A stretch of DNA of 43,477 nt from the NCBI GenBank assembly GCA_903854535.1, contig CAINWR010000071.1, forward strand, positions 1-43,477, read 5' to 3'. This DNA comes from Candidatus Staskawiczbacteria bacterium (GTDB lineage Bacteria; Patescibacteriota; Minisyncoccia; Minisyncoccales; Staskawiczbacteraceae). Made by a program: the position numbers and the translations under genes. Below, piece by piece: positions 1-43,477 of this stretch; positions within the stretch are counted from its first letter, which is position 1; the number at the start of each line of letters is the position of its first letter. The notes under the pieces are model-generated. The model was not told the DNA's origin and did not search any database. It was given only the letters and a program-made list of their open reading frames with translations.

Positions 1-67
1 AAAAAATTACAAAATAAAAAATAAATATTCTGCTGATATTGAGCCACATGAGATATTTTTAGATAAT

Positions 68-1930
68 TTGGAAAAAGACAAGGAAATAGAGTCTGGATTT
101 TCTGAAAAGAAATTTGAGGTTCCTTTAAGAGAAAAAAGATCCTATTTCTTGATGGGAATTTTTCTTTTATTTGTTATTTTTATTTTTATAAAGGTTTTTT
201 ATTTGCAAATTTTGCAGGGTGATAATTTCCATATTCTAGCAGATAATAATAAAGGCAAGATTGTATTAATCAAGCCAGAAAGGGGTATAATTTATGATAG
301 AAACTTAAAAAAATTAGTTGCCAACGCTCCATCTTTTGATTTAGTTTGTGATAGAAGAAATTTTGGAGAATCAAGTGATGCTGTCTATAAGAAAATCTCA
401 AATTTAGCTGAAATTATTGGCAAAGATCCATTAGATTTAGAGAGACAAATTTTAGATTCTCTAGAGTATAACGTGTTAATTGCTGAAAATTTAACTCATG
501 AGCAAATATTGGTTTTAGAATCGAGAATTAATGAATTTAATGGTTGTAGTATAGAGAATAATGTGATAAGAAATTATATTTTTGCTCATCCATTTGCACA
601 TTTACTTGGTTATGTGAGTAGGGTAAGTAAGGATGAATTTAGTAATAGAAAAGATTACGCAATAAATGACAGTTCTGGTAAAGCTGGCATTGAGAAATTT
701 TATGAGGATTATTTAAGAGGAATTCCCGGCAAGCTTGAATCTCAAAAAACTGCGCTTGGAGTTCAGAAAGGTCAAAAAGTAATTTCAGAACCATTGCCTG
801 GTAATAATATAATTTTAAATATTGATGCAGATCTTCAGCAAAAGATTTATGAAGAATTAGGAAAAACAATTAAAAATATTGGATCAAAAAAAGGCGCTGT
901 TGTAGCTGTAGATCCAAGAGATGGAAAAGTTTTAGCTCTAGTGTCTTACCCTTCTTATGATAATAATCTTTTTTCGAAAGGTATATCTCAAAAAGATTTA
1001 AGTTCAATTATTAATGATGCATCTCAGCCATTTTTTAATAGAGCTATCTCTGCTCAATATCCTACAGGTTCTACTATAAAGCCATTTGAGGCTTCTGGAG
1101 CTTTACAAGAAAATTTAATATCTCCTGATAAAGTAATTAATGATCCGGGTTTTATTGAAATAAGAAGTAAATATGATCCTGATGTTGTATATAGATTTGG
1201 AGGTGTTACTCCTCATGGATTGGTAGATATGAGAGAGGCGATTGCTGTATCTTCAAATATTTATTTTTATACAATTGGCGGAGGTTATCAAGATCAACAA
1301 GGATTGGGTCCAACTCGCATTGCCAAATATTTATCTTTATTTGGTTGGGGCGTTAAAACAGGAGTTGATTTACCTGGAGAATATAAAGGGTTTATTCCAA
1401 GTCCAGAATGGAAAAAGGAATATAAAAAAGAAAATTGGTGGGACGGGGATACATATAACTTATCTATAGGACAGTCAGATTTGCAAGTAACTCCATTGCA
1501 GTTGGCAATGGCTTATTGTACAATAGCTAATGGTGGAACTTTGTATAAACCTCAAGTTGTAGATAAAATAATCGATATATCAACATCAGAACAAAAAGTA
1601 ATTAAAGAATTTGAGCCAGAAATTGTAAGGCAAGGTTTTATTGATGCAAAAAATTTAAAGGTTATTCAAGAAGGTATGCGTGATGGCGTAGCAAAATCTT
1701 ATGGTTCTTCATACTTTTTAAATAGTTTGCCAGTAGCAGTGGCTTCAAAAACCGGAACAGCTGAAATAGGAAAAGCGGGTTTCTATAATACTTGGGCTTC
1801 AGTTTATGGGCCTTATGAAAACCCAAATATTGTTTTGATTGTTACAATTGAAGAAGTAGAAGGTTTAAGATCAGGGTCTCTAACTGTAGCTCGAGAGGTT
1901 TTAAATTGGTATTTTAATAAAAATAAATAA
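68..1930 (+). CDS. mrdA: Class B penicillin-binding protein (PBP2-type peptidoglycan transpeptidase)
   Basis: 620-aa ORF with an N-terminal TM helix (FLMGIFLLFVIFIFIKVFYL). Transpeptidase motifs STIKP (SxxK), SSN (SxN) and KTGTA (KTG) are present. The TTG start is taken from the ORF track and not verified. Confidence 0.85.
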   Translation: MEKDKEIESGFSEKKFEVPLREKRSYFLMGIFLLFVIFIFIKVFYLQILQGDNFHILADNNKGKIVLIKPERGIIYDRNLKKLVANAPSFDLVCDRRNFGESSDAVYKKISNLAEIIGKDPLDLERQILDSLEYNVLIAENLTHEQILVLESRINEFNGCSIENNVIRNYIFAHPFAHLLGYVSRVSKDEFSNRKDYAINDSSGKAGIEKFYEDYLRGIPGKLESQKTALGVQKGQKVISEPLPGNNIILNIDADLQQKIYEELGKTIKNIGSKKGAVVAVDPRDGKVLALVSYPSYDNNLFSKGISQKDLSSIINDASQPFFNRAISAQYPTGSTIKPFEASGALQENLISPDKVINDPGFIEIRSKYDPDVVYRFGGVTPHGLVDMREAIAVSSNIYFYTIGGGYQDQQGLGPTRIAKYLSLFGWGVKTGVDLPGEYKGFIPSPEWKKEYKKENWWDGDTYNLSIGQSDLQVTPLQLAMAYCTIANGGTLYKPQVVDKIIDISTSEQKVIKEFEPEIVRQGFIDAKNLKVIQEGMRDGVAKSYGSSYFLNSLPVAVASKTGTAEIGKAGFYNTWASVYGPYENPNIVLIVTIEEVEGLRSGSLTVAREVLNWYFNKNK

Positions 1931-1931
1931 T

Positions 1932-2225
1932 ATGGATTTTATAATCAAAAATATAAAAGACAATGCTTTAAATATTTCAAGAAGAATTGGTTATTTGATG
2001 CTGGGTGCAGAAAGTAGTAATGTTTATAATATTGTAAGAAAATTAACTGGTAACCATTATCCTAGGTTTCATATTTATTTAAAACAACAAGGCCAAGATT
2101 TTATTTTTAGTTTACATTTAGATCAAAAAGCTCCAGTTTATCAAGGAACTCACGCTCATAACGGCGAATATTTTGGCCCTGTAGTAGAGGATGAAGCAGA
2201 TAGAATTAAACAATTATTAAAATGA
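1932..2225 (+). CDS. Small hypothetical protein (97 aa)
   Basis: ORF packed 1 nt after the PBP2 stop and overlapping the next start (ATGA). Native AT-rich composition. No motif recognised. Confidence 0.5.
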   Translation: MDFIIKNIKDNALNISRRIGYLMLGAESSNVYNIVRKLTGNHYPRFHIYLKQQGQDFIFSLHLDQKAPVYQGTHAHNGEYFGPVVEDEADRIKQLLK

Positions 2226-2935
2226 TAACAGTATTATACGAAGATAATCATATAATTGCAGTGCAAAAACCTGCTGGAGTTTTGACGCAGGGCGATGGAT
2301 CTGGCGAAAAAAGTTTGATGGATTTTGTAAAAGATTATCTTAAAGAAAAATATAAAAAACCAGGAAATGTCTTTCTTGGACTTGTGCATAGACTAGACAA
2401 ACCAGTTTCTGGAATTGTTTTGTTTGCTAAAACTTCCAAAGGCGCCTCGCGTTTGTCTGAACAATTTCGTAATCATACAATACAAAAAACTTATCATGCC
2501 ATTGTGCTCGGCAAATTGAAAAATGAAAAAGGCCAAATAAAAGAAAAAATAAATAAAATAAGTTTTTTTGCCGAAGGTTTTGGAGAAAAATCTGACGAAG
2601 AATTATTGGCCGAAATTAAAAAAGCTACAAAAACTCGTACTGGAGAGCTTAGTTATAAAGTTGAAAGTTATAAAGTTCATAAAGATGGATCTGTTTATTC
2701 TTTGGTAAAAATTATGCCAAAAACTGGAAGATTTCATCAAATAAGAGTGCAGATGGCAGAAATGGGAAATCCAATTTTAGGAGATAGAAAGTATAGTAAT
2801 GTAAATATGCCAGATTGGAAAGATAATAATGCTATTGCTTTATGTGCTACTGATATTGAGTTTAAGCTTGCAACAAAAGATGAAATAAAAAAGATTTCTA
2901 TTGATTTGCCAGAATCTTGGCAAAAATATTTATAA
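2222..2935 (+). CDS. RluA-family pseudouridine synthase
   Basis: HRLDKPVSG catalytic-Asp motif, with FHQIRVQ and GDRKY downstream motifs typical of the RluA family. Confidence 0.85.
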   Translation: MITVLYEDNHIIAVQKPAGVLTQGDGSGEKSLMDFVKDYLKEKYKKPGNVFLGLVHRLDKPVSGIVLFAKTSKGASRLSEQFRNHTIQKTYHAIVLGKLKNEKGQIKEKINKISFFAEGFGEKSDEELLAEIKKATKTRTGELSYKVESYKVHKDGSVYSLVKIMPKTGRFHQIRVQMAEMGNPILGDRKYSNVNMPDWKDNNAIALCATDIEFKLATKDEIKKISIDLPESWQKYL

Positions 2936-2970
2936 AAAAAGAGACCTAAGAACAGAATGTTTTCAGGTCT
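2934..2970 (-). terminator. Terminator of the zinc-ribbon orphan gene
   Basis: Minus strand agacct...aggtct stem followed by c and a T7 run. Confidence 0.6.
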
Positions 2971-3000
2971 GGCCAGAACGGCTCTGGTTGGTTTCTTGAA

Positions 3001-3147
3001 CTATTTTTGTTCTTTATTTTCTGCTTGGAATGTGCCACCACAATGCGTGCACTTATATATCCATGCTTGGTTCTTTGGACCACGCAAATAAACATGGCGT
3101 CCACAAGTAGGGCAGGGAATCAGAGTGTCTTTTTCAGTCTTCTCCAT
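3001..3147 (-). CDS. Small zinc-ribbon protein (48 aa), GC-richer orphan
   Basis: CPTCG...CTHCG four-Cys ribbon. GGAGG lies 4 nt before the internal ATG at 3147, preferred over the longer ORF-track start at 3198. A stem-loop with T-run lies downstream on the minus strand. Confidence 0.55.
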   Translation of the reverse strand: MEKTEKDTLIPCPTCGRHVYLRGPKNQAWIYKCTHCGGTFQAENKEQK

Positions 3148-3188
3148 AAGTCCTCCAAGGTTTGAAAATTTTGAAACACAACAAAAAT

Positions 3189-3217
3189 ATTCTAACATAT
3201 TTTCAATGCAACATCAA
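3189..3217 (-). promoter_or_regulatory. Promoter of the zinc-ribbon orphan gene
   Basis: Minus strand reads TTGATG-N17-TAGAAT, divergent from the NrdD-tail promoter. Confidence 0.45.
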
Positions 3218-3250
3218 TATTACGCATTATGTGGTAAAAGTTATTCACAG

Positions 3251-3279
3251 TTGACATCATTTTTTGTTTAGAATACAAT
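3251..3279 (+). promoter_or_regulatory. Promoter of the NrdD-tail gene
   Basis: TTGACA-N17-TACAAT. Confidence 0.5.
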
Positions 3280-3334
3280 AAATTAATATCAGACAAAAAA
3301 GGTCGGTTATCAATCAATTAAAAATAATATTTTT

Positions 3335-3646
3335 ATGGAAACAGCACAAAATATATCAATCGATAATGTTTGCCACGATTGCAAAAAAGAAATTTTAATA
3401 AAAGGCCAGGAAATAGAAAATGGAGTTTATCTTACTTACGATAATGCTGGGGGGAAAATAAATGCTTTTAAATGTAATGATTGCTATGCGAAAAATCCAG
3501 CTCTGACAAATTTTCAAAAGTGTGAAGTTTATTCAAGGGTAGTGGGTTATATACGGCCAGTTACGCAGTGGAATAATGGTAAAAAACAAGAATATTCAGA
3601 AAGAACTGAATATGTTATGCCAAGTGGAGGGGCTTGTGGATGTTAA
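3335..3646 (+). CDS. Stand-alone NrdD C-terminal module (Zn ribbon plus glycyl-radical loop), 103 aa
   Basis: CHDC and CNDC pairs followed by SRVVGYIRPVTQWNNGKKQEYSER. This matches the C-terminal tail of class III (anaerobic) ribonucleotide reductase. No catalytic barrel is present. Confidence 0.7.
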   Translation: METAQNISIDNVCHDCKKEILIKGQEIENGVYLTYDNAGGKINAFKCNDCYAKNPALTNFQKCEVYSRVVGYIRPVTQWNNGKKQEYSERTEYVMPSGGACGC

Positions 3647-3706
3647 TTTTAAAAAAGCCAGGGGTTTTAAAGCTTCTGGTTTTTTGTTATTATAAAGAAA
3701 AATACT

Positions 3707-3783
3707 GCTCGACAATAAATTTTTTCTGCGCCGAGAGCCTCTCTACGGGGCACCCTCGTGCTCGAAAAAATTAATTGTCTCGC
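3707..3783. repeat. Palindromic element (family C) in the SOD gene leader
   Basis: AT-rich outer arms (cgacaataaattttttc / gaaaaaattaattgtctcg) enclose a GC-rich core. It shares the 19-mer gcctctctacggggcaccc with 15543-15561. Confidence 0.8.
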
Positions 3784-3793
3784 AAACTTGCTT

Positions 3794-4456
3794 ATGGAAA
3801 AATATAATTTACCAAAATTACCATATGAATATAATGCGCTTGAGCCATATATGTCTTCGGAAGTTTTAACACTGCATCACACAAAGCATCATCAGGCTTA
3901 TGTGAATTCTGCCAATGATTTAAGTGCAAAGTTAGAAGATGCAAGAAAAAACCTGCCTGCCGGACAGGCAGGTAATTTGGATTTAGATTTTAAATCAATT
4001 TTAAAATCATTGTCTTTTAATGTGGCAGGTCATATTTTGCATGAAACATTTTGGAAAGTAATGGCTCCACAAAATTCTGGAAAAAATAATATTGAAAATA
4101 ATGCGCCAAAACTTTTAGAGCAAATAAATAAGGATTTTGGAAGCCTTTCCGCCCAAGGCGGACCAGCCTCGGGCTGGGATAGATTTAAAAAAGAATTTTC
4201 AGAAACAGCAAAATCAGTTGAGGGATCAGGCTGGGCTTTGCTAACTTGGCACAAAGAACATGGAAATTTAAATATAATTCAAGTTGAAAAGCATAATGTA
4301 AATCTTTATCCAGAGCAGAAAATTTTACTTGCTTTAGATGTATGGGAGCATAGTTATTATTTAGATTATAAAAATGATAGAGCTAAGTTTGTGGAGAATT
4401 GGTGGAATATTGTAAATTGGCAAGAAGTTGAGAAAAAATTTCAAAACTGCTGTTGA
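3794..4456 (+). CDS. sod: Fe/Mn superoxide dismutase
   Basis: N-terminus LPKLPYEYNALEP, plus HHTKHHQAYV, AGHILHETFW and DVWEHSYYLDYKNDR metal-ligand motifs. Start moved to ATG 3794 because the ORF-track extension only translates a repeat element. Confidence 0.9.
   Translation: MEKYNLPKLPYEYNALEPYMSSEVLTLHHTKHHQAYVNSANDLSAKLEDARKNLPAGQAGNLDLDFKSILKSLSFNVAGHILHETFWKVMAPQNSGKNNIENNAPKLLEQINKDFGSLSAQGGPASGWDRFKKEFSETAKSVEGSGWALLTWHKEHGNLNIIQVEKHNVNLYPEQKILLALDVWEHSYYLDYKNDRAKFVENWWNIVNWQEVEKKFQNCC
3951..3973. repeat. GC-rich palindrome inside the SOD gene coding sequence
   Basis: acctgcctg-ccgga-caggcaggt encodes LPAGQAG in frame. Confidence 0.7.
4149..4177. repeat. Two adjacent GC hairpins inside the SOD gene coding sequence
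   Basis: ccgcc-caa-ggcgg and ccagcc-tcg-ggctgg encode SAQGGPASG in frame, between the conserved DFGS and FKKEF segments. Confidence 0.7.
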
Positions 4457-4470
4457 CAGCAGTTTTTTTT
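4446..4470 (+). terminator. SOD gene intrinsic terminator with the stop codon in its loop
   Basis: actgctg-ttga-cagcagt followed by a T8 run. Confidence 0.75.
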
Positions 4471-4526
4471 ATGATATTATAATATATGGTTTTTAATTCC
4501 CGTTCTCATGATTCGGAGTTTTGTTA

Positions 4527-4724
4527 ATGAGTAAAAAAAAGTCAGGACAAATTTTCCAGAAAGAAAAATTTGATCAAGCCAAGGAAGAGCTTGTTGGCGA
4601 GTCAATTGGATTGGAGGTGGCCCTCAAACATTGGCCAGTTGATGGCGTTCCGCAAGGAGAAGACCGTGGGGATCGGGTACCGTTCTTCACGGTTGATGGG
4701 GTCGATGAATTAATCGACGAATAG
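4527..4724 (+). CDS. Small acidic hypothetical protein (65 aa), GC-richer orphan
   Basis: ATG at 4527 is preceded by GGAG 8 nt upstream. GC-rich composition, and a T8 run follows at about 4773-4780. No motif recognised. Confidence 0.45.
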   Translation: MSKKKSGQIFQKEKFDQAKEELVGESIGLEVALKHWPVDGVPQGEDRGDRVPFFTVDGVDELIDE

Positions 4725-4837
4725 ATTATGCTCGTGGTTGATTGCCCAAACGCAAGGATGTGTGAGGGCTTTTTTTTGTGCTTGATTTTAGGGATTTAAA
4801 ATAGTAATATTAAATAATTAACTTTTAATAAAAATTT

Positions 4838-6331
4838 ATGTCAACAATTGAGGAATTAAGAAAAGTTCGTTTGGAAAAATTAAAGGCATTAGAACATGCT
4901 GGGATTTTACCTTATCCTGCAAAAACCAAAAGAACTCATAGAATTTGCGAAGCTTTAGAAAATTTTGATAAATTATCAATTCCAGATAAAGATGGAGAAT
5001 TGCAAGAAATAGTTTTGGCTGGAAGAATTATGGCGCAACGTGGGCATGGTGGAGCAACATTTTTAGATATTTATGATGGTTCGACTTCGCTCACTGCAGG
5101 TGGCAAAATTCAAGTAATTATTAAAGAAGATAAAGTTGGGCCAGCAGGATACAAATTTTTTATAGATAATTTTGATATTGCGGATTTTGTAGAAATTAAA
5201 GGAACTTTGTTTACAACTAAAAGAGGCGAAAAAACCATTGAAGCTACAGATTATAAAATGCTTTCTAAGGCACTTTTGCCTTTGCCAGAAAAATGGCATG
5301 GGCTTGAAAATGTAGAAGAAAAATTAAGAAAAAGATATTTAGATATTTTGTTTAATCCAGAAGTAAGGGAAATGGTAGAGAAAAGAAGTATTTTTTGGCA
5401 ATCAATGCGTGAATTTTTACTTAAAAAAGGTTTTATGGAAGTAGAAACTCCGGTGCTTGAATCTACTCCTGGGGGAGCAGATGCAAGGCCTTTTACAACA
5501 CATCATAATGCAATGGATATGGATGTTTATTTGCGAATTTCTATGGGAGAACTTTGGCAGAAAAAATTAATGGTAGCTGGTTTTGAAAAAGTTTTTGAAA
5601 TTGGTAGACAATTTAGAAATGAAGGAATGGATGCAGAGCACTTGCAAGATTACACGCAAATGGAATTTTATTGGGCTTATGCAGATTACCAGCAAGGTAT
5701 GGAATTTATTGAAGAAATGTATAAATATATAATAGAAAAAACTTTTGGTACTCTTAAATTTAAAATTAAGGGATTTGATGTAGATTTTTCTCGCAAATGG
5801 GAAAAGTATGATTATGTTTCTACAATTGCAAAATACACAAAAATAAATATTCAAGAAGCTAGTTTATCTGAAATGGAAAAAGCTTTGCAAAAATTAAAAA
5901 TTGATTATGACAAAAATGGTTTTAACATAACAAGAGCCATAGATAATTTGTGGAAATATTGCAGGAAAAACATTGGAGGTCCGGGATTCTTAATTAATGT
6001 ACCAGTAACTATGGAGCCTTTGGCTAAAAGAATGGAGAGCCACAATGATTTAGTACAAAGATTTCAAGTAATTATTGGTGGTTCAGAAAATGGTAAAGGC
6101 TTTTCTGAATTAAATGATCCAATTGACCAAGCAGAAAGATTTGCAGATCAACAAAAATTAAGAGATTCTGGTGATGATGAAGCGCAAAGATTTGATCAAG
6201 ATTTTGTGGAGGCCTTAGAACATGGAATGCCACCAACTTGTGGTTTTGGAGTTTCAGAAAGATTGTTTGCATTTTTAATGGATAAGCCAGCCCGCGAATG
6301 CCAAATTTTCCCATTAATGCGCCCCCGCTGA
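4838..6331 (+). CDS. lysS: Lysine--tRNA ligase, class II
   Basis: OB-fold N-domain and class II core with FRNEGMDAEHLQDYTQMEFY (motif 2) and a GFGVSERL C-terminal motif. Confidence 0.95.
   Translation: MSTIEELRKVRLEKLKALEHAGILPYPAKTKRTHRICEALENFDKLSIPDKDGELQEIVLAGRIMAQRGHGGATFLDIYDGSTSLTAGGKIQVIIKEDKVGPAGYKFFIDNFDIADFVEIKGTLFTTKRGEKTIEATDYKMLSKALLPLPEKWHGLENVEEKLRKRYLDILFNPEVREMVEKRSIFWQSMREFLLKKGFMEVETPVLESTPGGADARPFTTHHNAMDMDVYLRISMGELWQKKLMVAGFEKVFEIGRQFRNEGMDAEHLQDYTQMEFYWAYADYQQGMEFIEEMYKYIIEKTFGTLKFKIKGFDVDFSRKWEKYDYVSTIAKYTKINIQEASLSEMEKALQKLKIDYDKNGFNITRAIDNLWKYCRKNIGGPGFLINVPVTMEPLAKRMESHNDLVQRFQVIIGGSENGKGFSELNDPIDQAERFADQQKLRDSGDDEAQRFDQDFVEALEHGMPPTCGFGVSERLFAFLMDKPARECQIFPLMRPR
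5081..5101. repeat. GC-rich 21-nt in-frame patch in lysS
   Basis: tcgacttcgctcactgcaggt encodes STSLTAG, within the otherwise conserved FLDIYDG-GKIQV stretch. Confidence 0.5.
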
Positions 6332-6338
6332 GCGGGGG
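6322..6338 (+). other. GC hairpin cccccgc-tga-gcggggg with the lysS stop codon as its loop
   Basis: Read directly. A second imperfect hairpin follows at 6343-6363, and no T-run follows either one. Confidence 0.7.
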
Positions 6339-6380
6339 TAATGGCACGCTTAGCGTGTCGCCCAAAAAATTAATTCATAG

Positions 6381-6405
6381 AAAAAGAGCAATGGGGTATT
6401 GCTCT
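6381..6405 (-). terminator. Terminator of orphan gene 6715-6425
   Basis: Minus strand agagcaat-acccc-attgctct followed by a T5 run. Confidence 0.65.
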
Positions 6406-6424
6406 GCGTCTGCCTTTAGTGCGA

Positions 6425-6715
6425 TTAGAATGGGAAAAGGTCTTTTTCACAAACCCAACTTCTTCGCTGACGGCCCTTTATTCCAGAATAAACGACACAA
6501 TAGATAGGTTCGTGAGTCCATCTCCTATACCTGATTTTAGCAATAAATCCAACTTCGAGTTGTTGGCTTATCGCTGTGTATCTTGTATCAGGGCGAAACC
6601 TAACCTTGTTGTATACTTGAAATTTTGCTGTTTCGCCTTGAGCTTCACACTTTTCGATCTTTTCAATAGTCTTGGATGTGGCCCCGCAAATTTCGCATTC
6701 ATAAGAGGTTTTCAT
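6425..6715 (-). CDS. Hypothetical protein (96 aa) with an N-terminal CxxC, GC-richer orphan
   Basis: ORF on the opposite strand to its neighbours, with a CEICG motif. A minus-strand terminator lies at 6405-6381. Composition is intermediate in GC. Confidence 0.5.
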   Translation of the reverse strand: MKTSYECEICGATSKTIEKIEKCEAQGETAKFQVYNKVRFRPDTRYTAISQQLEVGFIAKIRYRRWTHEPIYCVVYSGIKGRQRRSWVCEKDLFPF

Positions 6716-6800
6716 AATTTTATCTCTATGAGTAGTGGTGTAACTACAGTTTATGAGCTAATAAAATTCTATCATAATTATTATATATTGTCAAAATATT

Positions 6801-8093
6801 ATGAATAAAATATTAATTGCAAATATTGCAAAATATGTGGGTGAGGAAGTGGAGCTTTCGGGTTGGGTGGCGAATTTTAGGTCTTCTGGAAAGATTGCTT
6901 TTTGGCAAATAAGAGATGGCTCGGGATTTTGCCAAGCAGTATTAGATACAAAAATTTTGTCGGAAGTTTTGTGGAAAGAGTCAGAAAAAGTCACACTTGA
7001 AACTTCTGTTAAAATTTCGGGAGTAGTTTCAAGACATCCTAAAAAAGAAGAATATGAATTGCAAGTAAAAGATTTTTCTTTTTATCAAATTGCACAGGAT
7101 TATCCAATTTCCAAAAAAGAGCATGGCCCAGATTTTTTGTTAGATAATAGGCATTTATGGCTAAGGTCAAGTCACCAGTGGGCAATTCAGAGAATTAGAA
7201 ATACTTTGATTTTAGCAACTTATGAATTTTTCAATCAAAATAATTTTATAAAAATAGATTCACCAATTTTAACTCCATCAGCTTGTGAAGGCACAACTGA
7301 ACTTTTTGAGATAGATTATTTTGGTGAACAAAAAGCTTATTTGAGCCAGTCGGGCCAGCTTTATTTGGAAGCTGCAATTATGGCTCATGGAAAAGTTTTT
7401 GATTTTGGGCCAGTCTTTAGAGCGGAAAAATCTAAAACTCGCAGGCACTTAACTGAATTTTGGATGATGGATGCAGAAATGGCTTTTGCAGATTTAGAAG
7501 AAAATATGCGAGTACAAGAAGAGCTTATAAGATACATGGTAAAATCTGTGTTAGAAAAAAATCAACAAGAATTGGCAATTTTGGAACGAGATATTAAGCC
7601 TTTAGAAAATATTTTAAAACCATTTTATAAAATTACACATGCAGAAGCTGTAAAGAGATTGCATGAGTTGGGGAGTGATATTAAAGAAGATGATGATATG
7701 GGAGCTGATGATGAAACAATTTTGACTAAACAATATGATAACCCTATTTTTGTAACTCATTATCCTAAAGATGTAAAAGCATTTTATATGAAAAGAGACC
7801 CCGTAGATAATTCTCGTGTTTTGTGTGCAGATTTGTTGGCTCCTGAAGGCTATGGCGAAATTATTGGGGGAAGCCAAAGAGAAGATAATTATGACGCTCT
7901 TTTAGAAAGAATCAAAGCACATAATTTACCAGAGGAAGCTTTTACTTGGTATTTGGATTTGCGAAAATATGGATCTGTGCCACATAGTGGATTTGGCTTT
8001 GGGCTGGAAAGAATTACAGCCTGGGTGTGTGGAATTGCGCACATTCGCGAAACAATCCCATTTCCAAGAACAATAAATAGATTAAATCCTTAA
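6801..8093 (+). CDS. asnS: Asparagine--tRNA ligase
   Basis: 430-aa class IIb synthetase. FRAEKSKTRRHLTEFWMMDAEMAF and GFGFGLERI motifs are typical of AsnRS rather than AspRS. Confidence 0.9.
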   Translation: MNKILIANIAKYVGEEVELSGWVANFRSSGKIAFWQIRDGSGFCQAVLDTKILSEVLWKESEKVTLETSVKISGVVSRHPKKEEYELQVKDFSFYQIAQDYPISKKEHGPDFLLDNRHLWLRSSHQWAIQRIRNTLILATYEFFNQNNFIKIDSPILTPSACEGTTELFEIDYFGEQKAYLSQSGQLYLEAAIMAHGKVFDFGPVFRAEKSKTRRHLTEFWMMDAEMAFADLEENMRVQEELIRYMVKSVLEKNQQELAILERDIKPLENILKPFYKITHAEAVKRLHELGSDIKEDDDMGADDETILTKQYDNPIFVTHYPKDVKAFYMKRDPVDNSRVLCADLLAPEGYGEIIGGSQREDNYDALLERIKAHNLPEEAFTWYLDLRKYGSVPHSGFGFGLERITAWVCGIAHIRETIPFPRTINRLNP

Positions 8094-8095
8094 AA

Positions 8096-8188
8096 CTCGG
8101 CAACAAACTTTTTTCGGCTGTTGGTAGCCCTCTTTGTCTCCCTTCGGGAGACAAGTAGACCAAGGCCTTCAAAAAGTTCATTGCCTCG
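8096..8188. repeat. Family-C-like nested palindrome with a C(UUCG)G hairpin, in the leader of the HxGH nucleotidyltransferase gene
   Basis: Outer arms ctcggcaacaaacttttt / aaaaagttcattgcctcg. The inner perfect hairpin ttgtctccc-ttcg-gggagacaa lies at 8134-8154. Confidence 0.75.
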
Positions 8189-8202
8189 TTCCCTTATTTC
8201 CT

Positions 8203-8619
8203 ATGAAAAGAAAAAAAGTTTTAGTTTTTGGGACATTTGATGGATTGCATAAAGGACATTTGTATCTTTTTAAACAGGCAAAAAAGCATGGTGATTATTT
8301 AGTGGTTGTGGTAGCAAGAGATTTGACTGTCAAAAAAGTTAAGGGGCATTTACCAAAATTTGAAGAGCAAGAAAGAGTAAAGACGGTTTATAAATGTAAA
8401 TTGGTAGATGATGCTCAGTTGGGTAATTTAAAAAATTATTATAAAAAAATAAAAGAAATAAAACCTCAAGTAATTTGTTTAGGTTATGATCAAGTTGCTT
8501 TTGTAGAAAATTTGGAAAAAGAGATAGAAAAGTATAAGATGAAAATAGAAATCATTCGGCTAAAGTCATATTTACCAAAAAAATATAAATCATCATTATT
8601 AAACGAAAAATCAGCCTAG
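8203..8619 (+). CDS. HxGH nucleotidyltransferase (cytidylyltransferase / FAD-synthetase-like family)
   Basis: VLVFGTFDGLHKGHLYL signature. Start moved to ATG 8203 because the upstream part of the ORF-track call translates a palindromic element. Confidence 0.75.
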   Translation: MKRKKVLVFGTFDGLHKGHLYLFKQAKKHGDYLVVVVARDLTVKKVKGHLPKFEEQERVKTVYKCKLVDDAQLGNLKNYYKKIKEIKPQVICLGYDQVAFVENLEKEIEKYKMKIEIIRLKSYLPKKYKSSLLNEKSA

Positions 8620-8842
8620 GCCGTTTTTGTTTGTATGAAAAAAGGAGAAAGCGTCCTTTACAAATGGACATTCTTTCTCCCTGACTAGAAGCGAGATCGC
8701 TGTCGGTGAAGTGGCCCTATGCCACCTCGTTTTTTTCTGCGATCGCACAGCGCTAAGCTCTCTAGTCCTAATAATATATTTGCATATTTTAGTAAAAAAG
8801 TCAACAGTTTACGATATTTGCAAAGTTTGGTATTATAAAATA

Positions 8843-8905
8843 AGCGTTTAGCGTTTAGCGTTTAGCGTTTAGTTACTAAACCCTAGAACCTATACCCTAG
8901 ACCCT
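8843..8905. repeat. Heptad-repeat hairpin (family A): (gcgttta)x4, loop, then (ctaNacc)x4
   Basis: Read directly. The arms pair over ~29 positions with a C-C mismatch every 7 nt. On the sense strand 7 of 8 heptads begin with TAG or TAA. It ends 7 nt before the serS ATG. Confidence 0.85.
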
Positions 8906-8911
8906 CAAGAA

Positions 8912-10216
8912 ATGTTAGATTTAAATTTTATTAGAGAAAACCCTGATGTTGTGAAAAAAGCTTGCGAAAATAAAAGCATCAAAGTAGATGTAGATGCTGT
9001 TTTATTTTTAGACAAACAAAAACGAGCTTTAATGGTTGAAGTTGAAAATTTAAAAGCCGAGCAAAACAAACTTACAAAAGCTGGCAAGGGTGATGTAGAT
9101 AGAGAACAGCTTATTTTGCAAGCCAAAGAACTCAAAGAAAGAATAAAAGCAAAAGAGCCAGAACTTGAAAAAATAGATGAAGATTTGAAAACTTTACTTT
9201 TGAAATTACCAAATATTCCTACAGATGATGTGCCAGTAGGGCATAGCGAAGAGGAAAATGTGATAATTAAAACTGTAGGTAAAAAGCCAGTTTTTGATTT
9301 TGAACCTAAGAGCCATTGGCAATTAGCTGAGTCTTTGGATTTGATAGATAAAGAAAGAGCATCAAAAGTTGCAGGTTCAAGGTTTGCATATTTAAAAGGG
9401 GATTTGGTTATTTTGCAATTAGCAATGTTTAGATTTGCTTTAGATGTTTTATGTAGTGAAAAAACTTTGGCTCAAATTGCTAAAAAGGCAGGACTTAAAG
9501 TAAGTACCAAAGCTTTTGTGCCAGTACTTCCACCATTTATGATAAAAACAGAACCTTATTCTGCAATGGATAGACTAGAACCCAAAGAAGAAAGATATAA
9601 AATAGAAGGTGAAGATTTGTGGCTTCAGGGATCAGCAGAACATGTTTTGGGAACTATGCATATGAATGAAATATTATCAGAAGATGTTTTTCCAATTCGT
9701 TATGCAGGTTATGCTACAAGTTTTAGAAAAGAAGCTGGTACTTATGGTAAGGATATGGAAGGAATTATTAGAATGCATCAGTTTGATAAACTTGAAATGG
9801 AAAGTTTGACTACTGCTGAGAATTCTTTGCAAGAACACTTTTTTATGGTGGCTATTCAAGAATATTTAATGGGTCAATTGGGATTACCTTATGAAGTAAT
9901 GTTAAAATGTACTTTTGATATTGGTAAACCGAATGCAAGAGGTGTGGATATAAATGTATGGCTTCCAGGTCAAAATAAATATAGGGAAACTCACACAGCA
10001 GATTATATGACAGATTATCAGGCCCGTAGATTGCAAACAAAAGTTCGTAGAAAAAATGGTAAAGTGGAATTGGTGCACACTAATGATGCTACTGCTTTAT
10101 CGCAACGTCCATTGATTGCAATTTTGGAAAATTATCAACAAAAAGACGGAAGTATATTGGTGCCAAAAGTTTTGCAAAAATACACAGGATTTAAAATAAT
10201 AAAAGCAAAGAAATAA
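8912..10216 (+). CDS. serS: Serine--tRNA ligase
   Basis: N-terminal coiled-coil arm and class II core with FRKEAGTYGKDMEGIIRMHQFDKLE. Confidence 0.95.
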   Translation: MLDLNFIRENPDVVKKACENKSIKVDVDAVLFLDKQKRALMVEVENLKAEQNKLTKAGKGDVDREQLILQAKELKERIKAKEPELEKIDEDLKTLLLKLPNIPTDDVPVGHSEEENVIIKTVGKKPVFDFEPKSHWQLAESLDLIDKERASKVAGSRFAYLKGDLVILQLAMFRFALDVLCSEKTLAQIAKKAGLKVSTKAFVPVLPPFMIKTEPYSAMDRLEPKEERYKIEGEDLWLQGSAEHVLGTMHMNEILSEDVFPIRYAGYATSFRKEAGTYGKDMEGIIRMHQFDKLEMESLTTAENSLQEHFFMVAIQEYLMGQLGLPYEVMLKCTFDIGKPNARGVDINVWLPGQNKYRETHTADYMTDYQARRLQTKVRRKNGKVELVHTNDATALSQRPLIAILENYQQKDGSILVPKVLQKYTGFKIIKAKK

Positions 10217-10663
10217 ATGAAATTATATCACGGTACATCAAAAAAATTAGAAACTCTAAAAAGACAACAAACGCAAACTATGAAACGTTTAAATTCAGAA
10301 GGCAAAATTATTAACGAAGGAGATTTGCTTAATGCAATTTATTTTACGCCCAAGTTTGGTTTTGCTTTAGCAATGGGTGCGAGACCAGAGGGGCATACTA
10401 AAATAGATAATAGTGAAGACAAAATAACTTTTGAAAAACTAGAGTTTTTTGATCCAGAAAAAGATGTTTATATTTATGAAATTGATTCTGAAGATATTCC
10501 CGAAAGCAAGTTAAGAAAAGTTGACGAAACACAATATGTAGTTGATATGGATGAAGTTGTTCCGACGGGAGAACAAAAGCTAAAAGCCGAAGAAGTTTTA
10601 AAATATTACGAACTCGTAAATTGGAAAGGAAAAGAACTACATAGAGAAATTAGATTGAAATAA
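10217..10663 (+). CDS. Hypothetical protein (148 aa), possible H-Y-E ADP-ribosyltransferase-like fold
   Basis: ORF starts immediately after the serS stop. MKLYHGTS at the N-terminus, then AIYFTPKFGFALAMG and VYIYEID. The fold assignment is speculative. Confidence 0.55.
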   Translation: MKLYHGTSKKLETLKRQQTQTMKRLNSEGKIINEGDLLNAIYFTPKFGFALAMGARPEGHTKIDNSEDKITFEKLEFFDPEKDVYIYEIDSEDIPESKLRKVDETQYVVDMDEVVPTGEQKLKAEEVLKYYELVNWKGKELHREIRLK

Positions 10664-10807
10664 AAACCGCCAAGGGTTAAATCGACCGAAATGACTATCT
10701 CTAATTCGTGCGAATACAGGATATACGGAATTTTAAAAATGTTTTACAATCAATCATCTTACTAACATCTGTAAAATGATTAGCGAAACAAAATTATTAA
10801 GAAATAA

Positions 10808-11569
10808 ATGAAAACACTTATTATTTTACATGGTTGGCAGAGTTCGGGATCTAAATGGCAAAAAGTAAAAGAAAAAATCGAAAACTCTTCGGCTAGTTTA
10901 GGGCGGGGCGGAATTAGAGTTTTGGCTCCAGATATTCCCGGATTCAAATCTGAATCTGAGCTTAATAGGCCATGGGTTTTAGATGATTATATAAATTGGT
11001 TTGAAGATTTTGTAATGCAATCAAAATTGGAATATCCTGATATTGCAAATGGTTTTTATTTGCTAGGTCACAGCTTTGGCGGAAGAATGACAATTAAAAT
11101 TGCAGCTAAAAAGATTTTTAAATTAAATGGAGTTATTTTAGTATCAGCTGCTGGCATAAAAAGAAATCAAGCATTTTATGCACCTGCTATTGGATTTGCT
11201 GCTAAAATTGTAAAAGCTTTTAAGTTGGGAGATAAGCCAACTGGGAAAAATTTATATAATTTTCTAAGAATATTTTTTTACAGATATGTTATACAGAAAA
11301 CAGATTATTTAAATGCCAAAGGGAACTTAAATGAAACAATCAAAAATATTTTAGCTGAAGATCTTAAAGAAATTTTGCCATTTATTGATGAACGAGTAAA
11401 AATAATTTGGGGTAGAAAAGATAAAATTACACCACTGAGCGATGCTTATTTAATGCAGGAAAAAATTCCAAATTCAGAATTGCATATTTTAGAGCAAACA
11501 GGGCACATGCCATACCTTGATTGCCCAAATGAACTAGCAGAATCAATTTTAGAATTTATTAAATATTAA
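10808..11569 (+). CDS. Alpha/beta-fold hydrolase
   Basis: ILHGW start, GHSFGG nucleophile elbow and a C-terminal GH motif (TGHMPYLD). Confidence 0.8.
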   Translation: MKTLIILHGWQSSGSKWQKVKEKIENSSASLGRGGIRVLAPDIPGFKSESELNRPWVLDDYINWFEDFVMQSKLEYPDIANGFYLLGHSFGGRMTIKIAAKKIFKLNGVILVSAAGIKRNQAFYAPAIGFAAKIVKAFKLGDKPTGKNLYNFLRIFFYRYVIQKTDYLNAKGNLNETIKNILAEDLKEILPFIDERVKIIWGRKDKITPLSDAYLMQEKIPNSELHILEQTGHMPYLDCPNELAESILEFIKY

Positions 11570-11570
11570 T

Positions 11571-13187
11571 ATGTCAATTTATAAATTTTTAATTTTTTTG
11601 TGGATAGTAGTTTCTGTAAAACAGATTTTGTTTTGGGTTTATTTGTGGCAATTAAAAGAATATCATATTCCAAGATTTATTGATCATTTCCGAACAGCCA
11701 AAGGAAAAGAATTGCTTTTTAACAAGTTGCGCATTGCAAAAATAATTTTATTATTTAGTCCAGGTTTTGTATATTATTATTTTACAGAATATATGGATTA
11801 TTTTGCTGTTTTATTTTTATATTTATTATTTTCAATTTATTTAGTAGAAGATATCTTATTTACCAAACAAATTTTAAGAAAATCTGCCAAGAAGCCAAAA
11901 TTTACTAAGAAATCAGCATTTTTAGTTTTGGTTTGCTTGATATTTATAGCCCTGTTCTTGGTTGTAGTTGAAAGTATGGTAGATTTATTAATTTTAGATA
12001 TTATTTTACCAATTATAATTTCAGGAATTGTTTTGTGTTTTCAACCATTTGTAGTTTGGGTCAGAAAGGGGATTTTGACAAAAGCCGGGAAAATTATTTT
12101 GCAAAATTCAAATCTCAAAGTGATTGGAATTACGGGTAGCTATGGCAAAACCACCACTAAAGAATTTTTGGCAACAATTTTGGCTAGCAAATTTAAAGTG
12201 CTGGCAACTCAAGAACATAAAAATTCAGAAATGGGGATTGCTCAGACTATTTTAAATGATTTAAAACTTGAACATGAATTTTTTATTGTAGAAATGGGAG
12301 CTTATAAAAAGGGAGGAATAAAATTATTGTGTGATATGGTGCATCCTGAAATTGGAATTGTAACAGGTGTAACTGTGCAACATTTGAGCTTATTTGGTAA
12401 TTTAGATAATTTACTTTCAGCAGAAGGTGGTAGGGAATTAAAAAGTGCATTACCTTTGCATGGATTTATGGTGGTAAATGGTGAAAATAAATATTGCATT
12501 GATTTGTATAAAAAGATAAATATCAAAAAGCTAATTTACACAGAAGAGGGTAATAAAATTGATTCAGATATTTTTGCTAAAGAAATAGAAGTTACTAAAG
12601 ATAAACTTTCTTTTGTAGCTATAACTAGAGATAAGCAAATGGCTCATTTTGAAGTAAATATTTTAGGTAAGCATAATTTACAAAATTTATTAGGTGCTAT
12701 TTTGACAGCTAAAAAACTTGGAATGAGTTTGGAAGATATTTCACAAGCTTGTAGAGATATAAAACCAGAACAAGCTGGGGTTACAGCAAAAATTGGAATA
12801 AATAATATAAATATTATTGATTCATCTTATTCATCTAATCCTGATGGGGCTTTGGCAGATTTAGAGACTTTAAAATTATTTTCTGGTAAAAAAATTGTGG
12901 TAATGTCTTGTTTAATAGAATTGGGTAAACAATCAGCGCAAGAACATTATAAAATTGGAAGGAGAATTGGGGAAGTTTGTAATTTAGCAATAATTACAAC
13001 TAAAGATAAATTTGAAGAAATAAAAAAAGGAGCTGTTGATGGTGGAATGGAAGCAAGAAATATTTTATTTATAGAAAATCCCCAAGAAATTTTTCACAAA
13101 ATCACAACATTTTGCATAGATGGTGACACAGTTTTGCTCGAAGGTCGGGTTCCAGATAAATTAATAAAATTATTAAATGAAAAATAA
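11571..13187 (+). CDS. murF: MurF-type UDP-MurNAc-peptide ligase fused to an N-terminal multi-TM domain
   Basis: GITGSYGKTTTKE P-loop and Mur ligase middle and C domains. The first ~170 aa are five or six hydrophobic helices instead of the usual cytosolic domain 1. Confidence 0.8.
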   Translation: MSIYKFLIFLWIVVSVKQILFWVYLWQLKEYHIPRFIDHFRTAKGKELLFNKLRIAKIILLFSPGFVYYYFTEYMDYFAVLFLYLLFSIYLVEDILFTKQILRKSAKKPKFTKKSAFLVLVCLIFIALFLVVVESMVDLLILDIILPIIISGIVLCFQPFVVWVRKGILTKAGKIILQNSNLKVIGITGSYGKTTTKEFLATILASKFKVLATQEHKNSEMGIAQTILNDLKLEHEFFIVEMGAYKKGGIKLLCDMVHPEIGIVTGVTVQHLSLFGNLDNLLSAEGGRELKSALPLHGFMVVNGENKYCIDLYKKINIKKLIYTEEGNKIDSDIFAKEIEVTKDKLSFVAITRDKQMAHFEVNILGKHNLQNLLGAILTAKKLGMSLEDISQACRDIKPEQAGVTAKIGINNINIIDSSYSSNPDGALADLETLKLFSGKKIVVMSCLIELGKQSAQEHYKIGRRIGEVCNLAIITTKDKFEEIKKGAVDGGMEARNILFIENPQEIFHKITTFCIDGDTVLLEGRVPDKLIKLLNEK

Positions 13188-14460
13188 GTTTAAGCTCGCC
13201 TTGCAGCGAAGCAGGCCAATTTCAATATCACTAAGCCCGAATGTAGAAAAGGATGATGTTTTACTTGCTTTGAATTTGCTTATAAGGCCTTGGAAATGGA
13301 AGAAGGGAAAAGAAATTAAAATATTAGAAAATGAATTTGCTAATTATCTTGGAGTAAAATATGCAGTTTCTTTTAATTCAGGAAGATCTGCTTTGTTTGC
13401 AATTCTGAAAGCCTTAGAATTACCAGAAAAAAGTAATATTTTTTTCCAAGCTTTTACATGCAATGCTTCAATAAATCCAGCTTTGTGGCTTAAGTTAAAT
13501 CCTATTTATGTTGATTGTAATCAAGAAAATTTTAACATAGATATTGATGATTTGAAAAAGAATATTCAAAATAATCCTGAAGCTAAAATATTAATTATTC
13601 AACATACTTTTGGAACTCCTGCAAACATGAAAGAAATTTTGAAAGTTGCAGAAGAAAATAATTTGATTTTAATAGAAGATTGCGCACATGCTTTAGGTGC
13701 GCAGTATTATGGGAAAATGCTTGGAACTTTTGGTAAAGCTGGGTTTTTTAGTTTCTCTAGAGATAAAGTTATTTCCTGTGTTTATGGTGGTATGGCAGTG
13801 ACAAATGACCCTTCACTTGCAAAAAAACTTTTACAACTTCAGGGTAAATTCAGACAGCCTGGTACATTTTGGATTTTGCAACAATTATTACATCCAATTT
13901 TATTGTATTTTATAATTTTGCCTATTTATATTTTTTTTAATTTAGGAAAATTATTTTTGATTTTTACTCAAATATTACATATTTTATCAAAAGCTGTAAG
14001 TTATGAAGAAAAGCAAGGTAAAATGCCAAATTATTTTCCAAAAGCTTTGCCAAATGCTTTGGCAATTTCAGCCTTAAATCAATTTTCAAAGTTAGACAAA
14101 TTTTATATTCACAGGAAAAAATTATTTGATTATTATTTAGAAAATTTAAAAAACACAGATTTTGTTTTACCAGAAGTTTCGCGGGAATACAAACCAAGTT
14201 ATTTAAGATTTACCATAAGACACCCAGATGCTCACAAGATAATTTATAATGCCTGGCACGGAGAAAATATTTTGCTTGGGGATTGGTATACAACTGTAAT
14301 TGCTCCATTTGATACAAACTTAGATAAGATGCATTATAAAGAAGGGAGTTGTTTAAATGCTGAGATTTTGGCAGAAACAACATTAAATTTACCTACACAT
14401 ATAAATATTAAAATTGAAGATGCTGAACGTATAGTAAATTTTTTAAAACAATGGAAATAA
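13177..14460 (+). CDS. DegT/DnrJ/EryC1/StrS-family PLP aminotransferase
   Basis: NSGRSAL, EDCAHALGA and FSFSRDK (PLP-lysine) motifs. Overlaps murF by 11 nt and the next gene by 10 nt. Confidence 0.8.
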   Translation: MKNKFKLALQRSRPISISLSPNVEKDDVLLALNLLIRPWKWKKGKEIKILENEFANYLGVKYAVSFNSGRSALFAILKALELPEKSNIFFQAFTCNASINPALWLKLNPIYVDCNQENFNIDIDDLKKNIQNNPEAKILIIQHTFGTPANMKEILKVAEENNLILIEDCAHALGAQYYGKMLGTFGKAGFFSFSRDKVISCVYGGMAVTNDPSLAKKLLQLQGKFRQPGTFWILQQLLHPILLYFIILPIYIFFNLGKLFLIFTQILHILSKAVSYEEKQGKMPNYFPKALPNALAISALNQFSKLDKFYIHRKKLFDYYLENLKNTDFVLPEVSREYKPSYLRFTIRHPDAHKIIYNAWHGENILLGDWYTTVIAPFDTNLDKMHYKEGSCLNAEILAETTLNLPTHINIKIEDAERIVNFLKQWK

Positions 14461-15509
14461 AAGAAATAATACAAAAAAATATTTGGGAGGATTTTCTTTC
14501 GCAATGCCAAGAAAAAACTTTTTTGGATTCTTGGGATTGGATAGAATTTAATGAGAAAATGGGTAGAAAAAGTTGGAGGTTTGGAATTTTTGAACAAGAC
14601 AAATTAATTGCAGTGTTTTTAGTTTCAAAGATTGGCGCTAAAAGAAGTACGTTTTTGTTTGTACCTCATGGGCCAGTGGTTTTAGATGATAAATCACAAA
14701 TTATAAATTATAAATCACAAATTATTGAATTATTAGTTAATAAACTTAAAGAAATCGCTAGCCAAGAGAGTGCGAGCTTTATTAGAATTTCTCCAATTTG
14801 GGAGAGAACAAAAGAAAACTCAGATATTTTTAAGAAATTAGGCTTTAGATTATCTCCAATCCATATGCACCCAGAAGTAACTTGGGAGTTAGATATTAGT
14901 AAATCAGAAGAAGAAATTTTGAAAAATATGCGCAAAACTACTAGATATCTAATTCGACAAGCAGAGAAAAACAAAGATATAGAAATTATAAAATCAGAGA
15001 ATCTTGATGATTTAAAATATTTTGATTATGTGTATAAAGAAACAGGTAAAAGACAAAAGTTTGTTGTTTACAAGGAAGAATATATTAGAAATGAATTCTT
15101 GACTTTTGTAAAAGATAAAGAGATTTGTTTATTTTTGGGTAAATATAAAGGCAGAGTTGCTGTTGCTGCATTGTTTGTTTTTTGGCAAAATGGTTGCTTC
15201 TATCATCATTCGGGATCTCTGCCAGAATATAATAAATTCCCCGTATCTTATTTGCTTCAATGGGAGGCAATTAAAGAAGCAAAAAAAAGGGGGTGTAATA
15301 TTTATAATTTTTGGGGAATTGCTACAGATATTAAAGATTATGATGATGTAAAAAAGTCAAAACATCCTTGGGCGGGACTTTCTCTTTTTAAGATGGGTTT
15401 TGGGGGGGAGAAGAAGGAATATGTAAAAACTCAAGATTATGTTATTTCTTGGAAATATTGGATAAATTATTTAATTGAAGTTGCTCGTAAATTTAAAAGA
15501 GGTTTATAA
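14451..15509 (+). CDS. FemAB-family peptidoglycan branch-peptide aminoacyltransferase (FemX-like)
   Basis: Size and layout fit the FemAB family, with an RKTTRYLIRQAEKN segment. Placed in a murF-ftsQ context. Assignment is motif-level only. Confidence 0.65.
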   Translation: MEIKEIIQKNIWEDFLSQCQEKTFLDSWDWIEFNEKMGRKSWRFGIFEQDKLIAVFLVSKIGAKRSTFLFVPHGPVVLDDKSQIINYKSQIIELLVNKLKEIASQESASFIRISPIWERTKENSDIFKKLGFRLSPIHMHPEVTWELDISKSEEEILKNMRKTTRYLIRQAEKNKDIEIIKSENLDDLKYFDYVYKETGKRQKFVVYKEEYIRNEFLTFVKDKEICLFLGKYKGRVAVAALFVFWQNGCFYHHSGSLPEYNKFPVSYLLQWEAIKEAKKRGCNIYNFWGIATDIKDYDDVKKSKHPWAGLSLFKMGFGGEKKEYVKTQDYVISWKYWINYLIEVARKFKRGL

Positions 15510-15510
15510 A

Positions 15511-15589
15511 GCTTGCCAAATCAAATTTTTCTGCGCGCCACGGCCTCTCTACGGGGCACCCGCGTGCTCGAAAAATTTATTTGGCTCGC
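15511..15589. repeat. Palindromic element (family C) in the ftsQ leader
   Basis: Outer arms gccaaatcaaattttt / aaaaatttatttggc. Same ttttctgcgc...gcctctctacggggcaccc...cgtgctcgaaaaa core as the SOD gene copy. Confidence 0.8.
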
Positions 15590-15600
15590 TTTCTTGATAA

Positions 15601-16419
15601 TTGTCATATAGAAAGCATCACGTAAAATCTAAAATAAAGAAATTAAAGCCGAAAAAATCTATTTTAAAAAATAAGTGGTTTTGGTATATAGCTTTAATTG
15701 TGATATTGTTTTTTGCAATTTCATATTTTTTATTATTTGCAAAATTTTTTAGTATAAATAATATTAATATTTCTGGAAATAAAGATATATCTACTGAAGA
15801 TATTTTTAAAATATCAAATAATAAAGTTAATAAGAAACTTTTTTCTTTAGGAAGTTGGCAAGTTATTTCAAGAAGTTTTTTTCTAACAAATCCAAATTAT
15901 ATTAAAGAAGAAATTGTTAATCAATTTCCTAAAGTAAATGAGATATTGGTTCAAAAAAAAATGTTTCAAACTTTGGAGATAGAAATTAAGGAGAGAGAGG
16001 CAAAAGCTATTTTTTGTAATAATCAGTTAAATAAAGATTGTTATTTTGTAGATAAAAGTGGAATTGCTTTTGATTTTTTGGAAACTTTACCAACAGGATT
16101 TTTTATAATAAGAGATGATAAAGAGGCTGTAGCTGGAAAAGAGATTGTTAATCAAAATATAATTGATGGTATTTTAAAGGCAAAACAAATATTAAAAGAT
16201 AATTATAATATAGACATTGAAGATGTTTTAATTACAACCCCACTTAGATTAAATATCAAAACCTCAGAAAATTGGCAGGTTTATTTAACAACTGATTCTG
16301 ATTTAGATACACAAATTACAAAACTGGATTTGTTGTTAAAGGAAGAGATTACAGAATCAGTTCGTAAAAAATTGCAGTATATCGATTTACGCTTTAAAGA
16401 CAGAGCGTATTATAAGTAG
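15601..16419 (+). CDS. ftsQ: FtsQ/DivIB-like cell division protein (TM anchor plus POTRA)
   Basis: Basic N-terminus and a single TM helix, followed by an INNINISGNKDISTEDI POTRA-like start. TTG start taken from the ORF track. Confidence 0.6.
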   Translation: MSYRKHHVKSKIKKLKPKKSILKNKWFWYIALIVILFFAISYFLLFAKFFSINNINISGNKDISTEDIFKISNNKVNKKLFSLGSWQVISRSFFLTNPNYIKEEIVNQFPKVNEILVQKKMFQTLEIEIKEREAKAIFCNNQLNKDCYFVDKSGIAFDFLETLPTGFFIIRDDKEAVAGKEIVNQNIIDGILKAKQILKDNYNIDIEDVLITTPLRLNIKTSENWQVYLTTDSDLDTQITKLDLLLKEEITESVRKKLQYIDLRFKDRAYYK

Positions 16420-16447
16420 GTTGTAGTTTGTAGGTTGTAGTGAGTAG
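16417..16447 (+). repeat. Five TAG triplets at exact 7-nt spacing, the first being the ftsQ stop codon
   Basis: tag gttg tag tttg tag gttg tag tgag tag, with TAG at 16417, 16424, 16431, 16438 and 16445. Confidence 0.9.
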
Positions 16448-16450
16448 CCG

Positions 16451-16547
16451 TCATTGCGAGGAAGTTGCAACTGACGAAGCAATCTCAAAGGTTGTTTTGT
16501 AATCAGCAGCTGGGATTGCTTCGGGTATTGCCATACCCTCGCAATGA
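16451..16547. repeat. Nested inverted repeat (tcattgcgagg...cctcgcaatga enclosing cgaagcaatc...gattgcttcg)
   Basis: Outer 11-bp arms at 16451-16461 and 16537-16547. Inner 10-bp arms at 16475-16484 and 16514-16523. Confidence 0.85.
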
Positions 16548-16570
16548 TAATTAAAATCGTGCAAGAGAAA

Positions 16571-16600
16571 AGCCCGTGTCCTTGTTAGAACGCGGGCTTT
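16571..16600 (-). terminator. Terminator of the GC-rich orphan gene 17208-16645
   Basis: agcccg...cgggct stem flanked by A and T runs. Confidence 0.6.
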
Positions 16601-16644
16601 TTGCATTTCTGCACTGAATCAATTGCCTTCCGTGGCAATGATCC

Positions 16645-17208
16645 CTACTTTTTCTCGTACTTTGCTAAGAGCGTGTCCATACGCTCTTTGGCCGGGCCAA
16701 ATTGTTTTTTGAGGTCAACGTACTCGTCGTACGTGACCTCGGAAATACTGCCGTCAGCGTTATGGAACCCCTGAACGGCAAATGGCCAGTTAATGCAGGA
16801 GATTTTCCCCTGCGCCTCGCACAGCTCCCAGACTTCCTTGCCGGGACTTTTTTTTCGGTCCAGACGGAACAAAATGTCCGTTGACACCGAGTCGAAACTG
16901 TCAATTTTGCGGTCCATGATCGGCGTCGGGTCGAGCACGAAGCTCAGTGCCGACGAGTACCTGTGTTGGTACTCAAGCTCAAGTTTTTCGAGGCGCTTTT
17001 TGTAAGACTCGTACTCGCCTTGCCCAAACTTGGGCTGAGCGAGATTGAACACTACCCATGCCGTGTCACGGTCCACCTGGCGGTCGTATTCGCAGACCTG
17101 CGATTCGAACCGCCACTGGGCGAATGAGCGGTATGCCCATTTCCCAGGAAAGAAAACGATTCCCATCAACCCAGCGATCAGAATGGCTTGGAAAAAACGT
17201 GCCTTCAT
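16645..17208 (-). CDS. Membrane-anchored hypothetical protein (187 aa), GC-rich orphan
   Basis: ATG 17208 is preceded by GGGAG. One N-terminal TM helix (FFQAILIAGLMGIVFF). By eye about half G+C. It has its own consensus promoter and terminator. Confidence 0.6.
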   Translation of the reverse strand: MKARFFQAILIAGLMGIVFFPGKWAYRSFAQWRFESQVCEYDRQVDRDTAWVVFNLAQPKFGQGEYESYKKRLEKLELEYQHRYSSALSFVLDPTPIMDRKIDSFDSVSTDILFRLDRKKSPGKEVWELCEAQGKISCINWPFAVQGFHNADGSISEVTYDEYVDLKKQFGPAKERMDTLLAKYEKK

Positions 17209-17270
17209 TGAAAGTCTCCCGTGTAAAGGTGCTTGGGCAGGGGACAACGTCCCCATTCACCCATATATTA

Positions 17271-17299
17271 ATTATAGCATAATTAAGCAAGCTTGTCAA
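17271..17299 (-). promoter_or_regulatory. Consensus sigma-70-type promoter for the GC-rich orphan gene 17208-16645
   Basis: Minus strand reads TTGACA-agcttgcttaattatgc(17)-TATAAT. Confidence 0.6.
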
Positions 17300-17345
17300 G
17301 GGATTGTGAGCAGAATAAAATAATGATATAAAAAAGAATAAATGA

Positions 17346-17418
17346 GTTGAAAGTTTATCAAGTTTTTAAAGTTTATCAAGTCGACTTTATAACTTGTAAC
17401 TTTATAACTTGATAAACC
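17346..17418. repeat. AT-rich tandem-repeat hairpin (family B) ending just before the adk ATG
   Basis: Left arm has repeated aaagttt/atcaagt units, centre is gtcgac, and the right arm has complementary ataactt units. gtttatcaagtt (17353-17364) pairs perfectly with aacttgataaac (17406-17417). Confidence 0.8.
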
Positions 17419-17423
17419 TATTT

Positions 17424-18119
17424 ATGAAGCAAGTAGTTATAATATTTGGCCCTCCTGGGGCGGGTAAGGGTGTGCAATCAGAATTATTAGCTGAGAAATT
17501 AAGTTATTATCATTTAGAATCTAGTAAGGTTCTTGAAAATTGTTTTAAAAAAGAATCTCCTGATAAAACTTTTGAAATTGATGGACAGATATTTAAAGTA
17601 GCAGATCAGCAAAAACTTTGGGAGACTGGCATTTTAGTTGATCCACCTTTTATAGTGGAATTAATGAAAGAAAGAATTGCTGAAATACATAATCAAGATG
17701 AAGAAAGCTTAATTTTATCTGGCTCTCCGAGAACTCTTTATGAAGCTGAGAGAATAATTCCTGTTTTAGAAGGATTTTATGGAAAAGAAAATATTAAAGT
17801 AATATTTTTGGAGATTTCTGCAGAAACTACTTTGTGGAGAAATTCTAAAAGAAAAATTTGTGAGCTTATGCGACATTCAATTTTATTTAATAATGAAACT
17901 GAAAATCTTACAATTTGCCCACTTGATGGATCTATACTTAAGAAGAGAGAAAAACTTGATGATCCAGAAACTATAAAAGTTCGTTTGAAAGAATATGCAG
18001 AAAGAACTTTCCCTATGCTTGAATATTTAGAGAATCAGGGTGTAAAAGTTCATAAGCTTAATGGAGAAAAAACCATTGCTGAAGTTCATGCAGAAGTGAT
18101 GAAGGTGGTAGTAAGTTAA
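17424..18119 (+). CDS. adk: Adenylate kinase
   Basis: IIFGPPGAGKG P-loop, a LID segment with Cys/His residues, and conserved placement before map. Confidence 0.9.
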   Translation: MKQVVIIFGPPGAGKGVQSELLAEKLSYYHLESSKVLENCFKKESPDKTFEIDGQIFKVADQQKLWETGILVDPPFIVELMKERIAEIHNQDEESLILSGSPRTLYEAERIIPVLEGFYGKENIKVIFLEISAETTLWRNSKRKICELMRHSILFNNETENLTICPLDGSILKKREKLDDPETIKVRLKEYAERTFPMLEYLENQGVKVHKLNGEKTIAEVHAEVMKVVVS

Positions 18120-18123
18120 TTTT

Positions 18124-18870
18124 ATGATAAGCATAAAAACCCAAGAGGAAATTGAAATAATGGCTGAAGGTGGCAGAATTTTAGCAAATGCTTTAAAACA
18201 ATTAAAAGTTAAGGCAGTAGCTGGAGTTACCACTAGGGAGCTTGATAAGTTTGCCGAAAACTATATTTTAAGTTGCGGGGCATTACCAGCTTTTAAAGGA
18301 TATTCAGGGTTTCCTAATGCTTTGTGCGCTTCTGTAAATGAAGTAATTGTTCATGGAGTTCCAAGTGATTATGCTTTAAAAGAAGGAGATATTGTAAAAT
18401 TGGATTTAGGGGTTTTGTATAAAGGTTTTAATACAGATTCTGCTATTACAGTTTTAATCGGGCAAAGTTCTTTTGAGAAGCAAAGATTATTTAAGGCAAC
18501 TCAAAAAGCCTTAAGATTAGGTATTAAGAAAGTAAAACCTGGAAATACAACTGGAGATATTGGAAATACTATTGAAAGATTTGCTACAGATCAAAATTTT
18601 GGCATTGTAAGAGAATTAACTGGCCATGGAATTGGCAGAAAAGTTCATGAAGAACCAGAAGTTTTAAATTATGGTAAAAGGGGGACTGGGGTGAAGTTAG
18701 TTGAGGGTATGGTAATTTGCATTGAGCCAATGTTAACTTTGGGGGATTGTAAAATAAAAAAAGCCAATGATGGTTTTGGTTATCAAACAAAAGATGGTTC
18801 TGTCTCAGCCCATTTTGAACATACAATTGTAATTACCAAAAATGGAGCCCGCATCTTGACTGAAATTTAG
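18124..18870 (+). CDS. map: Methionine aminopeptidase type I
   Basis: VHGVP, D..LD, GHGIGRKVHEEP and EPM metal-ligand motifs. Confidence 0.95.
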   Translation: MISIKTQEEIEIMAEGGRILANALKQLKVKAVAGVTTRELDKFAENYILSCGALPAFKGYSGFPNALCASVNEVIVHGVPSDYALKEGDIVKLDLGVLYKGFNTDSAITVLIGQSSFEKQRLFKATQKALRLGIKKVKPGNTTGDIGNTIERFATDQNFGIVRELTGHGIGRKVHEEPEVLNYGKRGTGVKLVEGMVICIEPMLTLGDCKIKKANDGFGYQTKDGSVSAHFEHTIVITKNGARILTEI

Positions 18871-18954
18871 TTTGGGTGTAATAATATATTTAGTACAGAT
18901 GCTTATTGTGAGCATTTTTTGTTTCTCGCGACTCAACAGAAAAGGGGCACTCAG

Positions 18955-19317
18955 ATGCCGGAATTGGTTTCTCAACAAAAGGACGATGTCCTGGTTGTTC
19001 AGTTCACTTCCCAGAAGATTTTGTCCGATGTGTTTATTACCCAGATCGGCCGAGAGTTGCTGGAGTTGGTCGACGAGTCGAAGGGCAAAATGTTGCTTGA
19101 CTTTCAGGGTATAACGTTCATGTCGGCGGCCATGTTTGGCAAGATCGTCCTGGTCAAAAAGAAGTGCGATGTGGGCAAAACGCAATTGAAGCTTTGCAAC
19201 CTTGCTCCTTCTGTTGATGAGGTATTCGCGATTATTTGGAACAATCGGCACAGGGATTTCTTAGGCATTTATGATTCCGTTGAGGAGGCACTCAAGGCTT
19301 TCAAAAAACCGAAATAG
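18955..19317 (+). CDS. STAS-domain protein (anti-sigma-factor-antagonist-like), GC-rich orphan
   Basis: LLDFQGITFMSAAMFGKIVL resembles the SpoIIAA/RsbV phospho-Ser loop. AAGGGG lies 7 nt before ATG 18955. GC-rich composition. Confidence 0.7.
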   Translation: MPELVSQQKDDVLVVQFTSQKILSDVFITQIGRELLELVDESKGKMLLDFQGITFMSAAMFGKIVLVKKKCDVGKTQLKLCNLAPSVDEVFAIIWNNRHRDFLGIYDSVEEALKAFKKPK

Positions 19318-19364
19318 TTTAATTGATAGCGATTTCGTCTCGGTCCGGTTCTGTTGTTCAATGT

Positions 19365-19394
19365 GGTGGCTCACTTCCGGGCGCCACTTTTTTT
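19365..19394 (+). terminator. Terminator after the STAS gene
   Basis: gtggc...gccac stem followed by a T7 run. Confidence 0.5.
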
Positions 19395-19436
19395 GTTGTA
19401 ATTTTTTCTTGGTTTGTGGTAAAATTAATTATAATT

Positions 19437-19504
19437 AGCGTCTAGAGTATAGCTTCTAGGGTTTAGTCATTTTTTACTAAACGCTAGACGCTAAACGCTA
19501 AACC
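19437..19504. repeat. Heptad-repeat hairpin (family A), inverted orientation
   Basis: agcgtctagagtatagcttctagggtttag / loop / ctaaacgctagacgctaaacgctaaacc. Close to the reverse complement of 8843-8905. It ends 3 nt before the tpiA ATG. Confidence 0.85.
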
Positions 19505-19507
19505 TTT

Positions 19508-20248
19508 ATGAAATCAATAATTATTGCAAATTGGAAATGCAATCCAAATAGTTTAAAAGAAGCAAAAAAATTATTTAGTGAAGTTAATAAAAAAGCCAAA
19601 GCTAAAAATACAGATGTAGTAGTTTGTGCACCTTTTGTTTACTTAGGTTTACTTAAAGGTAAAAATTTAGGAGCTCAGAATGTTTGTTTTGAGGAAAAAG
19701 GAGCTTTTACGGGCGAGGTTTCAACTTTGATGCTTAAAGATTTGGGAGTTGAATATGTTATAATTGGACACTCAGAAAGAAGAAAATATTTTAATGAAAA
19801 CAATTTAGATATTAATAAGAAAATTAAAATTTTATTAGAAGCAAAATTAAAACCAATTTTATGTATAGGTGAAACTAAGCAAGAATTTGAGGCGCACTTA
19901 AAGCCCGAAGTAATTGAAACTCAACTTACAGAAGCTTTAAAAGATATAAAGAAAGAAGATGTTAAAAATGTAATTATTGTATATGAGCCAGTTTGGGCAA
20001 TCAGTAGTAATGGAGGTGAAAATTGTTCTGTAGATGAGACAATGACATCAGTTGTTTTTATTAGAAAAATTATTTCAGAATTATATAATAGAGATACATC
20101 AGATATTGTTAAGGTGCTTTATGGGGGAAGTGTAAATAGTTTTAATTCTGCAGATTATATTAAGAACGCAAGAGTTGATGGTCTTTTAGTTGGCGCGTCT
20201 TCGCTTGATCTTGAAGAATTTTCATTGATTGTGAAGTCTGTTGAATAA
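19508..20248 (+). CDS. tpiA: Triosephosphate isomerase
   Basis: ANWKCN, GHSERR and YEPVWAI motifs. Confidence 0.95.
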   Translation: MKSIIIANWKCNPNSLKEAKKLFSEVNKKAKAKNTDVVVCAPFVYLGLLKGKNLGAQNVCFEEKGAFTGEVSTLMLKDLGVEYVIIGHSERRKYFNENNLDINKKIKILLEAKLKPILCIGETKQEFEAHLKPEVIETQLTEALKDIKKEDVKNVIIVYEPVWAISSNGGENCSVDETMTSVVFIRKIISELYNRDTSDIVKVLYGGSVNSFNSADYIKNARVDGLLVGASSLDLEEFSLIVKSVE

Positions 20249-20468
20249 TAAAAAATAAAATAAATTGTTATAAAAAAACGTATAATAGATACAATGCAAC
20301 AAAGCCCAACTATTTTAGAAGGGCTAAGGTATTTGTTAGGGGATTTTGCGCTCATTTCGCAAAAAGTAAGAAGCTGTGTCTATAATAGGAATACAGCTTT
20401 TTGCTTGCAGTAGATTAAATTTGCATAGATAAAATTTTTGGTGTAAAATAACTTAATATATTAAAATC

Positions 20469-22235
20469 ATGAAGTCACAAGATCTTAGACAAAAATATTT
20501 AGATTTTTTTAAGAAAAATGGGCATGCAATAATTCCCAGCGCTTCTTTAATTCCAGAAAATGATCCAACTGTGCTTTTTACCACAGCTGGTATGCATCCT
20601 TTGGTTCCATATTTACTTGGTGGAGATCATCCAGAAGGCAAAAGGTTAGTTGATATTCAAAAGTGTATAAGAACTGGTGACATAGATGATGTGGGAGATG
20701 ACACACATTTAACATTTTTTGAAATGATGGGGAACTGGTCTTTGGGAGATTATTGGAAAGATGATGCTATAAAATGGAGTTTTGAATTTTTGACAAAGGA
20801 ATTAAATATTCCACTTGAGAGGTTGGCAGTAACTTGTTTTGTTGGAGATAATGATGCAGAAAAAGATGAGGAGTCGGCAAAAATTTGGGAAAACTTGGGA
20901 ATAAAAAAAGAAAGAATTGCATTTCTGTCAAAAACTGATAATTGGTGGGGACCTGCTGGCAAAACTGGTCCTTGTGGCCCAGATACAGAAATATTTTATT
21001 GGAAATTAAATAGCGAAAAAGCCCCGAAAATTTTTGATGCAAAAAATAAAAACTGGGTAGAGATTTGGAATAATGTTTTTATGCAGTATATTAAGGATGA
21101 AAATGGAAAATATAATTTAGCTAAACAAAAAAATGTTGATACTGGAATGGGCCTTGAAAGAACCTGTGCTTTGCTTAATGGAAAAGAAAATGCTTATGAA
21201 ACAGATTTATTTTTAAATATAATTAATAAAATAGAAGAACTGTCTGGTAGGGAGTATAAAGATAATATTAAATCTTTTAGAATAATAGCCGATCACTTAA
21301 AAGCTGTTACATTTATAGTGGGAGATAACAGGGGCGTGCCCCCAAGTAATTTAGGGCAAGGATATATTGTAAGGCGTTTGATTCGTAGAGCTATAAGATT
21401 TGGCAGACAATTAGGAATTAAGCAAAATTTATGGACTAAAGAAATTGCTTTAGTAATAATAAATGACTATAAAAAATATTATCCCGAACTTGAAGTTAAT
21501 CAAGATTTTATTATGCGACAACTTGATACTGAAGAGGAAAAATTTTCTAAAACTTTAGATGCAGGATTAAAGCAATTTGAGTGTTTAGATTGCAAAGATG
21601 GCATCACGGGCAAAGATGCATTTTTGCTTTATCAAACTTATGGTTTTCCAATTGAAATGACCGAGGAATTGGCTAGAGAAAAAGGATTAAAAATTGACAT
21701 GGATGAATTTAAAAAAGAATCAGAGAAGCACCAAGAGCTTTCAAGAACCGCAAGTGCTGGAACATTTAAGGGTGGATTAGCAGATAACAGTGAGGCAACC
21801 ACAAAGTTGCACACATCTGCACATTTGATGCTTGCTGGCCTTAGGAAATTTTTGCAAGATAGTGTCTCTCAAAAAGGAAGTAATATCACTGCAGAAAGAG
21901 TGAGATTTGATTTTGCGTGGAAAGAGAAAATGACTCCAGAACAAATTAAGCAAGTGGAAGATTTTGTAAACCAAGCAATCGCCAAAGACTTGCCGGTAAT
22001 TTGCAAGGAAATGAGTTTAGATGAAGCAAAAGAAATAAATGCCACAGGAGTTTTTGAACATAAATATGGCGAAAGAGTAAAAGTATATTTTATTGGAGAG
22101 GGCGAGCAAAACATAAGCAAAGAAATTTGCGGAGGTCCTCATGTAGAGAGGACGGGAGCTATGGGTAAATTTAAAATTCAAAAAGAAGAATCATCTTCTG
22201 CAGGAGTTAGAAGAATTAAAGCAACTCTTGAATAA
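20469..22235 (+). CDS. alaS: Alanine--tRNA ligase, compact form lacking the C-Ala domain
   Basis: Catalytic core (FTTAGMHP, WGPAGKTGPCGPDTEIF) and editing-domain motifs HTSAHLM and CGGPHV. The protein ends at 588 aa. Confidence 0.9.
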   Translation: MKSQDLRQKYLDFFKKNGHAIIPSASLIPENDPTVLFTTAGMHPLVPYLLGGDHPEGKRLVDIQKCIRTGDIDDVGDDTHLTFFEMMGNWSLGDYWKDDAIKWSFEFLTKELNIPLERLAVTCFVGDNDAEKDEESAKIWENLGIKKERIAFLSKTDNWWGPAGKTGPCGPDTEIFYWKLNSEKAPKIFDAKNKNWVEIWNNVFMQYIKDENGKYNLAKQKNVDTGMGLERTCALLNGKENAYETDLFLNIINKIEELSGREYKDNIKSFRIIADHLKAVTFIVGDNRGVPPSNLGQGYIVRRLIRRAIRFGRQLGIKQNLWTKEIALVIINDYKKYYPELEVNQDFIMRQLDTEEEKFSKTLDAGLKQFECLDCKDGITGKDAFLLYQTYGFPIEMTEELAREKGLKIDMDEFKKESEKHQELSRTASAGTFKGGLADNSEATTKLHTSAHLMLAGLRKFLQDSVSQKGSNITAERVRFDFAWKEKMTPEQIKQVEDFVNQAIAKDLPVICKEMSLDEAKEINATGVFEHKYGERVKVYFIGEGEQNISKEICGGPHVERTGAMGKFKIQKEESSSAGVRRIKATLE

Positions 22236-22245
22236 TTTTTAAAAT

Positions 22246-23091
22246 ATGCAAGAAATTTTTTATCCAAGAAATGAGGCCCAGGATTTGGAGTCAGAAAATA
22301 GTAGAGAAATAAAATTTTCCAATTCTATTGGGTTTGCAGAGGTTGATGGTAATCTAATGATCTTTAAAAGAAAAGATCTTATGATTAGTGAAGAGGATGT
22401 ATCTACTAGAGGCATTTTAAGTACTGGGGATAAAATAGATAATTTTTTAATTCCAAAGTTGCTGAAAGGTTTGCCTCAGCAAATGCATGATCTTGACAGA
22501 GAAATGACAGATGAAAGACGAGTCGCTGTAGAAAATTTAAGAAGCGGCAAACCTCAATTTATATCCATAGAAACATCTGAGGCAAATGAATTCTTTTTGA
22601 AAATTATTAAAAAATTCGGACAAGATTGCGTGCCTGGTGTTATAATTGTTCCACAGACAAAAGATGTTGTAAATTATATATCTGCTTTTAGAGATGGAGG
22701 TGGAGGGTTGAAGCGGTTAATCGGTGGTGATAATAAAGGGAATGAATTTGTAAAATCTTTGAACTTATTAGTACCAACGATTTCTAGTATTGAAATTGAT
22801 GAAAACGAATCAGTATATGCTGTTGAATTTATCACAGATGGAGAGCAGCCTAGAAAAATAACAAGGGAAGAGATGGAGGATTGGCTGGCTAGAGTAAGGG
22901 AAAGCAGGATTGTATTTGCACTTGATGTTGGCTCAAACGATCCTACTTTGGATAATTTTATTAGAAAAAACAATAGCTTGTATTGGATTGATGGTGATAT
23001 AGTAGAAAGTCATATAGCAAAAGATGATATAGAGTTATCTGAATCTATAGAGAAAATGAGAAAAATATTATCTAATTTTTTAGAAAAATAA
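22246..23091 (+). CDS. Hypothetical protein (281 aa)
   Basis: Long ORF with native composition. No motif recognised. Confidence 0.6.
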   Translation: MQEIFYPRNEAQDLESENSREIKFSNSIGFAEVDGNLMIFKRKDLMISEEDVSTRGILSTGDKIDNFLIPKLLKGLPQQMHDLDREMTDERRVAVENLRSGKPQFISIETSEANEFFLKIIKKFGQDCVPGVIIVPQTKDVVNYISAFRDGGGGLKRLIGGDNKGNEFVKSLNLLVPTISSIEIDENESVYAVEFITDGEQPRKITREEMEDWLARVRESRIVFALDVGSNDPTLDNFIRKNNSLYWIDGDIVESHIAKDDIELSESIEKMRKILSNFLEK

Positions 23092-23112
23092 AAATTATTT
23101 TTAATCAATCTT

Positions 23113-24564
23113 ATGGCACAAAAAATTTACGATATTATGCCTCCAAAGGAGGAGCCAAAATTTATTGCTAAACCAGAGAAAAATTCTGGGGTTTTAGCAG
23201 TGAAAGTCAAAAAAGAACCAAAATCCGTTATTACTTCTAATTTGAATCAAGATAATAATATTAGTGAATCTGAGTTTGAAATTATAAAAAAAGCTGAAAA
23301 TAAAAGTCAGTTATTTACAGAAACCACAAAAGAGTCACATGATTCGTTGCAGGTAAGTAATAATGAAATTAGAGATAATAATAGTAATTCTAAAAAGATA
23401 AAATTAAACTTTTTATTTAAAAAATTATTATTAATTTCTTGTGGAGTTTTTGTGGTTGTGCTTGTTGGATATTTATATTTTAATTTACAAAAAGCAGAAA
23501 TTGTAATTTGGCCTAAAACAGAAACGCAAAGCTTTAGTGCTAAAATTATAGCAAATAATTCTACTTCTCAGATTGATATTGATAATAAAAAAATCCCAGC
23601 TGAGATATTTACAGTCGAAAAAGATTTATGGCAAGATTTTGCGTCTACTGGATCTGGACAAAATTCTGGTAAAGCTTCTGGAACAATAAAAATTTATAAT
23701 AAATTAAATCCACCATCTTCTTTTACTTTAAAATCTGGAACACATTTTCTATCAGATTCGGGGAAATATTTTGTAACATCTGAAAAAGTTACTATACCTG
23801 CTGGTACTTTAAAAAATGGCAAAATAACCCCAGGTTCTATTGCGGTCAAGGTAATAGCAGAGGATTTTGGAAAAGATTATAATATAGAGGCTTCAAAATT
23901 TTCTATTCCTAAATTAGTTGGTACAAATTATTATTATAGCATTTATGCAGAATCAACTAATTCTATGACAGGTGGTTTTTTATCAGATGTGAAAAAGGTT
24001 ACAGAACAAGATTTGGCTAATGCTAAAAAAGAACTTTCAGATAAAGTTCTCGCTGAAGCTGAAGCAACTTTAAGGCAGAAAATTTCATCTGATTATGTGT
24101 TGTTTGATAATGCTATTTTAAAGAAGATAACTGAAACATTTTCTCCCGTAAAAGTTGGGGCAGTTGTTGATAATTTTAGTTATCAAGTTAAAGTGAAAGC
24201 AGATGCTTTAGTTTTTAAAAGGCAAGATATAGAAAAATTTACTAAAGATAATATCACCTCCCAATCTCCTGGTAAAAGTATATTAGAAAAAAGTTTCAAG
24301 CTTGATTTTATTCCAGAATCTGTAGATCTTAATTCTGGCAGTATGATTATTGCATTGGACAGTTCTCTAAAGACTTATCAGCCAGTTGTTATTGATGATT
24401 TGCTTGAACTTTTAACTCAAAAAAATAAACTTGAAGTAAAAGATATTATATTAAGTAGATTGCCAAATCAAGTAGAAAGATTAGATGTTTTCTTAAAGCC
24501 TTTTTGGACTCAAAAAGTCCCCAATAATAAAGATAAAATTAAAATAGAACTAAAATTTGAATAG
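23113..24564 (+). CDS. Membrane-anchored hypothetical protein (483 aa), possibly baseplate-J-like family
   Basis: Single TM helix near residue 105. GKASGTIKIYN and VTIPAGT segments resemble proteins I recall being annotated as baseplate J/gp47-like in small-genome bacteria. This is recollection only. Confidence 0.55.
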   Translation: MAQKIYDIMPPKEEPKFIAKPEKNSGVLAVKVKKEPKSVITSNLNQDNNISESEFEIIKKAENKSQLFTETTKESHDSLQVSNNEIRDNNSNSKKIKLNFLFKKLLLISCGVFVVVLVGYLYFNLQKAEIVIWPKTETQSFSAKIIANNSTSQIDIDNKKIPAEIFTVEKDLWQDFASTGSGQNSGKASGTIKIYNKLNPPSSFTLKSGTHFLSDSGKYFVTSEKVTIPAGTLKNGKITPGSIAVKVIAEDFGKDYNIEASKFSIPKLVGTNYYYSIYAESTNSMTGGFLSDVKKVTEQDLANAKKELSDKVLAEAEATLRQKISSDYVLFDNAILKKITETFSPVKVGAVVDNFSYQVKVKADALVFKRQDIEKFTKDNITSQSPGKSILEKSFKLDFIPESVDLNSGSMIIALDSSLKTYQPVVIDDLLELLTQKNKLEVKDIILSRLPNQVERLDVFLKPFWTQKVPNNKDKIKIELKFE

Positions 24565-24613
24565 CAACTATTGACTATTAGAAAATAATTTGCTAACATT
24601 ATAAATTATATCA

Positions 24614-24886
24614 ATGGACATAGAAAATACAAACAATAATCTAAATAATTCTCAGAGCTCAAATCAACAAAGTTCACAAAAAGCTATAAGAGTTGAAGGG
24701 AGAGTTCTAGAGGCTTTACCAAATGCCTTTTTTAAGGTATTATTGAATGACCAGAGAGAAATTATGGGATTTTTATCGGGTAAGATGAGAATGAATAAAA
24801 TTACAATTCTTCCTGGAGATAAGGTAACAATTGAAATGAGTCCATATGATCAAGGGAAGGGGAGAATAGTATATCGTTTAAAATAA
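24614..24886 (+). CDS. infA: Translation initiation factor IF-1 with an N/Q/S-rich N-terminal extension
   Basis: S1-like core [15 protein letters not shown]...[16 protein letters not shown]...GRIVYR. Confidence 0.9.
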
Positions 24887-24908
24887 AAATATAAAATAAT
24901 TTATAGAA

Positions 24909-25025
24909 ATGAGAGTTAAGCCATCAGTAAAAAAAATTTGTAATGCATGTCAAACTGTTAAAAGATCAGGGAGGATTTATGTTATTTGTAAGAAAAATCC
25001 AAAACATAAACAAAGACAAGGTTAA
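24909..25025 (+). CDS. rpmJ: 50S ribosomal protein L36
   Basis: Not in the ORF track because it is 38 aa. Own translation: [38 protein letters not shown]. Confidence 0.9.
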
Positions 25026-25030
25026 CGAGT

Positions 25031-25102
25031 AAAAAGTTTGTAAAGTTATAAAGTTTGTAAAGTCGAACTTGATAACATTATAAACTTTTAAACTTTATAA
25101 CT
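25031..25102. repeat. Family B hairpin upstream of rpsM
   Basis: aaaagtttgtaaagttataaagtttgtaaagtcgaacttgataacattataaacttttaaactttataactt. Same architecture and centre (gtcgaac). It ends 6 nt before the ATG. Confidence 0.8.
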
Positions 25103-25108
25103 TATATT

Positions 25109-25498
25109 ATGCCAAGAATTGCAGGGGTAAATATACCAGAAAATAAAAGAACAGTAATTGCTTTGACCTATATATATGGAATAGGAAAAGTTTTGAGTGA
25201 AAAAATAATAAAAGAAGTTAAAATCGATGGAAATAAAAAAGCCAGCGAATTAAGTTCAGAAGAAATCGGTATTCTTAAAGATTATATAGAAAAAAATTAT
25301 AAAATTGAAGGAGATTTAAGAAGACAAGTTATGATTAATGTAAAAAGATTGAAAGATATTGGAGCTTGGAGAGGACTTCGCCACATTAAAGGACTGCCAG
25401 TCAGAGGTCAAAGAACTAAGACTAATAATAGAACAGTAAGAGGTAATGTAAGAAAAACTATGGGTTCTGGTAGAAAACCAGCTGCATCACCAACATAA
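25109..25498 (+). CDS. rpsM: 30S ribosomal protein S13
   Basis: MPRIAGVNIP...YIYGIG...GLRHIKGLPVRGQRTKTN. Confidence 0.95.
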   Translation: MPRIAGVNIPENKRTVIALTYIYGIGKVLSEKIIKEVKIDGNKKASELSSEEIGILKDYIEKNYKIEGDLRRQVMINVKRLKDIGAWRGLRHIKGLPVRGQRTKTNNRTVRGNVRKTMGSGRKPAASPT

Positions 25499-25516
25499 AA
25501 TAAAATTATAAAATTT

Positions 25517-25969
25517 ATGGGAAAAATTCATTTAACTAAAGAAAATCAAGAAGAGGCAATAAAAGAAACTGAAAAAGTAGAGAAAGCAGTTCAAAAGGAA
25601 ACTGTAAAATCTACAACACAAAGAGCTTCTGAGGGAAAGGTTTATGTATCTTCTTCTTACAATAATACAATCATAACTCTTACAAATACAAGGGGACAGG
25701 TTTTAGCTTGGAAATCTGCTGGGTCTGTAGGGTTTAAAGGAACTAAGAAATCAACATCTTTTGCAGCTTCTAAGGTTGCTGAAACAATTGCTACTATTTG
25801 TAAAAAAATTGGAGTAGAAAAAATAAGTGTTTTGATCTCTGGTATTGGTGCTGGCAGAGAATCTAGCGTAAGAACCTTAATAAGCCAAGGTTTAAATGTA
25901 ATTTCAATAAAAGATGTAACTCCTATACCTCATAATGGTTGTAGGCCAAGAAAAATTAGAAGAGTGTAA
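25517..25969 (+). CDS. rpsK: 30S ribosomal protein S11 with an N-terminal extension
   Basis: SSYNNTIITLTN...GFKGTKKSTSFAA...PHNGCRPRKIRRV. Confidence 0.95.
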   Translation: MGKIHLTKENQEEAIKETEKVEKAVQKETVKSTTQRASEGKVYVSSSYNNTIITLTNTRGQVLAWKSAGSVGFKGTKKSTSFAASKVAETIATICKKIGVEKISVLISGIGAGRESSVRTLISQGLNVISIKDVTPIPHNGCRPRKIRRV

Positions 25970-25994
25970 AAATAATTTAATTAATTTTATAAAG

Positions 25995-26624
25995 ATGAAT
26001 TACGATCAATGCAAATCATGTAGAAGAGCAGGACAAAAACTCTTTTTAAAAGGATCCAGATGTTTGTCTGGAAAGTGTGCTTTTGCTAGAAATAGTAATA
26101 CTCCAGGGCCTGCTAGAAAGAGGAAAGGTGGTGGTATGTCTGATTATAAAAAATCATTACAAGAAAAACAAGCATTGAAAAAATGGTATGGATTATCAGA
26201 AAAACAGTTTAAAGCATATGTACAAGAAGCATTGGCGAAAATGGGTAAGGTGGAAAATATTTCTTCAGAATTAATTAAAGAATTAGAGAAAAGATTAGAT
26301 AATGTAATTTTTAGATCTGGATTCGCAGACTCAAGACCTAATGCAAGACAAATGGTTTCACATGGACATTTTGTGGTCAATGGAAAGCCTGTTAATATAC
26401 CTTCATATAACGTAAAGAAAGGTGATGTAATTTCTGTGAAAGAATCAAAAAGAAAGAAGAATATGTTTAAGAATGTATCAGAAATTTTGAAAAGGAAAGA
26501 AGCTCCCGTGTGGTTGTCTTTAAATAAGGAAAAGATGGAAGTAAAAACAATTGGAGATCCTGATTTATTAGAAGTAAATCCTCCAGCTGAAATATCATTA
26601 ATTTTCGAATTTTATTCAAGATAA
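25995..26624 (+). CDS. rpsD: 30S ribosomal protein S4 (Cys-containing N-terminal type)
   Basis: CKSCRR...C...C N-terminus and an S4 RNA-binding domain (RLDNVIFRSGFADSRPNARQMVSHGHFVVNG). Start moved to ATG 25995. Confidence 0.9.
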   Translation: MNYDQCKSCRRAGQKLFLKGSRCLSGKCAFARNSNTPGPARKRKGGGMSDYKKSLQEKQALKKWYGLSEKQFKAYVQEALAKMGKVENISSELIKELEKRLDNVIFRSGFADSRPNARQMVSHGHFVVNGKPVNIPSYNVKKGDVISVKESKRKKNMFKNVSEILKRKEAPVWLSLNKEKMEVKTIGDPDLLEVNPPAEISLIFEFYSR

Positions 26625-26634
26625 TTTATAATTT

Positions 26635-26694
26635 AACACTAGATTTGAGAGTCAAATCATGGTGATAAAAGCTTTGGCTTTTGACTCTAGTGTT
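26635..26694 (+). promoter_or_regulatory. Long interrupted hairpin between rpsD and rpoA
   Basis: aacactag pairs with ctagtgtt and agtcaaa pairs with tttgact (8 + 7 bp, with a 7-nt bulge). No T-run follows. Confidence 0.45.
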
Positions 26695-26704
26695 CTAAAA
26701 TATT

Positions 26705-27655
26705 ATGATTTCATTTCCTATGTCTCCAAAAGAGATTCAAAGAGGGAAAAATAAAGCAGTTTTCGAAATTGAAAGTTTGTATCCTGGTTATGGCGTCACA
26801 ATTGGTAATAGTTTAAGAAGAGTTCTTTTGACATCTTTGCCTGGAGTAGCAGTAACTGAAGCTAAAATAAAAGGGGCTCCTCATGAATTTTCAGTTTTAC
26901 CTGGCGTACTTGAGGATATGATAATGGTAACTTTGAATCTTAAAAAGTTAAGATTTAAGATTTTTGAAGGAGAATCACAAAAAGTTAGTTTAAAGGTAAA
27001 AGGTGATAAAGAGGTAAAAGGAAGTGATTTTGAAAAATCTCCGTTAATTGAATTGGCAAATCCTGAGACCCATATTGCAACAATTACAGATAAAAAAGGT
27101 GAATTTGAAGTTGAGATTAAAATAGAAAAAGGCATAGGTTATGAACCTAAAAATCAAAGAAAAAATAAGAAAATGGAAATTGGGACAATTGCTTTAGATG
27201 CAATTTATACTCCAATTAAAAATGTGAATTTCCAAGTTGAAAATATGAGAGTTGGAGACAGGACAGATTTTGATAAATTAAGTATTGAAATAGAAACTGA
27301 CGGTACATTGACCCCAGCAGAAGCTTTCTTTGATGCTTGTGAGATATTATTAAAACATTTTAATATAATTTTTGGAGCAAAAAATCCAGATGAACCAAAA
27401 TCTAGGATTTTTACACAAGACTCAGAACAAGTATCAATAGAGTCTTCTGAAGATGTAAATAAAATTGCAGTCGAAGATTTAAAGTTTTCAACAAGAACCT
27501 TGAATGCTTTGAACGAAAATAATATTAAGACAGTTGGTGGAATTTTGAAGAAATCTGAAAAGTCTTTATCTGAAATGGAGGGCATAGGAGAAACAGCTAT
27601 TGCAGAAATTAAGAAAAAAATAAAAAAATTAGGATTAGAATTAAAAGCAGAATAA
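26705..27655 (+). CDS. rpoA: DNA-directed RNA polymerase alpha subunit
   Basis: NTD (GNSLRRVLL) and a C-terminal helix-hairpin-helix domain (LKFSTRTLNALNENNIKTVG). Canonical position after rpsD. Confidence 0.95.
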   Translation: MISFPMSPKEIQRGKNKAVFEIESLYPGYGVTIGNSLRRVLLTSLPGVAVTEAKIKGAPHEFSVLPGVLEDMIMVTLNLKKLRFKIFEGESQKVSLKVKGDKEVKGSDFEKSPLIELANPETHIATITDKKGEFEVEIKIEKGIGYEPKNQRKNKKMEIGTIALDAIYTPIKNVNFQVENMRVGDRTDFDKLSIEIETDGTLTPAEAFFDACEILLKHFNIIFGAKNPDEPKSRIFTQDSEQVSIESSEDVNKIAVEDLKFSTRTLNALNENNIKTVGGILKKSEKSLSEMEGIGETAIAEIKKKIKKLGLELKAE

Positions 27656-27659
27656 AAAA

Positions 27660-28007
27660 ATGAGAAAAAGAAATTCTGGTAGAATACTATCAAGGCCAAA
27701 AAATCAAAGACAAGCATTGCTAAAATCATTAGCTACTTCGCTTTTTTTGCATGGCAAAATCAAGACAACTGAAGCTAAGGCAAAAGAATTAAGATCTTCT
27801 GCTGAAAAGTTAATTACAAGAGCTAAAAATAATACTATTGCTAATAAAAGAGTTGTGGGAAGTTTACTTTCTCCTAAGGTAACAAAGAAATTATTTGAAG
27901 AGATTGCACCAAAATATTTACAAAGAAATGGTGGTTATACAAGAATAATGAAGATTGGTCCAAGACAATCTGATGGAGCTAAAATAGTTATAATTGAACT
28001 AATTTAA
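27660..28007 (+). CDS. rplQ: 50S ribosomal protein L17
   Basis: GRILSRPKNQRQALLKSLATSL...GGYTRI. Confidence 0.95.
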   Translation: MRKRNSGRILSRPKNQRQALLKSLATSLFLHGKIKTTEAKAKELRSSAEKLITRAKNNTIANKRVVGSLLSPKVTKKLFEEIAPKYLQRNGGYTRIMKIGPRQSDGAKIVIIELI

Positions 28008-28012
28008 ATAAT

Positions 28013-28378
28013 ATGTCAGAAATAATAAAAAGAGAAAATCATCTAATTGATGCAGAAGGCAAGGTGCTTGGCAAACTTGCTGTGGAAATTGCCAATATTT
28101 TAAGAGGTAAGAACAAGCCCAACTTTGTTTTACATCATGATATGGGTGATTTTGTAACAGTAAAGAATGTTGATAAAATGAAATTTACTGGGAATAAATT
28201 TAATGATAAAATTTATCATCATTATACAGGCTATCATGGTGGATTAAAGTCAGCTACAATGAAGGAAATATCAATTAAAAAGGGTCCTTCAGAAATTTTG
28301 AGAATGGCAGTAATGGGAATGCTTTGTAAAAATAAATTAAGGGCATTACAAATAAAAAGATTAAGATTTGAGAAATAA
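28013..28378 (+). CDS. rplM: 50S ribosomal protein L13
   Basis: IDAEGKVLGKLAVEIANILRGKNKP...GDFVTVKN...YHHYTGYHGG. Confidence 0.9.
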   Translation: MSEIIKRENHLIDAEGKVLGKLAVEIANILRGKNKPNFVLHHDMGDFVTVKNVDKMKFTGNKFNDKIYHHYTGYHGGLKSATMKEISIKKGPSEILRMAVMGMLCKNKLRALQIKRLRFEK

Positions 28379-28379
28379 T

Positions 28380-28955
28380 ATGGCAACAATAACAAAAAAA
28401 ACAACTAAAGCGAAAAATCCTTCTGACTCAAATAAAGATAAAGAGGATGTTAAAATAGAATCAAAGATTTCTATTCCTGTTACAACAGCTGTTTTATCTG
28501 CAGATGATTTAGATGATATACCAGCTGATGCTTTTAAATTAGACAAAGAAATTCCTGGTAAACCAGATAGATATTTTGAAGCAATTGGAAGAAGAAAAAC
28601 AGCAGTTGCAAGAATTAGGCTTTATACAAGAGGAGATAAAGTATTTTTAGTAAATGGCAAATCATTTACTGAATATTTTAAATTGCCTCAAGATCAGCAA
28701 ACAGCGATTTCTTCAATGAATAAAATGAAGTGTTTAGATAAGTTTAAGGTTTCAGTTTTGGTAAAAGGTGGTGGAAGATCAGCTCAAGCAGAAGCTATAA
28801 GACATGGAACTGCTAGAGTATTGGTAGATTTTAATTTGAATTTTAGAAAGAGATTAAGGAAAGCAGGATATTTAACAAGGGATCCGAGAATGAGAGAAAG
28901 AAAGAAATTTGGATTGAAGCGTGCCAGAAAATCACCTCAGTGGGCAAAAAGATAA
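28380..28955 (+). CDS. rpsI: 30S ribosomal protein S9 with a long N-terminal extension
   Basis: GRRKTAVARIRLY...GGGRSAQAEAIRHG...RKKFGLKRARK. ATG 28380 is preferred over the TTG start in the ORF track. Confidence 0.9.
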   Translation: MATITKKTTKAKNPSDSNKDKEDVKIESKISIPVTTAVLSADDLDDIPADAFKLDKEIPGKPDRYFEAIGRRKTAVARIRLYTRGDKVFLVNGKSFTEYFKLPQDQQTAISSMNKMKCLDKFKVSVLVKGGGRSAQAEAIRHGTARVLVDFNLNFRKRLRKAGYLTRDPRMRERKKFGLKRARKSPQWAKR

Positions 28956-28963
28956 TAAAGAAA

Positions 28964-28992
28964 AAAACGGCTTCATTTAAAAGCCGTTTTTG
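28964..28992 (+). terminator. Terminator after rpsI
   Basis: aacggctt-catttaa-aagccgtt followed by a T-run. Confidence 0.75.
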
Positions 28993-29006
28993 TTTAAACG
29001 TCATGG

Positions 29007-29034
29007 TTGAATTTGCATGATAAATTAGTATAAT
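29007..29034 (+). promoter_or_regulatory. Promoter of the restriction-modification operon
   Basis: TTGAAT-N16-TATAAT, 28 nt before the methyltransferase ATG. Confidence 0.5.
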
Positions 29035-29061
29035 TAAGTAAAATATAGTATTATATAAAAT

Positions 29062-30060
29062 ATGATTGGAAAAAAACAACAATTAGGACAATTTTTTACA
29101 AAAAAAACATTATGGCTTTTGCCTCAGGTTTTAGATTTTATAAAAAATACTGGAGCTAAAGTTGCTTTTGATCCTTTTGCTGGAAATGGTGATATGCTTA
29201 ATGCAGCAAAAGAAATTGGTTTTAAGGAAATTAAAGGATATGATATAGATCCACACTTAAATTGGGAACGAAACGATAGTTTAGCGATGATACCAAAAAT
29301 CAATAATGCTATTATTATTACAAATCCTCCATATTTAACTAATTATAGCGCAAAACGAAAAGGGATCGGCGAAGAAGTAGAAAAATATTTTTCAAGTTGT
29401 TTCTATGACGATTTATATCAGCTTGCATTAGAAAAGTGTTTTTCAAACGATTTTGGAGTATTAATTATTCCTGAAACTTTTATTAACTCTAGTTTCCCAA
29501 AAAATCGTTTAGTGAGTATATCTATTTTAGAAGATAATCCATTTGAAGACACCGAAACTCCGGTTTGTGTGATTTGTTTTGATAACAAAAATAAAAATTA
29601 TAAAGATATCAAGGTTTATAAAAATGAAAAATTTCTTGAAAATTTAGAATATTTTGAACAATTAAGAAAAAAACCTCAAAGAAATTTTTATATAAAATTT
29701 AATTCACCAAAAGGACAAATTGCTTTAAGAGCGGTGGACACAACAAATCCAGAGAAACCAATTTCTTTTATGAGAAGAGACATGATTGACTATGACCTTT
29801 CAAATATCAAGGAAAGCTCAAGATTAATAACACTTATTGAGATTTGTGCAGATGAAGAATCTATTGATGAAATAATTGATCGGGGGAATGATTTACTTCT
29901 TGATTTTAGAGTAAAAACTTCGGATGTACTTTTGTCACCGTTTAAAGGAAATAAAAAAAATGGAGAAAGGAGAAGAAGGCTCGATTATGCTACGGCAAGA
30001 GCAATATTAGAAGATGCATATTGTTTTGCGGGTAATAAATTAACTTTAAAATTTATATAA
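29062..30060 (+). CDS. N6-adenine DNA methyltransferase, gamma-class motif order
   Basis: LGQFFT near the N-terminus, DPFAGNG (motif I) and ITNPPY (motif IV). The partner nuclease gene starts 2 nt downstream. Confidence 0.8.
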   Translation: MIGKKQQLGQFFTKKTLWLLPQVLDFIKNTGAKVAFDPFAGNGDMLNAAKEIGFKEIKGYDIDPHLNWERNDSLAMIPKINNAIIITNPPYLTNYSAKRKGIGEEVEKYFSSCFYDDLYQLALEKCFSNDFGVLIIPETFINSSFPKNRLVSISILEDNPFEDTETPVCVICFDNKNKNYKDIKVYKNEKFLENLEYFEQLRKKPQRNFYIKFNSPKGQIALRAVDTTNPEKPISFMRRDMIDYDLSNIKESSRLITLIEICADEESIDEIIDRGNDLLLDFRVKTSDVLLSPFKGNKKNGERRRRLDYATARAILEDAYCFAGNKLTLKFI

Positions 30061-30061
30061 A

Positions 30062-31033
30062 ATGAATAAAATTAATAATCTCGAACTTTTTGATTTTTCA
30101 CTAAATAATCCAGAGCCTATTTTGGACGATTATTATTTAAAGAAAGGAAATCTGGTAATTTCTGATGATCCTAAAAAATCTACAGATTTGATGCTTAGAA
30201 ATTTAGATTTAATAGAATGTATTTCGGCATATAGTTTTGCCAAAAAGAGTAATAATAAAAGCTCAATTAATGATGCCTTGGTTAGTGCGCTTGTTTTAGT
30301 GAAAAGTAAAAATATAAATTTTTCTGAATTTGTATCATTTTGGCCAATTGTTGATATCTCATATAGTTTGTTTTGCAAATTAGAAGAAGATGATCAGAAA
30401 AACATCTTAAAAGAGATAATGAATAAATATGTTGAGTTGAGGCACGGATTATATTCTAAAATAGGGTATAGTGCGACAACTTTGCAGGTTGGAAAAGATG
30501 CAAAAGCACATAAGGAGTCAGGTAATTTAGCAGTTTATAAATTATCTAAATTACTAGAAGAAAAAGGATTTTGTAACGGGGATACCGATGATGTCGGCAC
30601 CTTTTTTTCTGGTAAATCTAAAAAATATTTAGTTGCTGATAAGGCCGGCAAAAAACTTTTTAAAAAAATAATTAAAGAGAAGGGAATCAAATTTAGGTGG
30701 AGCCGTGGAAAAGAAAATAAAATGCCAGATTTTCTTATTCGAGACATTGAAGATATTTATATACTCGAACATAAACATATGAAAGAGGGTGGAGGGGGTC
30801 AAAATAAACAGGTTAATGAAGTGATTGATTTTGTAAATTTTAGCTAAAGTGATGATAAGGTACATTATGTTTCATTCTTAGATGGTCTTTATTTTAATCT
30901 TTTTGCCGATGATAGATATCTAAAAAAAGGAAAAATCTTTAATCAATTGAAGGGTGTTAAAAAAGCATTATCTCAAAATAAAGGAAATTATTTTGTTAAC
31001 ACGGCAGGTTTCAAAAAATTAATTGATAAATAA
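30062..31033 (+). pseudogene. PD-(D/E)XK restriction endonuclease interrupted by an in-frame TAA at 30845-30847
   Basis: PDFLIRD...ILEHK catalytic-type motif just before the stop. The same frame stays open for 61 more sense codons (30848-31030), with no in-frame ATG, before a TAA at 31031-31033. Confidence 0.6.
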
Positions 31034-31052
31034 GTATATAATTTTATGATAG

Positions 31053-31082
31053 AAAAAAGCAATCCTTATGGGTTGCTTTTTT
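31053..31082. terminator. Bidirectional-looking terminator after the restriction-modification pair
   Basis: An A-run, then gcaatcc-ttat-gggttgc, then a T6 run. Confidence 0.65.
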
Positions 31083-31202
31083 GATATTACTTTGATATAC
31101 TGCCTTAATCACACTTTTCAATTTGGCAAGTGTCAAATGAGTGTGTTGTTCATTTATTAGCTCAGAAAGGGTTCGCCCGGAGAGCTAGAAAGGTGGTTGG
31201 TA

Positions 31203-31850
31203 ATGTATTCGTCCATCAACTTAGTTGATTTTGTAACTGGAAGAGCGAAAGTTACGCGAGGGGAAATCTCTACCGAGGTATGGTGTGAGATACTCCAAGA
31301 GGTATTGTGGCAAATCAAGCCTAGTTTGAAGTACTTGGATGGTTTCAAACCTCTTGCTCAGTTGCTCGATGGCAAGGAAGAGTTTATGAGCGGACATGGC
31401 AGATTTGGCATGTCGGATGATGTAGTGCCCAGTTTTAAGGGTATGGGCTTTGATGAGAGGACAAAGTTTTTCCCCTTGGCTTTGTGGCAGTATCCGAAGC
31501 AAGAGGCAAGTTGTGAAGAGAAATGTGGTGCCTTGTTGTTAGCTTTGGGAGAAAATGAGGGTAGTTTAGCTATTTTGAATCTTTCGCGCTTTAGGCAAGG
31601 CGACCACTATGCAGTGTGTGCTTGCTCTTTGGTAACCACTACTTCGGTACAAGGCATTACGAGCGTGTTAGAACCGAATGGGAAAGAGGTGAGTGGATTA
31701 ATTGATAAAGGATTTGTCTATGTGTCGTGCATATTAGACAGACTCTACCTTGCCTTTTATTCCACCGTAGATAAACGGGAAAAATATTTGGTCTCCATGC
31801 GTGCAAGTTGCGACTGGTTGCAACGGGCATATCAAAGGTGTTCGGGTTAA
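31203..31850 (+). CDS. Cys-rich hypothetical protein (215 aa), GC-rich orphan
   Basis: AAGGTGG lies 6 nt before ATG 31203. GC-rich composition. Flanked by stem-loop terminators at 31053-31082 and 31884-31925. Confidence 0.55.
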   Translation: MYSSINLVDFVTGRAKVTRGEISTEVWCEILQEVLWQIKPSLKYLDGFKPLAQLLDGKEEFMSGHGRFGMSDDVVPSFKGMGFDERTKFFPLALWQYPKQEASCEEKCGALLLALGENEGSLAILNLSRFRQGDHYAVCACSLVTTTSVQGITSVLEPNGKEVSGLIDKGFVYVSCILDRLYLAFYSTVDKREKYLVSMRASCDWLQRAYQRCSG

Positions 31851-31883
31851 GGTAGCGAAGAAAATTGTTATTTGACAACCAAA

Positions 31884-31925
31884 AACCCGCTCGTCGTTGC
31901 TCGACGAAGCGGGTTCTTTTTTTAT
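31884..31925. terminator. Bidirectional terminator between the GC-rich orphan gene and the convergent PEGA gene
   Basis: acccgctcgtcg-ttgc-tcgacgaagcgggt with a T-run on the plus strand and a T-run on the minus strand. Confidence 0.75.
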
Positions 31926-31930
31926 AAAAA

Positions 31931-33097
31931 TTATGGGAGGAGTTTGTCGGAGGATAGTAATAAACCGTCAGAAGTTAAAATATAAAGTTTTTTGTCTTGC
32001 AAATTAAAAGTAATTTGTGACTTTGAATCTAAAGAAAATTTCTCGCCAGAAGCATTTTTTGCAGGTAGGGGTAAATCTACTATATTTATATTGCCACGAT
32101 TATCTATTTCAGAAATTTTTACTTGCCCTGAGCCTGTCGAAGGATCATATGCACGTATTATTAAATAATTATTATTTAACCAAAAGATATCAGAAATATT
32201 TTCATAAAATTTATTAAGTAAAATTTTATCTGTATTTTGTGGTTTGTTTAAATTATATTCATAGTTTGAGTGGTTAAGCCATATTTCATTATTGGTAGCA
32301 TAAAAAATATTTTGATTATCAGGGGAAACTTTAAGGTCATTTATATTAGCCATAAAGAAGTCAAAAGAATTAGTTTGAGGATTTAGTAAAAGCAAATCAT
32401 TATTCTTCAAAATAAATATCCCAAAATTATTTACAAAAATTTTATAAGAAGTTTTTTTATCTATTAAAATAGGGGTGCTAGTTAAAATTTCATTATTTTT
32501 ACCAGAAAAATCAGATTTATTTAAATTACCATCTGAACTTAGCCAGATTATATTATTATCAGAAACTTTATAAGATACAACTTTTTTTAGTATAATTTTT
32601 GCTTTTTGAGTGATAGGTGCTTTAGTGTTTGTTGAAGCATTGGAAAAATATAAATCTTCTGATTTTAGTGAAAATCGTATATCATTTTCTTGTGGAAAAA
32701 TATTATTTGTTTGATTTTTATCTAAGACTTCCCAGTTAATGTTATTTTTAAATAAGGTTATATTTTCTATTTTTGCAACTTCCTTTTCTTTAACTAAAAT
32801 ATCTTTTTGATAGCTATAATATCCTTCTTTTTTGACTAAAATATTATGTATTTCTGGTGTAAGGTTTTGCATAAAAACTGAATTTGAAAAAAAACTGCTT
32901 TTTTCTCCAAATCTTGAATCAACAATAACTTCAGTTCCTGGTTGTTCAGCTCTCACATATATTCCACCAGTTGCAATTATGCATTGATTTTTAAGGTCAA
33001 CTCTATATCCTAAAGAATAGAAAATTAACCATGGTGTAATGGTGAAAAATAACAATAGGCAAATTAATAAAATTATTGATCTAGTTTGTTTTGTCAT
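31931..33097 (-). CDS. Membrane-anchored PEGA-domain protein with a repeat-rich (beta-propeller-like) C-terminal region
   Basis: N-terminal TM helix and a PEGA-like segment (GTEVIVDSRFGEKS...ILVKKEGYYSYQKDILV). The propeller call is by eye only. Confidence 0.6.
   Translation of the reverse strand: MTKQTRSIILLICLLLFFTITPWLIFYSLGYRVDLKNQCIIATGGIYVRAEQPGTEVIVDSRFGEKSSFFSNSVFMQNLTPEIHNILVKKEGYYSYQKDILVKEKEVAKIENITLFKNNINWEVLDKNQTNNIFPQENDIRFSLKSEDLYFSNASTNTKAPITQKAKIILKKVVSYKVSDNNIIWLSSDGNLNKSDFSGKNNEILTSTPILIDKKTSYKIFVNNFGIFILKNNDLLLLNPQTNSFDFFMANINDLKVSPDNQNIFYATNNEIWLNHSNYEYNLNKPQNTDKILLNKFYENISDIFWLNNNYLIIRAYDPSTGSGQVKISEIDNRGNINIVDLPLPAKNASGEKFSLDSKSQITFNLQDKKLYILTSDGLLLSSDKLLP
32122..32143. 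repeat. GC-rich in-frame patch in the PEGA-domain gene
   Basis: Minus strand ccttcgacaggctcagggcaag encodes PSTGSGQ, in an otherwise very AT-rich gene. Confidence 0.5.
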
Positions 33098-33101
33098 ATA
33101 A

Positions 33102-33836
33102 TTACCTACCTGCCGGCAGGAATTTATTGTTTAATAGTTTAGTTAAATATTTTTTAAATTTTAATTGTTCTTTAATGCTATTAAATGTTTCTAAAGCAAT
33201 AATTTTTCCAAAAACAAAATTTGGTAAATTTCGTAAATAATCAAAATCTTTTAAATTATAAATTGTATGCATATCTTTTTGAGTGTCTGGGTTGTATCCA
33301 TTTAAGTGGTTGCAATCAAAATATTTTATTATATCTTTTCTGTTATAAACATAGCCAAAATCTTTATTTAATCTTTCCATACCAGCTTTAAAATGAGCTA
33401 AATCAACACAAAAACCATCAATATTTTTTACTTTTACTTTGCCAGATACAAAATTGTCATAATTCATTTCTAAGCAAAGTTGTTTGTAAAATCCTTTCCA
33501 TTTTAAAATATCATTATGCTGAAAATTTATTTCATGTATTGTAAAATATTTTGTTTTAAAATTTTTCTTTAAAAACTGCAATTCACTCTTATCCATATCA
33601 TGCCTTATGTGAACTAATGGTATTGATTTGATGGGGGATTGAAGCAATGCTTGGTAAATTTTCTCTCTTTGTTCTTTTCCAAAAATTTCTAAAAACAAAA
33701 CAATCTCTGTAATTTTTTTGCCGTCTAAACCTTTAAGATTATTAATCTCATTTAATTTATCTTGCCATTCTTTCTCTGTGCGCCCAGTTATAGAAACTAA
33801 GATTCTTTTATTAAAGTTAACTTTAGTCATAAGCAT
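33102..33836 (-). CDS. Hypothetical protein (244 aa)
   Basis: Long ORF with native composition, 4 nt upstream of the PEGA gene. The C-terminal LPAGR residues are encoded by a GC palindrome. Confidence 0.55.
   Translation of the reverse strand: MLMTKVNFNKRILVSITGRTEKEWQDKLNEINNLKGLDGKKITEIVLFLEIFGKEQREKIYQALLQSPIKSIPLVHIRHDMDKSELQFLKKNFKTKYFTIHEINFQHNDILKWKGFYKQLCLEMNYDNFVSGKVKVKNIDGFCVDLAHFKAGMERLNKDFGYVYNRKDIIKYFDCNHLNGYNPDTQKDMHTIYNLKDFDYLRNLPNFVFGKIIALETFNSIKEQLKFKKYLTKLLNNKFLPAGR
33109..33120. repeat. Perfect 12-nt palindrome cctgccggcagg forming the last codons of gene 33102-33836
   Basis: Encodes ...LPAGR just before the stop. Same core as the SOD gene insert at 3951-3973. Confidence 0.6.
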
Positions 33837-33902
33837 ATATTACTAAATCTTACTCTATTTTTTGCAAAAAAAGAAGCCCTAACCCTCTAAGGGTTGATGG
33901 TA

Positions 33903-33931
33903 TTGACAATGTCAAGAGAATATAGTATAAT
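33903..33931 (+). promoter_or_regulatory. Consensus promoter upstream of murA
   Basis: TTGACA-atgtcaagagaatatag(17)-TATAAT. Confidence 0.6.
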
Positions 33932-34010
33932 AGAATATATGGGTCAAAAAAGTCAAGTTTGACATAGGCTTTATTATAAGATAATATTAGTTTGAATTTA
34001 CAATAAAAAT

Positions 34011-35276
34011 ATGGATAAATTTGTAATTAATGGAGGGGCAAAATTATCGGGATCTATTAGTGTGAGTGGAGCTAAAAATTCAGCTTTGAAAATTTTAGCT
34101 GCAACAATTTTATCTGATCAAAAGTGTATAATAAATAATTTCCCTTTTATAGAAGATACAAATAATGCAATAGAAATTTTAAGAAATTTAGGAGCCACTG
34201 TAGATGTAGATAAAGTAAAGAAAATGGTTATTGTAAACCCTGTAGGAATTAATAAGACTTCATTGGATTCATTATTAGTAAGAAAGCTAAGAAGTTCAAT
34301 ACTTTTTGCTGGTCCAATATTGGCAAAATTTGGTCAAGTTGAAATGAAGCATCCTGGAGGATGTGTTATTGGCAAAAGGCCAATTGATTTGTTTTTAGAT
34401 GGCTTTGAGAAATTAGGTGCTGAAGTTGAATTTATTGATGATGGTTTTAGATTAAAAGCAAAGTTTGGAAAATTAAAAGGTACTAATATTTTCTTTCCAC
34501 AAATAACAGTTACAGGAACTGAAACTATGATGATGACAGCAGTTTTAGCTGAAGGTAAAACTATTTTGAATAATTGCGCAATGGAACCAGAAATTCCAGC
34601 ATTAGCTGATTATTTAAATAAATGTGGAGCTAAGATTAAAGGAGCTGGCAGTCATACAATTGAAATAGAAGGAGTGGAAAAAATTCATGGATCATATTTT
34701 GATGTAATTCCAGATAGAATAGAAGCAGGGACTTTTGTGGTTATGGGATTAGCCACTCAGAGTGAAATAAAAATTGAAAATTGTAATCCAGAACATTTGG
34801 GAGCTTTTTTGCCAATTTTACAAAAAGCTGGAGCAAGATTAGAAGTGGGAAAAGATTATATAATTACAAAACCAAGTCAAATGAAAGCTGTATCTGTAGT
34901 AACTCATGAATATCCTGGATTTGCTACTGATTTACAAAGTCCTTACACTTTACTTATGACACAAGTACAAAATCAAAGTATTGTGCATGAGGCGATTTTT
35001 GAGGGTAGATTATTTTTTACAGATCAATTAAATTCAATGGGAGCTAATATAATAATGTGTGATCCTCATAGGGTTGTAGTAAATGGACCAACAAAACTTT
35101 ATGGCAAGAAATTAACAAGTCCAGATTTAAGAGCTGGTATTACAATGGTCTTAGCTGGTATGATAGCTGAAGGCACTACTACAATAGAAAATATTTATCA
35201 AATAGATAGGGGTTATGAAAATATTGAAGCAAGGCTTCAAAAATTGGGAGTAGATATAAAGCGGATTACTTCGTAA
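34011..35276 (+). CDS. murA: UDP-N-acetylglucosamine 1-carboxyvinyltransferase
   Basis: SGAKNSALKILAA and the HPGGCVIGKRPID active-site Cys loop. Confidence 0.95.
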   Translation: MDKFVINGGAKLSGSISVSGAKNSALKILAATILSDQKCIINNFPFIEDTNNAIEILRNLGATVDVDKVKKMVIVNPVGINKTSLDSLLVRKLRSSILFAGPILAKFGQVEMKHPGGCVIGKRPIDLFLDGFEKLGAEVEFIDDGFRLKAKFGKLKGTNIFFPQITVTGTETMMMTAVLAEGKTILNNCAMEPEIPALADYLNKCGAKIKGAGSHTIEIEGVEKIHGSYFDVIPDRIEAGTFVVMGLATQSEIKIENCNPEHLGAFLPILQKAGARLEVGKDYIITKPSQMKAVSVVTHEYPGFATDLQSPYTLLMTQVQNQSIVHEAIFEGRLFFTDQLNSMGANIIMCDPHRVVVNGPTKLYGKKLTSPDLRAGITMVLAGMIAEGTTTIENIYQIDRGYENIEARLQKLGVDIKRITS

Positions 35277-35279
35277 TTA

Positions 35280-35352
35280 GTTATAAAGTTAAAAAGTTAT
35301 AAAGTTTATAAAGCCGACTTTATAACATTACAAACTTTAAACTTGATAACTT
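35280..35352. repeat. Family B hairpin upstream of mreB
   Basis: gttataaagttaaaaagttataaagtttataaagccgactttataacattacaaactttaaacttgataactt. It ends 3 nt before the ATG. Confidence 0.8.
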
Positions 35353-35355
35353 CGA

Positions 35356-36363
35356 ATGTTTAATAATAAAATTGCTATAGATTTGGGAACTTGTAATTCT
35401 ATTGTGTATGTTAAAGGTAAAGGAATTGTTTTATATGAACCATCGGTGGTTGCTGTTTCTTTGAGTGAAAATAAAATCTTGGCAGTAGGAGAGCAGGCAA
35501 AAGATATGATAGGTAGAACTCCTTCAGATATAAAAGTGTATAGACCTCTTAAAGATGGTGTTATTGCAGATTATAGAGTTACTCAGGCTATGATTAGGCA
35601 TTTTATAAGTAAAACTACAAGTAATTTTAAAATTTTTAAACCTGAGCTTGTAATTTCAGTTCCAGCTGGTATTACAAGCACAGAAAGAAGGGCTGTGATT
35701 GAAGCTGCGTTGTCAGCTGGAGCAAAGCAGGCTTACGTTGCCAAAGAGCCTATTTTAGCTGCTATTGGAGCTGGGGTGCCTATTAATTCTTGCTCAGGGC
35801 ACATGATAGTAAATATTGGCGGAGGTACCTCTGAGGTTGCTGTAATTTCTTTAGGGGGCATTGTGGCTTGTCATTCAGCTAGAGTTGCAGGAGATAAAAT
35901 TGATATTGCAATTGCTGAATACATAAGGAAAAAATATAATTTAGCCATAGGTACGCAGTCAGCAGAAGAAATTAAAATAAGAATAGGGACAGCTCTGCCA
36001 CAAAAAGAGCCTAAATATTTAGAAATTCAAGGTAGAGATTTAATATTGGGATTGCCAAGGAATATTAAAATTTCAAGTAATGAAATTTGTGAAGGAATTT
36101 CCGATGTTTTAGGTGAAATTATGCAATCTGTAAAACAAGTATTAGCTCAAACTCCTCCAGAATTATCAGCTGATATTATGAATAAAGGTATTATTGTTTC
36201 AGGTGGAGGAGCTTTGTTGGCTAGAATAAATGAACTTATTGCTCAAACCACTGGCGTACCTTGTTTTGTAGCAGAAGAGCCATTATTATGTGTTGTAAAA
36301 GGCACGGGAATAGTATTAGAACACTTAGAAGAATACAAGAAAGTTGTAATGTCTAAAAAGTAG
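35356..36363 (+). CDS. mreB: Rod-shape-determining actin homologue MreB
   Basis: IAIDLGTCNSIVY, NIGGGTSEVAV and VSGGGALL phosphate and adenosine motifs. Confidence 0.95.
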   Translation: MFNNKIAIDLGTCNSIVYVKGKGIVLYEPSVVAVSLSENKILAVGEQAKDMIGRTPSDIKVYRPLKDGVIADYRVTQAMIRHFISKTTSNFKIFKPELVISVPAGITSTERRAVIEAALSAGAKQAYVAKEPILAAIGAGVPINSCSGHMIVNIGGGTSEVAVISLGGIVACHSARVAGDKIDIAIAEYIRKKYNLAIGTQSAEEIKIRIGTALPQKEPKYLEIQGRDLILGLPRNIKISSNEICEGISDVLGEIMQSVKQVLAQTPPELSADIMNKGIIVSGGGALLARINELIAQTTGVPCFVAEEPLLCVVKGTGIVLEHLEEYKKVVMSKK

Positions 36364-36391
36364 GGTTTAGGGTAAAGGGTCTAGGGTCTAG
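36361..36391 (+). repeat. TAG-heptad array starting with the mreB stop codon; also a G3N4 x4 motif
   Basis: tagggtt tagggta aagggtc tagggtc tag, with TAG at 36361, 36368, 36382 and 36389. GGG tracts at 36363, 36370, 36377 and 36384. Confidence 0.9.
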
Positions 36392-36424
36392 AAAAAGTCA
36401 CAAAATAAATTGTGACTTTTTTTT
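36392..36424 (+). terminator. Terminator after mreB
   Basis: aaagtcaca-aaataaat-tgtgacttt followed by a T-run. Confidence 0.7.
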
Positions 36425-36476
36425 ATGCTTTACTAAAAAGATAAAAAAAGATAGAATATAGAATAAAGTAAAATTT

Positions 36477-37379
36477 ATGATAGTAGGCCACAAAAAGCAA
36501 TGGGATTATTTAAAGAGAAGCTTTAAAGAGCAACAATTAGCTCATGCTTATTTGTTTTGCGGAGAAAATCAAATTGGTAAAAAAACTTTGGCAATAGAAT
36601 TTGTGAAATTATTAAATTGCCAGGATATAAATAAACCTTGTGGAAAATGTAAAAACTGTATTGACATTAGTAAAGGAAATTTTTTTGATTTTCTGCTTGT
36701 AAGATCTGGGGAGGAATCAACTAATTTTGAAGGAATGTTCTCTTATAATTCAGCTTTATCAGATTTAAAAAGTGGGGAAGTGTTAAGTGATAAAAAAGAG
36801 ATTGGGATTGATCAAGCTAGAAAAGTAATAGATTTTTTAAGTAAAAGGTCTTATTTTAATGGATATAAAGCTGTAATTATTGATAATGCAGATAAATTAA
36901 CCGTAGAAGCTCAAAATTGCTTACTCAAAACTTTGGAGGAGCCGAAAGGAAACACAGTTTTAATTTTAGTGACCAGTCAACAAGAAAGACTTTTGACGAC
37001 TATTTTTTCAAGATGCCAGACAATTAAATTTTTTGCTAATAAAGAAATTAGAAAATTGCTAGATAATAGTGAAAAAAATAAAAAAGAAAAAGAAATTTTA
37101 GATGAATTATTAAAAGTTTTAAATGGGACTTTAGCTGAAAAATTTGCTTATACAAAGAATTTAAAAGAAGATGGTGTAAATACAAAGGAAATTTTTGAAA
37201 TATTACAAAAATATTTTAGGCAATTATTACTGCAAAATACAAATTCAGATAACGCACAAAAATATTCAACAGAAAAATTAATTAAAATAATTAAAATTAT
37301 AGATAGATTAATTTATGAGTTGTCTACAACAAATGCCAGCTCTAAACTAGCTTTAGAAGTTTTATTTTTAGAGTTGTAA
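36477..37379 (+). CDS. holB: DNA polymerase III delta-prime subunit
   Basis: AHAYLFCGENQIGKKTLA, a Cys-cluster (CQDINKPCGKCKNC) and LLKTLEEP. Confidence 0.8.
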   Translation: MIVGHKKQWDYLKRSFKEQQLAHAYLFCGENQIGKKTLAIEFVKLLNCQDINKPCGKCKNCIDISKGNFFDFLLVRSGEESTNFEGMFSYNSALSDLKSGEVLSDKKEIGIDQARKVIDFLSKRSYFNGYKAVIIDNADKLTVEAQNCLLKTLEEPKGNTVLILVTSQQERLLTTIFSRCQTIKFFANKEIRKLLDNSEKNKKEKEILDELLKVLNGTLAEKFAYTKNLKEDGVNTKEIFEILQKYFRQLLLQNTNSDNAQKYSTEKLIKIIKIIDRLIYELSTTNASSKLALEVLFLEL

Positions 37380-40349
37380 TTATTTTATCATTTTTCTTAG
37401 AGCGCAAAATTCACAATCTTTATTGTTGCAAGTTTTATCCCAAAAGCTTAAATCAAGAATTTCTTTTGCAACTTGCTTTATTTGATTATCTAAATCATCA
37501 ATCATCTCTTTTGTGATTACAAAAAATTCTTTTTTATAATTTCCTTTTTCATTTGGCTGAATAAAATCAATTTCTCCAGAAATCATATTAAACTTTTTAT
37601 TTTGGAAGTTATTTAAAAGTAAATTATAAAAAGTTAATTGACGCAAATAATCATCTTTCATTTTAGCTTTACCAGTCTTGTAATCTACTACATTTACATT
37701 ATTATTGGAATCTAATATTTCAATTTTATCAATTTTACCATTAATAAATATATTTTCTCCAAGCTCAATACGAGATATATTTAGTTCATTTAAAATATTG
37801 TTTTTCCAGCTTTTGTGATAAAAATCATAATAGCCTTTTAAAGCAATGTTGCCTTTTTCAAGCATCTCAATGTATTCATTTTGCATAATCGGTTGTTTTT
37901 GTAGTGAGTCTTTAAAGCGACTTAGTAAATATTCTTTCTTTGGGGCTTTGTTGTTTGCTATTGCATCAAAGTAATTTTTTAGTGCATCATGTATTGCAGA
38001 ACCAAAGAGCATAAATTTATTTTGTGTACCAGGAATTCTAACTAAACTATTAAAAAAGTAATTCCAAGGGCACTCTAAATAATTATTTAAAGCTGTTACT
38101 GAAAGACCATTCTTAATAAATAACTCATTTAGAAATTCCTTTTCTTTTATTGTTGGTTTTTCGTCAATTTCTTTTGTAAATTCTAAAGCTTTTTCTGTAT
38201 CTTGTGATTGATACCCTGCGTATTTTAATTCATAAATTTTAACAAATTCTGGTTTTATTTCTTGAATATACATGCAGGGTAATTTGTCTTTGCCTTCTTG
38301 ATTATTGACTGCATATGTAATAGTAACTTGTTTTTTTGCTCGAGTTATTGCAACATAAAATAAATTTCTTTCATCTTGATTATCATCATTTTCAAAATCT
38401 TCATCTATTTTATTTAACATAGAAAATACTTGTACTGGTAATTTTATATTTTCATGGCTTCTACGGTTTCCCCAATGCCCATCGTGGGCATTTATGATAT
38501 AAACTTGATCAAATTCAAGGCCTTTTGATTTATGAGCTGTCATAAGTCTAACTCGCCCTTGAGTATAACCAAGGCCCTTGCTTTTAATTGAGATATTATG
38601 TTCGCGAATTACATCCAAGTACTCAAAGAAATCATTTAGCGTGTAATCTTTATGATTAGTAATCAGGTCTTTTACTTGATCGAAGAAAACCCCCAATTTT
38701 TCAATTTTTTCTGCAGATAATGGATCAGATAGAATTTTTGCTAGAAATCCTGAATCACGAATAATGTCTTCAAAAATCAAAATAGTATTTTTGTTATGAC
38801 TTATACTTTGCTTTTTCCATAAAGATAATTTTTTATAAATTTCTTGTATTTTTTCTATTTCTTCAATTTTTGCTTCTTTTAATAATTTTTCAGATTTTAT
38901 AACATCATATAAACTTAAATTTCCACGCTTAAAGCTAGAAAGTTTGTAGATATCTAGTGCTGGAATATTGAAAATATCAACATATAAGAGCTCTATAAGT
39001 TCACGATTTTGACCAAAATTATGTATTGCCCTTAGAATGATTAAAAGCTTTTTTATATCTTGATCATCGAGTATGTCTTGATCTGATTCAATTGCAAATA
39101 ATATGTTAAATTTTCTTAAAAATCTCGCAATATTAAATACATCTTTGTTCTCTCTATATAAAACTGCAATTTGTTCTGGTTTATGTCCATTATCAATAAG
39201 TTTTTTTATATCTTCTGCTAGAAAATAATATTCTGCATCAGGATTAGAAAATGGCCTTATGTTTATTGGATTTTCAGGATGATTGGAGTTTGATTGTAAT
39301 TTAATTGAATTTGGTTTTAAATCATATGATGCATTTAAAATAGTTTGTGTTGATCTGTAATTATGTTTTAAGGAAATTTCTTTGACGTTTTTATATAAAT
39401 TCTTAAAATATAGAAAGTTTTCTAAAGATGCGCCTTGAAATCTAAAAATTGCTTGTTTTTCATCTCCTACAATAAATAAATTAGGCTTAGTATAGTAATT
39501 TGCTAGAAGTTCTAGTATTTTATTTTGTGCGCTATTAGTGTCTTGGTGTTCATCAACTAAAATATATTGATACTTCTCTTGCATTATTAATAGTAAATCA
39601 TTATTTTTTTCTAAAGCTACTTTTACTTCTACTATCATATCAGAAAAATCATAAAATCTATTGACTTGCATTTCTGTCTGATATTTCTCATATACACTGA
39701 TTAATTCTTTATTTCTTGCAATATTCTTTTGTAAAGCTATGTATTTGCCCTTCATTTTGCCTTTATAAGCCCCAGAGTTGTGATACAAATCTTCAATATT
39801 TTCAAAATTATATTCTTCTTGTTTTACAAGCTTTTTAAAATCTTCTGGCAAAAAGCCTTGTTGTTTTAAATCTGAAATAGCTTTTATTATTGCTGATATA
39901 TAGTAATAATTATCACCCCAAGGTTTTAATGTAGCAAAATTATTTTCATCAATTATTTTTTTAATAATTTTAATTTGTTCTACATTAGAAATATTTGTAG
40001 AGCCAATTATTTTTTCAAATTCATCTGGATATTGTTTTATAATATTATTAGCAAAACCATGAAAAGTAGTAATATTTACGCGGTAAGCTATAGTGCCGAT
40101 AATTTCTGATAAATTTTTACGCATAGAAGCTACAGCACTTTCAGTAAATGTTAATGCCAAAATTGCTTCTGGCGGAGTATCGGTTTTATTTAAAATATTG
40201 GCAATTCTCATAGTAAGTAAGTGCGTTTTCCCTGTGCCAGGACCTGCAACTACCATAACTGGTCCGTCAATTTCATCTACACCCATTTTTTGTTCTGGGT
40301 TTAGTTTCTTGTAAGCATTATTAAATTTTTCTCTAAAATCTATTGACAT
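37380..40349 (-). CDS. UvrD/PcrA-type SF1 helicase fused to a C-terminal 4-Cys PD-(D/E)XK (AddB-like) nuclease
   Basis: AGPGTGKTH (I), VDEHQDTN (II), GDEKQAIFRFQGA (III), NYRST (IV), HKSKGLEFD (V), VAITRAK (VI). C-terminus has ECPWNYF, VVDYKTGK, QLTFY and C-x5-C-x2-C. Confidence 0.85.
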   Translation of the reverse strand: MSIDFREKFNNAYKKLNPEQKMGVDEIDGPVMVVAGPGTGKTHLLTMRIANILNKTDTPPEAILALTFTESAVASMRKNLSEIIGTIAYRVNITTFHGFANNIIKQYPDEFEKIIGSTNISNVEQIKIIKKIIDENNFATLKPWGDNYYYISAIIKAISDLKQQGFLPEDFKKLVKQEEYNFENIEDLYHNSGAYKGKMKGKYIALQKNIARNKELISVYEKYQTEMQVNRFYDFSDMIVEVKVALEKNNDLLLIMQEKYQYILVDEHQDTNSAQNKILELLANYYTKPNLFIVGDEKQAIFRFQGASLENFLYFKNLYKNVKEISLKHNYRSTQTILNASYDLKPNSIKLQSNSNHPENPINIRPFSNPDAEYYFLAEDIKKLIDNGHKPEQIAVLYRENKDVFNIARFLRKFNILFAIESDQDILDDQDIKKLLIILRAIHNFGQNRELIELLYVDIFNIPALDIYKLSSFKRGNLSLYDVIKSEKLLKEAKIEEIEKIQEIYKKLSLWKKQSISHNKNTILIFEDIIRDSGFLAKILSDPLSAEKIEKLGVFFDQVKDLITNHKDYTLNDFFEYLDVIREHNISIKSKGLGYTQGRVRLMTAHKSKGLEFDQVYIINAHDGHWGNRRSHENIKLPVQVFSMLNKIDEDFENDDNQDERNLFYVAITRAKKQVTITYAVNNQEGKDKLPCMYIQEIKPEFVKIYELKYAGYQSQDTEKALEFTKEIDEKPTIKEKEFLNELFIKNGLSVTALNNYLECPWNYFFNSLVRIPGTQNKFMLFGSAIHDALKNYFDAIANNKAPKKEYLLSRFKDSLQKQPIMQNEYIEMLEKGNIALKGYYDFYHKSWKNNILNELNISRIELGENIFINGKIDKIEILDSNNNVNVVDYKTGKAKMKDDYLRQLTFYNLLLNNFQNKKFNMISGEIDFIQPNEKGNYKKEFFVITKEMIDDLDNQIKQVAKEILDLSFWDKTCNNKDCEFCALRKMIK

Positions 40350-40406
40350 TATTATTTTATTATATTATTATTGATTCATGATTTTGCTTCGAGGGATATG
40401 GCTTAA

Positions 40407-40625
40407 ATGTTAAGCCAACTCTTCAAACAACTCGTAGGAGATAGGAGAAGTGTCGTGACTAAAGCGCAAATGTATATTGGGATGAGTTTGGCGGTAGTGT
40501 GCTCCCTCCAGACATATTTTGGTCTCGAGAATCATTCCAGCTCGTTACTGGCGGGCGCGGTCTTTTCGGGACTGATATCCATCACCAACTTTTTTTGTGG
40601 CGTTGGCTTCTATCTGAAGTCGTGA
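40407..40625 (+). CDS. Small two-TM membrane protein (72 aa), GC-rich orphan
   Basis: Two hydrophobic helices. GAGGG lies upstream. A strong terminator lies at 40657-40689. The start codon sits in the loop of a 7-bp hairpin. Confidence 0.45.
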   Translation: MLSQLFKQLVGDRRSVVTKAQMYIGMSLAVVCSLQTYFGLENHSSSLLAGAVFSGLISITNFFCGVGFYLKS

Positions 40626-40656
40626 ATAGCGACCATGGCGCATTGGCGTCGGCTCG

Positions 40657-40689
40657 GCTCGCGGTGTGATTTTCACTGCGAGCTTTTTT
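40657..40689 (+). terminator. Terminator after the small membrane-protein gene
   Basis: gctcgcggtg-tgatttt-cactgcgagc followed by a T6 run. Confidence 0.75.
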
Positions 40690-40723
40690 ATTATATAATT
40701 TTTTCGTGTAAGGTTTCATCATC

Positions 40724-40751
40724 TGTGTAAGGTCTCACCTTACACAATCTA
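40724..40751. repeat. REP-like hairpin, copy 1 (10-bp perfect stem, ctc loop)
   Basis: tgtgtaaggt/ctc/accttacaca followed by atcta. It overlaps the transposase stop codon. Confidence 0.85.
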
Positions 40752-41459
40752 ATCTATGAACAATTTATCGTTTTCAGCGCGGGTTTTTCCATTTAAAATC
40801 ATTTTGGAATATTCTTTATATTTTTCAACATCATCAAAAATTTCTCCAAGAACTCCCTTGTTAATTATAACAGATTCCCTTTCTTTTAGATATTCTTTAT
40901 TTGTGCACCAATCATATTTGTTGGTAAAATTTAGTGCTTTATTAAAATCTATTAAACCACTTTCTTTTAAATTAGGCTCTAAAATTTGTGCAGGATTTAT
41001 AATATTAACATAAAATAATAAATACTCTAATTGCTCTTGGCTCTCAGAAACAACAGATTTAAATACGCCCTCAAATAAGGCACCTTTTCGTTCATATTTT
41101 TTATTAAAATACATGGAGTATCCTGTTGTAAACTTTTGCATAAATTTTGAAACGCCACCAGGTTTTATTTCCTCTAAAATTAAATGAAAGTGATTTGGCA
41201 TTAAGCAATAGGCTAAAATATTCACAAGTAAGTTTCTTTCTTTATTTTTTAAAAATTTTTTAACAGTATTAAAAGTTGTTTTTCCATAAATTCTATTAGT
41301 TTGCCATAATGCATTGAAGGTAGAATTTTCGTCATTAAATGCAAACAAGCCCAATAAAAACCTCCAACGATCATAATCGTTCATAAAAATATTCCGTTTG
41401 TCCACGCCTCTGTTAAAAATATGGATGAAATCACCAACTGCAAATTGTTTTCTATTCAT
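40749..41459 (-). CDS. IS200/IS605-type Y1 (HUH) transposase, RAYT-like
   Basis: CLMPNHFHLIL HUH motif and a YFNKKYERKGALFEGVFKS Tyr region. Flanked by identical hairpin repeats. Confidence 0.8.
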   Translation of the reverse strand: MNRKQFAVGDFIHIFNRGVDKRNIFMNDYDRWRFLLGLFAFNDENSTFNALWQTNRIYGKTTFNTVKKFLKNKERNLLVNILAYCLMPNHFHLILEEIKPGGVSKFMQKFTTGYSMYFNKKYERKGALFEGVFKSVVSESQEQLEYLLFYVNIINPAQILEPNLKESGLIDFNKALNFTNKYDWCTNKEYLKERESVIINKGVLGEIFDDVEKYKEYSKMILNGKTRAENDKLFID

Positions 41460-41473
41460 TTTGATTTTGATTA

Positions 41474-41501
41474 TGTGTAAGGTCTCACCTTACACAATCT
41501 A
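41474..41501. repeat. REP-like hairpin, copy 2
   Basis: Identical 28-mer to 40724-40751. Confidence 0.85.
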
Positions 41502-41503
41502 GG

Positions 41504-42286
41504 TTAAATAATTGTTTGTTGAAATTTTTGCTTATTTTTTATTTTTTCAGCAACTATTATTTTTCTGTATTTGCAAAACTCACAAGTCTTACTAGGTTCT
41601 GGAATCTGAGGAGAGTCCAAACATTTTTTTATTTCAAGAATTGCATTTTCTACCCAAGAATTATCAGCTTGGTGAGGTATTATAAGTGTAGAAAATTCTA
41701 ATTTTGAATCAAATACTGGTTTATTGCGTGAGGCATTTGCAAAGAAAAAATATCCAATATTAGACACAGGGTAACCAAGATTTTTAAAAATCCATTGATA
41801 AATTTCCATTTGTCTTTTATAAGCTTTTTTATATTCATGATCTAAAGAAATAGGATACTCTGTACTTGTTGATTTGTAATCTACAATGTGAAGCTCTTTT
41901 GTGTCTTGATTTTCCCAAATATCATCTATGATCCCGCAAATATTTAAATTTGTTTCTTTATGTAAAAAAGATGCACCAATTTTATTATTATAATCATCTC
42001 GCCATATAGCAAGATGTGGATGATCAAATGGCACTGCGTTTATCCCATATTTTTCCATTAATTTATGTTGCCTACCTTGTTTGCGTAAAATATCAAATTC
42101 ATTTTTAAGAAGTTGATCTACAGCAGAATTTAAAGACCAACCCGGCATATCGGGGCGTGAAATTCCAAAACGTCTGTCTAAATAAAAGCATTGAGGGCAC
42201 TCTAAGAAAAATTCAATTTTTGATCTTGAGATATTATAAGTATTGGTGCTATTTGGGTCATAAATATTTTTTCTTCTTTTTGCCAT
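41504..42286 (-). CDS. PD-(D/E)XK nuclease with CxxC...CxxC (Cas4/RecB-like), paralogue A
   Basis: ECPQCFY N-terminal Cys pair, IIDDIW...IVDYKST, QMEIYQW (QxxxY) and a CEFCKY C-terminal Cys pair. Confidence 0.75.
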   Translation of the reverse strand: MAKRRKNIYDPNSTNTYNISRSKIEFFLECPQCFYLDRRFGISRPDMPGWSLNSAVDQLLKNEFDILRKQGRQHKLMEKYGINAVPFDHPHLAIWRDDYNNKIGASFLHKETNLNICGIIDDIWENQDTKELHIVDYKSTSTEYPISLDHEYKKAYKRQMEIYQWIFKNLGYPVSNIGYFFFANASRNKPVFDSKLEFSTLIIPHQADNSWVENAILEIKKCLDSPQIPEPSKTCEFCKYRKIIVAEKIKNKQKFQQTII

Positions 42287-42369
42287 AATGTTAATTTTTA
42301 TTATTCATTATTATAGCTTATTTTATTATAAACAAAAAGCCTTTTTTAAAAAGCTTTTTGTTTTAAGTT

Positions 42370-43119
42370 TTATTTACTATTTATTGTTTTAATGTAATTA
42401 CAATAATCACAGTTTGCATCAGCTTCTGGGATTTGATCTTGATTTAGGCAATTATAAATTTCATTTATTGTATTTTCTACCCATTCTGAATTTCCTGTAT
42501 ATGGAATTAAGGTTATATCAAATTCTAATTTTGCATCAAAAGCTTTTTTGTCAGTTTTACCATTGCAATATACAAAATATCCTGTGTTTGAGACTTTATA
42601 ATTATTTTGGCGTAAAAGCCATTGATATATCTCCATTTGCCTTTTATATCCAATTTGCCAATCTTTATTTATATCAGTTATCTCTTCATTTTTTGAAGTT
42701 GACTTGTAATCTACTACAATATATTCTTCTTTTGAGTTTTGCCAAAGGTCATCAATAGCTCCATATATTAGAAAGTTGGTTGCTTTATGTAAAAATTGAA
42801 TACCAGTAAAATTGTGTCGCCACTTGTCTAAATCTTGGTGACTTGCAGGTCTTGCATCGATTCCATATTTTTCTATTAATGGATGTTTCGTATTATTTGC
42901 TCTATGAATATCAAATTCAAGTTTTAATAAATGATCCACAGCTGAGTTTAGTGAAAAAGGGAACCCCGGAGGTCTGGAAATTCCTAATTTTCTATCATAA
43001 TAGAAACATCTTTTACAGTTTAAAAATAACTCAATTTTAGATCGAGATAATTTAAATGGATTTTTTATGTTTTCACTATATAAACCCTTGGTTCTTTGTG
43101 GATTATAATAATCTGACAT
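42370..43119 (-). CDS. PD-(D/E)XK nuclease with CxxC...CxxC (Cas4/RecB-like), paralogue B
   Basis: NCKRCFY, AIDDLW...VVDYKST, QMEIYQW and CDYCNY. Collinear similarity to the neighbouring paralogue along the full length. Confidence 0.75.
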   Translation of the reverse strand: MSDYYNPQRTKGLYSENIKNPFKLSRSKIELFLNCKRCFYYDRKLGISRPPGFPFSLNSAVDHLLKLEFDIHRANNTKHPLIEKYGIDARPASHQDLDKWRHNFTGIQFLHKATNFLIYGAIDDLWQNSKEEYIVVDYKSTSKNEEITDINKDWQIGYKRQMEIYQWLLRQNNYKVSNTGYFVYCNGKTDKKAFDAKLEFDITLIPYTGNSEWVENTINEIYNCLNQDQIPEADANCDYCNYIKTINSK

Positions 43120-43125
43120 GCGGTT

Positions 43126-43477
43126 TTATTTAATTCCTAATTTGCTTTTTGCTCTAAAAATAATATCATCTATTTGCATATCTGATTTTACAATATAATC
43201 AGAATTTCCTATTTCTATAGCTTTGCTTATGTGTCCTGGGTCTCCAAAATTGGTAAGAAATATTACTGGAGTAGCGATGCCAGATTCTCTTATTTTTTTA
43301 TCATTGATATGCCGTCTAATTTTGGCATTAAAATATCAGCTAAAATAAGATCTGGTTTTTCTTGTTGAGCTAAGGCTAGCCCTTGTTCTCCGTTATCAGC
43401 AACAACTATAAGGAAACCTGCGTCTTTAAAGCTTTCAGCTAATAATGAAGAGAGGTCTTTTTCATCTTCTGCAATTA
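43126..43477 (-). CDS. Response regulator receiver domain (partial; N-terminus lies beyond the window)
   Basis: Own translation of the minus strand: IAEDEKDL...PDLILADILMPKLDGISMIKKIRE...PVIFLTNFGD...KSD, a CheY-like pattern. Stop at 43126-43128. Confidence 0.8.

Follow-up and report, generated by a model that had tools for sequence, protein, structure and literature searches.

The Fe/Mn superoxide dismutase (SOD) gene of a Candidatus Staskawiczbacteria bacterium was found to carry two short GC-rich palindromic patches, both of which are insertions relative to related SODs and both of which belong to families of elements (family A, a 30-nt double hairpin; family B, a 21-nt single hairpin) that are scattered through numerous genomes and phyla, where they occur in coding regions, between genes and in tRNA fragments. 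We consider it likely that two families of miniature palindromic repeats have inserted into an otherwise normal SOD, that the inserts are translated as loops, that the elements are mobile in a REP/RPE-like manner (RPE: Rickettsia palindromic element) and that, in case of family A, they would be spread with the help of a GIY-YIG protein. Throughout this text, the window denotes the complete stretch of DNA that was analysed (43,477 nt, GC 31%), which is contained almost entirely in two lake-water metagenome runs; judged by its SOD relatives, it derives from a Staskawiczbacteria-like member of the Patescibacteria (CPR).

The host gene occupies positions 3794–4456 on the plus strand, starts with the ATG at 3794 and encodes a protein of 220 residues (MEKYNLPKLPY...) in which Pfam identifies Sod_Fe_N (PF00081, E 3.7e-27) and Sod_Fe_C (PF02777, E 2.7e-32), and which is matched by the archaeal SOD 1ma1 with an E of 1e-63. 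Residues H28, H29, H80, H83, D182 and H186 (HH..H..D..H) form invariant columns in 31 SOD homologues, with H28, H83, D182 and H186 presumably being the His/His/Asp/His metal ligands. The AF2 model of the protein (mean pLDDT 87) displays the N-terminal alpha-hairpin and C-terminal alpha/beta domains with the expected helices and strands. There is no other contig on record that encodes an identical SOD protein, and a search for RNA runs containing the gene returned none. At its 3′ end, the SOD frame enters a terminator-like hairpin (AAAACTGCTGT-TG-ACAGCAGTTTT, positions 4443–4466, plus strand; inverted repeat I3, 11 nt, 100% complementary) that is followed by a T run, with the stop codon (4454–4456) lying in the hairpin loop; in the SOD gene of contig L002 the stop codon comes earlier and is followed by the same terminator hairpin.

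The first-pass annotation had described GC-rich palindromes lying in frame inside an Fe/Mn SOD gene, and the palindromes lie where it had placed them, with the identity of the gene confirmed by Pfam as above. Patch 1 is a family B element of 21 nt that forms a single hairpin (CCTGCCTG-CCGGA-CAGGCAGG, positions 3952–3972, plus strand); its palindrome extends over 3951–3973 (ACCTGCCTG-CCGGA-CAGGCAGGT) and the inserted codons (3953–3973) encode LPAGQAG. Patch 2 is a family A element of 30 nt (positions 4148–4177, plus strand, with a boundary that is ambiguous by ~3 nt) that encodes SAQGGPASGW and consists of hairpin 1 (TCCGCC-CAA-GGCGGA, 4148–4162) and hairpin 2 (CCAGCC-TCG-GGCTGG, 4163–4177). 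The two palindromes previously reported for this patch are not separate entities, instead forming one double-hairpin unit.

Alignment to characterised SODs, which the first-pass annotation had proposed, revealed that the four best solved structures (1ma1, 1p7g, 3ak1, 4ffk) exhibit a 7-residue gap precisely at LPAGQAG and a 10-residue gap at LSAQGGPASG; the latter falls exactly between DFGS and (F/W)xRFK, the segment that patch 2 had been claimed to split. The residues of the inserts are absent both from solved SODs and from the nearest relatives and are hence not conserved loops. The closest SOD homologues, which show 85–89% identity outside the gaps, carry neither insert, and an alignment of 31 homologues likewise placed the gaps precisely at the palindromes. 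The SOD of L081, a sister contig of 78 kb from a JGI metagenome that is syntenic with window positions 1–14,500, does not contain patch 1, and patch 2 appears as a clean 30-nt gap in comparison to both L081 and contig L001. The window contains nine distinct GC-rich perfect hairpins as opposed to 2.3 ± 1.7 in Markov simulations, with three of the nine located in the SOD gene; neither element was present in 100 shuffles of the window with up to three mismatches permitted; and both patches are predicted to fold stably as ssDNA (patch 1: -11.1 kcal/mol, z -5.1; patch 2: -12.4 kcal/mol, z -3.1). The hairpin excess, the shuffles and the stable folds together exclude chance as the origin of the patches. 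Elements A and B each occur in a single copy within the window.

In the predicted structure, both inserts are situated in loops between helices (the first-pass annotation had expected surface loops): patch 1 in loop 53–65, the turn between the two long N-terminal helices, and patch 2 in loop 116–126, between helices 105–115 and 127–140 (AlphaFold; pLDDT 68–77 in the insert loops, flanked by confident helices). Neither patch interrupts the conserved HH..H..D..H residues. Run X2, which stems from the source lake, contains a related contig of minor abundance (depth 3.3 vs 20.5) that lacks the 21 nt of patch 1 and retains patch 2; patch 1 is thus polymorphic in the source population and is probably the younger insertion.

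The dispersed nature of patch 2 first became apparent from contig L081, where a degenerate family A copy (TCCACCCAAGGCGGACTCGTCTCGGGCGGG, L081 18610–18645) lies in a Mur ligase gene and reads STQGGLVSGG, with the window orthologue being devoid of it. Searching a genome collection with a degenerate family A pattern yielded at least 120 stretches in comparison to ~0.3 chance matches (our own estimate), and searching it with the exact family B 21-mer (CCTGCCTGCCGGACAGGCAGG) also yielded at least 120 stretches, again compared to an estimated ~0.3 by chance. The palindromes are therefore not unique to the SOD gene, with members of both families lying in unrelated genes, between genes and within tRNA fragments. 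Nor are they peculiar to this kind of organism: among the matches listed, family A is found in many CPR classes, Omnitrophota, Planctomycetota, Dehalococcoidia and others, and family B in Bacteroidota, Omnitrophota, CPR, Planctomycetota, Nitrospira, Chloroflexota and one Woesearchaeota MAG, although many of the matches stem from MAGs, for which taxon labels may be imprecise. Cultured Flavobacteriaceae/Bacteroidota that contain family B include Aureibaculum, Psychroserpens and Maribacter.

The consensus of family A is TCCGCC-NNA-GGCGGA-CCNGCC-TCK-GGCNGG. In hairpin 2, the third base and the base with which it pairs covary: of 123 copies, 110 show perfect pairing, distributed over five variants, at positions that the search pattern had left free. 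The two positions immediately upstream of the element are mostly occupied by T (111 of the 123 copies at -2 and 88 at -1). The genes that host family A include those for DnaJ, MiaA and GAPDH-like proteins, and in four metagenomes family A copies from other contexts pile up on patch 2. In case of family B, a purine directly precedes the element in 118 of 125 copies. Around 10% of family B copies lie inside the loop of another hairpin (control positions: 3%), which represents a modest enrichment, and one copy lies within an NTS-like repeat; for family A, no enrichment of insertion into the loops of other hairpins was detected. Phages were considered as vectors and set aside: a collection of viral contigs gave no family A matches and contained family B in only 10 stretches, without a clear pattern.

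Several more distant Staskawiczbacteria SODs exhibit A(Q/P/K)GG(P/Q)ASGW at the site of patch 2. When compared to the window, the insert DNA of these genes is identical at 19–30 of 24–30 nt (third positions: 6–10 of 8–10), whilst their flanking SOD codons are 72–78% identical with third positions at 0.48–0.60, which is near saturation: conservation in the insert DNA greatly exceeds that at the synonymous sites of the gene around it. In a neighbour-joining tree the A-bearing SODs are found at no fewer than seven places, and the window SOD is nested within an insert-free clade. The strong conservation of the insert DNA, the covariation in the stem of hairpin 2 and the recurrence of family A at one SOD site in scattered lineages would also suit hairpins that are not selfish but are locally selected structures of the SOD mRNA or DNA, acting as a pause or processing site, as a stabiliser or as a target for recombination or transformation, and NTS/SsnA has been reported to modulate transformation (PMC11893778). 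In spite of this, we regard such a role as unlikely: these sequences are shared by more than 100 unrelated genes as well as by intergenic DNA and tRNA fragments of many phyla, the closest relatives are devoid of both inserts and a co-occurring strain of patch 1, there is no T run for termination at the patches, Rfam provides no match, and single substitutions in the copies of relatives break stem pairs with no compensation on the other arm.

A further possibility is that family A entered the SOD of the Staskawiczbacteria ancestor once, long ago, and was repeatedly and precisely lost thereafter, with neither recurrent insertion nor ongoing mobility at this site. The site is identical in all A-bearing SODs, and perfect palindromes are readily deleted by replication slippage; however, around 110 of the 120 nearest homologues do not contain the insert, meaning that many independent exact deletions would be required, the insert is identical at 24/24 to 27/30 nt where synonymous sites are near saturation, and the junctions differ, with some copies following GS(F/L) and others replacing GS. 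We give this scenario little chance of being correct.

Returning to the reading of dispersed elements that insert as mobile DNA, analysis of the family A loci revealed a clade of genes for small, single-domain GIY-YIG nucleases that are bordered by family A hairpins. In loci selected through family A, 13 of 16 small GIY-YIG ORFs (80–140 aa) lie within 100 nt of a family A copy, which is usually found 6–30 nt upstream of the GIY-YIG start codon. In the reverse test, using 80 loci picked by the GIY-YIG protein alone (a search made with a four-sequence alignment), the hairpin-1 motif was located at most 150 nt from the gene in 60 loci, and all 12 strict family A copies in these loci were likewise no farther than 150 nt from it. 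Typically, a tRNA 5′ fragment ending in ...AGCAGTT is followed by the A element, GGCTGT and the ATG, often with downstream copies as well. Pfam assigns the proteins linked to family A to GIY-YIG, and their nearest solved relatives, which they also match, are the UPF0213 structures 1ywl and 1zg2. The 43-kb window itself holds no GIY-YIG gene, and no recurrent neighbour or enzyme gene, GIY-YIG included, was found in the family B loci.

Sequences resembling tRNA also carry family A copies, which lie in their D, anticodon and T loops. We considered whether these could be tRNA introns and rejected this: in silico excision of 201 family A copies restored a single tRNA, and this had an intact twin nearby. 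Intact tRNA copies were identified beside A-bearing fragments using ARAGORN. The restoration of only one tRNA with an intact twin nearby indicates that the tRNA contexts represent partial duplicates and not interrupted sole genes. Two further arrangements of this type were observed. In L378, a Moraniibacteriota MAG, seven tandem units spaced 103 nt apart are present 115–733 nt downstream of a GIY-YIG gene, each composed of a tRNA-like fragment and a family A element (tagtgtaagcagtt-A-gactgttaatc). In the Dehalococcoidia MAGs L168 and L128 (62–64% GC), tRNA-like D-arm fragments carry two hairpin elements ~10 nt apart, one a TCCGCC..GGCGGATCAGCC..GGCTGA variant and the other a family A copy, and both adjoin a GIY-YIG ORF.

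Elements A and B both have a length that is a multiple of three and, upon direct translation, prove free of stop codons in all six frames; their insertion therefore never truncates a protein. Tabulation of the reading frames, a further proposal of the first-pass annotation, showed that the coding copies of both families strongly prefer one frame. For family A, 73 of 125 copies among the matches listed are found in long ORFs, where 53 are read in the SAxGGPASG(W/G) frame, 9 in the antisense frame PARG(G/W)SAxGG and 11 in the remaining four frames combined; for family B, 67 of 126 copies among the matches listed are in long ORFs, with 42 of the 67 read in the xLPAGQAG frame, as in the SOD. This bias towards one frame points to selection on the encoded peptide and thus implies that the inserts are translated. 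Most likely, translation continues through the inserts and yields short loops, rich in Gly, Ala, Ser and Pro, that are tolerated by the SOD. The gaps relative to related SODs, the dispersed families and the frame preference together support the original suggestion of an RPE-like, in-frame insertion of small palindromic elements. That the elements are instead removed after transcription in the manner of a tiny intron, or skipped through programmed ribosomal bypass as for T4 gene 60 or the byp elements of yeast mitochondria, is highly improbable despite their resemblance, as GC-rich hairpins in AT-rich coding DNA, to byp and mitochondrial GC clusters and despite the family A copies in tRNA-like loops, given that a length of 3n, openness in six frames and a dominant frame would all be needless without translation, that direct reading of 3944–3982 and 4139–4186 shows no stop after the upstream (take-off) codon, that no matched pair of take-off and landing codons borders patch 2, that the codons flanking the patches are ancestral in empty alleles (including both Asn codons flanking patch 1, which are already present in the empty allele), and that the excision of 201 family A copies had the outcome described above.

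Elements A and B can be compared to several known systems. Rickettsia palindromic elements, reportedly described by Ogata et al. in 2000 as in-frame palindromic repeats in functional protein genes, had been suggested as a parallel. They resemble A and B in that both are palindromes in frame in functional genes, tolerated and patchy among orthologues, and that RPEs are translated, as A and B probably are; RPE-1 reportedly measures ~100–150 bp and is restricted to Rickettsia, whereas A and B comprise 30 and 21 nt and are near-identical across CPR, Omnitrophota, Planctomycetota, Bacteroidota and further groups. The parallel consequently holds for in-frame insertion and not for membership of the RPE family, from which A and B (21 and 30 nt) are set apart by size and host range, being far shorter and far outside Rickettsia. 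The small dispersed repeats (SDR) of cyanobacteria, said to have been described by Elhai et al. in 2008 with a length of 21–27 nt, are likewise mobile-looking, with a conserved hairpin and compensatory changes, and are sometimes nested in other repeats; they differ from A and B in being reportedly limited to a cyanobacterial subgroup, in having other sequences and in having no reported frame preference or nuclease partner. GC clusters/byp of yeast mitochondria and the hop in T4 gene 60 are also said to involve GC-rich hairpins that invade AT-rich genes without destroying them; these elements are, however, reportedly bypassed or frame-disrupting, neither 3n nor stop-free, and in need of take-off and landing codons, whereas A and B leave every frame open and are most likely read through.

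REPs and RPEs that lie within genes have been described before (Di Nocera et al. 2013, PMC3733652). REPs as described there are, like A and B, palindromes of 20–40 bp with many dispersed copies (counted across genomes in our case); they often occur as dimers, some of those in ORFs add residues, and they are thought to be non-autonomous with an enzyme acting in trans. REPs are mostly extragenic, whereas well over half of the A and B copies among the matches listed lie in long ORFs, and they are associated with RAYT tyrosine transposases, whereas family A is associated with GIY-YIG genes. A GTAG/CGTC tag, as found at the end of REPs, was present within 8 nt of the element in only a few of 122 family A and 125 family B copies.

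Chenal et al. (2025, PMC11893778) described Ssn, small GIY-YIG ssDNA nucleases that cut beside their own hairpin repeats (NTS/dRS3 and SRM), and pointed out the likeness of Ssn/NTS to insertion sequences and to REP/RAYT pairs. Family A has the same arrangement, a small single-domain GIY-YIG gene flanked by its own GC-rich dispersed hairpin repeat, and this arrangement is not seen for family B; the rate of association is 75% for family A compared to 71% reported for Ssn in PMC11893778. Comparison of the repeats also reveals differences: NTS are rarely located in genes (2%, PMC11893778) whilst family A is mostly located in ORFs, and the SRM motif (HGTCWYN(0-2)YYVSBRHN(0-5)WNVSBRGN(0-2)RNCYNB) was present in 0 of 122 family A and 0 of 125 family B copies on either strand, whilst an NTS control matched. 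Furthermore, the nuclease genes of family A are located among partial tRNA copies, and the words tRNA, Patescibacteria and Candidatus do not appear in the text of PMC11893778. No Rfam family reached the gathering score in the window, with only noise at E up to 10 around the SOD gene. A full-text literature search with the element sequences and peptides returned nothing relevant, and concept searches gave only REP, RPE and Ssn papers; thus, we could not find a prior description of families A and B.

By analogy to these systems, we infer mobility for the elements and a role for the nuclease. Elements A and B would be, or would have been, mobile non-autonomous DNA of the REP/RPE kind; the GIY-YIG partner may spread or maintain family A through ssDNA hairpins, as Ssn does on NTS/SRM; insertion of family A would occur immediately 3′ of TT; and selection would retain coding copies only where these fall in loops and in a benign frame. 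A more far-reaching version of this, which we put forward tentatively and consider somewhat doubtful as a whole, is that A and B constitute an undescribed class that would be the smallest known bacterial mobile DNA: 3n in length, open in six frames with one benign frame, spread across phyla and, in case of family A, made or maintained by an Ssn-like GIY-YIG cassette that is located among partial tRNA copies and inserts next to TT in ssDNA.

How REP and RPE palindromes move and come to be present in essential genes has been a question since the discovery of RPEs in 2000, and if a GIY-YIG cassette does write family A into ssDNA, this would offer a tractable answer to the entry of such repeats into genes; on the same far-reaching reading, A and B would add a defined flexible loop to proteins while spreading across phyla. 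Both families are of synthesisable length, near-invariant across phyla and constructed so as to do no harm in any frame, and the candidate enzyme belongs to a class recently shown to cut hairpin-bearing ssDNA, which makes cutting or seeding of family A by the nuclease directly testable. The inserts mark positions at which a protein has accepted a loop, and the recurrence of the peptides LPAGQAG, SAxGGPASGW and PARGGSAxGG in a large number of unrelated proteins from uncultured bacteria can mislead homology searches, alignments and domain calls.

When indels were listed gene by gene between the window and L081, in-frame inserts that are short and GC-rich turned up repeatedly in both sequences. 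A TSLTAG insert is located in the lysyl-tRNA synthetase (LysRS) gene of the window (5084–5101, GC 0.56) and a SASLGRG insert in an alpha/beta hydrolase gene (10889–10909, GC 0.67), both relative to L081 and both without a clear palindrome; neither found a match among the 416 loci compared. The LysRS gene ends in a pair of neighbouring perfect hairpins that are rich in GC (CCCCCGC-TGA-GCGGGGG and CACGC-TTA-GCGTG, window 6322–6357) and overlap its stop codon. In regions 16000–17500 and 31000–32000 of the window, the GC content reaches 0.36–0.41, compared to 0.31 for the whole; several GC-rich patches occur there, as does a minus-strand ORF (16645–17256) within an otherwise plus-strand block.

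A third dispersed repeat of ~60–80 nt occurs in the window at 3717–3772 and 15528–15573 and in L001 at 2930–2947, and has a core rich in GC (CTGCGC..CCTCTCTACGGGGCACCC.CGTGCTCG) that is framed by AT-rich inverted arms. One window copy lies ~30–40 nt upstream of the SOD start and the other upstream of an FtsQ-like gene; L001 also contains the repeat upstream of its SOD gene, and L081 does not have it at the corresponding place. In runs X1 and X2, the repeat is covered 3–8 times as deeply as the adjacent sequence. Upstream of the SOD gene, a free-standing ORF of 103 residues (window 3335–3646, plus strand) corresponds only to the C-terminal glycyl-radical end of the anaerobic ribonucleotide reductase NrdD (Pfam positions 510–562 of 562) and is kept directly upstream of SOD in L081, L083 and L084, which suggests a "spare part" radical domain placed beside an oxygen-defence gene.

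Finally, different short inserts are present in other loops of the Staskawiczbacteria SODs P0014, P0069, P0045, P0116, P0047, P0063 and P0099, including PFDTAQGR, PFGSAQGG, SFGKAQDK, NPPAGG and GPKGYPGSG, which may point to further families of coding-tolerant GC-rich elements.

Follow-up and report, generated by a model that had tools for sequence, protein, structure and literature searches.

The DNA analysed here, a window of 43,477 nucleotides, has a G+C content of 31% and carries housekeeping genes of a bacterium of the candidate phyla radiation (CPR; Parcubacteria). The best named relatives of its SerS belong to Candidatus Staskawiczbacteria and Parcubacteria. Across the genes of the window Shine-Dalgarno motifs are almost absent, and TAA is the stop codon in 33 of 44 genes. 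All five hairpins of the window end 3-7 nt 5' of the verified start codons of housekeeping genes. Two full heptad hairpins, A1 and A2, were found within the 43 kb read. Three hairpins of 8-9-nt units (AAGTTTATN / TAACTTKA) make up family B. The original prediction had placed two long hairpins in opposite orientations before serS and tpiA, and both were recovered, at 8844-8904 and 19436-19504. The features are as follows.

8711-8735: terminator-like site between the upstream gene and A1
8808-8836, + strand: promoter-like site TTTACG-17-TGgTATTAT upstream of A1, with a predicted transcript start at about 8843, at the first base of A1
8844-8904, + strand: hairpin A1 before serS, about 63 nt
8844-8872, + strand: 5' arm of A1, a perfect heptad array (GCGTTTA)x4 + G (TRF 4.3 copies with 100% matches; also from folding)
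8873-8875, + strand: loop of A1, TTA, 3 nt (from the sequence, the fold and the A1/A2 alignment)
8876-8904, + strand: 3' arm of A1, CTAAACC CTAGAAC CTATACC CTAGACC C, a degenerate complement of the 5' arm
19396-19425, + strand: promoter-like site TTGTAA-18-TGgTAAAAT upstream of A2
19436-19504, + strand: hairpin A2 before tpiA
19436-19466, + strand: 5' arm of A2, TAGCGTC TAGAGTA TAGCTTC TAGGGTT TAG, the reverse complement of the degenerate arm of the element
19467-19476, + strand: loop of A2, 10 nt, corresponding in the A1/A2 alignment to the loop of A1 plus one degenerated heptad
19477-19504, + strand: 3' arm of A2, CTAAACG CTAGACG CTAAACG CTAAACC, the reverse complement of the near-perfect GCGTYTA arm
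Family B sites: B1 before adk; B2 between rpmJ and rpsM; B3 between murA and mreB

The ATG of serS is at 8912, after the 7-nt tcaagaa 3' of A1, and that of tpiA at 19508, after the 3-nt ttt 3' of A2. RNA folding gives 6 bp and one 1x1 mismatch per heptad of the stem, in A1 and A2 alike. The predicted energies of A1 are -16.3 kcal/mol (z -3.3) on the + strand and -23.8 kcal/mol on the - strand, those of A2 -25.6 kcal/mol (z -4.5) and -27.9 kcal/mol, respectively. The AUG and the preceding 3-7 nt are unpaired in the predicted fold. The recurring mismatch had been described as mostly C-C. This is correct at A1, but at A2 the position reads C, G, T, G. Site 1 is identical in an independent assembly of the same species (L140); thus A1 is not an assembly artefact. 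At the gathering score Rfam covariance models gave no match, and even at E<=1 the hairpins remained without one. A tRNA scan had no match at the hairpins, and a terminator scan called neither A1 nor A2, whose tails (tcaagaaATG and tttATG) are without a T-run after the stem. A literature search with the literal A1 and A2 arrays returned no match.

When the + strand of A1 is aligned with the - strand of A2 the two hairpins match end to end, i.e., they are collinear and lie in opposite orientations. In the degenerate arm 25 of 28 positions are identical and the three differences all fall on the periodic mismatch position. The odd units CTAAACC, CTAGAAS, CTATACY, and CTAGACS are common to A1 and A2 in the same order, and the loops differ in length by exactly one heptad. 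Independent slippage would not yield identical irregular units in order; thus the hairpin was copied as a whole. The element combines an array of GCGTTTA heptads with, behind it, a degenerate version of the complementary array.

In the nearest relatives the orthologous, promoter-conserved sites compared are empty. A relative with a SerS of 89% identity (L001) has a plain AT-rich serS leader of about 24 nt, free of a hairpin, and keeps the promoter-like site TTTACG-17-TGgTATGAT. A second one (L160, TpiA 74% identical) is syntenic from ftsQ to rpsM; it keeps the promoter-like site TTGTAA-18-TGgTAAAAT, and its plain tpiA leader is without A2. L160 also lacks an array after ftsQ as well as B1 and B2, and L159 lacks B2; of family B, the comparison covered B1 and B2. 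From these empty sites it follows that A1, A2, B1, and B2, the four compared, are recent insertions. The corresponding spacers in relatives measure only about 20-30 nt. Such short ancestral spacers leave little other room, which would also account for the closeness of the hairpin ends to start codons. The comparison shows that this lineage alone has received copies of the element in the short 5' leaders of serS and tpiA. Contigs of the same species (L140-L142) match the window at 100% identity and showed no copy-number variation. A metagenome scan for further copies with the degenerate arm CTAAACCCTAGAANCTATAC yielded only degenerate (CCCTAAA)n arrays of about 50% GC, read as eukaryotic (plant/algal-type) telomere repeats.

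How might such an element move? Seen as MITE candidates, A1 and A2 are inverted repeats over their whole length. No target-site duplication is recognisable at either, the empty sites of relatives being too diverged for comparison, and no mobilising enzyme for the heptad element was identified. A potential candidate resides in the window itself. The gene at 40749-41459 on the - strand encodes a Y1_Tnp domain (Pfam, 38 bits, above the cutoff), and the hairpins may be single-stranded DNA substrates of this Y1 (HUH) transposase, copied in the manner of REP/RAYT systems. REP/BIME palindromes and RAYT transposases are reportedly associated, and a genome with such palindromes has tens to hundreds of dispersed copies. 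REP/BIME elements resemble A1 and A2 as short imperfect intergenic palindromes which occur in both orientations and are transcribed as stem-loops, and in the window, too, a Y1 transposase gene is flanked by two identical hairpins. The heptad hairpins do behave as dispersed copies, and the protein has a weak match to the model of REP-associated tyrosine transposases (26.5 bits). Yet this NCBIfam score falls well short of the cutoff of 80, and the flanking hairpins are a different palindrome with a 10-bp stem, TGTGTAAGGTctcACCTTACACA. The homologous genes of L161 and L162 have hairpins of the TGTGTAAGGTctcACCTTACACA type on either side, with compensatory changes, and never heptads. Further, REP stems are without heptad substructure, and the GT[AG]G tetranucleotide which REPs carry at the head or foot is missing from the A hairpins: A1 is preceded by aaaataa, A2 by tataat, and GTAG is found only inside the single-arm array 16416-16447. 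We consider a role of this transposase in the spread of the heptad element very improbable.

The heptad arrays have a much larger kinship. TRF calls period-7 arrays at 8843-8872, 8876-8905, 19477-19503, 16416-16440, and 36361-36391. With at least three head-to-tail 7-nt units according to TRF, the arrays of the window are long simple-sequence repeats (SSR), or STRR. The STRR sequences of cyanobacteria are said to be heptanucleotide repeats. As summarised in two later papers, heptanucleotides are the most abundant long SSRs in prokaryotes, with polymerase slippage as a possible cause (Mrazek 2007 via PMC4679880, PMC4692102). According to the same summaries, prokaryotic heptanucleotide SSRs share with the present arrays the head-to-tail 7-nt units, the intergenic place, and the many heptamers per genome (Mrazek 2007 via PMC4679880, PMC4692102). 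In this single window the units are GCGTTTA, CTANACC, TAGGTTG, and TAGGGTY. The excess of period 7 over 6 or 8 is equally shared. They differ in that here a complementary pair of arrays forms one hairpin which is a dispersed unit. The heptanucleotide surveys did not cover small CPR genomes such as that of the present host.

Two known groups come closest. Xanthomonas and Nostoc possess hundreds of heptamer arrays (GGGAATC and GGGGAYT, respectively), which are intergenic, comprise 2-26 perfect or heterogeneous units, and vary in length and sequence between close relatives (PMC4692102). Some form plus/minus-strand inverted pairs, i.e., potential stem-loops or cruciforms (PMC4692102). However, these arrays are G-rich and free of stop codons, they were investigated for quadruplex formation, and the inverted pair is but one arrangement class, whereas here it is the element itself (PMC4692102). 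The second group are the TAACTGA repeats of marine Beggiatoaceae, cyanobacteria, and Bacteroidetes, heptamers with stop codons which, in lineages with few ribosome-binding sites, lie a few nucleotides upstream of start codons, including those of ribosomal protein genes, and whose distribution across lineages is patchy (PMC4679880). In contrast to A1 and A2 they are nearly always direct repeats without predicted structure, with one inverted case (PMC4679880). Their unit sequence differs from that of the A hairpins; the 8-nt unit TAACTTGA of family B is the nearer look-alike.

A species-representative genome collection was scanned with (GCGTYTA)3; the counts refer to the matches listed. At least 120 stretches were found in many phyla, and those listed are from Pseudomonadota, Bacteroidota, Omnitrophota, Acidobacteriota, Armatimonadota, and 11 CPR genomes. 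Many of the listed matches are at contig ends. An inverted partner within 110 nt accompanies 23 of 103 listed arrays compared to 0 of 103 control windows. In these 23 hairpins from various phyla the partner is positioned 3' of the GCGTYTA arm 19 times and 5' of it 4 times. As the structure is a palindrome, this polarity reads as 'TAG arm first' whichever strand is taken. Where the neighbouring genes are co-directional, (CTARACG)n is on the transcript in 39 cases and (GCGTYTA)n in 17. A neutral model does not predict such hairpin polarity and co-directional strand bias. Within two genomes dispersed copies have imperfections in common (two copies each in L103 and L041), and one of the L041 copies is located directly before rpmJ.

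The heptamer itself is hardly special. GCGTYTA was rejected in that role as it produced 3 matches in viral contigs compared to 7 and 6 for two permuted controls, a comparison which covered viral contigs and not bacterial genomes. In 818 kb of (GCGTYTA) loci TRF reported 337 arrays of period 7, 41 of period 6, and 61 of period 8. Among the non-seed period-7 arrays of this set, 154 have at least 3 copies, and these stem from about 115 different heptamers. Nor is TAG what degenerate period-7 arrays generally conserve: across phyla it ties with AGT/ACT, and it stands out only in the lineage of the window. Adjacency to start codons was likewise dropped as a property across phyla. Distances of <=12 nt, counted by eye, occur in about 13 of 54 cases versus about 9 expected from an artefact, in which the ORF caller opens an ORF at the first start codon behind the stop that the array itself supplies. 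The claim of start-codon adjacency is confined to the window and L041, where the cases were verified.

The most conspicuous property of the hairpins is the periodicity of stop codons. On the + strand of A1, TAG is found at 8849, 8856, 8863, 8870, 8884, and 8898, TAA at 8877, and TAT at 8891. The position count thus agrees with the 7 of 8 heptads claimed for the region before serS. On the + strand of A2, five TAGs at 19436-19464 are followed by a miss at 19471 and then by TAA, TAG, TAA, and TAA at 19478-19499. Here the predicted pattern is real, but the count is 9 of 10 and not 8 of 9. The start codon of serS was said to be in phase with the heptads. The arithmetic is right (8849 + 63 = 8912); yet it is a coincidence to be expected once in seven cases. 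Chance had been proposed as a ground for dismissing the arrays, and their frequency is far beyond it: TAG-N4 x4 has 7 matches in the window with 0.00 expected, TAR-N4 x4 has 15 with 0.65 expected. Runs of at least three TAGs occur in the window at period 7 only; there are none at 5, 6, 8, 9, and 10.

The stops had also been regarded as a property of the gene-sense strand. They are, however, equally regular on the - strand (8848-8899, 8 units; 19477-19500). Most likely, then, the periodic stops are a by-product of how the palindrome is built and not a device. A TAG in each heptad entails a CTA in the partner arm, and as TA is self-complementary a TA followed by a purine recurs every 7 nt on either strand. 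All three frames are closed because 7 is coprime to 3. The TA phase carries across the loop only when the loop length equals 3 (mod 7), as is the case with 3 nt in A1 and 10 nt in A2. The hairpins from other phyla have loops of 8 or 15 nt, counted by eye from the sequences, and the phase is lost. The heptad arrays of the window are all intergenic, situated between ORFs; this is trivial since an array closes all frames on both strands.

It had been suggested that the stops constitute an all-frame translational insulator which ends translation entering from upstream just before the true start. The sense strand, with its TAG or TAA at 7-nt intervals, is indeed closed in all three frames, and across phyla some arrays provide the stop codon of the upstream ORF. 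The predicted transcripts speak against this role. At both loci a promoter-like site lies between the upstream gene and the hairpin, with the terminator-like site 5' of serS and, upstream of tpiA, a T-run behind a stem, as judged from the sequence; consequently no upstream translation would reach the hairpins. The predicted transcripts hold no translated sequence upstream which could be insulated, the stops are symmetric on both strands, and four to nine of them are far beyond need. Moreover, the family B hairpins between cistrons are devoid of periodic stops. An insulator function is extremely improbable, and this part of the original prediction finds no support.

From the promoter-like sites one would expect each hairpin to begin a few to about 10 nt from the predicted transcript start. 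This makes a 5' mRNA-stabilising structure, another of the proposed roles, positionally sensible, and plausible as a role at most. It is well established that 5'-terminal stem-loops stabilise mRNAs, e.g., in the ompA, ermC, and aprE leaders. Selection could thus have acted on structure alone, in that a 5'-terminal stem-loop shields the mRNA from decay that depends on the 5'-end and possibly sets the initiation rate. A few nucleotides around the AUG would be kept free in a host which initiates without Shine-Dalgarno pairing. Such a reading accommodates the position of the hairpins, the unpaired AUG with its 3-7 preceding nucleotides, and the near-absence of Shine-Dalgarno motifs in the window. 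Further, some hairpin stands directly before the serS ATG in four of five relatives with an intergenic gap before serS, although the sequences are unrelated: in L008 it is another heptad hairpin, rich in AT, in L002 and L004 a GC-rich one. On the other hand, L001 and L160 do without a hairpin at the same promoters, the stability of the copies is widely spread (-16 to -28 kcal/mol), and similar arrays also lie between convergent genes, in 18 of 89 classifiable intergenic contexts across phyla. Structure as the only selected property therefore appears unlikely to us. Five hairpins 3-7 nt before start codons in a window nearly free of Shine-Dalgarno motifs could nevertheless reflect selection.

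In addition to the hairpins, single arms occur behind genes.

16417-16447, + strand: single-arm array TAGGTTG TAGTTTG TAGGTTG TAGTGAG TAG, which opens with the stop codon of an FtsQ-like gene
36361-36391, + strand: single-arm array TAGGGTT TAGGGTA AAGGGTC TAGGGTC TAG, which opens with the stop codon of mreB

The first is followed by a long GC-rich hairpin, the second by a stem-loop and T-run which read like an intrinsic terminator. In L002 an array at the same post-ftsQ place has preserved TAG in 5 of 5 positions, as in the window, while the spacers are different; L160, L008, L004, L006, and L007 have no array there. A hairpin also follows each of the L002 arrays at 7331 and 17164. Neutral slippage alone would predict neither the TAG conservation in these 3' arrays nor their start at stop codons with a hairpin behind; together with the polarity across phyla, this leaves a modest probability to a protein that binds the arrays. 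Among the 27 pairs of family B, 3 are changed on both sides; as this rests on three sequences with tandem arms, the alignment is ambiguous.

Could a protein read the heptads? The TRAP protein of Bacillus, a ring which reads repeated (G/U)AG triplets in the trp leader, had been named as precedent. TRAP needs 9-11 (G/U)AG triplets with spacers of 2-3 nt. The hairpins offer 4-5 TAG with spacers of exactly 4 nt, and runs of period 5 or 6 are missing; TRAP-like binding is thus discarded, and HutP is the better precedent. In the hut terminator of Bacillus, HutP sites have UAG triplets 7 nt apart in two groups which flank a stem (PMC2425495). By analogy, a (UAG-N4)n arm might be the platform of an oligomeric RNA-binding protein with HutP-like geometry, and occupation of the 5' arm would prevent the hairpin from forming. 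At 5' sites this would alter translation, at post-stop arrays preceding a hairpin it would alter termination. The spacing is the same, as HutP reads three XAG at a 7-nt period per face (PMC2425495). The TAGs retained 5/5 amid varied spacers after ftsQ, the hairpins after the arrays at 16417, 36361, L002:7331, and L002:17164, and the TAG arm as 5' arm in 19 of 23 hairpins are in line with it.

The differences are substantial, however. A HutP site has three XAG, a linker of 12-17 nt, and a GC-rich terminator, and both the A and the G are required (PMC2425495). In the A hairpins only the 5' arms have the right spacing, the loops measure 3 and 10 nt, the 3' arm consists mostly of UAA, so that its UAA and UAU units are unfit, and a terminator tail is absent. 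Neither a HutP gene nor TRAP nor another candidate family is present among the 44 proteins of the window. The elements are missing at the same genes in relatives. To this one has to add the tie of TAG with other triplets across phyla and the permuted heptamers in viral contigs, than which GCGTYTA is no commoner. A HutP-like platform is very unlikely in our view.

Alternatively, the heptads might act as DNA. The omega repressor of plasmid pSM19035 binds heptad arrays with one heptad per dimer. In analogy, four direct and four inverted heptads 3' of a -10 box may be an operator for a small repressor which occupies one heptad per dimer. Indeed, the units are contiguous 7-bp units, direct and inverted, and they follow immediately 3' of the promoter-like sites. 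Conversely, the window encodes no ribbon-helix-helix or similar protein, the single-arm arrays are found after stop codons and away from promoters, arrays across phyla populate all types of intergenic context, and relatives lack the hairpins at the same promoters. An operator is highly improbable.

On balance, A1 and A2 are probably copies of one dispersed palindromic heptanucleotide repeat of about 63 nt which exerts at most generic effects on the mRNA. The element belongs to the widespread and poorly understood heptanucleotide tandem repeats of bacteria. Among the roles initially proposed, the selfish palindromic repeat fits best: the copies are collinear, oppositely oriented, and absent from orthologous sites with conserved promoters. 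The following scenario would account for its build. Slippage during replication in steps of 7 nt would let arrays grow and remain uniform, and an inverted copy of an array would create the palindrome. A base change which spreads through one arm would leave one mismatch per heptad. Since TA, the core of TAG/CTA, is self-complementary, a TAG or TAA would then recur every 7 nt in both arms and on both strands, and a period coprime to 3 would distribute the stops of the array over all three frames. The element would be transcribed as a 5'-terminal imperfect stem-loop with 3-7 nt free before the AUG. If it has an effect at all, this would be a generic one, exerted on the stability of the mRNA or the rate of initiation, rather than a control specific to the gene.

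What does this mean? Two complementary arrays can form a single palindromic unit that spreads by copying to new sites. In the very small CPR genomes these sites include the leaders of essential genes, and across phyla such units have a preferred polarity. A bolder proposition is that heptad hairpins and (UAG-N4)n arrays are a common regulatory device of CPR and other bacteria which lack Shine-Dalgarno motifs, read by a protein. We regard this as decidedly unlikely. One may imagine a ring-shaped or chain-forming RNA-binding protein with one heptad per subunit, either of HutP-like geometry or a cold-shock-domain protein, which binds about 7 nt. Bound to the nascent 5' arm it would melt a stem which, left closed, restricts initiation or promotes termination. 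If true, this would explain the 7-nt period, the conserved TAG, and the 'TAG arm first' polarity (19/23) at once. Should polarity and conserved TAG indeed reflect a binding protein, a new layer of gene control in the absence of Shine-Dalgarno initiation would emerge. If there is no such protein, the hairpins are a clear case of how the dynamics of repeats can mimic design, down to periodic stops and periodic mismatches.

The window carries a second family of hairpins, distinguished from the GCGTTTA-heptad elements before serS and tpiA by its units of 8-9 nt, which stand in tandem over about 70 nt. The three full copies have the same orientation (3/3):

17351-17417: hairpin before adk
25032-25103: hairpin before rpsM
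35279-35350: hairpin before mreB, in the murA-mreB spacer

The 5' arms are composed of the unit AAGTTTATN and the 3' arms of TAACTTKA; the 3' unit, TAACTTGA, is similar to the TAACTGA repeats (PMC4679880). Predicted folding energies range from -15 to -23 kcal/mol, and from each hairpin end to the ATG of the gene that follows (adk, rpsM or mreB) there are 3-7 nt. A half copy is located within an RluA-like gene (2651-2684). Of the three sites, those before adk and rpsM were compared with the relatives L159/L160, and neither holds a hairpin there.

A mobile-element gene is also encoded in the window:

40749-41459, minus strand: Y1 (IS200-like / REP-associated-type) transposase gene, with its flanks 40723-41497

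Identical copies of a palindrome, TGTGTAAGGTctcACCTTACACA, lie on either side of this gene, which is neighbored by an AddA-like helicase-nuclease gene on one side and two PD-(D/E)XK nuclease genes on the other. Homologues of about 238 aa are frequent in CPR genomes, many of them on contigs of about 1 kb, and around two homologues (L161, L162) a flanking hairpin of this same kind is present in which the stem changes are compensatory.

The region upstream of serS has features of its own. Between a cytidylyltransferase-like gene and the serS promoter a GC-rich stretch (8620-8800), with a terminator-like stem at 8711-8735, is kept in the relative L001 (~4575-4760). It may constitute a small RNA; a search of Rfam gave no match for it. 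In two other relatives a short GC hairpin, ATTCCCGyTTTCrCGGGAAT, precedes or overlaps the serS start codon (L002:8260-8288; L004:9965-10003), and in L002 the ATG lies within the stem.

The CCCTAAA-type units in the degenerate arm of the heptad element equal the plant/algal telomere heptamer. Because of this identity a metagenome scan with that arm returned only arrays (L129-L139) which we read as eukaryotic telomere repeats.

Base composition is uneven. One GC-rich coding stretch (48-55% G+C; genome, 31%) specifies a conserved protein:

16645-17256, minus strand: hypothetical protein, 203 aa

It shares 64% identity with its L160 counterpart and has no match in Pfam or NCBIfam. Further GC-rich islands are at 4501-4800, 6301-6600, 31201-31800 and 40501-40800. 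Between a lysS-like and an aspS/asnS-like gene about 470 nt (6332-6800), GC-rich at the beginning, carry no gene call in public assemblies; a 129-aa GTG ORF therein looks spurious.

Two further GC-rich features lie next to genes:

3706-3757 and 15525-15575: a motif (aaattttttctgcgcNNNgagNcctctctacggggcaccc, about 45 nt) that occurs twice, once upstream of a sodA-like and once upstream of an FtsQ-like gene
16449-16549: long nested palindrome gTCATTGCGAGG...CCTCGCAATGA, directly after the TAG array 3' of ftsQ

A sequence related to this palindrome, gtcattgcgagg...gaagcaatc, is found before serS in L004 (~9895-9995) and also in a Nitrospinota contig, L015 (~5110-5140). In L002 both TAG-N4 arrays (7331-7420, 17164-17260) are followed by a hairpin, and the two loops share a mini-palindrome, CCACGATCGTGG, which suggests another repeat family adjoining heptad arrays. 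The post-ftsQ palindrome itself may be another dispersed element common to groundwater bacteria.

Follow-up and report, generated by a model that had tools for sequence, protein, structure and literature searches.

REP/REPIN and MITE-like repeats are imperfectly palindromic sequences of 70 to 140 nt, dispersed in both orientations in intergenic regions near stop codons; their presence or absence varies between relatives, and different families can share one niche. The STRR elements of cyanobacteria are heptamer arrays. Scattered reports describe heptamer arrays close to stop and start codons in Xanthomonas, Nostoc, and Beggiatoaceae. The GGGNATC and GGGGA(C/T)T repeats of Xanthomonas and Nostoc (Rehm et al. 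2015, PMC4692102) share with the arrays described below a 7-nt unit, a clear preference for about four units, a strongly non-coding location, mostly between co-directional ORFs, inverted pairs able to form stem-loops, and differences in length and sequence between close relatives. The TAACTGA direct repeats of Beggiatoaceae, Cyanobacteria, and Bacteroidetes, mostly located immediately upstream of start codons without a Shine-Dalgarno sequence and suspected of a post-transcriptional role (MacGregor 2015, PMC4679880), are, like our arrays, stop-rich intergenic heptamers in sets of 2 to 6, patchy across phyla. In Nostoc, tandem TTTTGAA/TTCAAAA heptamers occur genome-wide in both orientations near start codons or promoters, and their deletion alters reporter output (bioRxiv 10.1101/2022.06.06.494920). 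A literature search on CPR repeat elements or the TAGTGAG array returned nothing relevant.

The window analyzed here is a stretch of 43,477 nucleotides (contig CAINWR010000071.1 of assembly GCA_903854535.1) from Candidatus Staskawiczbacteria (CPR, ca. 31% GC), which was compared with 1.35 Mb of related genomes. Two runs of TAG triplets, each 31 nt long and on the plus strand, follow ftsQ and mreB. The first (16417..16447), at the end of an ORF with an FtsQ-type POTRA domain (15601..16419), reads TAGGTTG, TAGTTTG, TAGGTTG, TAGTGAG, and a last TAG, with the five triplets at 16417, 16424, 16431, 16438, and 16445. The second (36361..36391), at the end of MreB (35356..36363, E 9e-134), reads TAGGGTT, TAGGGTA, AAGGGTC, TAGGGTC, and TAG, with triplets at 36361, 36368, 36382, and 36389 and a degenerate third unit (AAG) at 36375, as an earlier note on this DNA had implied. 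Direct reading and the ORF list bear out the positions given in that note and its statement that the opening TAG of either run is the stop codon of the gene. The ftsQ run has no self-structure (dG -3.6, z -0.4), and folding found no G+C-rich hairpin followed by a U-run within the arrays themselves, the terminators being separate and downstream.

Both runs are real and far from chance. The pattern TAGN4TAGN4TAGN4TAG had seven matches in the window against 0.00 expected and a maximum of 0 in 100 dinucleotide shuffles, and when period-7 chains were counted for all 64 trinucleotides, TAG was exceeded only by A/T-only triplets (AAA/TTT, AAT/ATT). In the 1.35 Mb of related genomes, TAG runs of at least four units numbered 32 at period 7, 14 at period 9, and a single one at period 8, with zero at periods 4 to 6 or 10 to 14.

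Four TAG arrays in the window had been overlooked in the earlier note: 8849-8872 (+), 8876-8899 (-), 19436-19466 (+), and 19477-19500 (-). They are arranged as inverted pairs, one immediately upstream of serS and the other of tpiA, and none lies at a stop codon; four of the six window arrays are thus in 5' leaders, two of them on the minus strand. Each pair belongs to a quasi-palindromic element of ca. 65 nt. The serS element (8842-8906), delimited by sequence, pattern scan, and folding, has a left arm at 8842..8872 (+) with one AAG, four TAGs, and TAGCGTT units, and a right arm of minus-strand TAG heptads at 8876..8906 (-) that ends 5 nt before the serS ATG (8912). The tpiA element (19436-19504) has a left arm of five TAGs with variable spacers at 19436..19466 (+), which begins directly after a TATAAT, and a right arm at 19477..19504 (-) that ends 3 nt before the tpiA ATG (19508). 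By eye, a promoter-like TTTACG-N17-TATTAT can also be read ahead of the serS left arm. Reverse-complemented, the tpiA element matches that of serS with a mean column identity of 87%, and together they make up the longest inverted repeat of the window (I1, 63-nt arms, 83% complementary). Folding of these two elements gave -16.3 and -25.6 kcal/mol (z -3.0 and -4.7), so their inverted arms are able to pair. The absence of a complementary arm, stated in the earlier note for the ftsQ and mreB runs, is true of these two only, since the full family copies carry one.

The two solo runs are related to these elements. Left arms of full elements from three related genomes (L143:2729, L140:706, and L149:3948) can be aligned with the ftsQ run, TAG being unchanged in 5/5 units of all four aligned arms and the spacers varying. 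The mreB run forms a near-perfect duplex with the serS right arm (-42.7 kcal/mol, z -7.5) and is thus a copy of the opposite arm. "Swapped arms," which had been considered for the window, L146, and L144, were rejected, these being simply copies in opposite orientation.

In the related genomes, non-triplet repeats are dominated by heptad arrays with a sharp peak at 31 nt. TRF detected 107 arrays of period 7, 73 of period 14, 45 of period 10, 40 of period 8, and 8 of period 6, and the mode of the period-7 arrays was 31 nt (30/107), equivalent to 4.4 units. TAG runs of three, four, and five units numbered 20, 22, and 15, with none of six or more; there were never more than five TAGs. About 70% of the heptad arrays have no TAG at all and fall into many sequence dialects, which differ among close species; cores such as AATTATC, ATTGAAA, ACAATTG, and AAATCCG are found in the same architecture. 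The 31-nt preference holds in A/T-only dialects too, and some dialects have periods of 8 or 9 nt with the arm still at 31 nt, so the constant is arm length and not the number of triplets. Several copies are dispersed in both orientations with unrelated flanks. Two copies in L144 are near-identical over ca. 140 nt with unrelated flanks, and an identical 31-nt arm is found in L134, L138, and L140 at three different gene junctions.

Placement in the relatives is uneven. Arrays occupy 111 of the 412 spacers of at least 50 nt between two plus-strand genes (27%) versus 1 of 35 between two minus-strand genes, and for 41 genes an array begins between -4 and +12 nt relative to the stop codon. TAG stops are modestly enriched among the latter (12/41 versus 216/1,336 genes; odds ratio 2.1, p = 0.03). 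Four of the 12 TAG arrays adjoining genes begin exactly on the stop codon, and for 26 of the 38 TAG arrays in the set no gene end of the same orientation lies close by.

The arrays are dispensable and are gained and lost among close relatives. The ftsQ array is missing in L003, and the mreB array is present in L129 and absent from L130, MreB being 96% identical to that of the window in both. The C termini (...RFKDRAYYK* in FtsQ and ...VVMSKK* in MreB) are alike in orthologues with and without arrays, which contradicts the suggestion that the array had truncated the gene; the stop positions are ancestral, and therefore the array extends from the stop and the protein is not cut short. The alternative raised in the earlier note, a repeat element at the gene end that donated the stop codon, is largely right, in that both runs are arm copies of dispersed elements and the stop codon is shared, although no gene was truncated. 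Where it is retained, in L129, the mreB array is identical at 27 of 31 positions, compared with 61% at 4-fold sites and 61 to 68% at synonymous sites of mreB, a hint that this solo arm, supposedly idle, is under constraint.

Terminators stand downstream of both arrays. After mreB, an intrinsic terminator (36390..36423, +; dG -14.4, z -5.4, then a U-run) follows directly, the last array unit overlapping the base of its stem, and the same arrangement is found in L129. Downstream of the ftsQ array lies a terminator-like hairpin with a T-run (16568..16602, +; dG -21.3, z -5.0), which an alignment showed to be conserved in orthologous loci. Between this array and the hairpin there is a distinct GC-rich palindromic element (16448..16548, no strand assigned; dG -49.6, z -7.9). 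Another, different palindromic element is found at the matching place in L003, and GC-rich palindromes occur in both L003 and L130. A second dialect of the same architecture, with AAGT/ACTT 8- to 9-mers, forms a periodic hairpin that fills the murA-mreB spacer (35277..35355, +; repeats D1, D17, and I6) and has sister copies at 17345-17415 and 25026-25108. This hairpin is missing from the closest relatives, L129 and L130, in which the spacer is 4 nt; comparing filled with empty murA-mreB sites by eye revealed no clean target-site duplication. Across the window, no Rfam family reached its gathering score.

In our view, the runs after ftsQ and mreB each probably represent one arm of a family of short, dispersed, quasi-palindromic intergenic repeats and not a purpose-built ribosome trap. 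An arm would be a tandem array of ca. 31 nt, four heptads plus three bases, with five TAGs and 4-nt G/T-rich spacers in the main dialect of this genome. In a full element, a short loop separates the left arm from a right arm that is imperfectly complementary to it; such elements fill the normally tiny spacer between co-directional genes, starting at or beside the upstream stop codon and ending a few bases before the next start codon. Solo arms are placed between a stop codon and an intrinsic terminator. An element that adjoins the gene and whose units open with TAG, as in this dialect, can share the three bases of its first TAG with the stop codon. The stops in three frames would be a by-product of the 7-nt period, and the solo arrays would be transcribed as a 3' untranslated stretch, from stop codon to terminator, probably with little or no sequence-specific function at ftsQ and mreB. 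Full copies may fold into weak hairpins of ca. 30 bp with regular mismatches, joining the upstream stop and the downstream start, and could affect coupling, processing, or stability of the mRNA. A consistent folding advantage of the sense strand was not seen in five window elements and 63 array pairs, the antisense strand being better if anything; the runs containing this sequence were three DNA runs (contigs) and no RNA runs. Several observations count against the repeat-family explanation: the conservation of the mreB array in L129 exceeds that of synonymous sites, the invariant TAG with variable spacers in left arms is unpredicted by plain repeat decay, and the near-absence beside minus-strand genes is not obviously expected of passive spread. 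In addition, neither a transposase, a target-site duplication, nor another signature of mobility was found in the window proteins or in the filled and empty murA-mreB sites.

Several features set these elements apart from the described systems. The window arrays agree with the Rehm repeats in unit length, non-coding location, number of units (about four), and placement; however, the invariant core is TAG and not a G-tract, and four G-tracts are found only in the mreB array, not in the ftsQ array or in the L129 orthologue, so that G-quadruplex potential is neither general nor conserved. Furthermore, many A/T-rich dialects share the architecture here, each array is an arm of an element that has defined ends and occurs in multiple copies, and the host belongs to the CPR. 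The TAACTGA repeats are a single dialect, almost all of them forward direct repeats before start codons, whereas the present family comprises many dialects and includes inverted pairs as well as solo arms that follow stop codons. Cyanobacterial arrays can be long, and neither a 31-nt ceiling nor paired arms have been described for them. With REP/REPIN and MITE-like repeats our elements have in common dispersal in both orientations, arms able to pair, and niche sharing, here with GC-rich palindromes; unlike in REPs and known MITEs, the arms are internally periodic tandem arrays. A conserved terminal motif was not found in these elements, nor was a RAYT or other transposase among the window proteins. 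What the window adds is the form taken in a CPR bacterium: elements of defined extent whose arms measure 31 nt, found both as inverted pairs in full copies and as solo arms, turning over between close relatives and filling about a quarter of the longer co-directional spacers.

The TAGTGAG/TAGTTNG dialect recurs in many phyla among the matches listed, most commonly with four to five units. A context-blind sample of 118 such arrays from many phyla, drawn among the matches listed, included 37 (31%) that supply the stop codon of a preceding open frame with a minimum length of 80 codons, through unit 1 in 19 cases, unit 2 in 11, and unit 3 in 7. By a slightly different count of the matches listed, 67 of 116 arrays lie directly after a co-oriented ORF, and placements of the Rehm type account for 85 of 116 (67/116 for the first type and 18/116 for the second).

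On a further reading, in our opinion an unlikely one, the 31-nt heptad module is a widespread unnamed signal flanking stop and start codons, through which terminating ribosomes license downstream initiation. The G/U-rich arm, with stops in all frames, would start at the upstream stop codon and mask the C/A-rich arm that ends at the next start codon; a ribosome terminating in any of the frames would disrupt the hairpin and thereby allow the next gene to be initiated. When placed ahead of terminators, solo arms would put the module to another use, with conserved machinery or some protein reading them. CPR, Bacteroidota, and Cyanobacteria, lineages that carry the module, are reported to rely little on Shine-Dalgarno sequences. 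Should a mechanism underlie the fixed length and the stop/start position, it would bear on operon translation or processing in bacteria without Shine-Dalgarno sequences.

We also consider slippage unlikely, i.e., microsatellites grown in place from the stop codon and unrelated to any dispersed element. Arrays that begin exactly at the stop codon and junction units at murA-mreB that resemble the local gene end would both be in keeping with such growth, and heptamers have been reported as over-represented in bacteria, an excess attributed to polymerase slippage (PMC4692102). Against it, both runs share homology with the arms of full elements at other sites, near-identical multi-copy elements have unrelated flanks, and the arrays stop at five units, while those outside the CPR reach 22 units among the matches listed.

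A trap for ribosomes had been the favored meaning in the earlier note: the array would have been selected so that a read-through or frameshifted ribosome at the end of ftsQ or mreB is stopped within ca. 20 nt. The closure itself was recovered after ftsQ (21, 7, and 14 nt for the three frames), where all frames are shut within 21 nt, the tightest closure in the window. After mreB the distances are 12, 7, and 98 nt, one frame staying open for 98 nt because the third unit is AAG. Stop-rich heptad dialects exist across bacteria, e.g., TAGTGAG (TAG plus TGA), TAGTAAT, and TAACTGA (PMC4679880), and the 31% of the context-blind sample, among the matches listed, in which the array's own TAG ends the upstream ORF would also suit a trap. 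As a purpose, however, it is not supported. The in-frame back-up stop 21 nt after ftsQ is no closer than the median of 24 nt for all 45 window genes; three units would be enough, yet arrays hold four to five; and the same arrays are also found in 5' leaders and in antisense orientation, places in which there is nothing for them to stop. With some 70% of the relatives' heptad arrays devoid of TAG, and with arrays appearing and vanishing among close relatives whose proteins are unchanged, we judge selection for a stop trap very unlikely.

The invariance of TAG amid variable spacers would be accommodated by a platform for an oligomeric RNA-binding protein that reads UAG triplets spaced by four bases and controls the adjacent terminator or the hairpin of full copies. 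The HutP motif UAGNNNNUAGNNNNUAG (PMC2425495) has exactly the spacing of the arrays, UAG-N4-UAG-N4-UAG, and at least three UAGs at four-base spacing are present in them. Arrays have a fixed unit number, each solo arm adjoins a terminator, and in mreB the final unit reaches into the base of the stem. However, HutP binds two sets of three triplets at one specific leader terminator, whereas here there are five triplets, next to many unrelated genes, on both strands, and with sister dialects that lack TAG. The solo arms are single 3' sites and not two sites ca. 20 nt apart in a leader terminator, and the RNA of a full copy carries CUA in its second arm. Other cores are used in the majority of arrays with this architecture, some with 8- or 9-nt periods in an unchanged 31-nt arm, the dialects vary between close species, and no HutP-like or other candidate protein was found among the window proteins. 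Such a platform is, in consequence, very doubtful.

Solo arms might also act in trans, as G/U-rich 3'-UTR tails with a terminator, similar to small RNAs, that pair with the C/A-rich right arms in the serS and tpiA leaders and open or mask them. The duplex of the mreB arm with the serS right arm, at -42.7 versus -19.1 kcal/mol for the serS cis pair, the array-terminator layout kept in L129, and the conservation above synonymous sites all speak for this. Strong pairing is, however, automatic for one quasi-palindromic element copied in both orientations, and pairing of the ftsQ arm with either right arm is poor (z about -1.3 to -1.4). We regard a role in trans as highly improbable. Overall, cis pairing of arms was better in 16 of 27 elements and trans pairing in 10. 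A G-quadruplex-forming repeat, as proposed for the GGGNATC heptamers, is extremely unlikely. The mreB array does read GGG-N4-GGG-N4-GGG-N4-GGG, and the published class likewise favors four units just after stop codons on the coding strand (PMC4692102). However, GGG tracts are lacking in the ftsQ array, unit 3 is GCG in the L129 counterpart of the mreB array, and the 31-nt preference extends to A/T-only dialects.

Two resemblances of the units were set aside. TAGNNT approximates the key positions of a -10 box in the dialect of this genome, a promoter-like reading that fails in TAGTGAG and TAGAAAA, and TAGGGTT is a rotation of the plant telomere repeat TTTAGGG, which we treat as a coincidence. 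For the annotation of compact CPR genomes, the arrays account for many TAG stops and for "gaps" of 80 to 130 nt.

The two runs of TAG heptads after ftsQ (16417-16447, plus strand; TAGGTTG TAGTTTG TAGGTTG TAGTGAG TAG) and mreB (36361-36391, plus strand; TAGGGTT TAGGGTA AAGGGTC TAGGGTC TAG) were read directly from the sequence, and their 7-nt spacing was far beyond chance: four TAGs spaced 7 nt apart occurred seven times in the window, versus 0.00 expected from dinucleotide shuffles. Among period-7 chains in the window, TAG was outdone only by A/T-only triplets (AAA/TTT and AAT/ATT). Since the open reading frames 15601..16419 (plus strand, FtsQ-type POTRA domain) and 35356..36363 (plus strand, MreB match with an E value of 9e-134) end there, the first TAG of each run is the stop codon of the upstream gene, as the earlier note had stated. 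It was also right that these arrays are not hairpins, neither of them showing meaningful self-folding. The mreB run reads as GGG-N4 four times, a canonical G-quadruplex motif, and its unit TAGGGTT equals the plant telomere repeat TTTAGGG read in another register; the related locus L129 has kept neither property.

A scan of the window detected TAG arrays that had been overlooked, namely, two +/- inverted pairs. One lies ahead of serS (8849-8872 on the plus strand, then immediately 8876-8899 on the minus strand) and ends a few bases short of the start codon, and the other lies ahead of tpiA (19436-19466 and 19477-19500) and ends 3 nt short of it. A -10-like hexamer is found just upstream of each pair, and TATAAT directly abuts the start of the tpiA pair. 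When the tpiA element was reverse complemented and aligned with the serS element, mean column identity was 87%, and an independent repeat finder placed the two above every other inverted repeat of the window in length (63 nt, 83% complementary), so that they are one quasi-palindromic element in opposite orientations. This also explains why arms pair more strongly across the two loci (-44.7 and -36.9 kcal/mol) than within each of them (-19.1 and -24.2 kcal/mol). The mreB run formed a duplex with the serS right arm (-42.7 kcal/mol; z -7.5) and is therefore a solo copy of the other arm of the element, while each unit of the ftsQ run aligned with its counterpart in the left arm of the full elements (left arm, loop, and right arm) in the related loci L143, L140, and L149. 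Each run is a solo arm from a family of dispersed, heptad-periodic repeats and abuts a gene whose TAG stop it shares.

The FtsQ protein matched lake-water metagenome contigs, and its closest genome relatives were Candidatus Staskawiczbacteria (Patescibacteria/CPR). FtsQ ends in ...RFKDRAYYK* in all relatives. In one ftsQ orthologue (L003, 73% identity), the TAG stop is followed not by an array but by a different palindromic element; L004 has no array either, and in L005 (57% identity) the stop is TAA and five TAGs start 7 bases on, in register, with spacers (TAGAAAA/TAGAAAG) quite unlike those of the window. MreB ends in ...VVMSKK* in about 40 Staskawiczbacteria-like loci. Two of these, L129 and L130, are equally close to the window (96% MreB identity); L129 carries TAGGGTC TAGGGTC TAGCGTC TAGGGTC TAG from the stop codon and then a terminator, the same layout as in the window, and L130 has a TAA stop and no array. 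In L149, TAGTGAT TAGTTTG TAGTGAG TAGTTTG TAG starts at the mreB stop codon, and a loop then leads to a CTA-type right arm ending at the holB start codon, and in L133, L138, and L145 a TAG/TTG-heptad array also starts at this stop. With C-termini the same with and without an array, the arrays neither shorten nor lengthen the proteins and are gained or lost among close relatives; truncation of either gene can be discarded. The proposal that a repeat element inserted and donated the stop codon thus survives in part: the repeat element is supported, but the orthologue ends point to an ancestral stop position. The mreB arrays of the window and L129 were identical at 27 of 31 positions, versus only 61% identity at mreB 4-fold sites. 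In the four aligned left arms, every one of the five units kept its TAG, and the spacers differed.

The family was sampled in 80 mreB-centered loci (1.35 Mb) plus the window, where TRF gave 107 arrays of period 7, 73 of period 14, 8 of period 6, 40 of period 8, and 45 of period 10. Only ca. 30% of the heptad arrays contained TAG or CTA, the other dialects (sets of repeat units) including AATTATC/ATTGAAA, ACAATTG/ATGTCAA, AAATCCG/TTTCGAA, and ATGTTTC. Usually, a left array is followed by a 3- to 40-nt loop and a roughly complementary right array, and the pair stops 3 to 15 nt before a start codon. The modal length of period-7 arrays was 31 nt (30 of 107), with 53 of 107 measuring 30 to 32 nt, and TAG runs in relatives had three (20), four (22), or five (15) units and never six or more. 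The second dialect of the window uses 8- and 9-nt units in arms still of ca. 31 nt (17351-17381 and 25033-25063). It forms periodic hairpins immediately upstream of adk (17345-17415), rpsM (25026-25108), and mreB (35277-35355), with AAGT-type units of 8 to 9 nt in the left arms and ACTT-type units in the right arms. Such a fixed arm is hard to obtain by free slippage. It also argues against a reader that counts UAG triplets; UAG triplets are equally spaced in the HutP motif UAG-N4-UAG-N4-UAG (PMC2425495), but arm length is constant over 7-, 8-, and 9-nt dialects, and many dialects have no TAG.

The heptad elements are dispersed repeats. Locus L144 has two copies near-identical across ca. 140 nt with unrelated flanks, and L134, L138, and L140 share the identical arm AAATCCGAAGCACGAAATCCGAAATCCGAAA ahead of three different genes. 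The hairpin upstream of mreB is absent in L129 and L130, the closest relatives, the murA-mreB spacer being 79 nt in the window versus 4 nt in both. Spacers at orthologous junctions tended to fall into two groups, many of ca. 0 to 25 nt and many others of ca. 80 to 170 nt, the latter containing a heptad element or another palindromic element. A half copy of an AAGT-type arm (2649-2684; 92% complementary to 17384-17409) lies inside the pseudouridine synthase gene (2222..2935). The infA-rpsM gap of the 80-aa ORF list holds a 38-codon rpmJ (L36; 24909-25025), and the periodic hairpin separates the rpmJ stop codon from the start codon of rpsM; at this junction, L129, L134, L138, and L278 have unrelated dialects.

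Arrays occupied 111 of 412 plus-plus spacers of at least 50 nt and only 1 of 35 minus-minus, 6 of 79 convergent, and 12 of 93 divergent spacers. They started within -4 to +12 nt of the stop codon in 41 genes, all on the plus strand, with a modest enrichment of TAG stops (12/41 versus 216/1,336; p = 0.03). For TAG arrays near the end of a co-oriented ORF, the offset was exactly 0 in 4 of 12, and L136 has a TAA version on the murA stop codon (TAATTCC TAATACC TAATTCC TAATTTC TAA). The earlier note had expected stops in all frames within ca. 20 nt, which held for ftsQ (21, 7, and 14 nt), the tightest three-frame closure in the window, but not for mreB (12, 7, and 98 nt), where one frame stays open for 98 nt because the third unit is AAG. 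A dedicated three-frame stop trap is unsupported because of this open frame, the median in-frame distance of 24 nt to the next stop for all 45 window genes, the antisense and leader copies, the lack of TAG in most sister arrays, and their dispensability among relatives. Any heptamer that contains a stop gives such a closure as a by-product of its geometry. Nor do the arrays substitute for intrinsic terminators, as those of ftsQ and mreB each have one downstream. Terminators come after stop-anchored solo arms in the window and L129 and, judged by eye, in L139 and L145. Between the ftsQ array and its terminator, there is a GC-rich palindromic element of ca. 100 nt (16448-16548; gtcattgcgagg...cctcgcaatga; -49.6 kcal/mol, z -7.9); a different one takes its place in L003, and another comes after mreB in L130.

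Full elements folded weakly, with regular mismatches and no sense-strand advantage, and cis pairing was not systematically better than pairing between copies, so selection for an RNA hairpin was not demonstrated. We found no transposase or RNA-binding candidate among the proteins of the window, nor any Rfam match in it. The two solo arms are probably near-neutral 3' spacers ahead of terminators, and the full copies may affect the coupling of neighboring genes or the processing between them.

TAG-heptad arrays at stop codons recur well beyond ftsQ and mreB. We scanned a genome collection for five TAGs recurring every 7 nt, the matches listed including Cyanobacteria, Bacteroidota, Planctomycetota, CPR, and others, and for the ftsQ-type dialect TAGTGAGTAGTTNGTAG, with many CPR lineages, Bacteroidota, Selenomonadaceae, Endomicrobium, and more among the matches listed. 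At least four in-register TAGs were reached by 110 of the 131 ftsQ-dialect matches listed, most commonly as four (47) or five (46) units. In a sample from all bacteria, arrays extended to 22 units among the matches listed, unlike the CPR relatives. In the ftsQ-dialect sample, picked from the matches listed without regard to genes, an upstream open frame of 80 codons or more had its stop codon supplied by the array in 37 of 118 cases, through unit 1 (19), unit 2 (11), or unit 3 (7). By a slightly different count of 116 arrays among the matches listed, 67 were directly 3' of a co-oriented ORF and a further 18, read as their complement, came shortly before an opposite-strand ORF. The same two placements, stop-codon overlap, and a four-unit preference were described by Rehm et al. 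for the GGGNATC heptamers of Xanthomonas and Nostoc (PMC4692102). TAACTGA repeats (PMC4679880) and the Nostoc TTTTGAA/TTCAAAA repeats (bioRxiv 10.1101/2022.06.06.494920) are further relatives of the phenomenon. Our literature search found no mention of the TAGTGAG/TAGTTNG dialect; among the matches listed (L209 to L327), it occurred exactly in many CPR classes, Bacteroidota (including gut Alistipes, Segatella, and Bacteroides), Selenomonadaceae, Endomicrobium, and others, often paired with a CTACTCA/CTACCAA arm.

Other features of the window were also recorded. A 71-nt direct repeat, 80% identical, occupies two intergenic regions (3737-3807 and 15543-15613; GCCTCTCTACGGGGCACCC...GTGCTCGAAAAA); it has no Rfam match, and L131 and L148 have a very similar sequence downstream of mreB. 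The repeat is a further dispersed element or else a small RNA. Two identical 28-nt sequences (40724-40751 and 41474-41501) contain the palindrome TGTGTAAGGTCTCACCTTACACAATCTA and resemble a shared operator, each lying closely upstream of a gene on the minus strand. The 80-nt rpsD-rpoA spacer (26625-26704) has a stem-loop (aacactagatttgagagtcaaatcatggtgataaaagctttggcttttgactctagtgtt), conserved in L129 and L130 and structured in most relatives, that may be a ribosomal-protein leader. The region 31931-33836, with low GC (25% versus ca. 31%), flat GC skew, and two minus-strand ORFs without a Pfam match, may be acquired DNA.

Follow-up and report, generated by a model that had tools for sequence, protein, structure and literature searches.

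The lpp and ompA transcripts of E. coli and S-layer transcripts are stable, highly structured mRNAs that encode abundant envelope proteins. Compositional islands are routinely taken as signs of recent horizontal transfer, and integron cassettes are promoterless, carry an attC site at their end, and are clustered beside an integrase. rRNA and other structured RNAs are G+C-rich within A+T-rich genomes. According to PMC8632094, the templates of structured RNAs are likewise G+C-enriched in A+T-rich genomes.

The gene described here, which we call X, was found in a DNA stretch of 43,477 nucleotides from Candidatus Staskawiczbacteria bacterium (the window). Like the lpp, ompA, and S-layer systems, it consists of one gene that has a very strong promoter, a presumably protective 5′ stem-loop, a hairpin-rich transcript, a strong terminator, and a small envelope-anchored product. 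The analogy is a functional one only, in which the abundance and half-life of X are presumed, and X has no sequence or fold relationship to these systems. X differs from them in that folding pervades its coding body and in its excess of ∼20 G+C points over the genome. Its codon usage, moreover, runs opposite to that of the highly expressed set of its own genome, where the ribosomal-protein genes have a GC3 of 0.17.

A 150-nt scan of the window revealed a single G+C-rich segment (16382 to 17322), with 48.7% G+C against a window average of 31.2% and with 100-nt windows of up to 0.61 G+C. This agrees with an earlier note on this DNA, which had put the block at about half G+C and its neighbors at one third or less. 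The neighbors are ftsQ (POTRA_1 domain; 23.7% G+C, GC3 0.165) and adk (ADK domain; 31.3% G+C, GC3 0.17), both on the plus strand; the X unit is on the minus strand, opposite to them as had been noted. The coding sequence (CDS) of X has 52.5% G+C, and its codon usage departs from that of the genome as well, with a GC3 of 0.68 versus 0.18 in the native pool and an avoidance of AGA, ATA, and TTA. AGA accounts for 0% of the Arg codons, versus 65% in native genes, and ATA for 2% of the Ile codons, versus 32%. Codon positions 1 and 2 are G+C-shifted as well and the amino acid composition is un-native, features that fit a foreign origin equally well.

The sharp change of composition at both edges is what a chimeric assembly, or a contaminating fragment of a G+C-richer organism, would produce. 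However, over both junctions the window agrees at 100% identity with two other assemblies, an ENA scaffold and a Logan per-run contig, and therefore the block is not an assembly artifact. Four further lineages, recovered from different samples, share this arrangement, which leaves a chimera with a negligible probability. The signals predicted on the minus strand support 17299 to 16560 as a complete, self-contained transcription unit (Table 1): the consensus hexamers with 17-bp spacing, and the G+C hairpin with its U-run, are those of a sigma-70-type promoter and an intrinsic terminator.

Table 1. Features of the X unit, in window coordinates
Feature	Position	Strand	Remarks
−35 hexamer TTGACA	17294..17299	−	Full promoter TTGACA-17-TATAAT, 12/12 match
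Extended −10 TGcTATAAT	17271..17279	−	17-nt spacer; sequence match
5′ UTR hairpin, core GGGGAC-guu-GUCCCC	17234..17263	−	Computed fold; at start of inferred 5′ UTR
Shine-Dalgarno GGGAG	17216..17220	−	7 nt before ATG 17208; duplex −7.4 kcal/mol vs native median 0
CDS of X, 187 aa	16645..17208	−	Predicted N-terminal transmembrane helix, then helical domain
3′ UTR hairpin 1 (GGAUCAUUGCC...GGCAAUUGAUUC)	16616..16644	−	Computed fold; begins 1 nt past stop codon
3′ UTR hairpin 2	16602..16613	−	4-bp stem with GAAA loop; computed fold
Intrinsic terminator with U-rich tail	16560..16601	−	15-bp stem 16601-16587/16582-16568, 4-nt loop

The window contains two exact copies of the promoter consensus, where chance would give 0.04. 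The copy before X, which the earlier note had read as an exact TTGACA-N17-TATAAT on the minus strand (17299-17271), matches in full and carries in addition the TG of an extended −10. The same −35/−10 consensus is located upstream of X in lineages L001, L005, L094, and L096, and the string atgctataattaatata of the −10 region is near-identical in L001, L004, L005, and L096, where the proteins are just 30 to 70% identical. The statement that native genes have no such promoters did not hold, given that murA-mreB is preceded by the second perfect consensus (33903-33931) and a further native gene by an 11/12 match at 3251. Transcription of X presumably starts near 17264. Equivalents of the 5′ hairpin, differing in sequence, are present in L001 (GGGGAauucCUCCCC), L007 (GGGGAauuuCUCCCC), and L091 (GGAGACacaaGUCUCC), and this hairpin taken alone has a modest folding z (−0.5 to −2.4).

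The GGGAG seen before the start codon was confirmed, as was the near-absence of Shine-Dalgarno (SD) sites from native genes: an anti-SD duplex reaching −6 kcal/mol was found for 2 of 40 native genes, whereas among the G+C-rich blocks tested it was found for 5 of 6 (Mann-Whitney p = 6e-5). An SD-like motif is retained in L001, L003, L005, L090, L091, and L096, and L007 has GGGCGG only.

At the other end of the unit, the stem-loop and T-run reported at 16600-16571 correspond to the stem of the terminator and its T-rich tail (Table 1). T-runs are present on both strands, and the terminator is potentially bidirectional and common to the convergent ftsQ. The architecture of the 3′ UTR is conserved; taken as a whole, the region has a folding z of −5.5 here and values between −4.8 and −8.4 in six relatives. 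Its first hairpin is kept in L007 with the compensatory variant UUCGCC/GGCGAA and has equivalents of other sequence in L094 and L096 (GGCGC-N4-GCGCC) and in L103. The second has a UGCA/UGCA stem in the window, which is replaced by GUGU/ACAC in L001 and by GCAA/UUGC in L007.

The 187-residue open reading frame (ORF; 17208-16645), described before as having one N-terminal transmembrane helix and no recognized motif, was likewise confirmed. Its N terminus is hydrophobic (FFQAILIAGLMGIVFF), and neither X nor the other orphan blocks matched Pfam, NCBIfam, PHROGs, or PADLOC. A longer ORF of 203 residues from ATG 17256 was rejected: its start lies inside the 5′ hairpin, it has no SD site, and the orthologues do not support it. 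The 18 homologues of X are 166 to 232 residues long. With dN/dS values of 0.09 to 0.24 and most changes carried by third codon positions, X is a protein-coding gene under purifying selection, as opposed to a chance ORF in a non-coding RNA.

An AlphaFold2 model built from the 18 sequences reached a pLDDT of 92.9 and a pTM of 0.82; a model from 9 close sequences (pLDDT 59) was discarded. The profile of X had no significant match among PDB sequences (best E = 0.64), and Foldseek searches with the model gave no significant match in the PDB (best E = 0.29, TM ∼0.25) or in BFVD (best E = 0.18). The model predicts with confidence a new helical fold that is membrane-anchored. Since such a protein would be held in the membrane of what is probably an episymbiont, X is a candidate major surface component.

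Eight close homologues of X were found. A profile search of 1.84 billion cluster representatives gave 13 matches at E ≤ 0.001, comprising 11 family members and 2 spurious, repeat-derived hits; all genomic contexts open to inspection were those of A+T-rich CPR genomes. One distant member is on the 738-kb contig Ga0376277_0000053 of a named Ca. Staskawiczbacteria. No relative of X was found in GTDB genome contigs; the closest genome by Map is just 62% identical. Orthologues with 50 to 80% identity are found next to adk or ftsQ in L001, L003/L006, L005, and L007. X and adk point away from each other in L001, L005, and the window, and the L003/L006 and L007 contigs cover the ftsQ side only. On its other side X is flanked by ftsQ in four lineages, and by secY in L005. 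Distant members (L094, L096, and L103, from Staskawiczbacteria-type genomes) are located between rplL and a tRNA gene.

These observations contradict a recent acquisition. Orthologues of the same composition hold the adk/ftsQ locus in every relative found, a result that the earlier note had itself named as refuting its reading, whereas a recent insertion would leave sister genomes without X at this position. Neither a donor taxon of matching composition, nor a mobility gene, nor flanking repeats were found. As judged from its genomic context, X is an old, conserved resident gene and not a recent foreign insert. It shares with an ameliorating island in the sense of Lawrence and Ochman the atypical G+C content, GC3, and codons and the possession of its own expression signals. 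It differs from such an island in that its locus and composition are shared by every relative that was found, in that no donor turned up, and in having no mobility features and a composition that is uniform over deep divergence.

Mobility of another kind, namely, a promoter-carrying gene cassette spreading among related CPR genomes, would account for the presence of the X family at two different loci. It would also fit the placement of a STAS gene near X, for which the locus is map|tpi in the window and in L001 and uvrB|ruvA in L100, and the finding in L010, after map, of another G+C-rich ORF whose promoter is a perfect consensus. Moreover, X shows somewhat greater similarity at fourfold sites than the flanking genes do. 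However, the X locus is stable in five lineages, and its protein and synonymous divergence is comparable with that of the flanking genes. No direct repeats, target duplication, integrase, or attC-like site were found around X, the tRNA gene scan of the window was empty, and the nearest transposase is 23 kb away. Searches of viral contigs, phage records, and plasmids returned neither X nor a donor. Such spread is therefore quite improbable.

An integron cassette or a MITE-borne insertion was ruled out by the same lack of repeats and attC sites, and a palindrome at 16451-16547, without attC core motifs by eye, is missing from the orthologous loci. X-type units resemble integron cassettes as compact single-ORF units of foreign-looking composition that recur in one genome. 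Unlike these cassettes, they carry a promoter and a terminator and are scattered among core genes with no attC or integrase.

The compositional anomaly is a constant feature of the family. GC3 is 0.56 to 0.71 in 10 of 10 genes, against 0.11 to 0.26 in their neighbors (bar rplL in L094, at 0.34), and it is uniform between members at the two loci that are merely 20 to 35% identical. The fourfold sites of deep pairs are identical only at chance level, yet their GC4 is 0.48 to 0.80.

The folding of the X mRNA was explored using two kinds of shuffled sequences. Against dinucleotide shuffles, minimum free energy z-scores of −5.4 and −4.3 were obtained, the former for the window CDS. Synonymous shuffles (40 per gene) keep the protein, the codon usage, and the G+C content; against these, all 10 X members gave z-scores of −2.9 to −7.8, with 0 of 40 shuffles reaching the observed energy, and the window CDS gave −4.6. 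In the same test, 27 of 28 native genes had z-scores between −2.5 and +1.3 (mean about −0.6). The remaining one, at −4.3, is the A+T-rich ORF 30062-30847, which shows that excess folding does not require high G+C. Structure on the antisense strand was ruled out, given that the sense strand folds better in 9 of 10 members. The start region of the mRNA is open (z +1.0) and strong structure begins at about nt 60. The transcript would consist of a 5′ hairpin, the SD site, an open first ∼60 to 90 nt of the CDS, and a coding body dense in conserved helices, ending in two small hairpins followed by the strong terminator. Overall, the folding of the X mRNA exceeds what composition and coding explain, and hairpins are present at both ends.

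Comparison among orthologues also revealed conservation of the structure. The consensus fold of five of them has an energy of −96 kcal/mol, versus −61 ± 5.6 in codon-column shuffles (z −6.2), a score obtained on the five related sequences that had also served to predict the structure. Compensatory changes affect 34 of 163 pairs, versus 17.5 ± 3 in shuffles and 6 to 15 in slid controls. Many pairs are, however, broken in one or two sequences, and the covariation term of RNAalifold is a net penalty of +10.4.

These properties bring X close to large G+C-rich non-coding RNAs, such as those from the Breaker laboratory's scans of G+C-rich intergenic regions in A+T-rich genomes (PMC8632094, PMC11109978): the transcript is strongly folded and conserved, stands out from an A+T-rich background, and comes with a promoter and a terminator of its own. 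A folded transcript of ∼700 nt could also act itself, as a scaffold, sponge, or regulator. In folding z and G+C content it is similar to large structured non-coding RNAs, and the UTR hairpins are conserved, one of them directly after the stop codon. X differs from those RNAs in having a conserved ORF under clear purifying selection, a confidently predicted protein structure, and no Rfam family; at the X locus, no Rfam match reached the gathering threshold and none overlapped it even at E ≤ 1. In a 9-sequence alignment, structure conservation is weaker (z −2.6), a fading that suggests general foldedness and not one precise architecture. We regard an additional role of the RNA as rather improbable.

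G+C-biased gene conversion at a recombination hotspot, which would lift the local G+C content, was also considered, and its probability is very low. It would explain the elevation over the whole unit, including the UTRs, and the high GC3 that the STAS gene keeps without excess structure. However, the boundaries of the block coincide exactly with the promoter and terminator, and folding beyond composition-preserving shuffles would be left unexplained.

An ancient transfer deserves more attention, since 1.7 kb from X the STAS gene (18955-19317) is exactly such a case. Its product is 68 to 72% identical to STAS proteins of Planctomycetes, where the gene belongs to a native groESL-STAS-SpoIIE context in a genome with 61% G+C. 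The GC3 is 0.77 in the donor and 0.53 to 0.63 in the CPR copies, and both these copies and the Planctomycete genes have a folding z of about 0. The STAS block is, by its sequence affinities, demonstrably foreign, an old transfer of Planctomycete type. Since its GC3 is held without excess folding, either a non-structural factor can keep G+C high or amelioration is slow.

X could similarly have come long ago from an unsampled G+C-rich donor and have ameliorated slowly, its signals, codons, and some of its RNA structure being inherited. This would be in line with an SD site in an SD-less genome and with codons and amino acids that look foreign. L001 and L005, moreover, drift somewhat to A+T, although this polarization is confounded by parallel changes: whether synonymous changes are polarized by majority rule or, for STAS, against the Planctomycete gene, parallel G/C-to-A/T changes and changes in the donor lineage mimic A/T-to-G/C flux. 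On the other hand, the donors of STAS were found at once, whereas among the 1.84 billion representatives no homologue of X was detected beyond Staskawiczbacteria-type A+T-rich contexts. The uniform GC3 of highly diverged members at two loci is also difficult to reconcile with amelioration, and a rough F81 calculation from native fourfold sites predicts a GC4 of at most 0.34 to 0.50 since the splits, against the 0.48 to 0.80 observed. Finally, such a transfer leaves unexplained the folding beyond synonymous shuffles in 10 of 10 members, which the Planctomycete genes and STAS copies do not have. An ancient transfer is for these reasons considered unlikely.

Selection on the RNA accounts for the anomaly of X better than a recent acquisition does, and the mRNA appears to be selected for structure, probably for the sake of stability. 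The X unit would then be a vertically inherited, single-gene unit of an ultra-small, Parcubacteria/Staskawiczbacteria-like (CPR) host, encoding a lineage-specific protein of ∼190 residues, and its G+C richness a stable family-wide property held by selection on RNA, not the fading mark of a transfer. Folding would be the cause of the G+C content, ∼52% in a genome of 31%, because stable helices need G and C. The combination of a perfect extended promoter with a folded transcript suggests, as its likeliest purpose, a long-lived and heavily used mRNA and an abundant envelope protein. To this reading as a whole, a resident gene whose G+C is kept by selection on its folded RNA and whose product is most likely an abundant envelope protein, we give about an even chance. 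That X evolves like a structured RNA, with folding selection over the whole mRNA, conserved over deep divergence, holding the excess of ∼20 G+C points, within a distinct SD-led class beside the SD-less native genes and possibly with an RNA function of its own, is proposed tentatively, at somewhat less than an even chance.

X combines a transfer-like signature (high G+C, foreign codons, own signals) with the behavior of what appears to be a conserved resident gene under family-wide folding selection. If confirmed, this would be an exceptionally clear example in bacteria of synonymous sites being constrained by RNA structure over a whole CDS, and it would call for caution in composition-based detection of transfer in A+T-rich reduced genomes. 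It would also open a way to study how genes are expressed in uncultured CPR bacteria, in which SD-less and SD-led initiation regimes would operate in one genome.

X is not alone in the window. The earlier note had counted at least seven similar blocks, and seven units with a promoter, an SD site, a terminator, and a G+C-enriched small ORF were indeed counted. Its suggestion of a recurring acquisition or insulation mechanism stands in part: SD-led single-gene units rich in G+C do form a recurring class, among them the foreign STAS gene, but X is not a recent acquisition and nothing was found that points to insulation. Because STAS appears to be an old Planctomycete-type transfer and X a resident, the blocks are heterogeneous. 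The Planctomycete-type origin of STAS may point to a host or partner of these CPR bacteria, and the gene is a testable clue to that organism.

X, the gene for a 187-aa membrane-anchored protein, is flanked by two plus-strand genes, ftsQ (POTRA_1) and adk. The mean G+C content of the window is 31.2%, and a 150-nt scan delimited one long G+C-rich segment around X at 16382-17322 (48.7% G+C, peaking at 0.61 in 100-nt windows). The description of G+C content, promoter, Shine-Dalgarno (SD) site, open reading frame and terminator in the earlier note was accurate. Exact TTGACA-17-TATAAT promoters occur twice in the window against 0.04 expected. Both junctions of the segment, for which the earlier note proposed a check, are 100% identical in an ENA scaffold and a Logan contig, which refutes an assembly chimera.

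Features of X, of the other G+C-rich blocks and of native leaders (window coordinates unless a contig is named)
Feature	Position	Strand	Remark
X promoter TTGACA-17-TATAAT	17299-17271	-	12/12 match, TG extended -10
X 5' hairpin	17263-17234	-	near inferred transcription start
X SD site GGGAG	17220-17216	-	7 nt before ATG 17208
X ORF	17208-16645	-	187 codons, start ATG 17208
X 3' hairpin 1	16644-16616	-	small, directly after stop codon
X 3' hairpin 2	16613-16602	-	small
X terminator	16601-16568	-	15-bp stem
Block, 48 aa	about 3156-3002	-	zinc ribbon; sub-threshold zinc-ribbon Pfam matches
Block, 65 aa	4453-4780	+	CDS folding z -2.3
Block, 96 aa	6794-6385	-	orphan
Block, STAS	18856-19395	+	
Block, 215 aa	about 31120-31915	+	orphan
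Block, 72 aa	about 40343-40690	+	orphan
STAS copy, L001	5790-6152		
STAS copy, L100	5001-5369		
STAS copy, L097	4001-4363		
Tandem-word leaders	17347-17411, 19470-19505, 8840-8905, 16416-16443		
Y1 transposase, L094	1974-2693		near X homologue

Between the ftsQ stop codon and the X terminator lies a 97-nt palindromic element (16451-16547; 37-nt arms, TCATTGCGAGG...CCTCGCAATGA; fold z -5.7). It looks like a REP or MITE hairpin, contributes to the G+C island and is confined to assemblies of this genome, being not found at orthologous loci.

The eight close homologues of X (50 to 80% identity) are metagenomic without exception. In the relatives' contigs L001 and L005, X is divergent from adk, and in L003/L006 and L007, which cover the other side alone, it and ftsQ converge as they do in the window; secY takes the place of ftsQ in L005. 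A profile search of all 1.84 billion cluster representatives gave 13 matches at E ≤ 0.001, comprising 11 family members and two spurious, repeat-derived hits. One distant cluster, on a 738-kb contig, is annotated as Ca. Staskawiczbacteria, and the distant members on L094, L096 and L103 lie between rplL and a tRNA gene. With dN/dS values of 0.09-0.24, changes fall mostly at third positions. X is a conserved resident gene and not a recent acquisition: orthologues of like composition occupy this locus in relatives, which the earlier note had named as grounds for rejecting its reading. For the insulation mechanism suggested there, no evidence was found. That X is a mobile cassette is very unlikely, neither flanking repeats nor mobility genes having been found around it. 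In L094 the X homologue has a Y1 transposase gene about 700 nt away, a link that may be coincidence.

The AlphaFold2 model of X, built from 18 sequences (pLDDT 92.9, pTM 0.82), consists of helices throughout, the hydrophobic anchor being part of a long one at the N-terminus. X had no match in family libraries, and searches of PDB and BFVD with the model returned nothing alike (best E = 0.29, TM about 0.25, and E = 0.18, respectively). The protein represents a new orphan family with a predicted new fold.

All ten readable X genes have 50-57% G+C and GC3 of 0.56-0.71, against 0.11-0.26 in neighbouring genes (rplL in L094, at 0.34, is the exception). In pooled codons of seven of the ten, AGA is absent among Arg codons (65% in native genes), ATA makes up 2% of Ile codons (32%) and TTA 6% of Leu codons (52%). 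Between deep pairs, likeness at fourfold sites is at chance level, yet GC4 is still 0.5-0.8; neutral amelioration since the splits would leave at most 0.34-0.50, by a rough F81 estimate from native fourfold sites. The G+C richness of X is a family trait, not the fading mark of an import. That G+C-biased gene conversion raised it is a most improbable reading.

The X transcript is strongly folded, and this folding is conserved. The folding energy of the coding sequence is -219 kcal/mol; dinucleotide shuffles give -181 ± 7 (z -5.4; -4.3 for the L001 orthologue). When synonymous codons were swapped between sites encoding the same residue, which fixes protein, codon usage and G+C, z was -2.9 to -7.8 in 10/10 members, and none of 40 shuffles reached the observed energy. 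Native controls (n = 28) averaged about -0.6, with 27 between -2.5 and +1.3. The outlier (z -4.3), ORF 30062-30847 (+), encodes 261 aa without a Pfam match and ranks second in structure among the window's coding sequences; being A+T-rich, it indicates that high G+C is not a strict requirement for strong folding. The consensus fold of five orthologues reached -96 kcal/mol, against -61 ± 5.6 in codon-column shuffles (z -6.2), and with nine sequences z fell to -2.6. Compensatory changes occur in 34 of 163 predicted pairs (shuffles gave 17.5 ± 3, slid controls 6-15), and the share of paired cells is 84%, against 35-44%, in a structure predicted from the same alignment that was scored, the RNAalifold covariation term being a net penalty.

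The sense strand folds better in 9/10 members and the first ~90 nt of the coding sequence are unstructured (z +1.0), which fits a translated mRNA. That the transcript is a dual-function RNA appears distinctly unlikely. Directly downstream of the stop codon, both subfamilies have a hairpin and then a terminator, in differing sequences (3' UTR z -4.8 to -8.4). A 5' hairpin by the inferred transcription start also recurs among relatives, and the promoter string around TGCTATAATTAATATA is conserved better than the protein. Elsewhere, a near-perfect 10-bp G+C-rich palindrome (ACCTGCCTG...CAGGCAGGT; 3951-3973) lies within the superoxide dismutase gene sod (3758-4456; folding z -2.5).

In A+T-rich genomes, structured RNAs are enriched in G+C (PMC8632094), which would account for both the X island and its synonymous constraint; selection on mRNA structure is the best explanation of the island. 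The perfect extended-consensus promoter, 5' stem-loop, SD site, open initiation region, helix-packed body and triple-hairpin 3' end of the unit are together what would be expected of a strongly transcribed, nuclease-resistant message. We infer that folding is the cause of the G+C content, that the mRNA is stable and that the protein is abundant. X would then be a stable structured mRNA, long-lived and coding for an abundant protein anchored in the membrane, which may belong to the surface of an episymbiont. We give this whole chain about an even chance.

The main rival is an ancient transfer from an unsampled donor, which we consider unlikely. The searches turned up no donor of X and no phage or plasmid homologue. 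In its favor, the amino-acid composition of X is un-native, and the STAS block (anti-sigma-factor antagonist) looks, from sequence comparison, like a real, old transfer that kept high G+C. The CPR copies share 68-72% identity with a tight Planctomycete cluster (Ca. Anammoximicrobium; genome 61% G+C, GC3 0.77), where groESL and a SpoIIE-type phosphatase gene flank the STAS gene. In CPR they stand alone with their own promoter, SD site and terminator, between map and tpi in two lineages and uvrB and ruvA in a third. Their GC3 is 0.53-0.63 and their folding z, like that of two Planctomycete genes, is about 0 (n = 4), so that RNA structure is not required for high G+C to last here, and the blocks are of more than one origin. 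The Planctomycete-type gene may be a clue to the host.

X and STAS are among seven blocks in the window with promoter, SD site and terminator, which bears out the self-contained, recurring class recognized in the earlier note. The other five proteins gave no family-library match beyond the sub-threshold zinc ribbon; the 215-aa protein, whose coding sequence is structured (z -3.1), has one homologue only (69% identity). An IS200-type Y1 transposase gene (40749-41459, -) adjoins the 72-aa block, possibly by coincidence. L010, part of a Ca. Staskawiczbacteria bin that is the closest named genome, has a different orphan ORF after map, G+C-rich and 216 aa long (1543-2427), behind a perfect TTGACA-17-TATAAT, so the cassette style recurs in the lineage with different cargo. 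With methionine aminopeptidase as the marker, a Ca. Staskawiczbacteria bin comes out as the nearest species-level genome (62% identity), which places the organism among uncultured Parcubacteria/CPR bacteria.

GC3 in native genes is 0.14-0.25, and their leaders are rich in A/T and poor in G. As had been noted, native genes lack SD sites: SD-like duplexes of -6 kcal/mol or below precede 2/40 of them, against 5/6 blocks tested (p = 6e-5). The companion claim that they lack such promoters was wrong, since the second perfect sigma-70 consensus (33903-33931, +) precedes the native murA-mreB; the genome's own genes thus use canonical promoters too. Downstream of the gene at 8134-8619, a G+C-rich non-coding stretch (8640-8740) with no more than a tiny ORF, and with a hairpin plus T-run at 8711-8725, had no Rfam match and may be a small RNA. 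Native operon-first genes are preceded by G-poor leaders of short tandem words, such as TTKAAAGTTTATCAAGT twice and ACTTTATAACTTG twice before adk, GCGTTTAG four times before serS and CTAAACGCTAGACG-type words before tpi, which may be SD-independent translation leaders.
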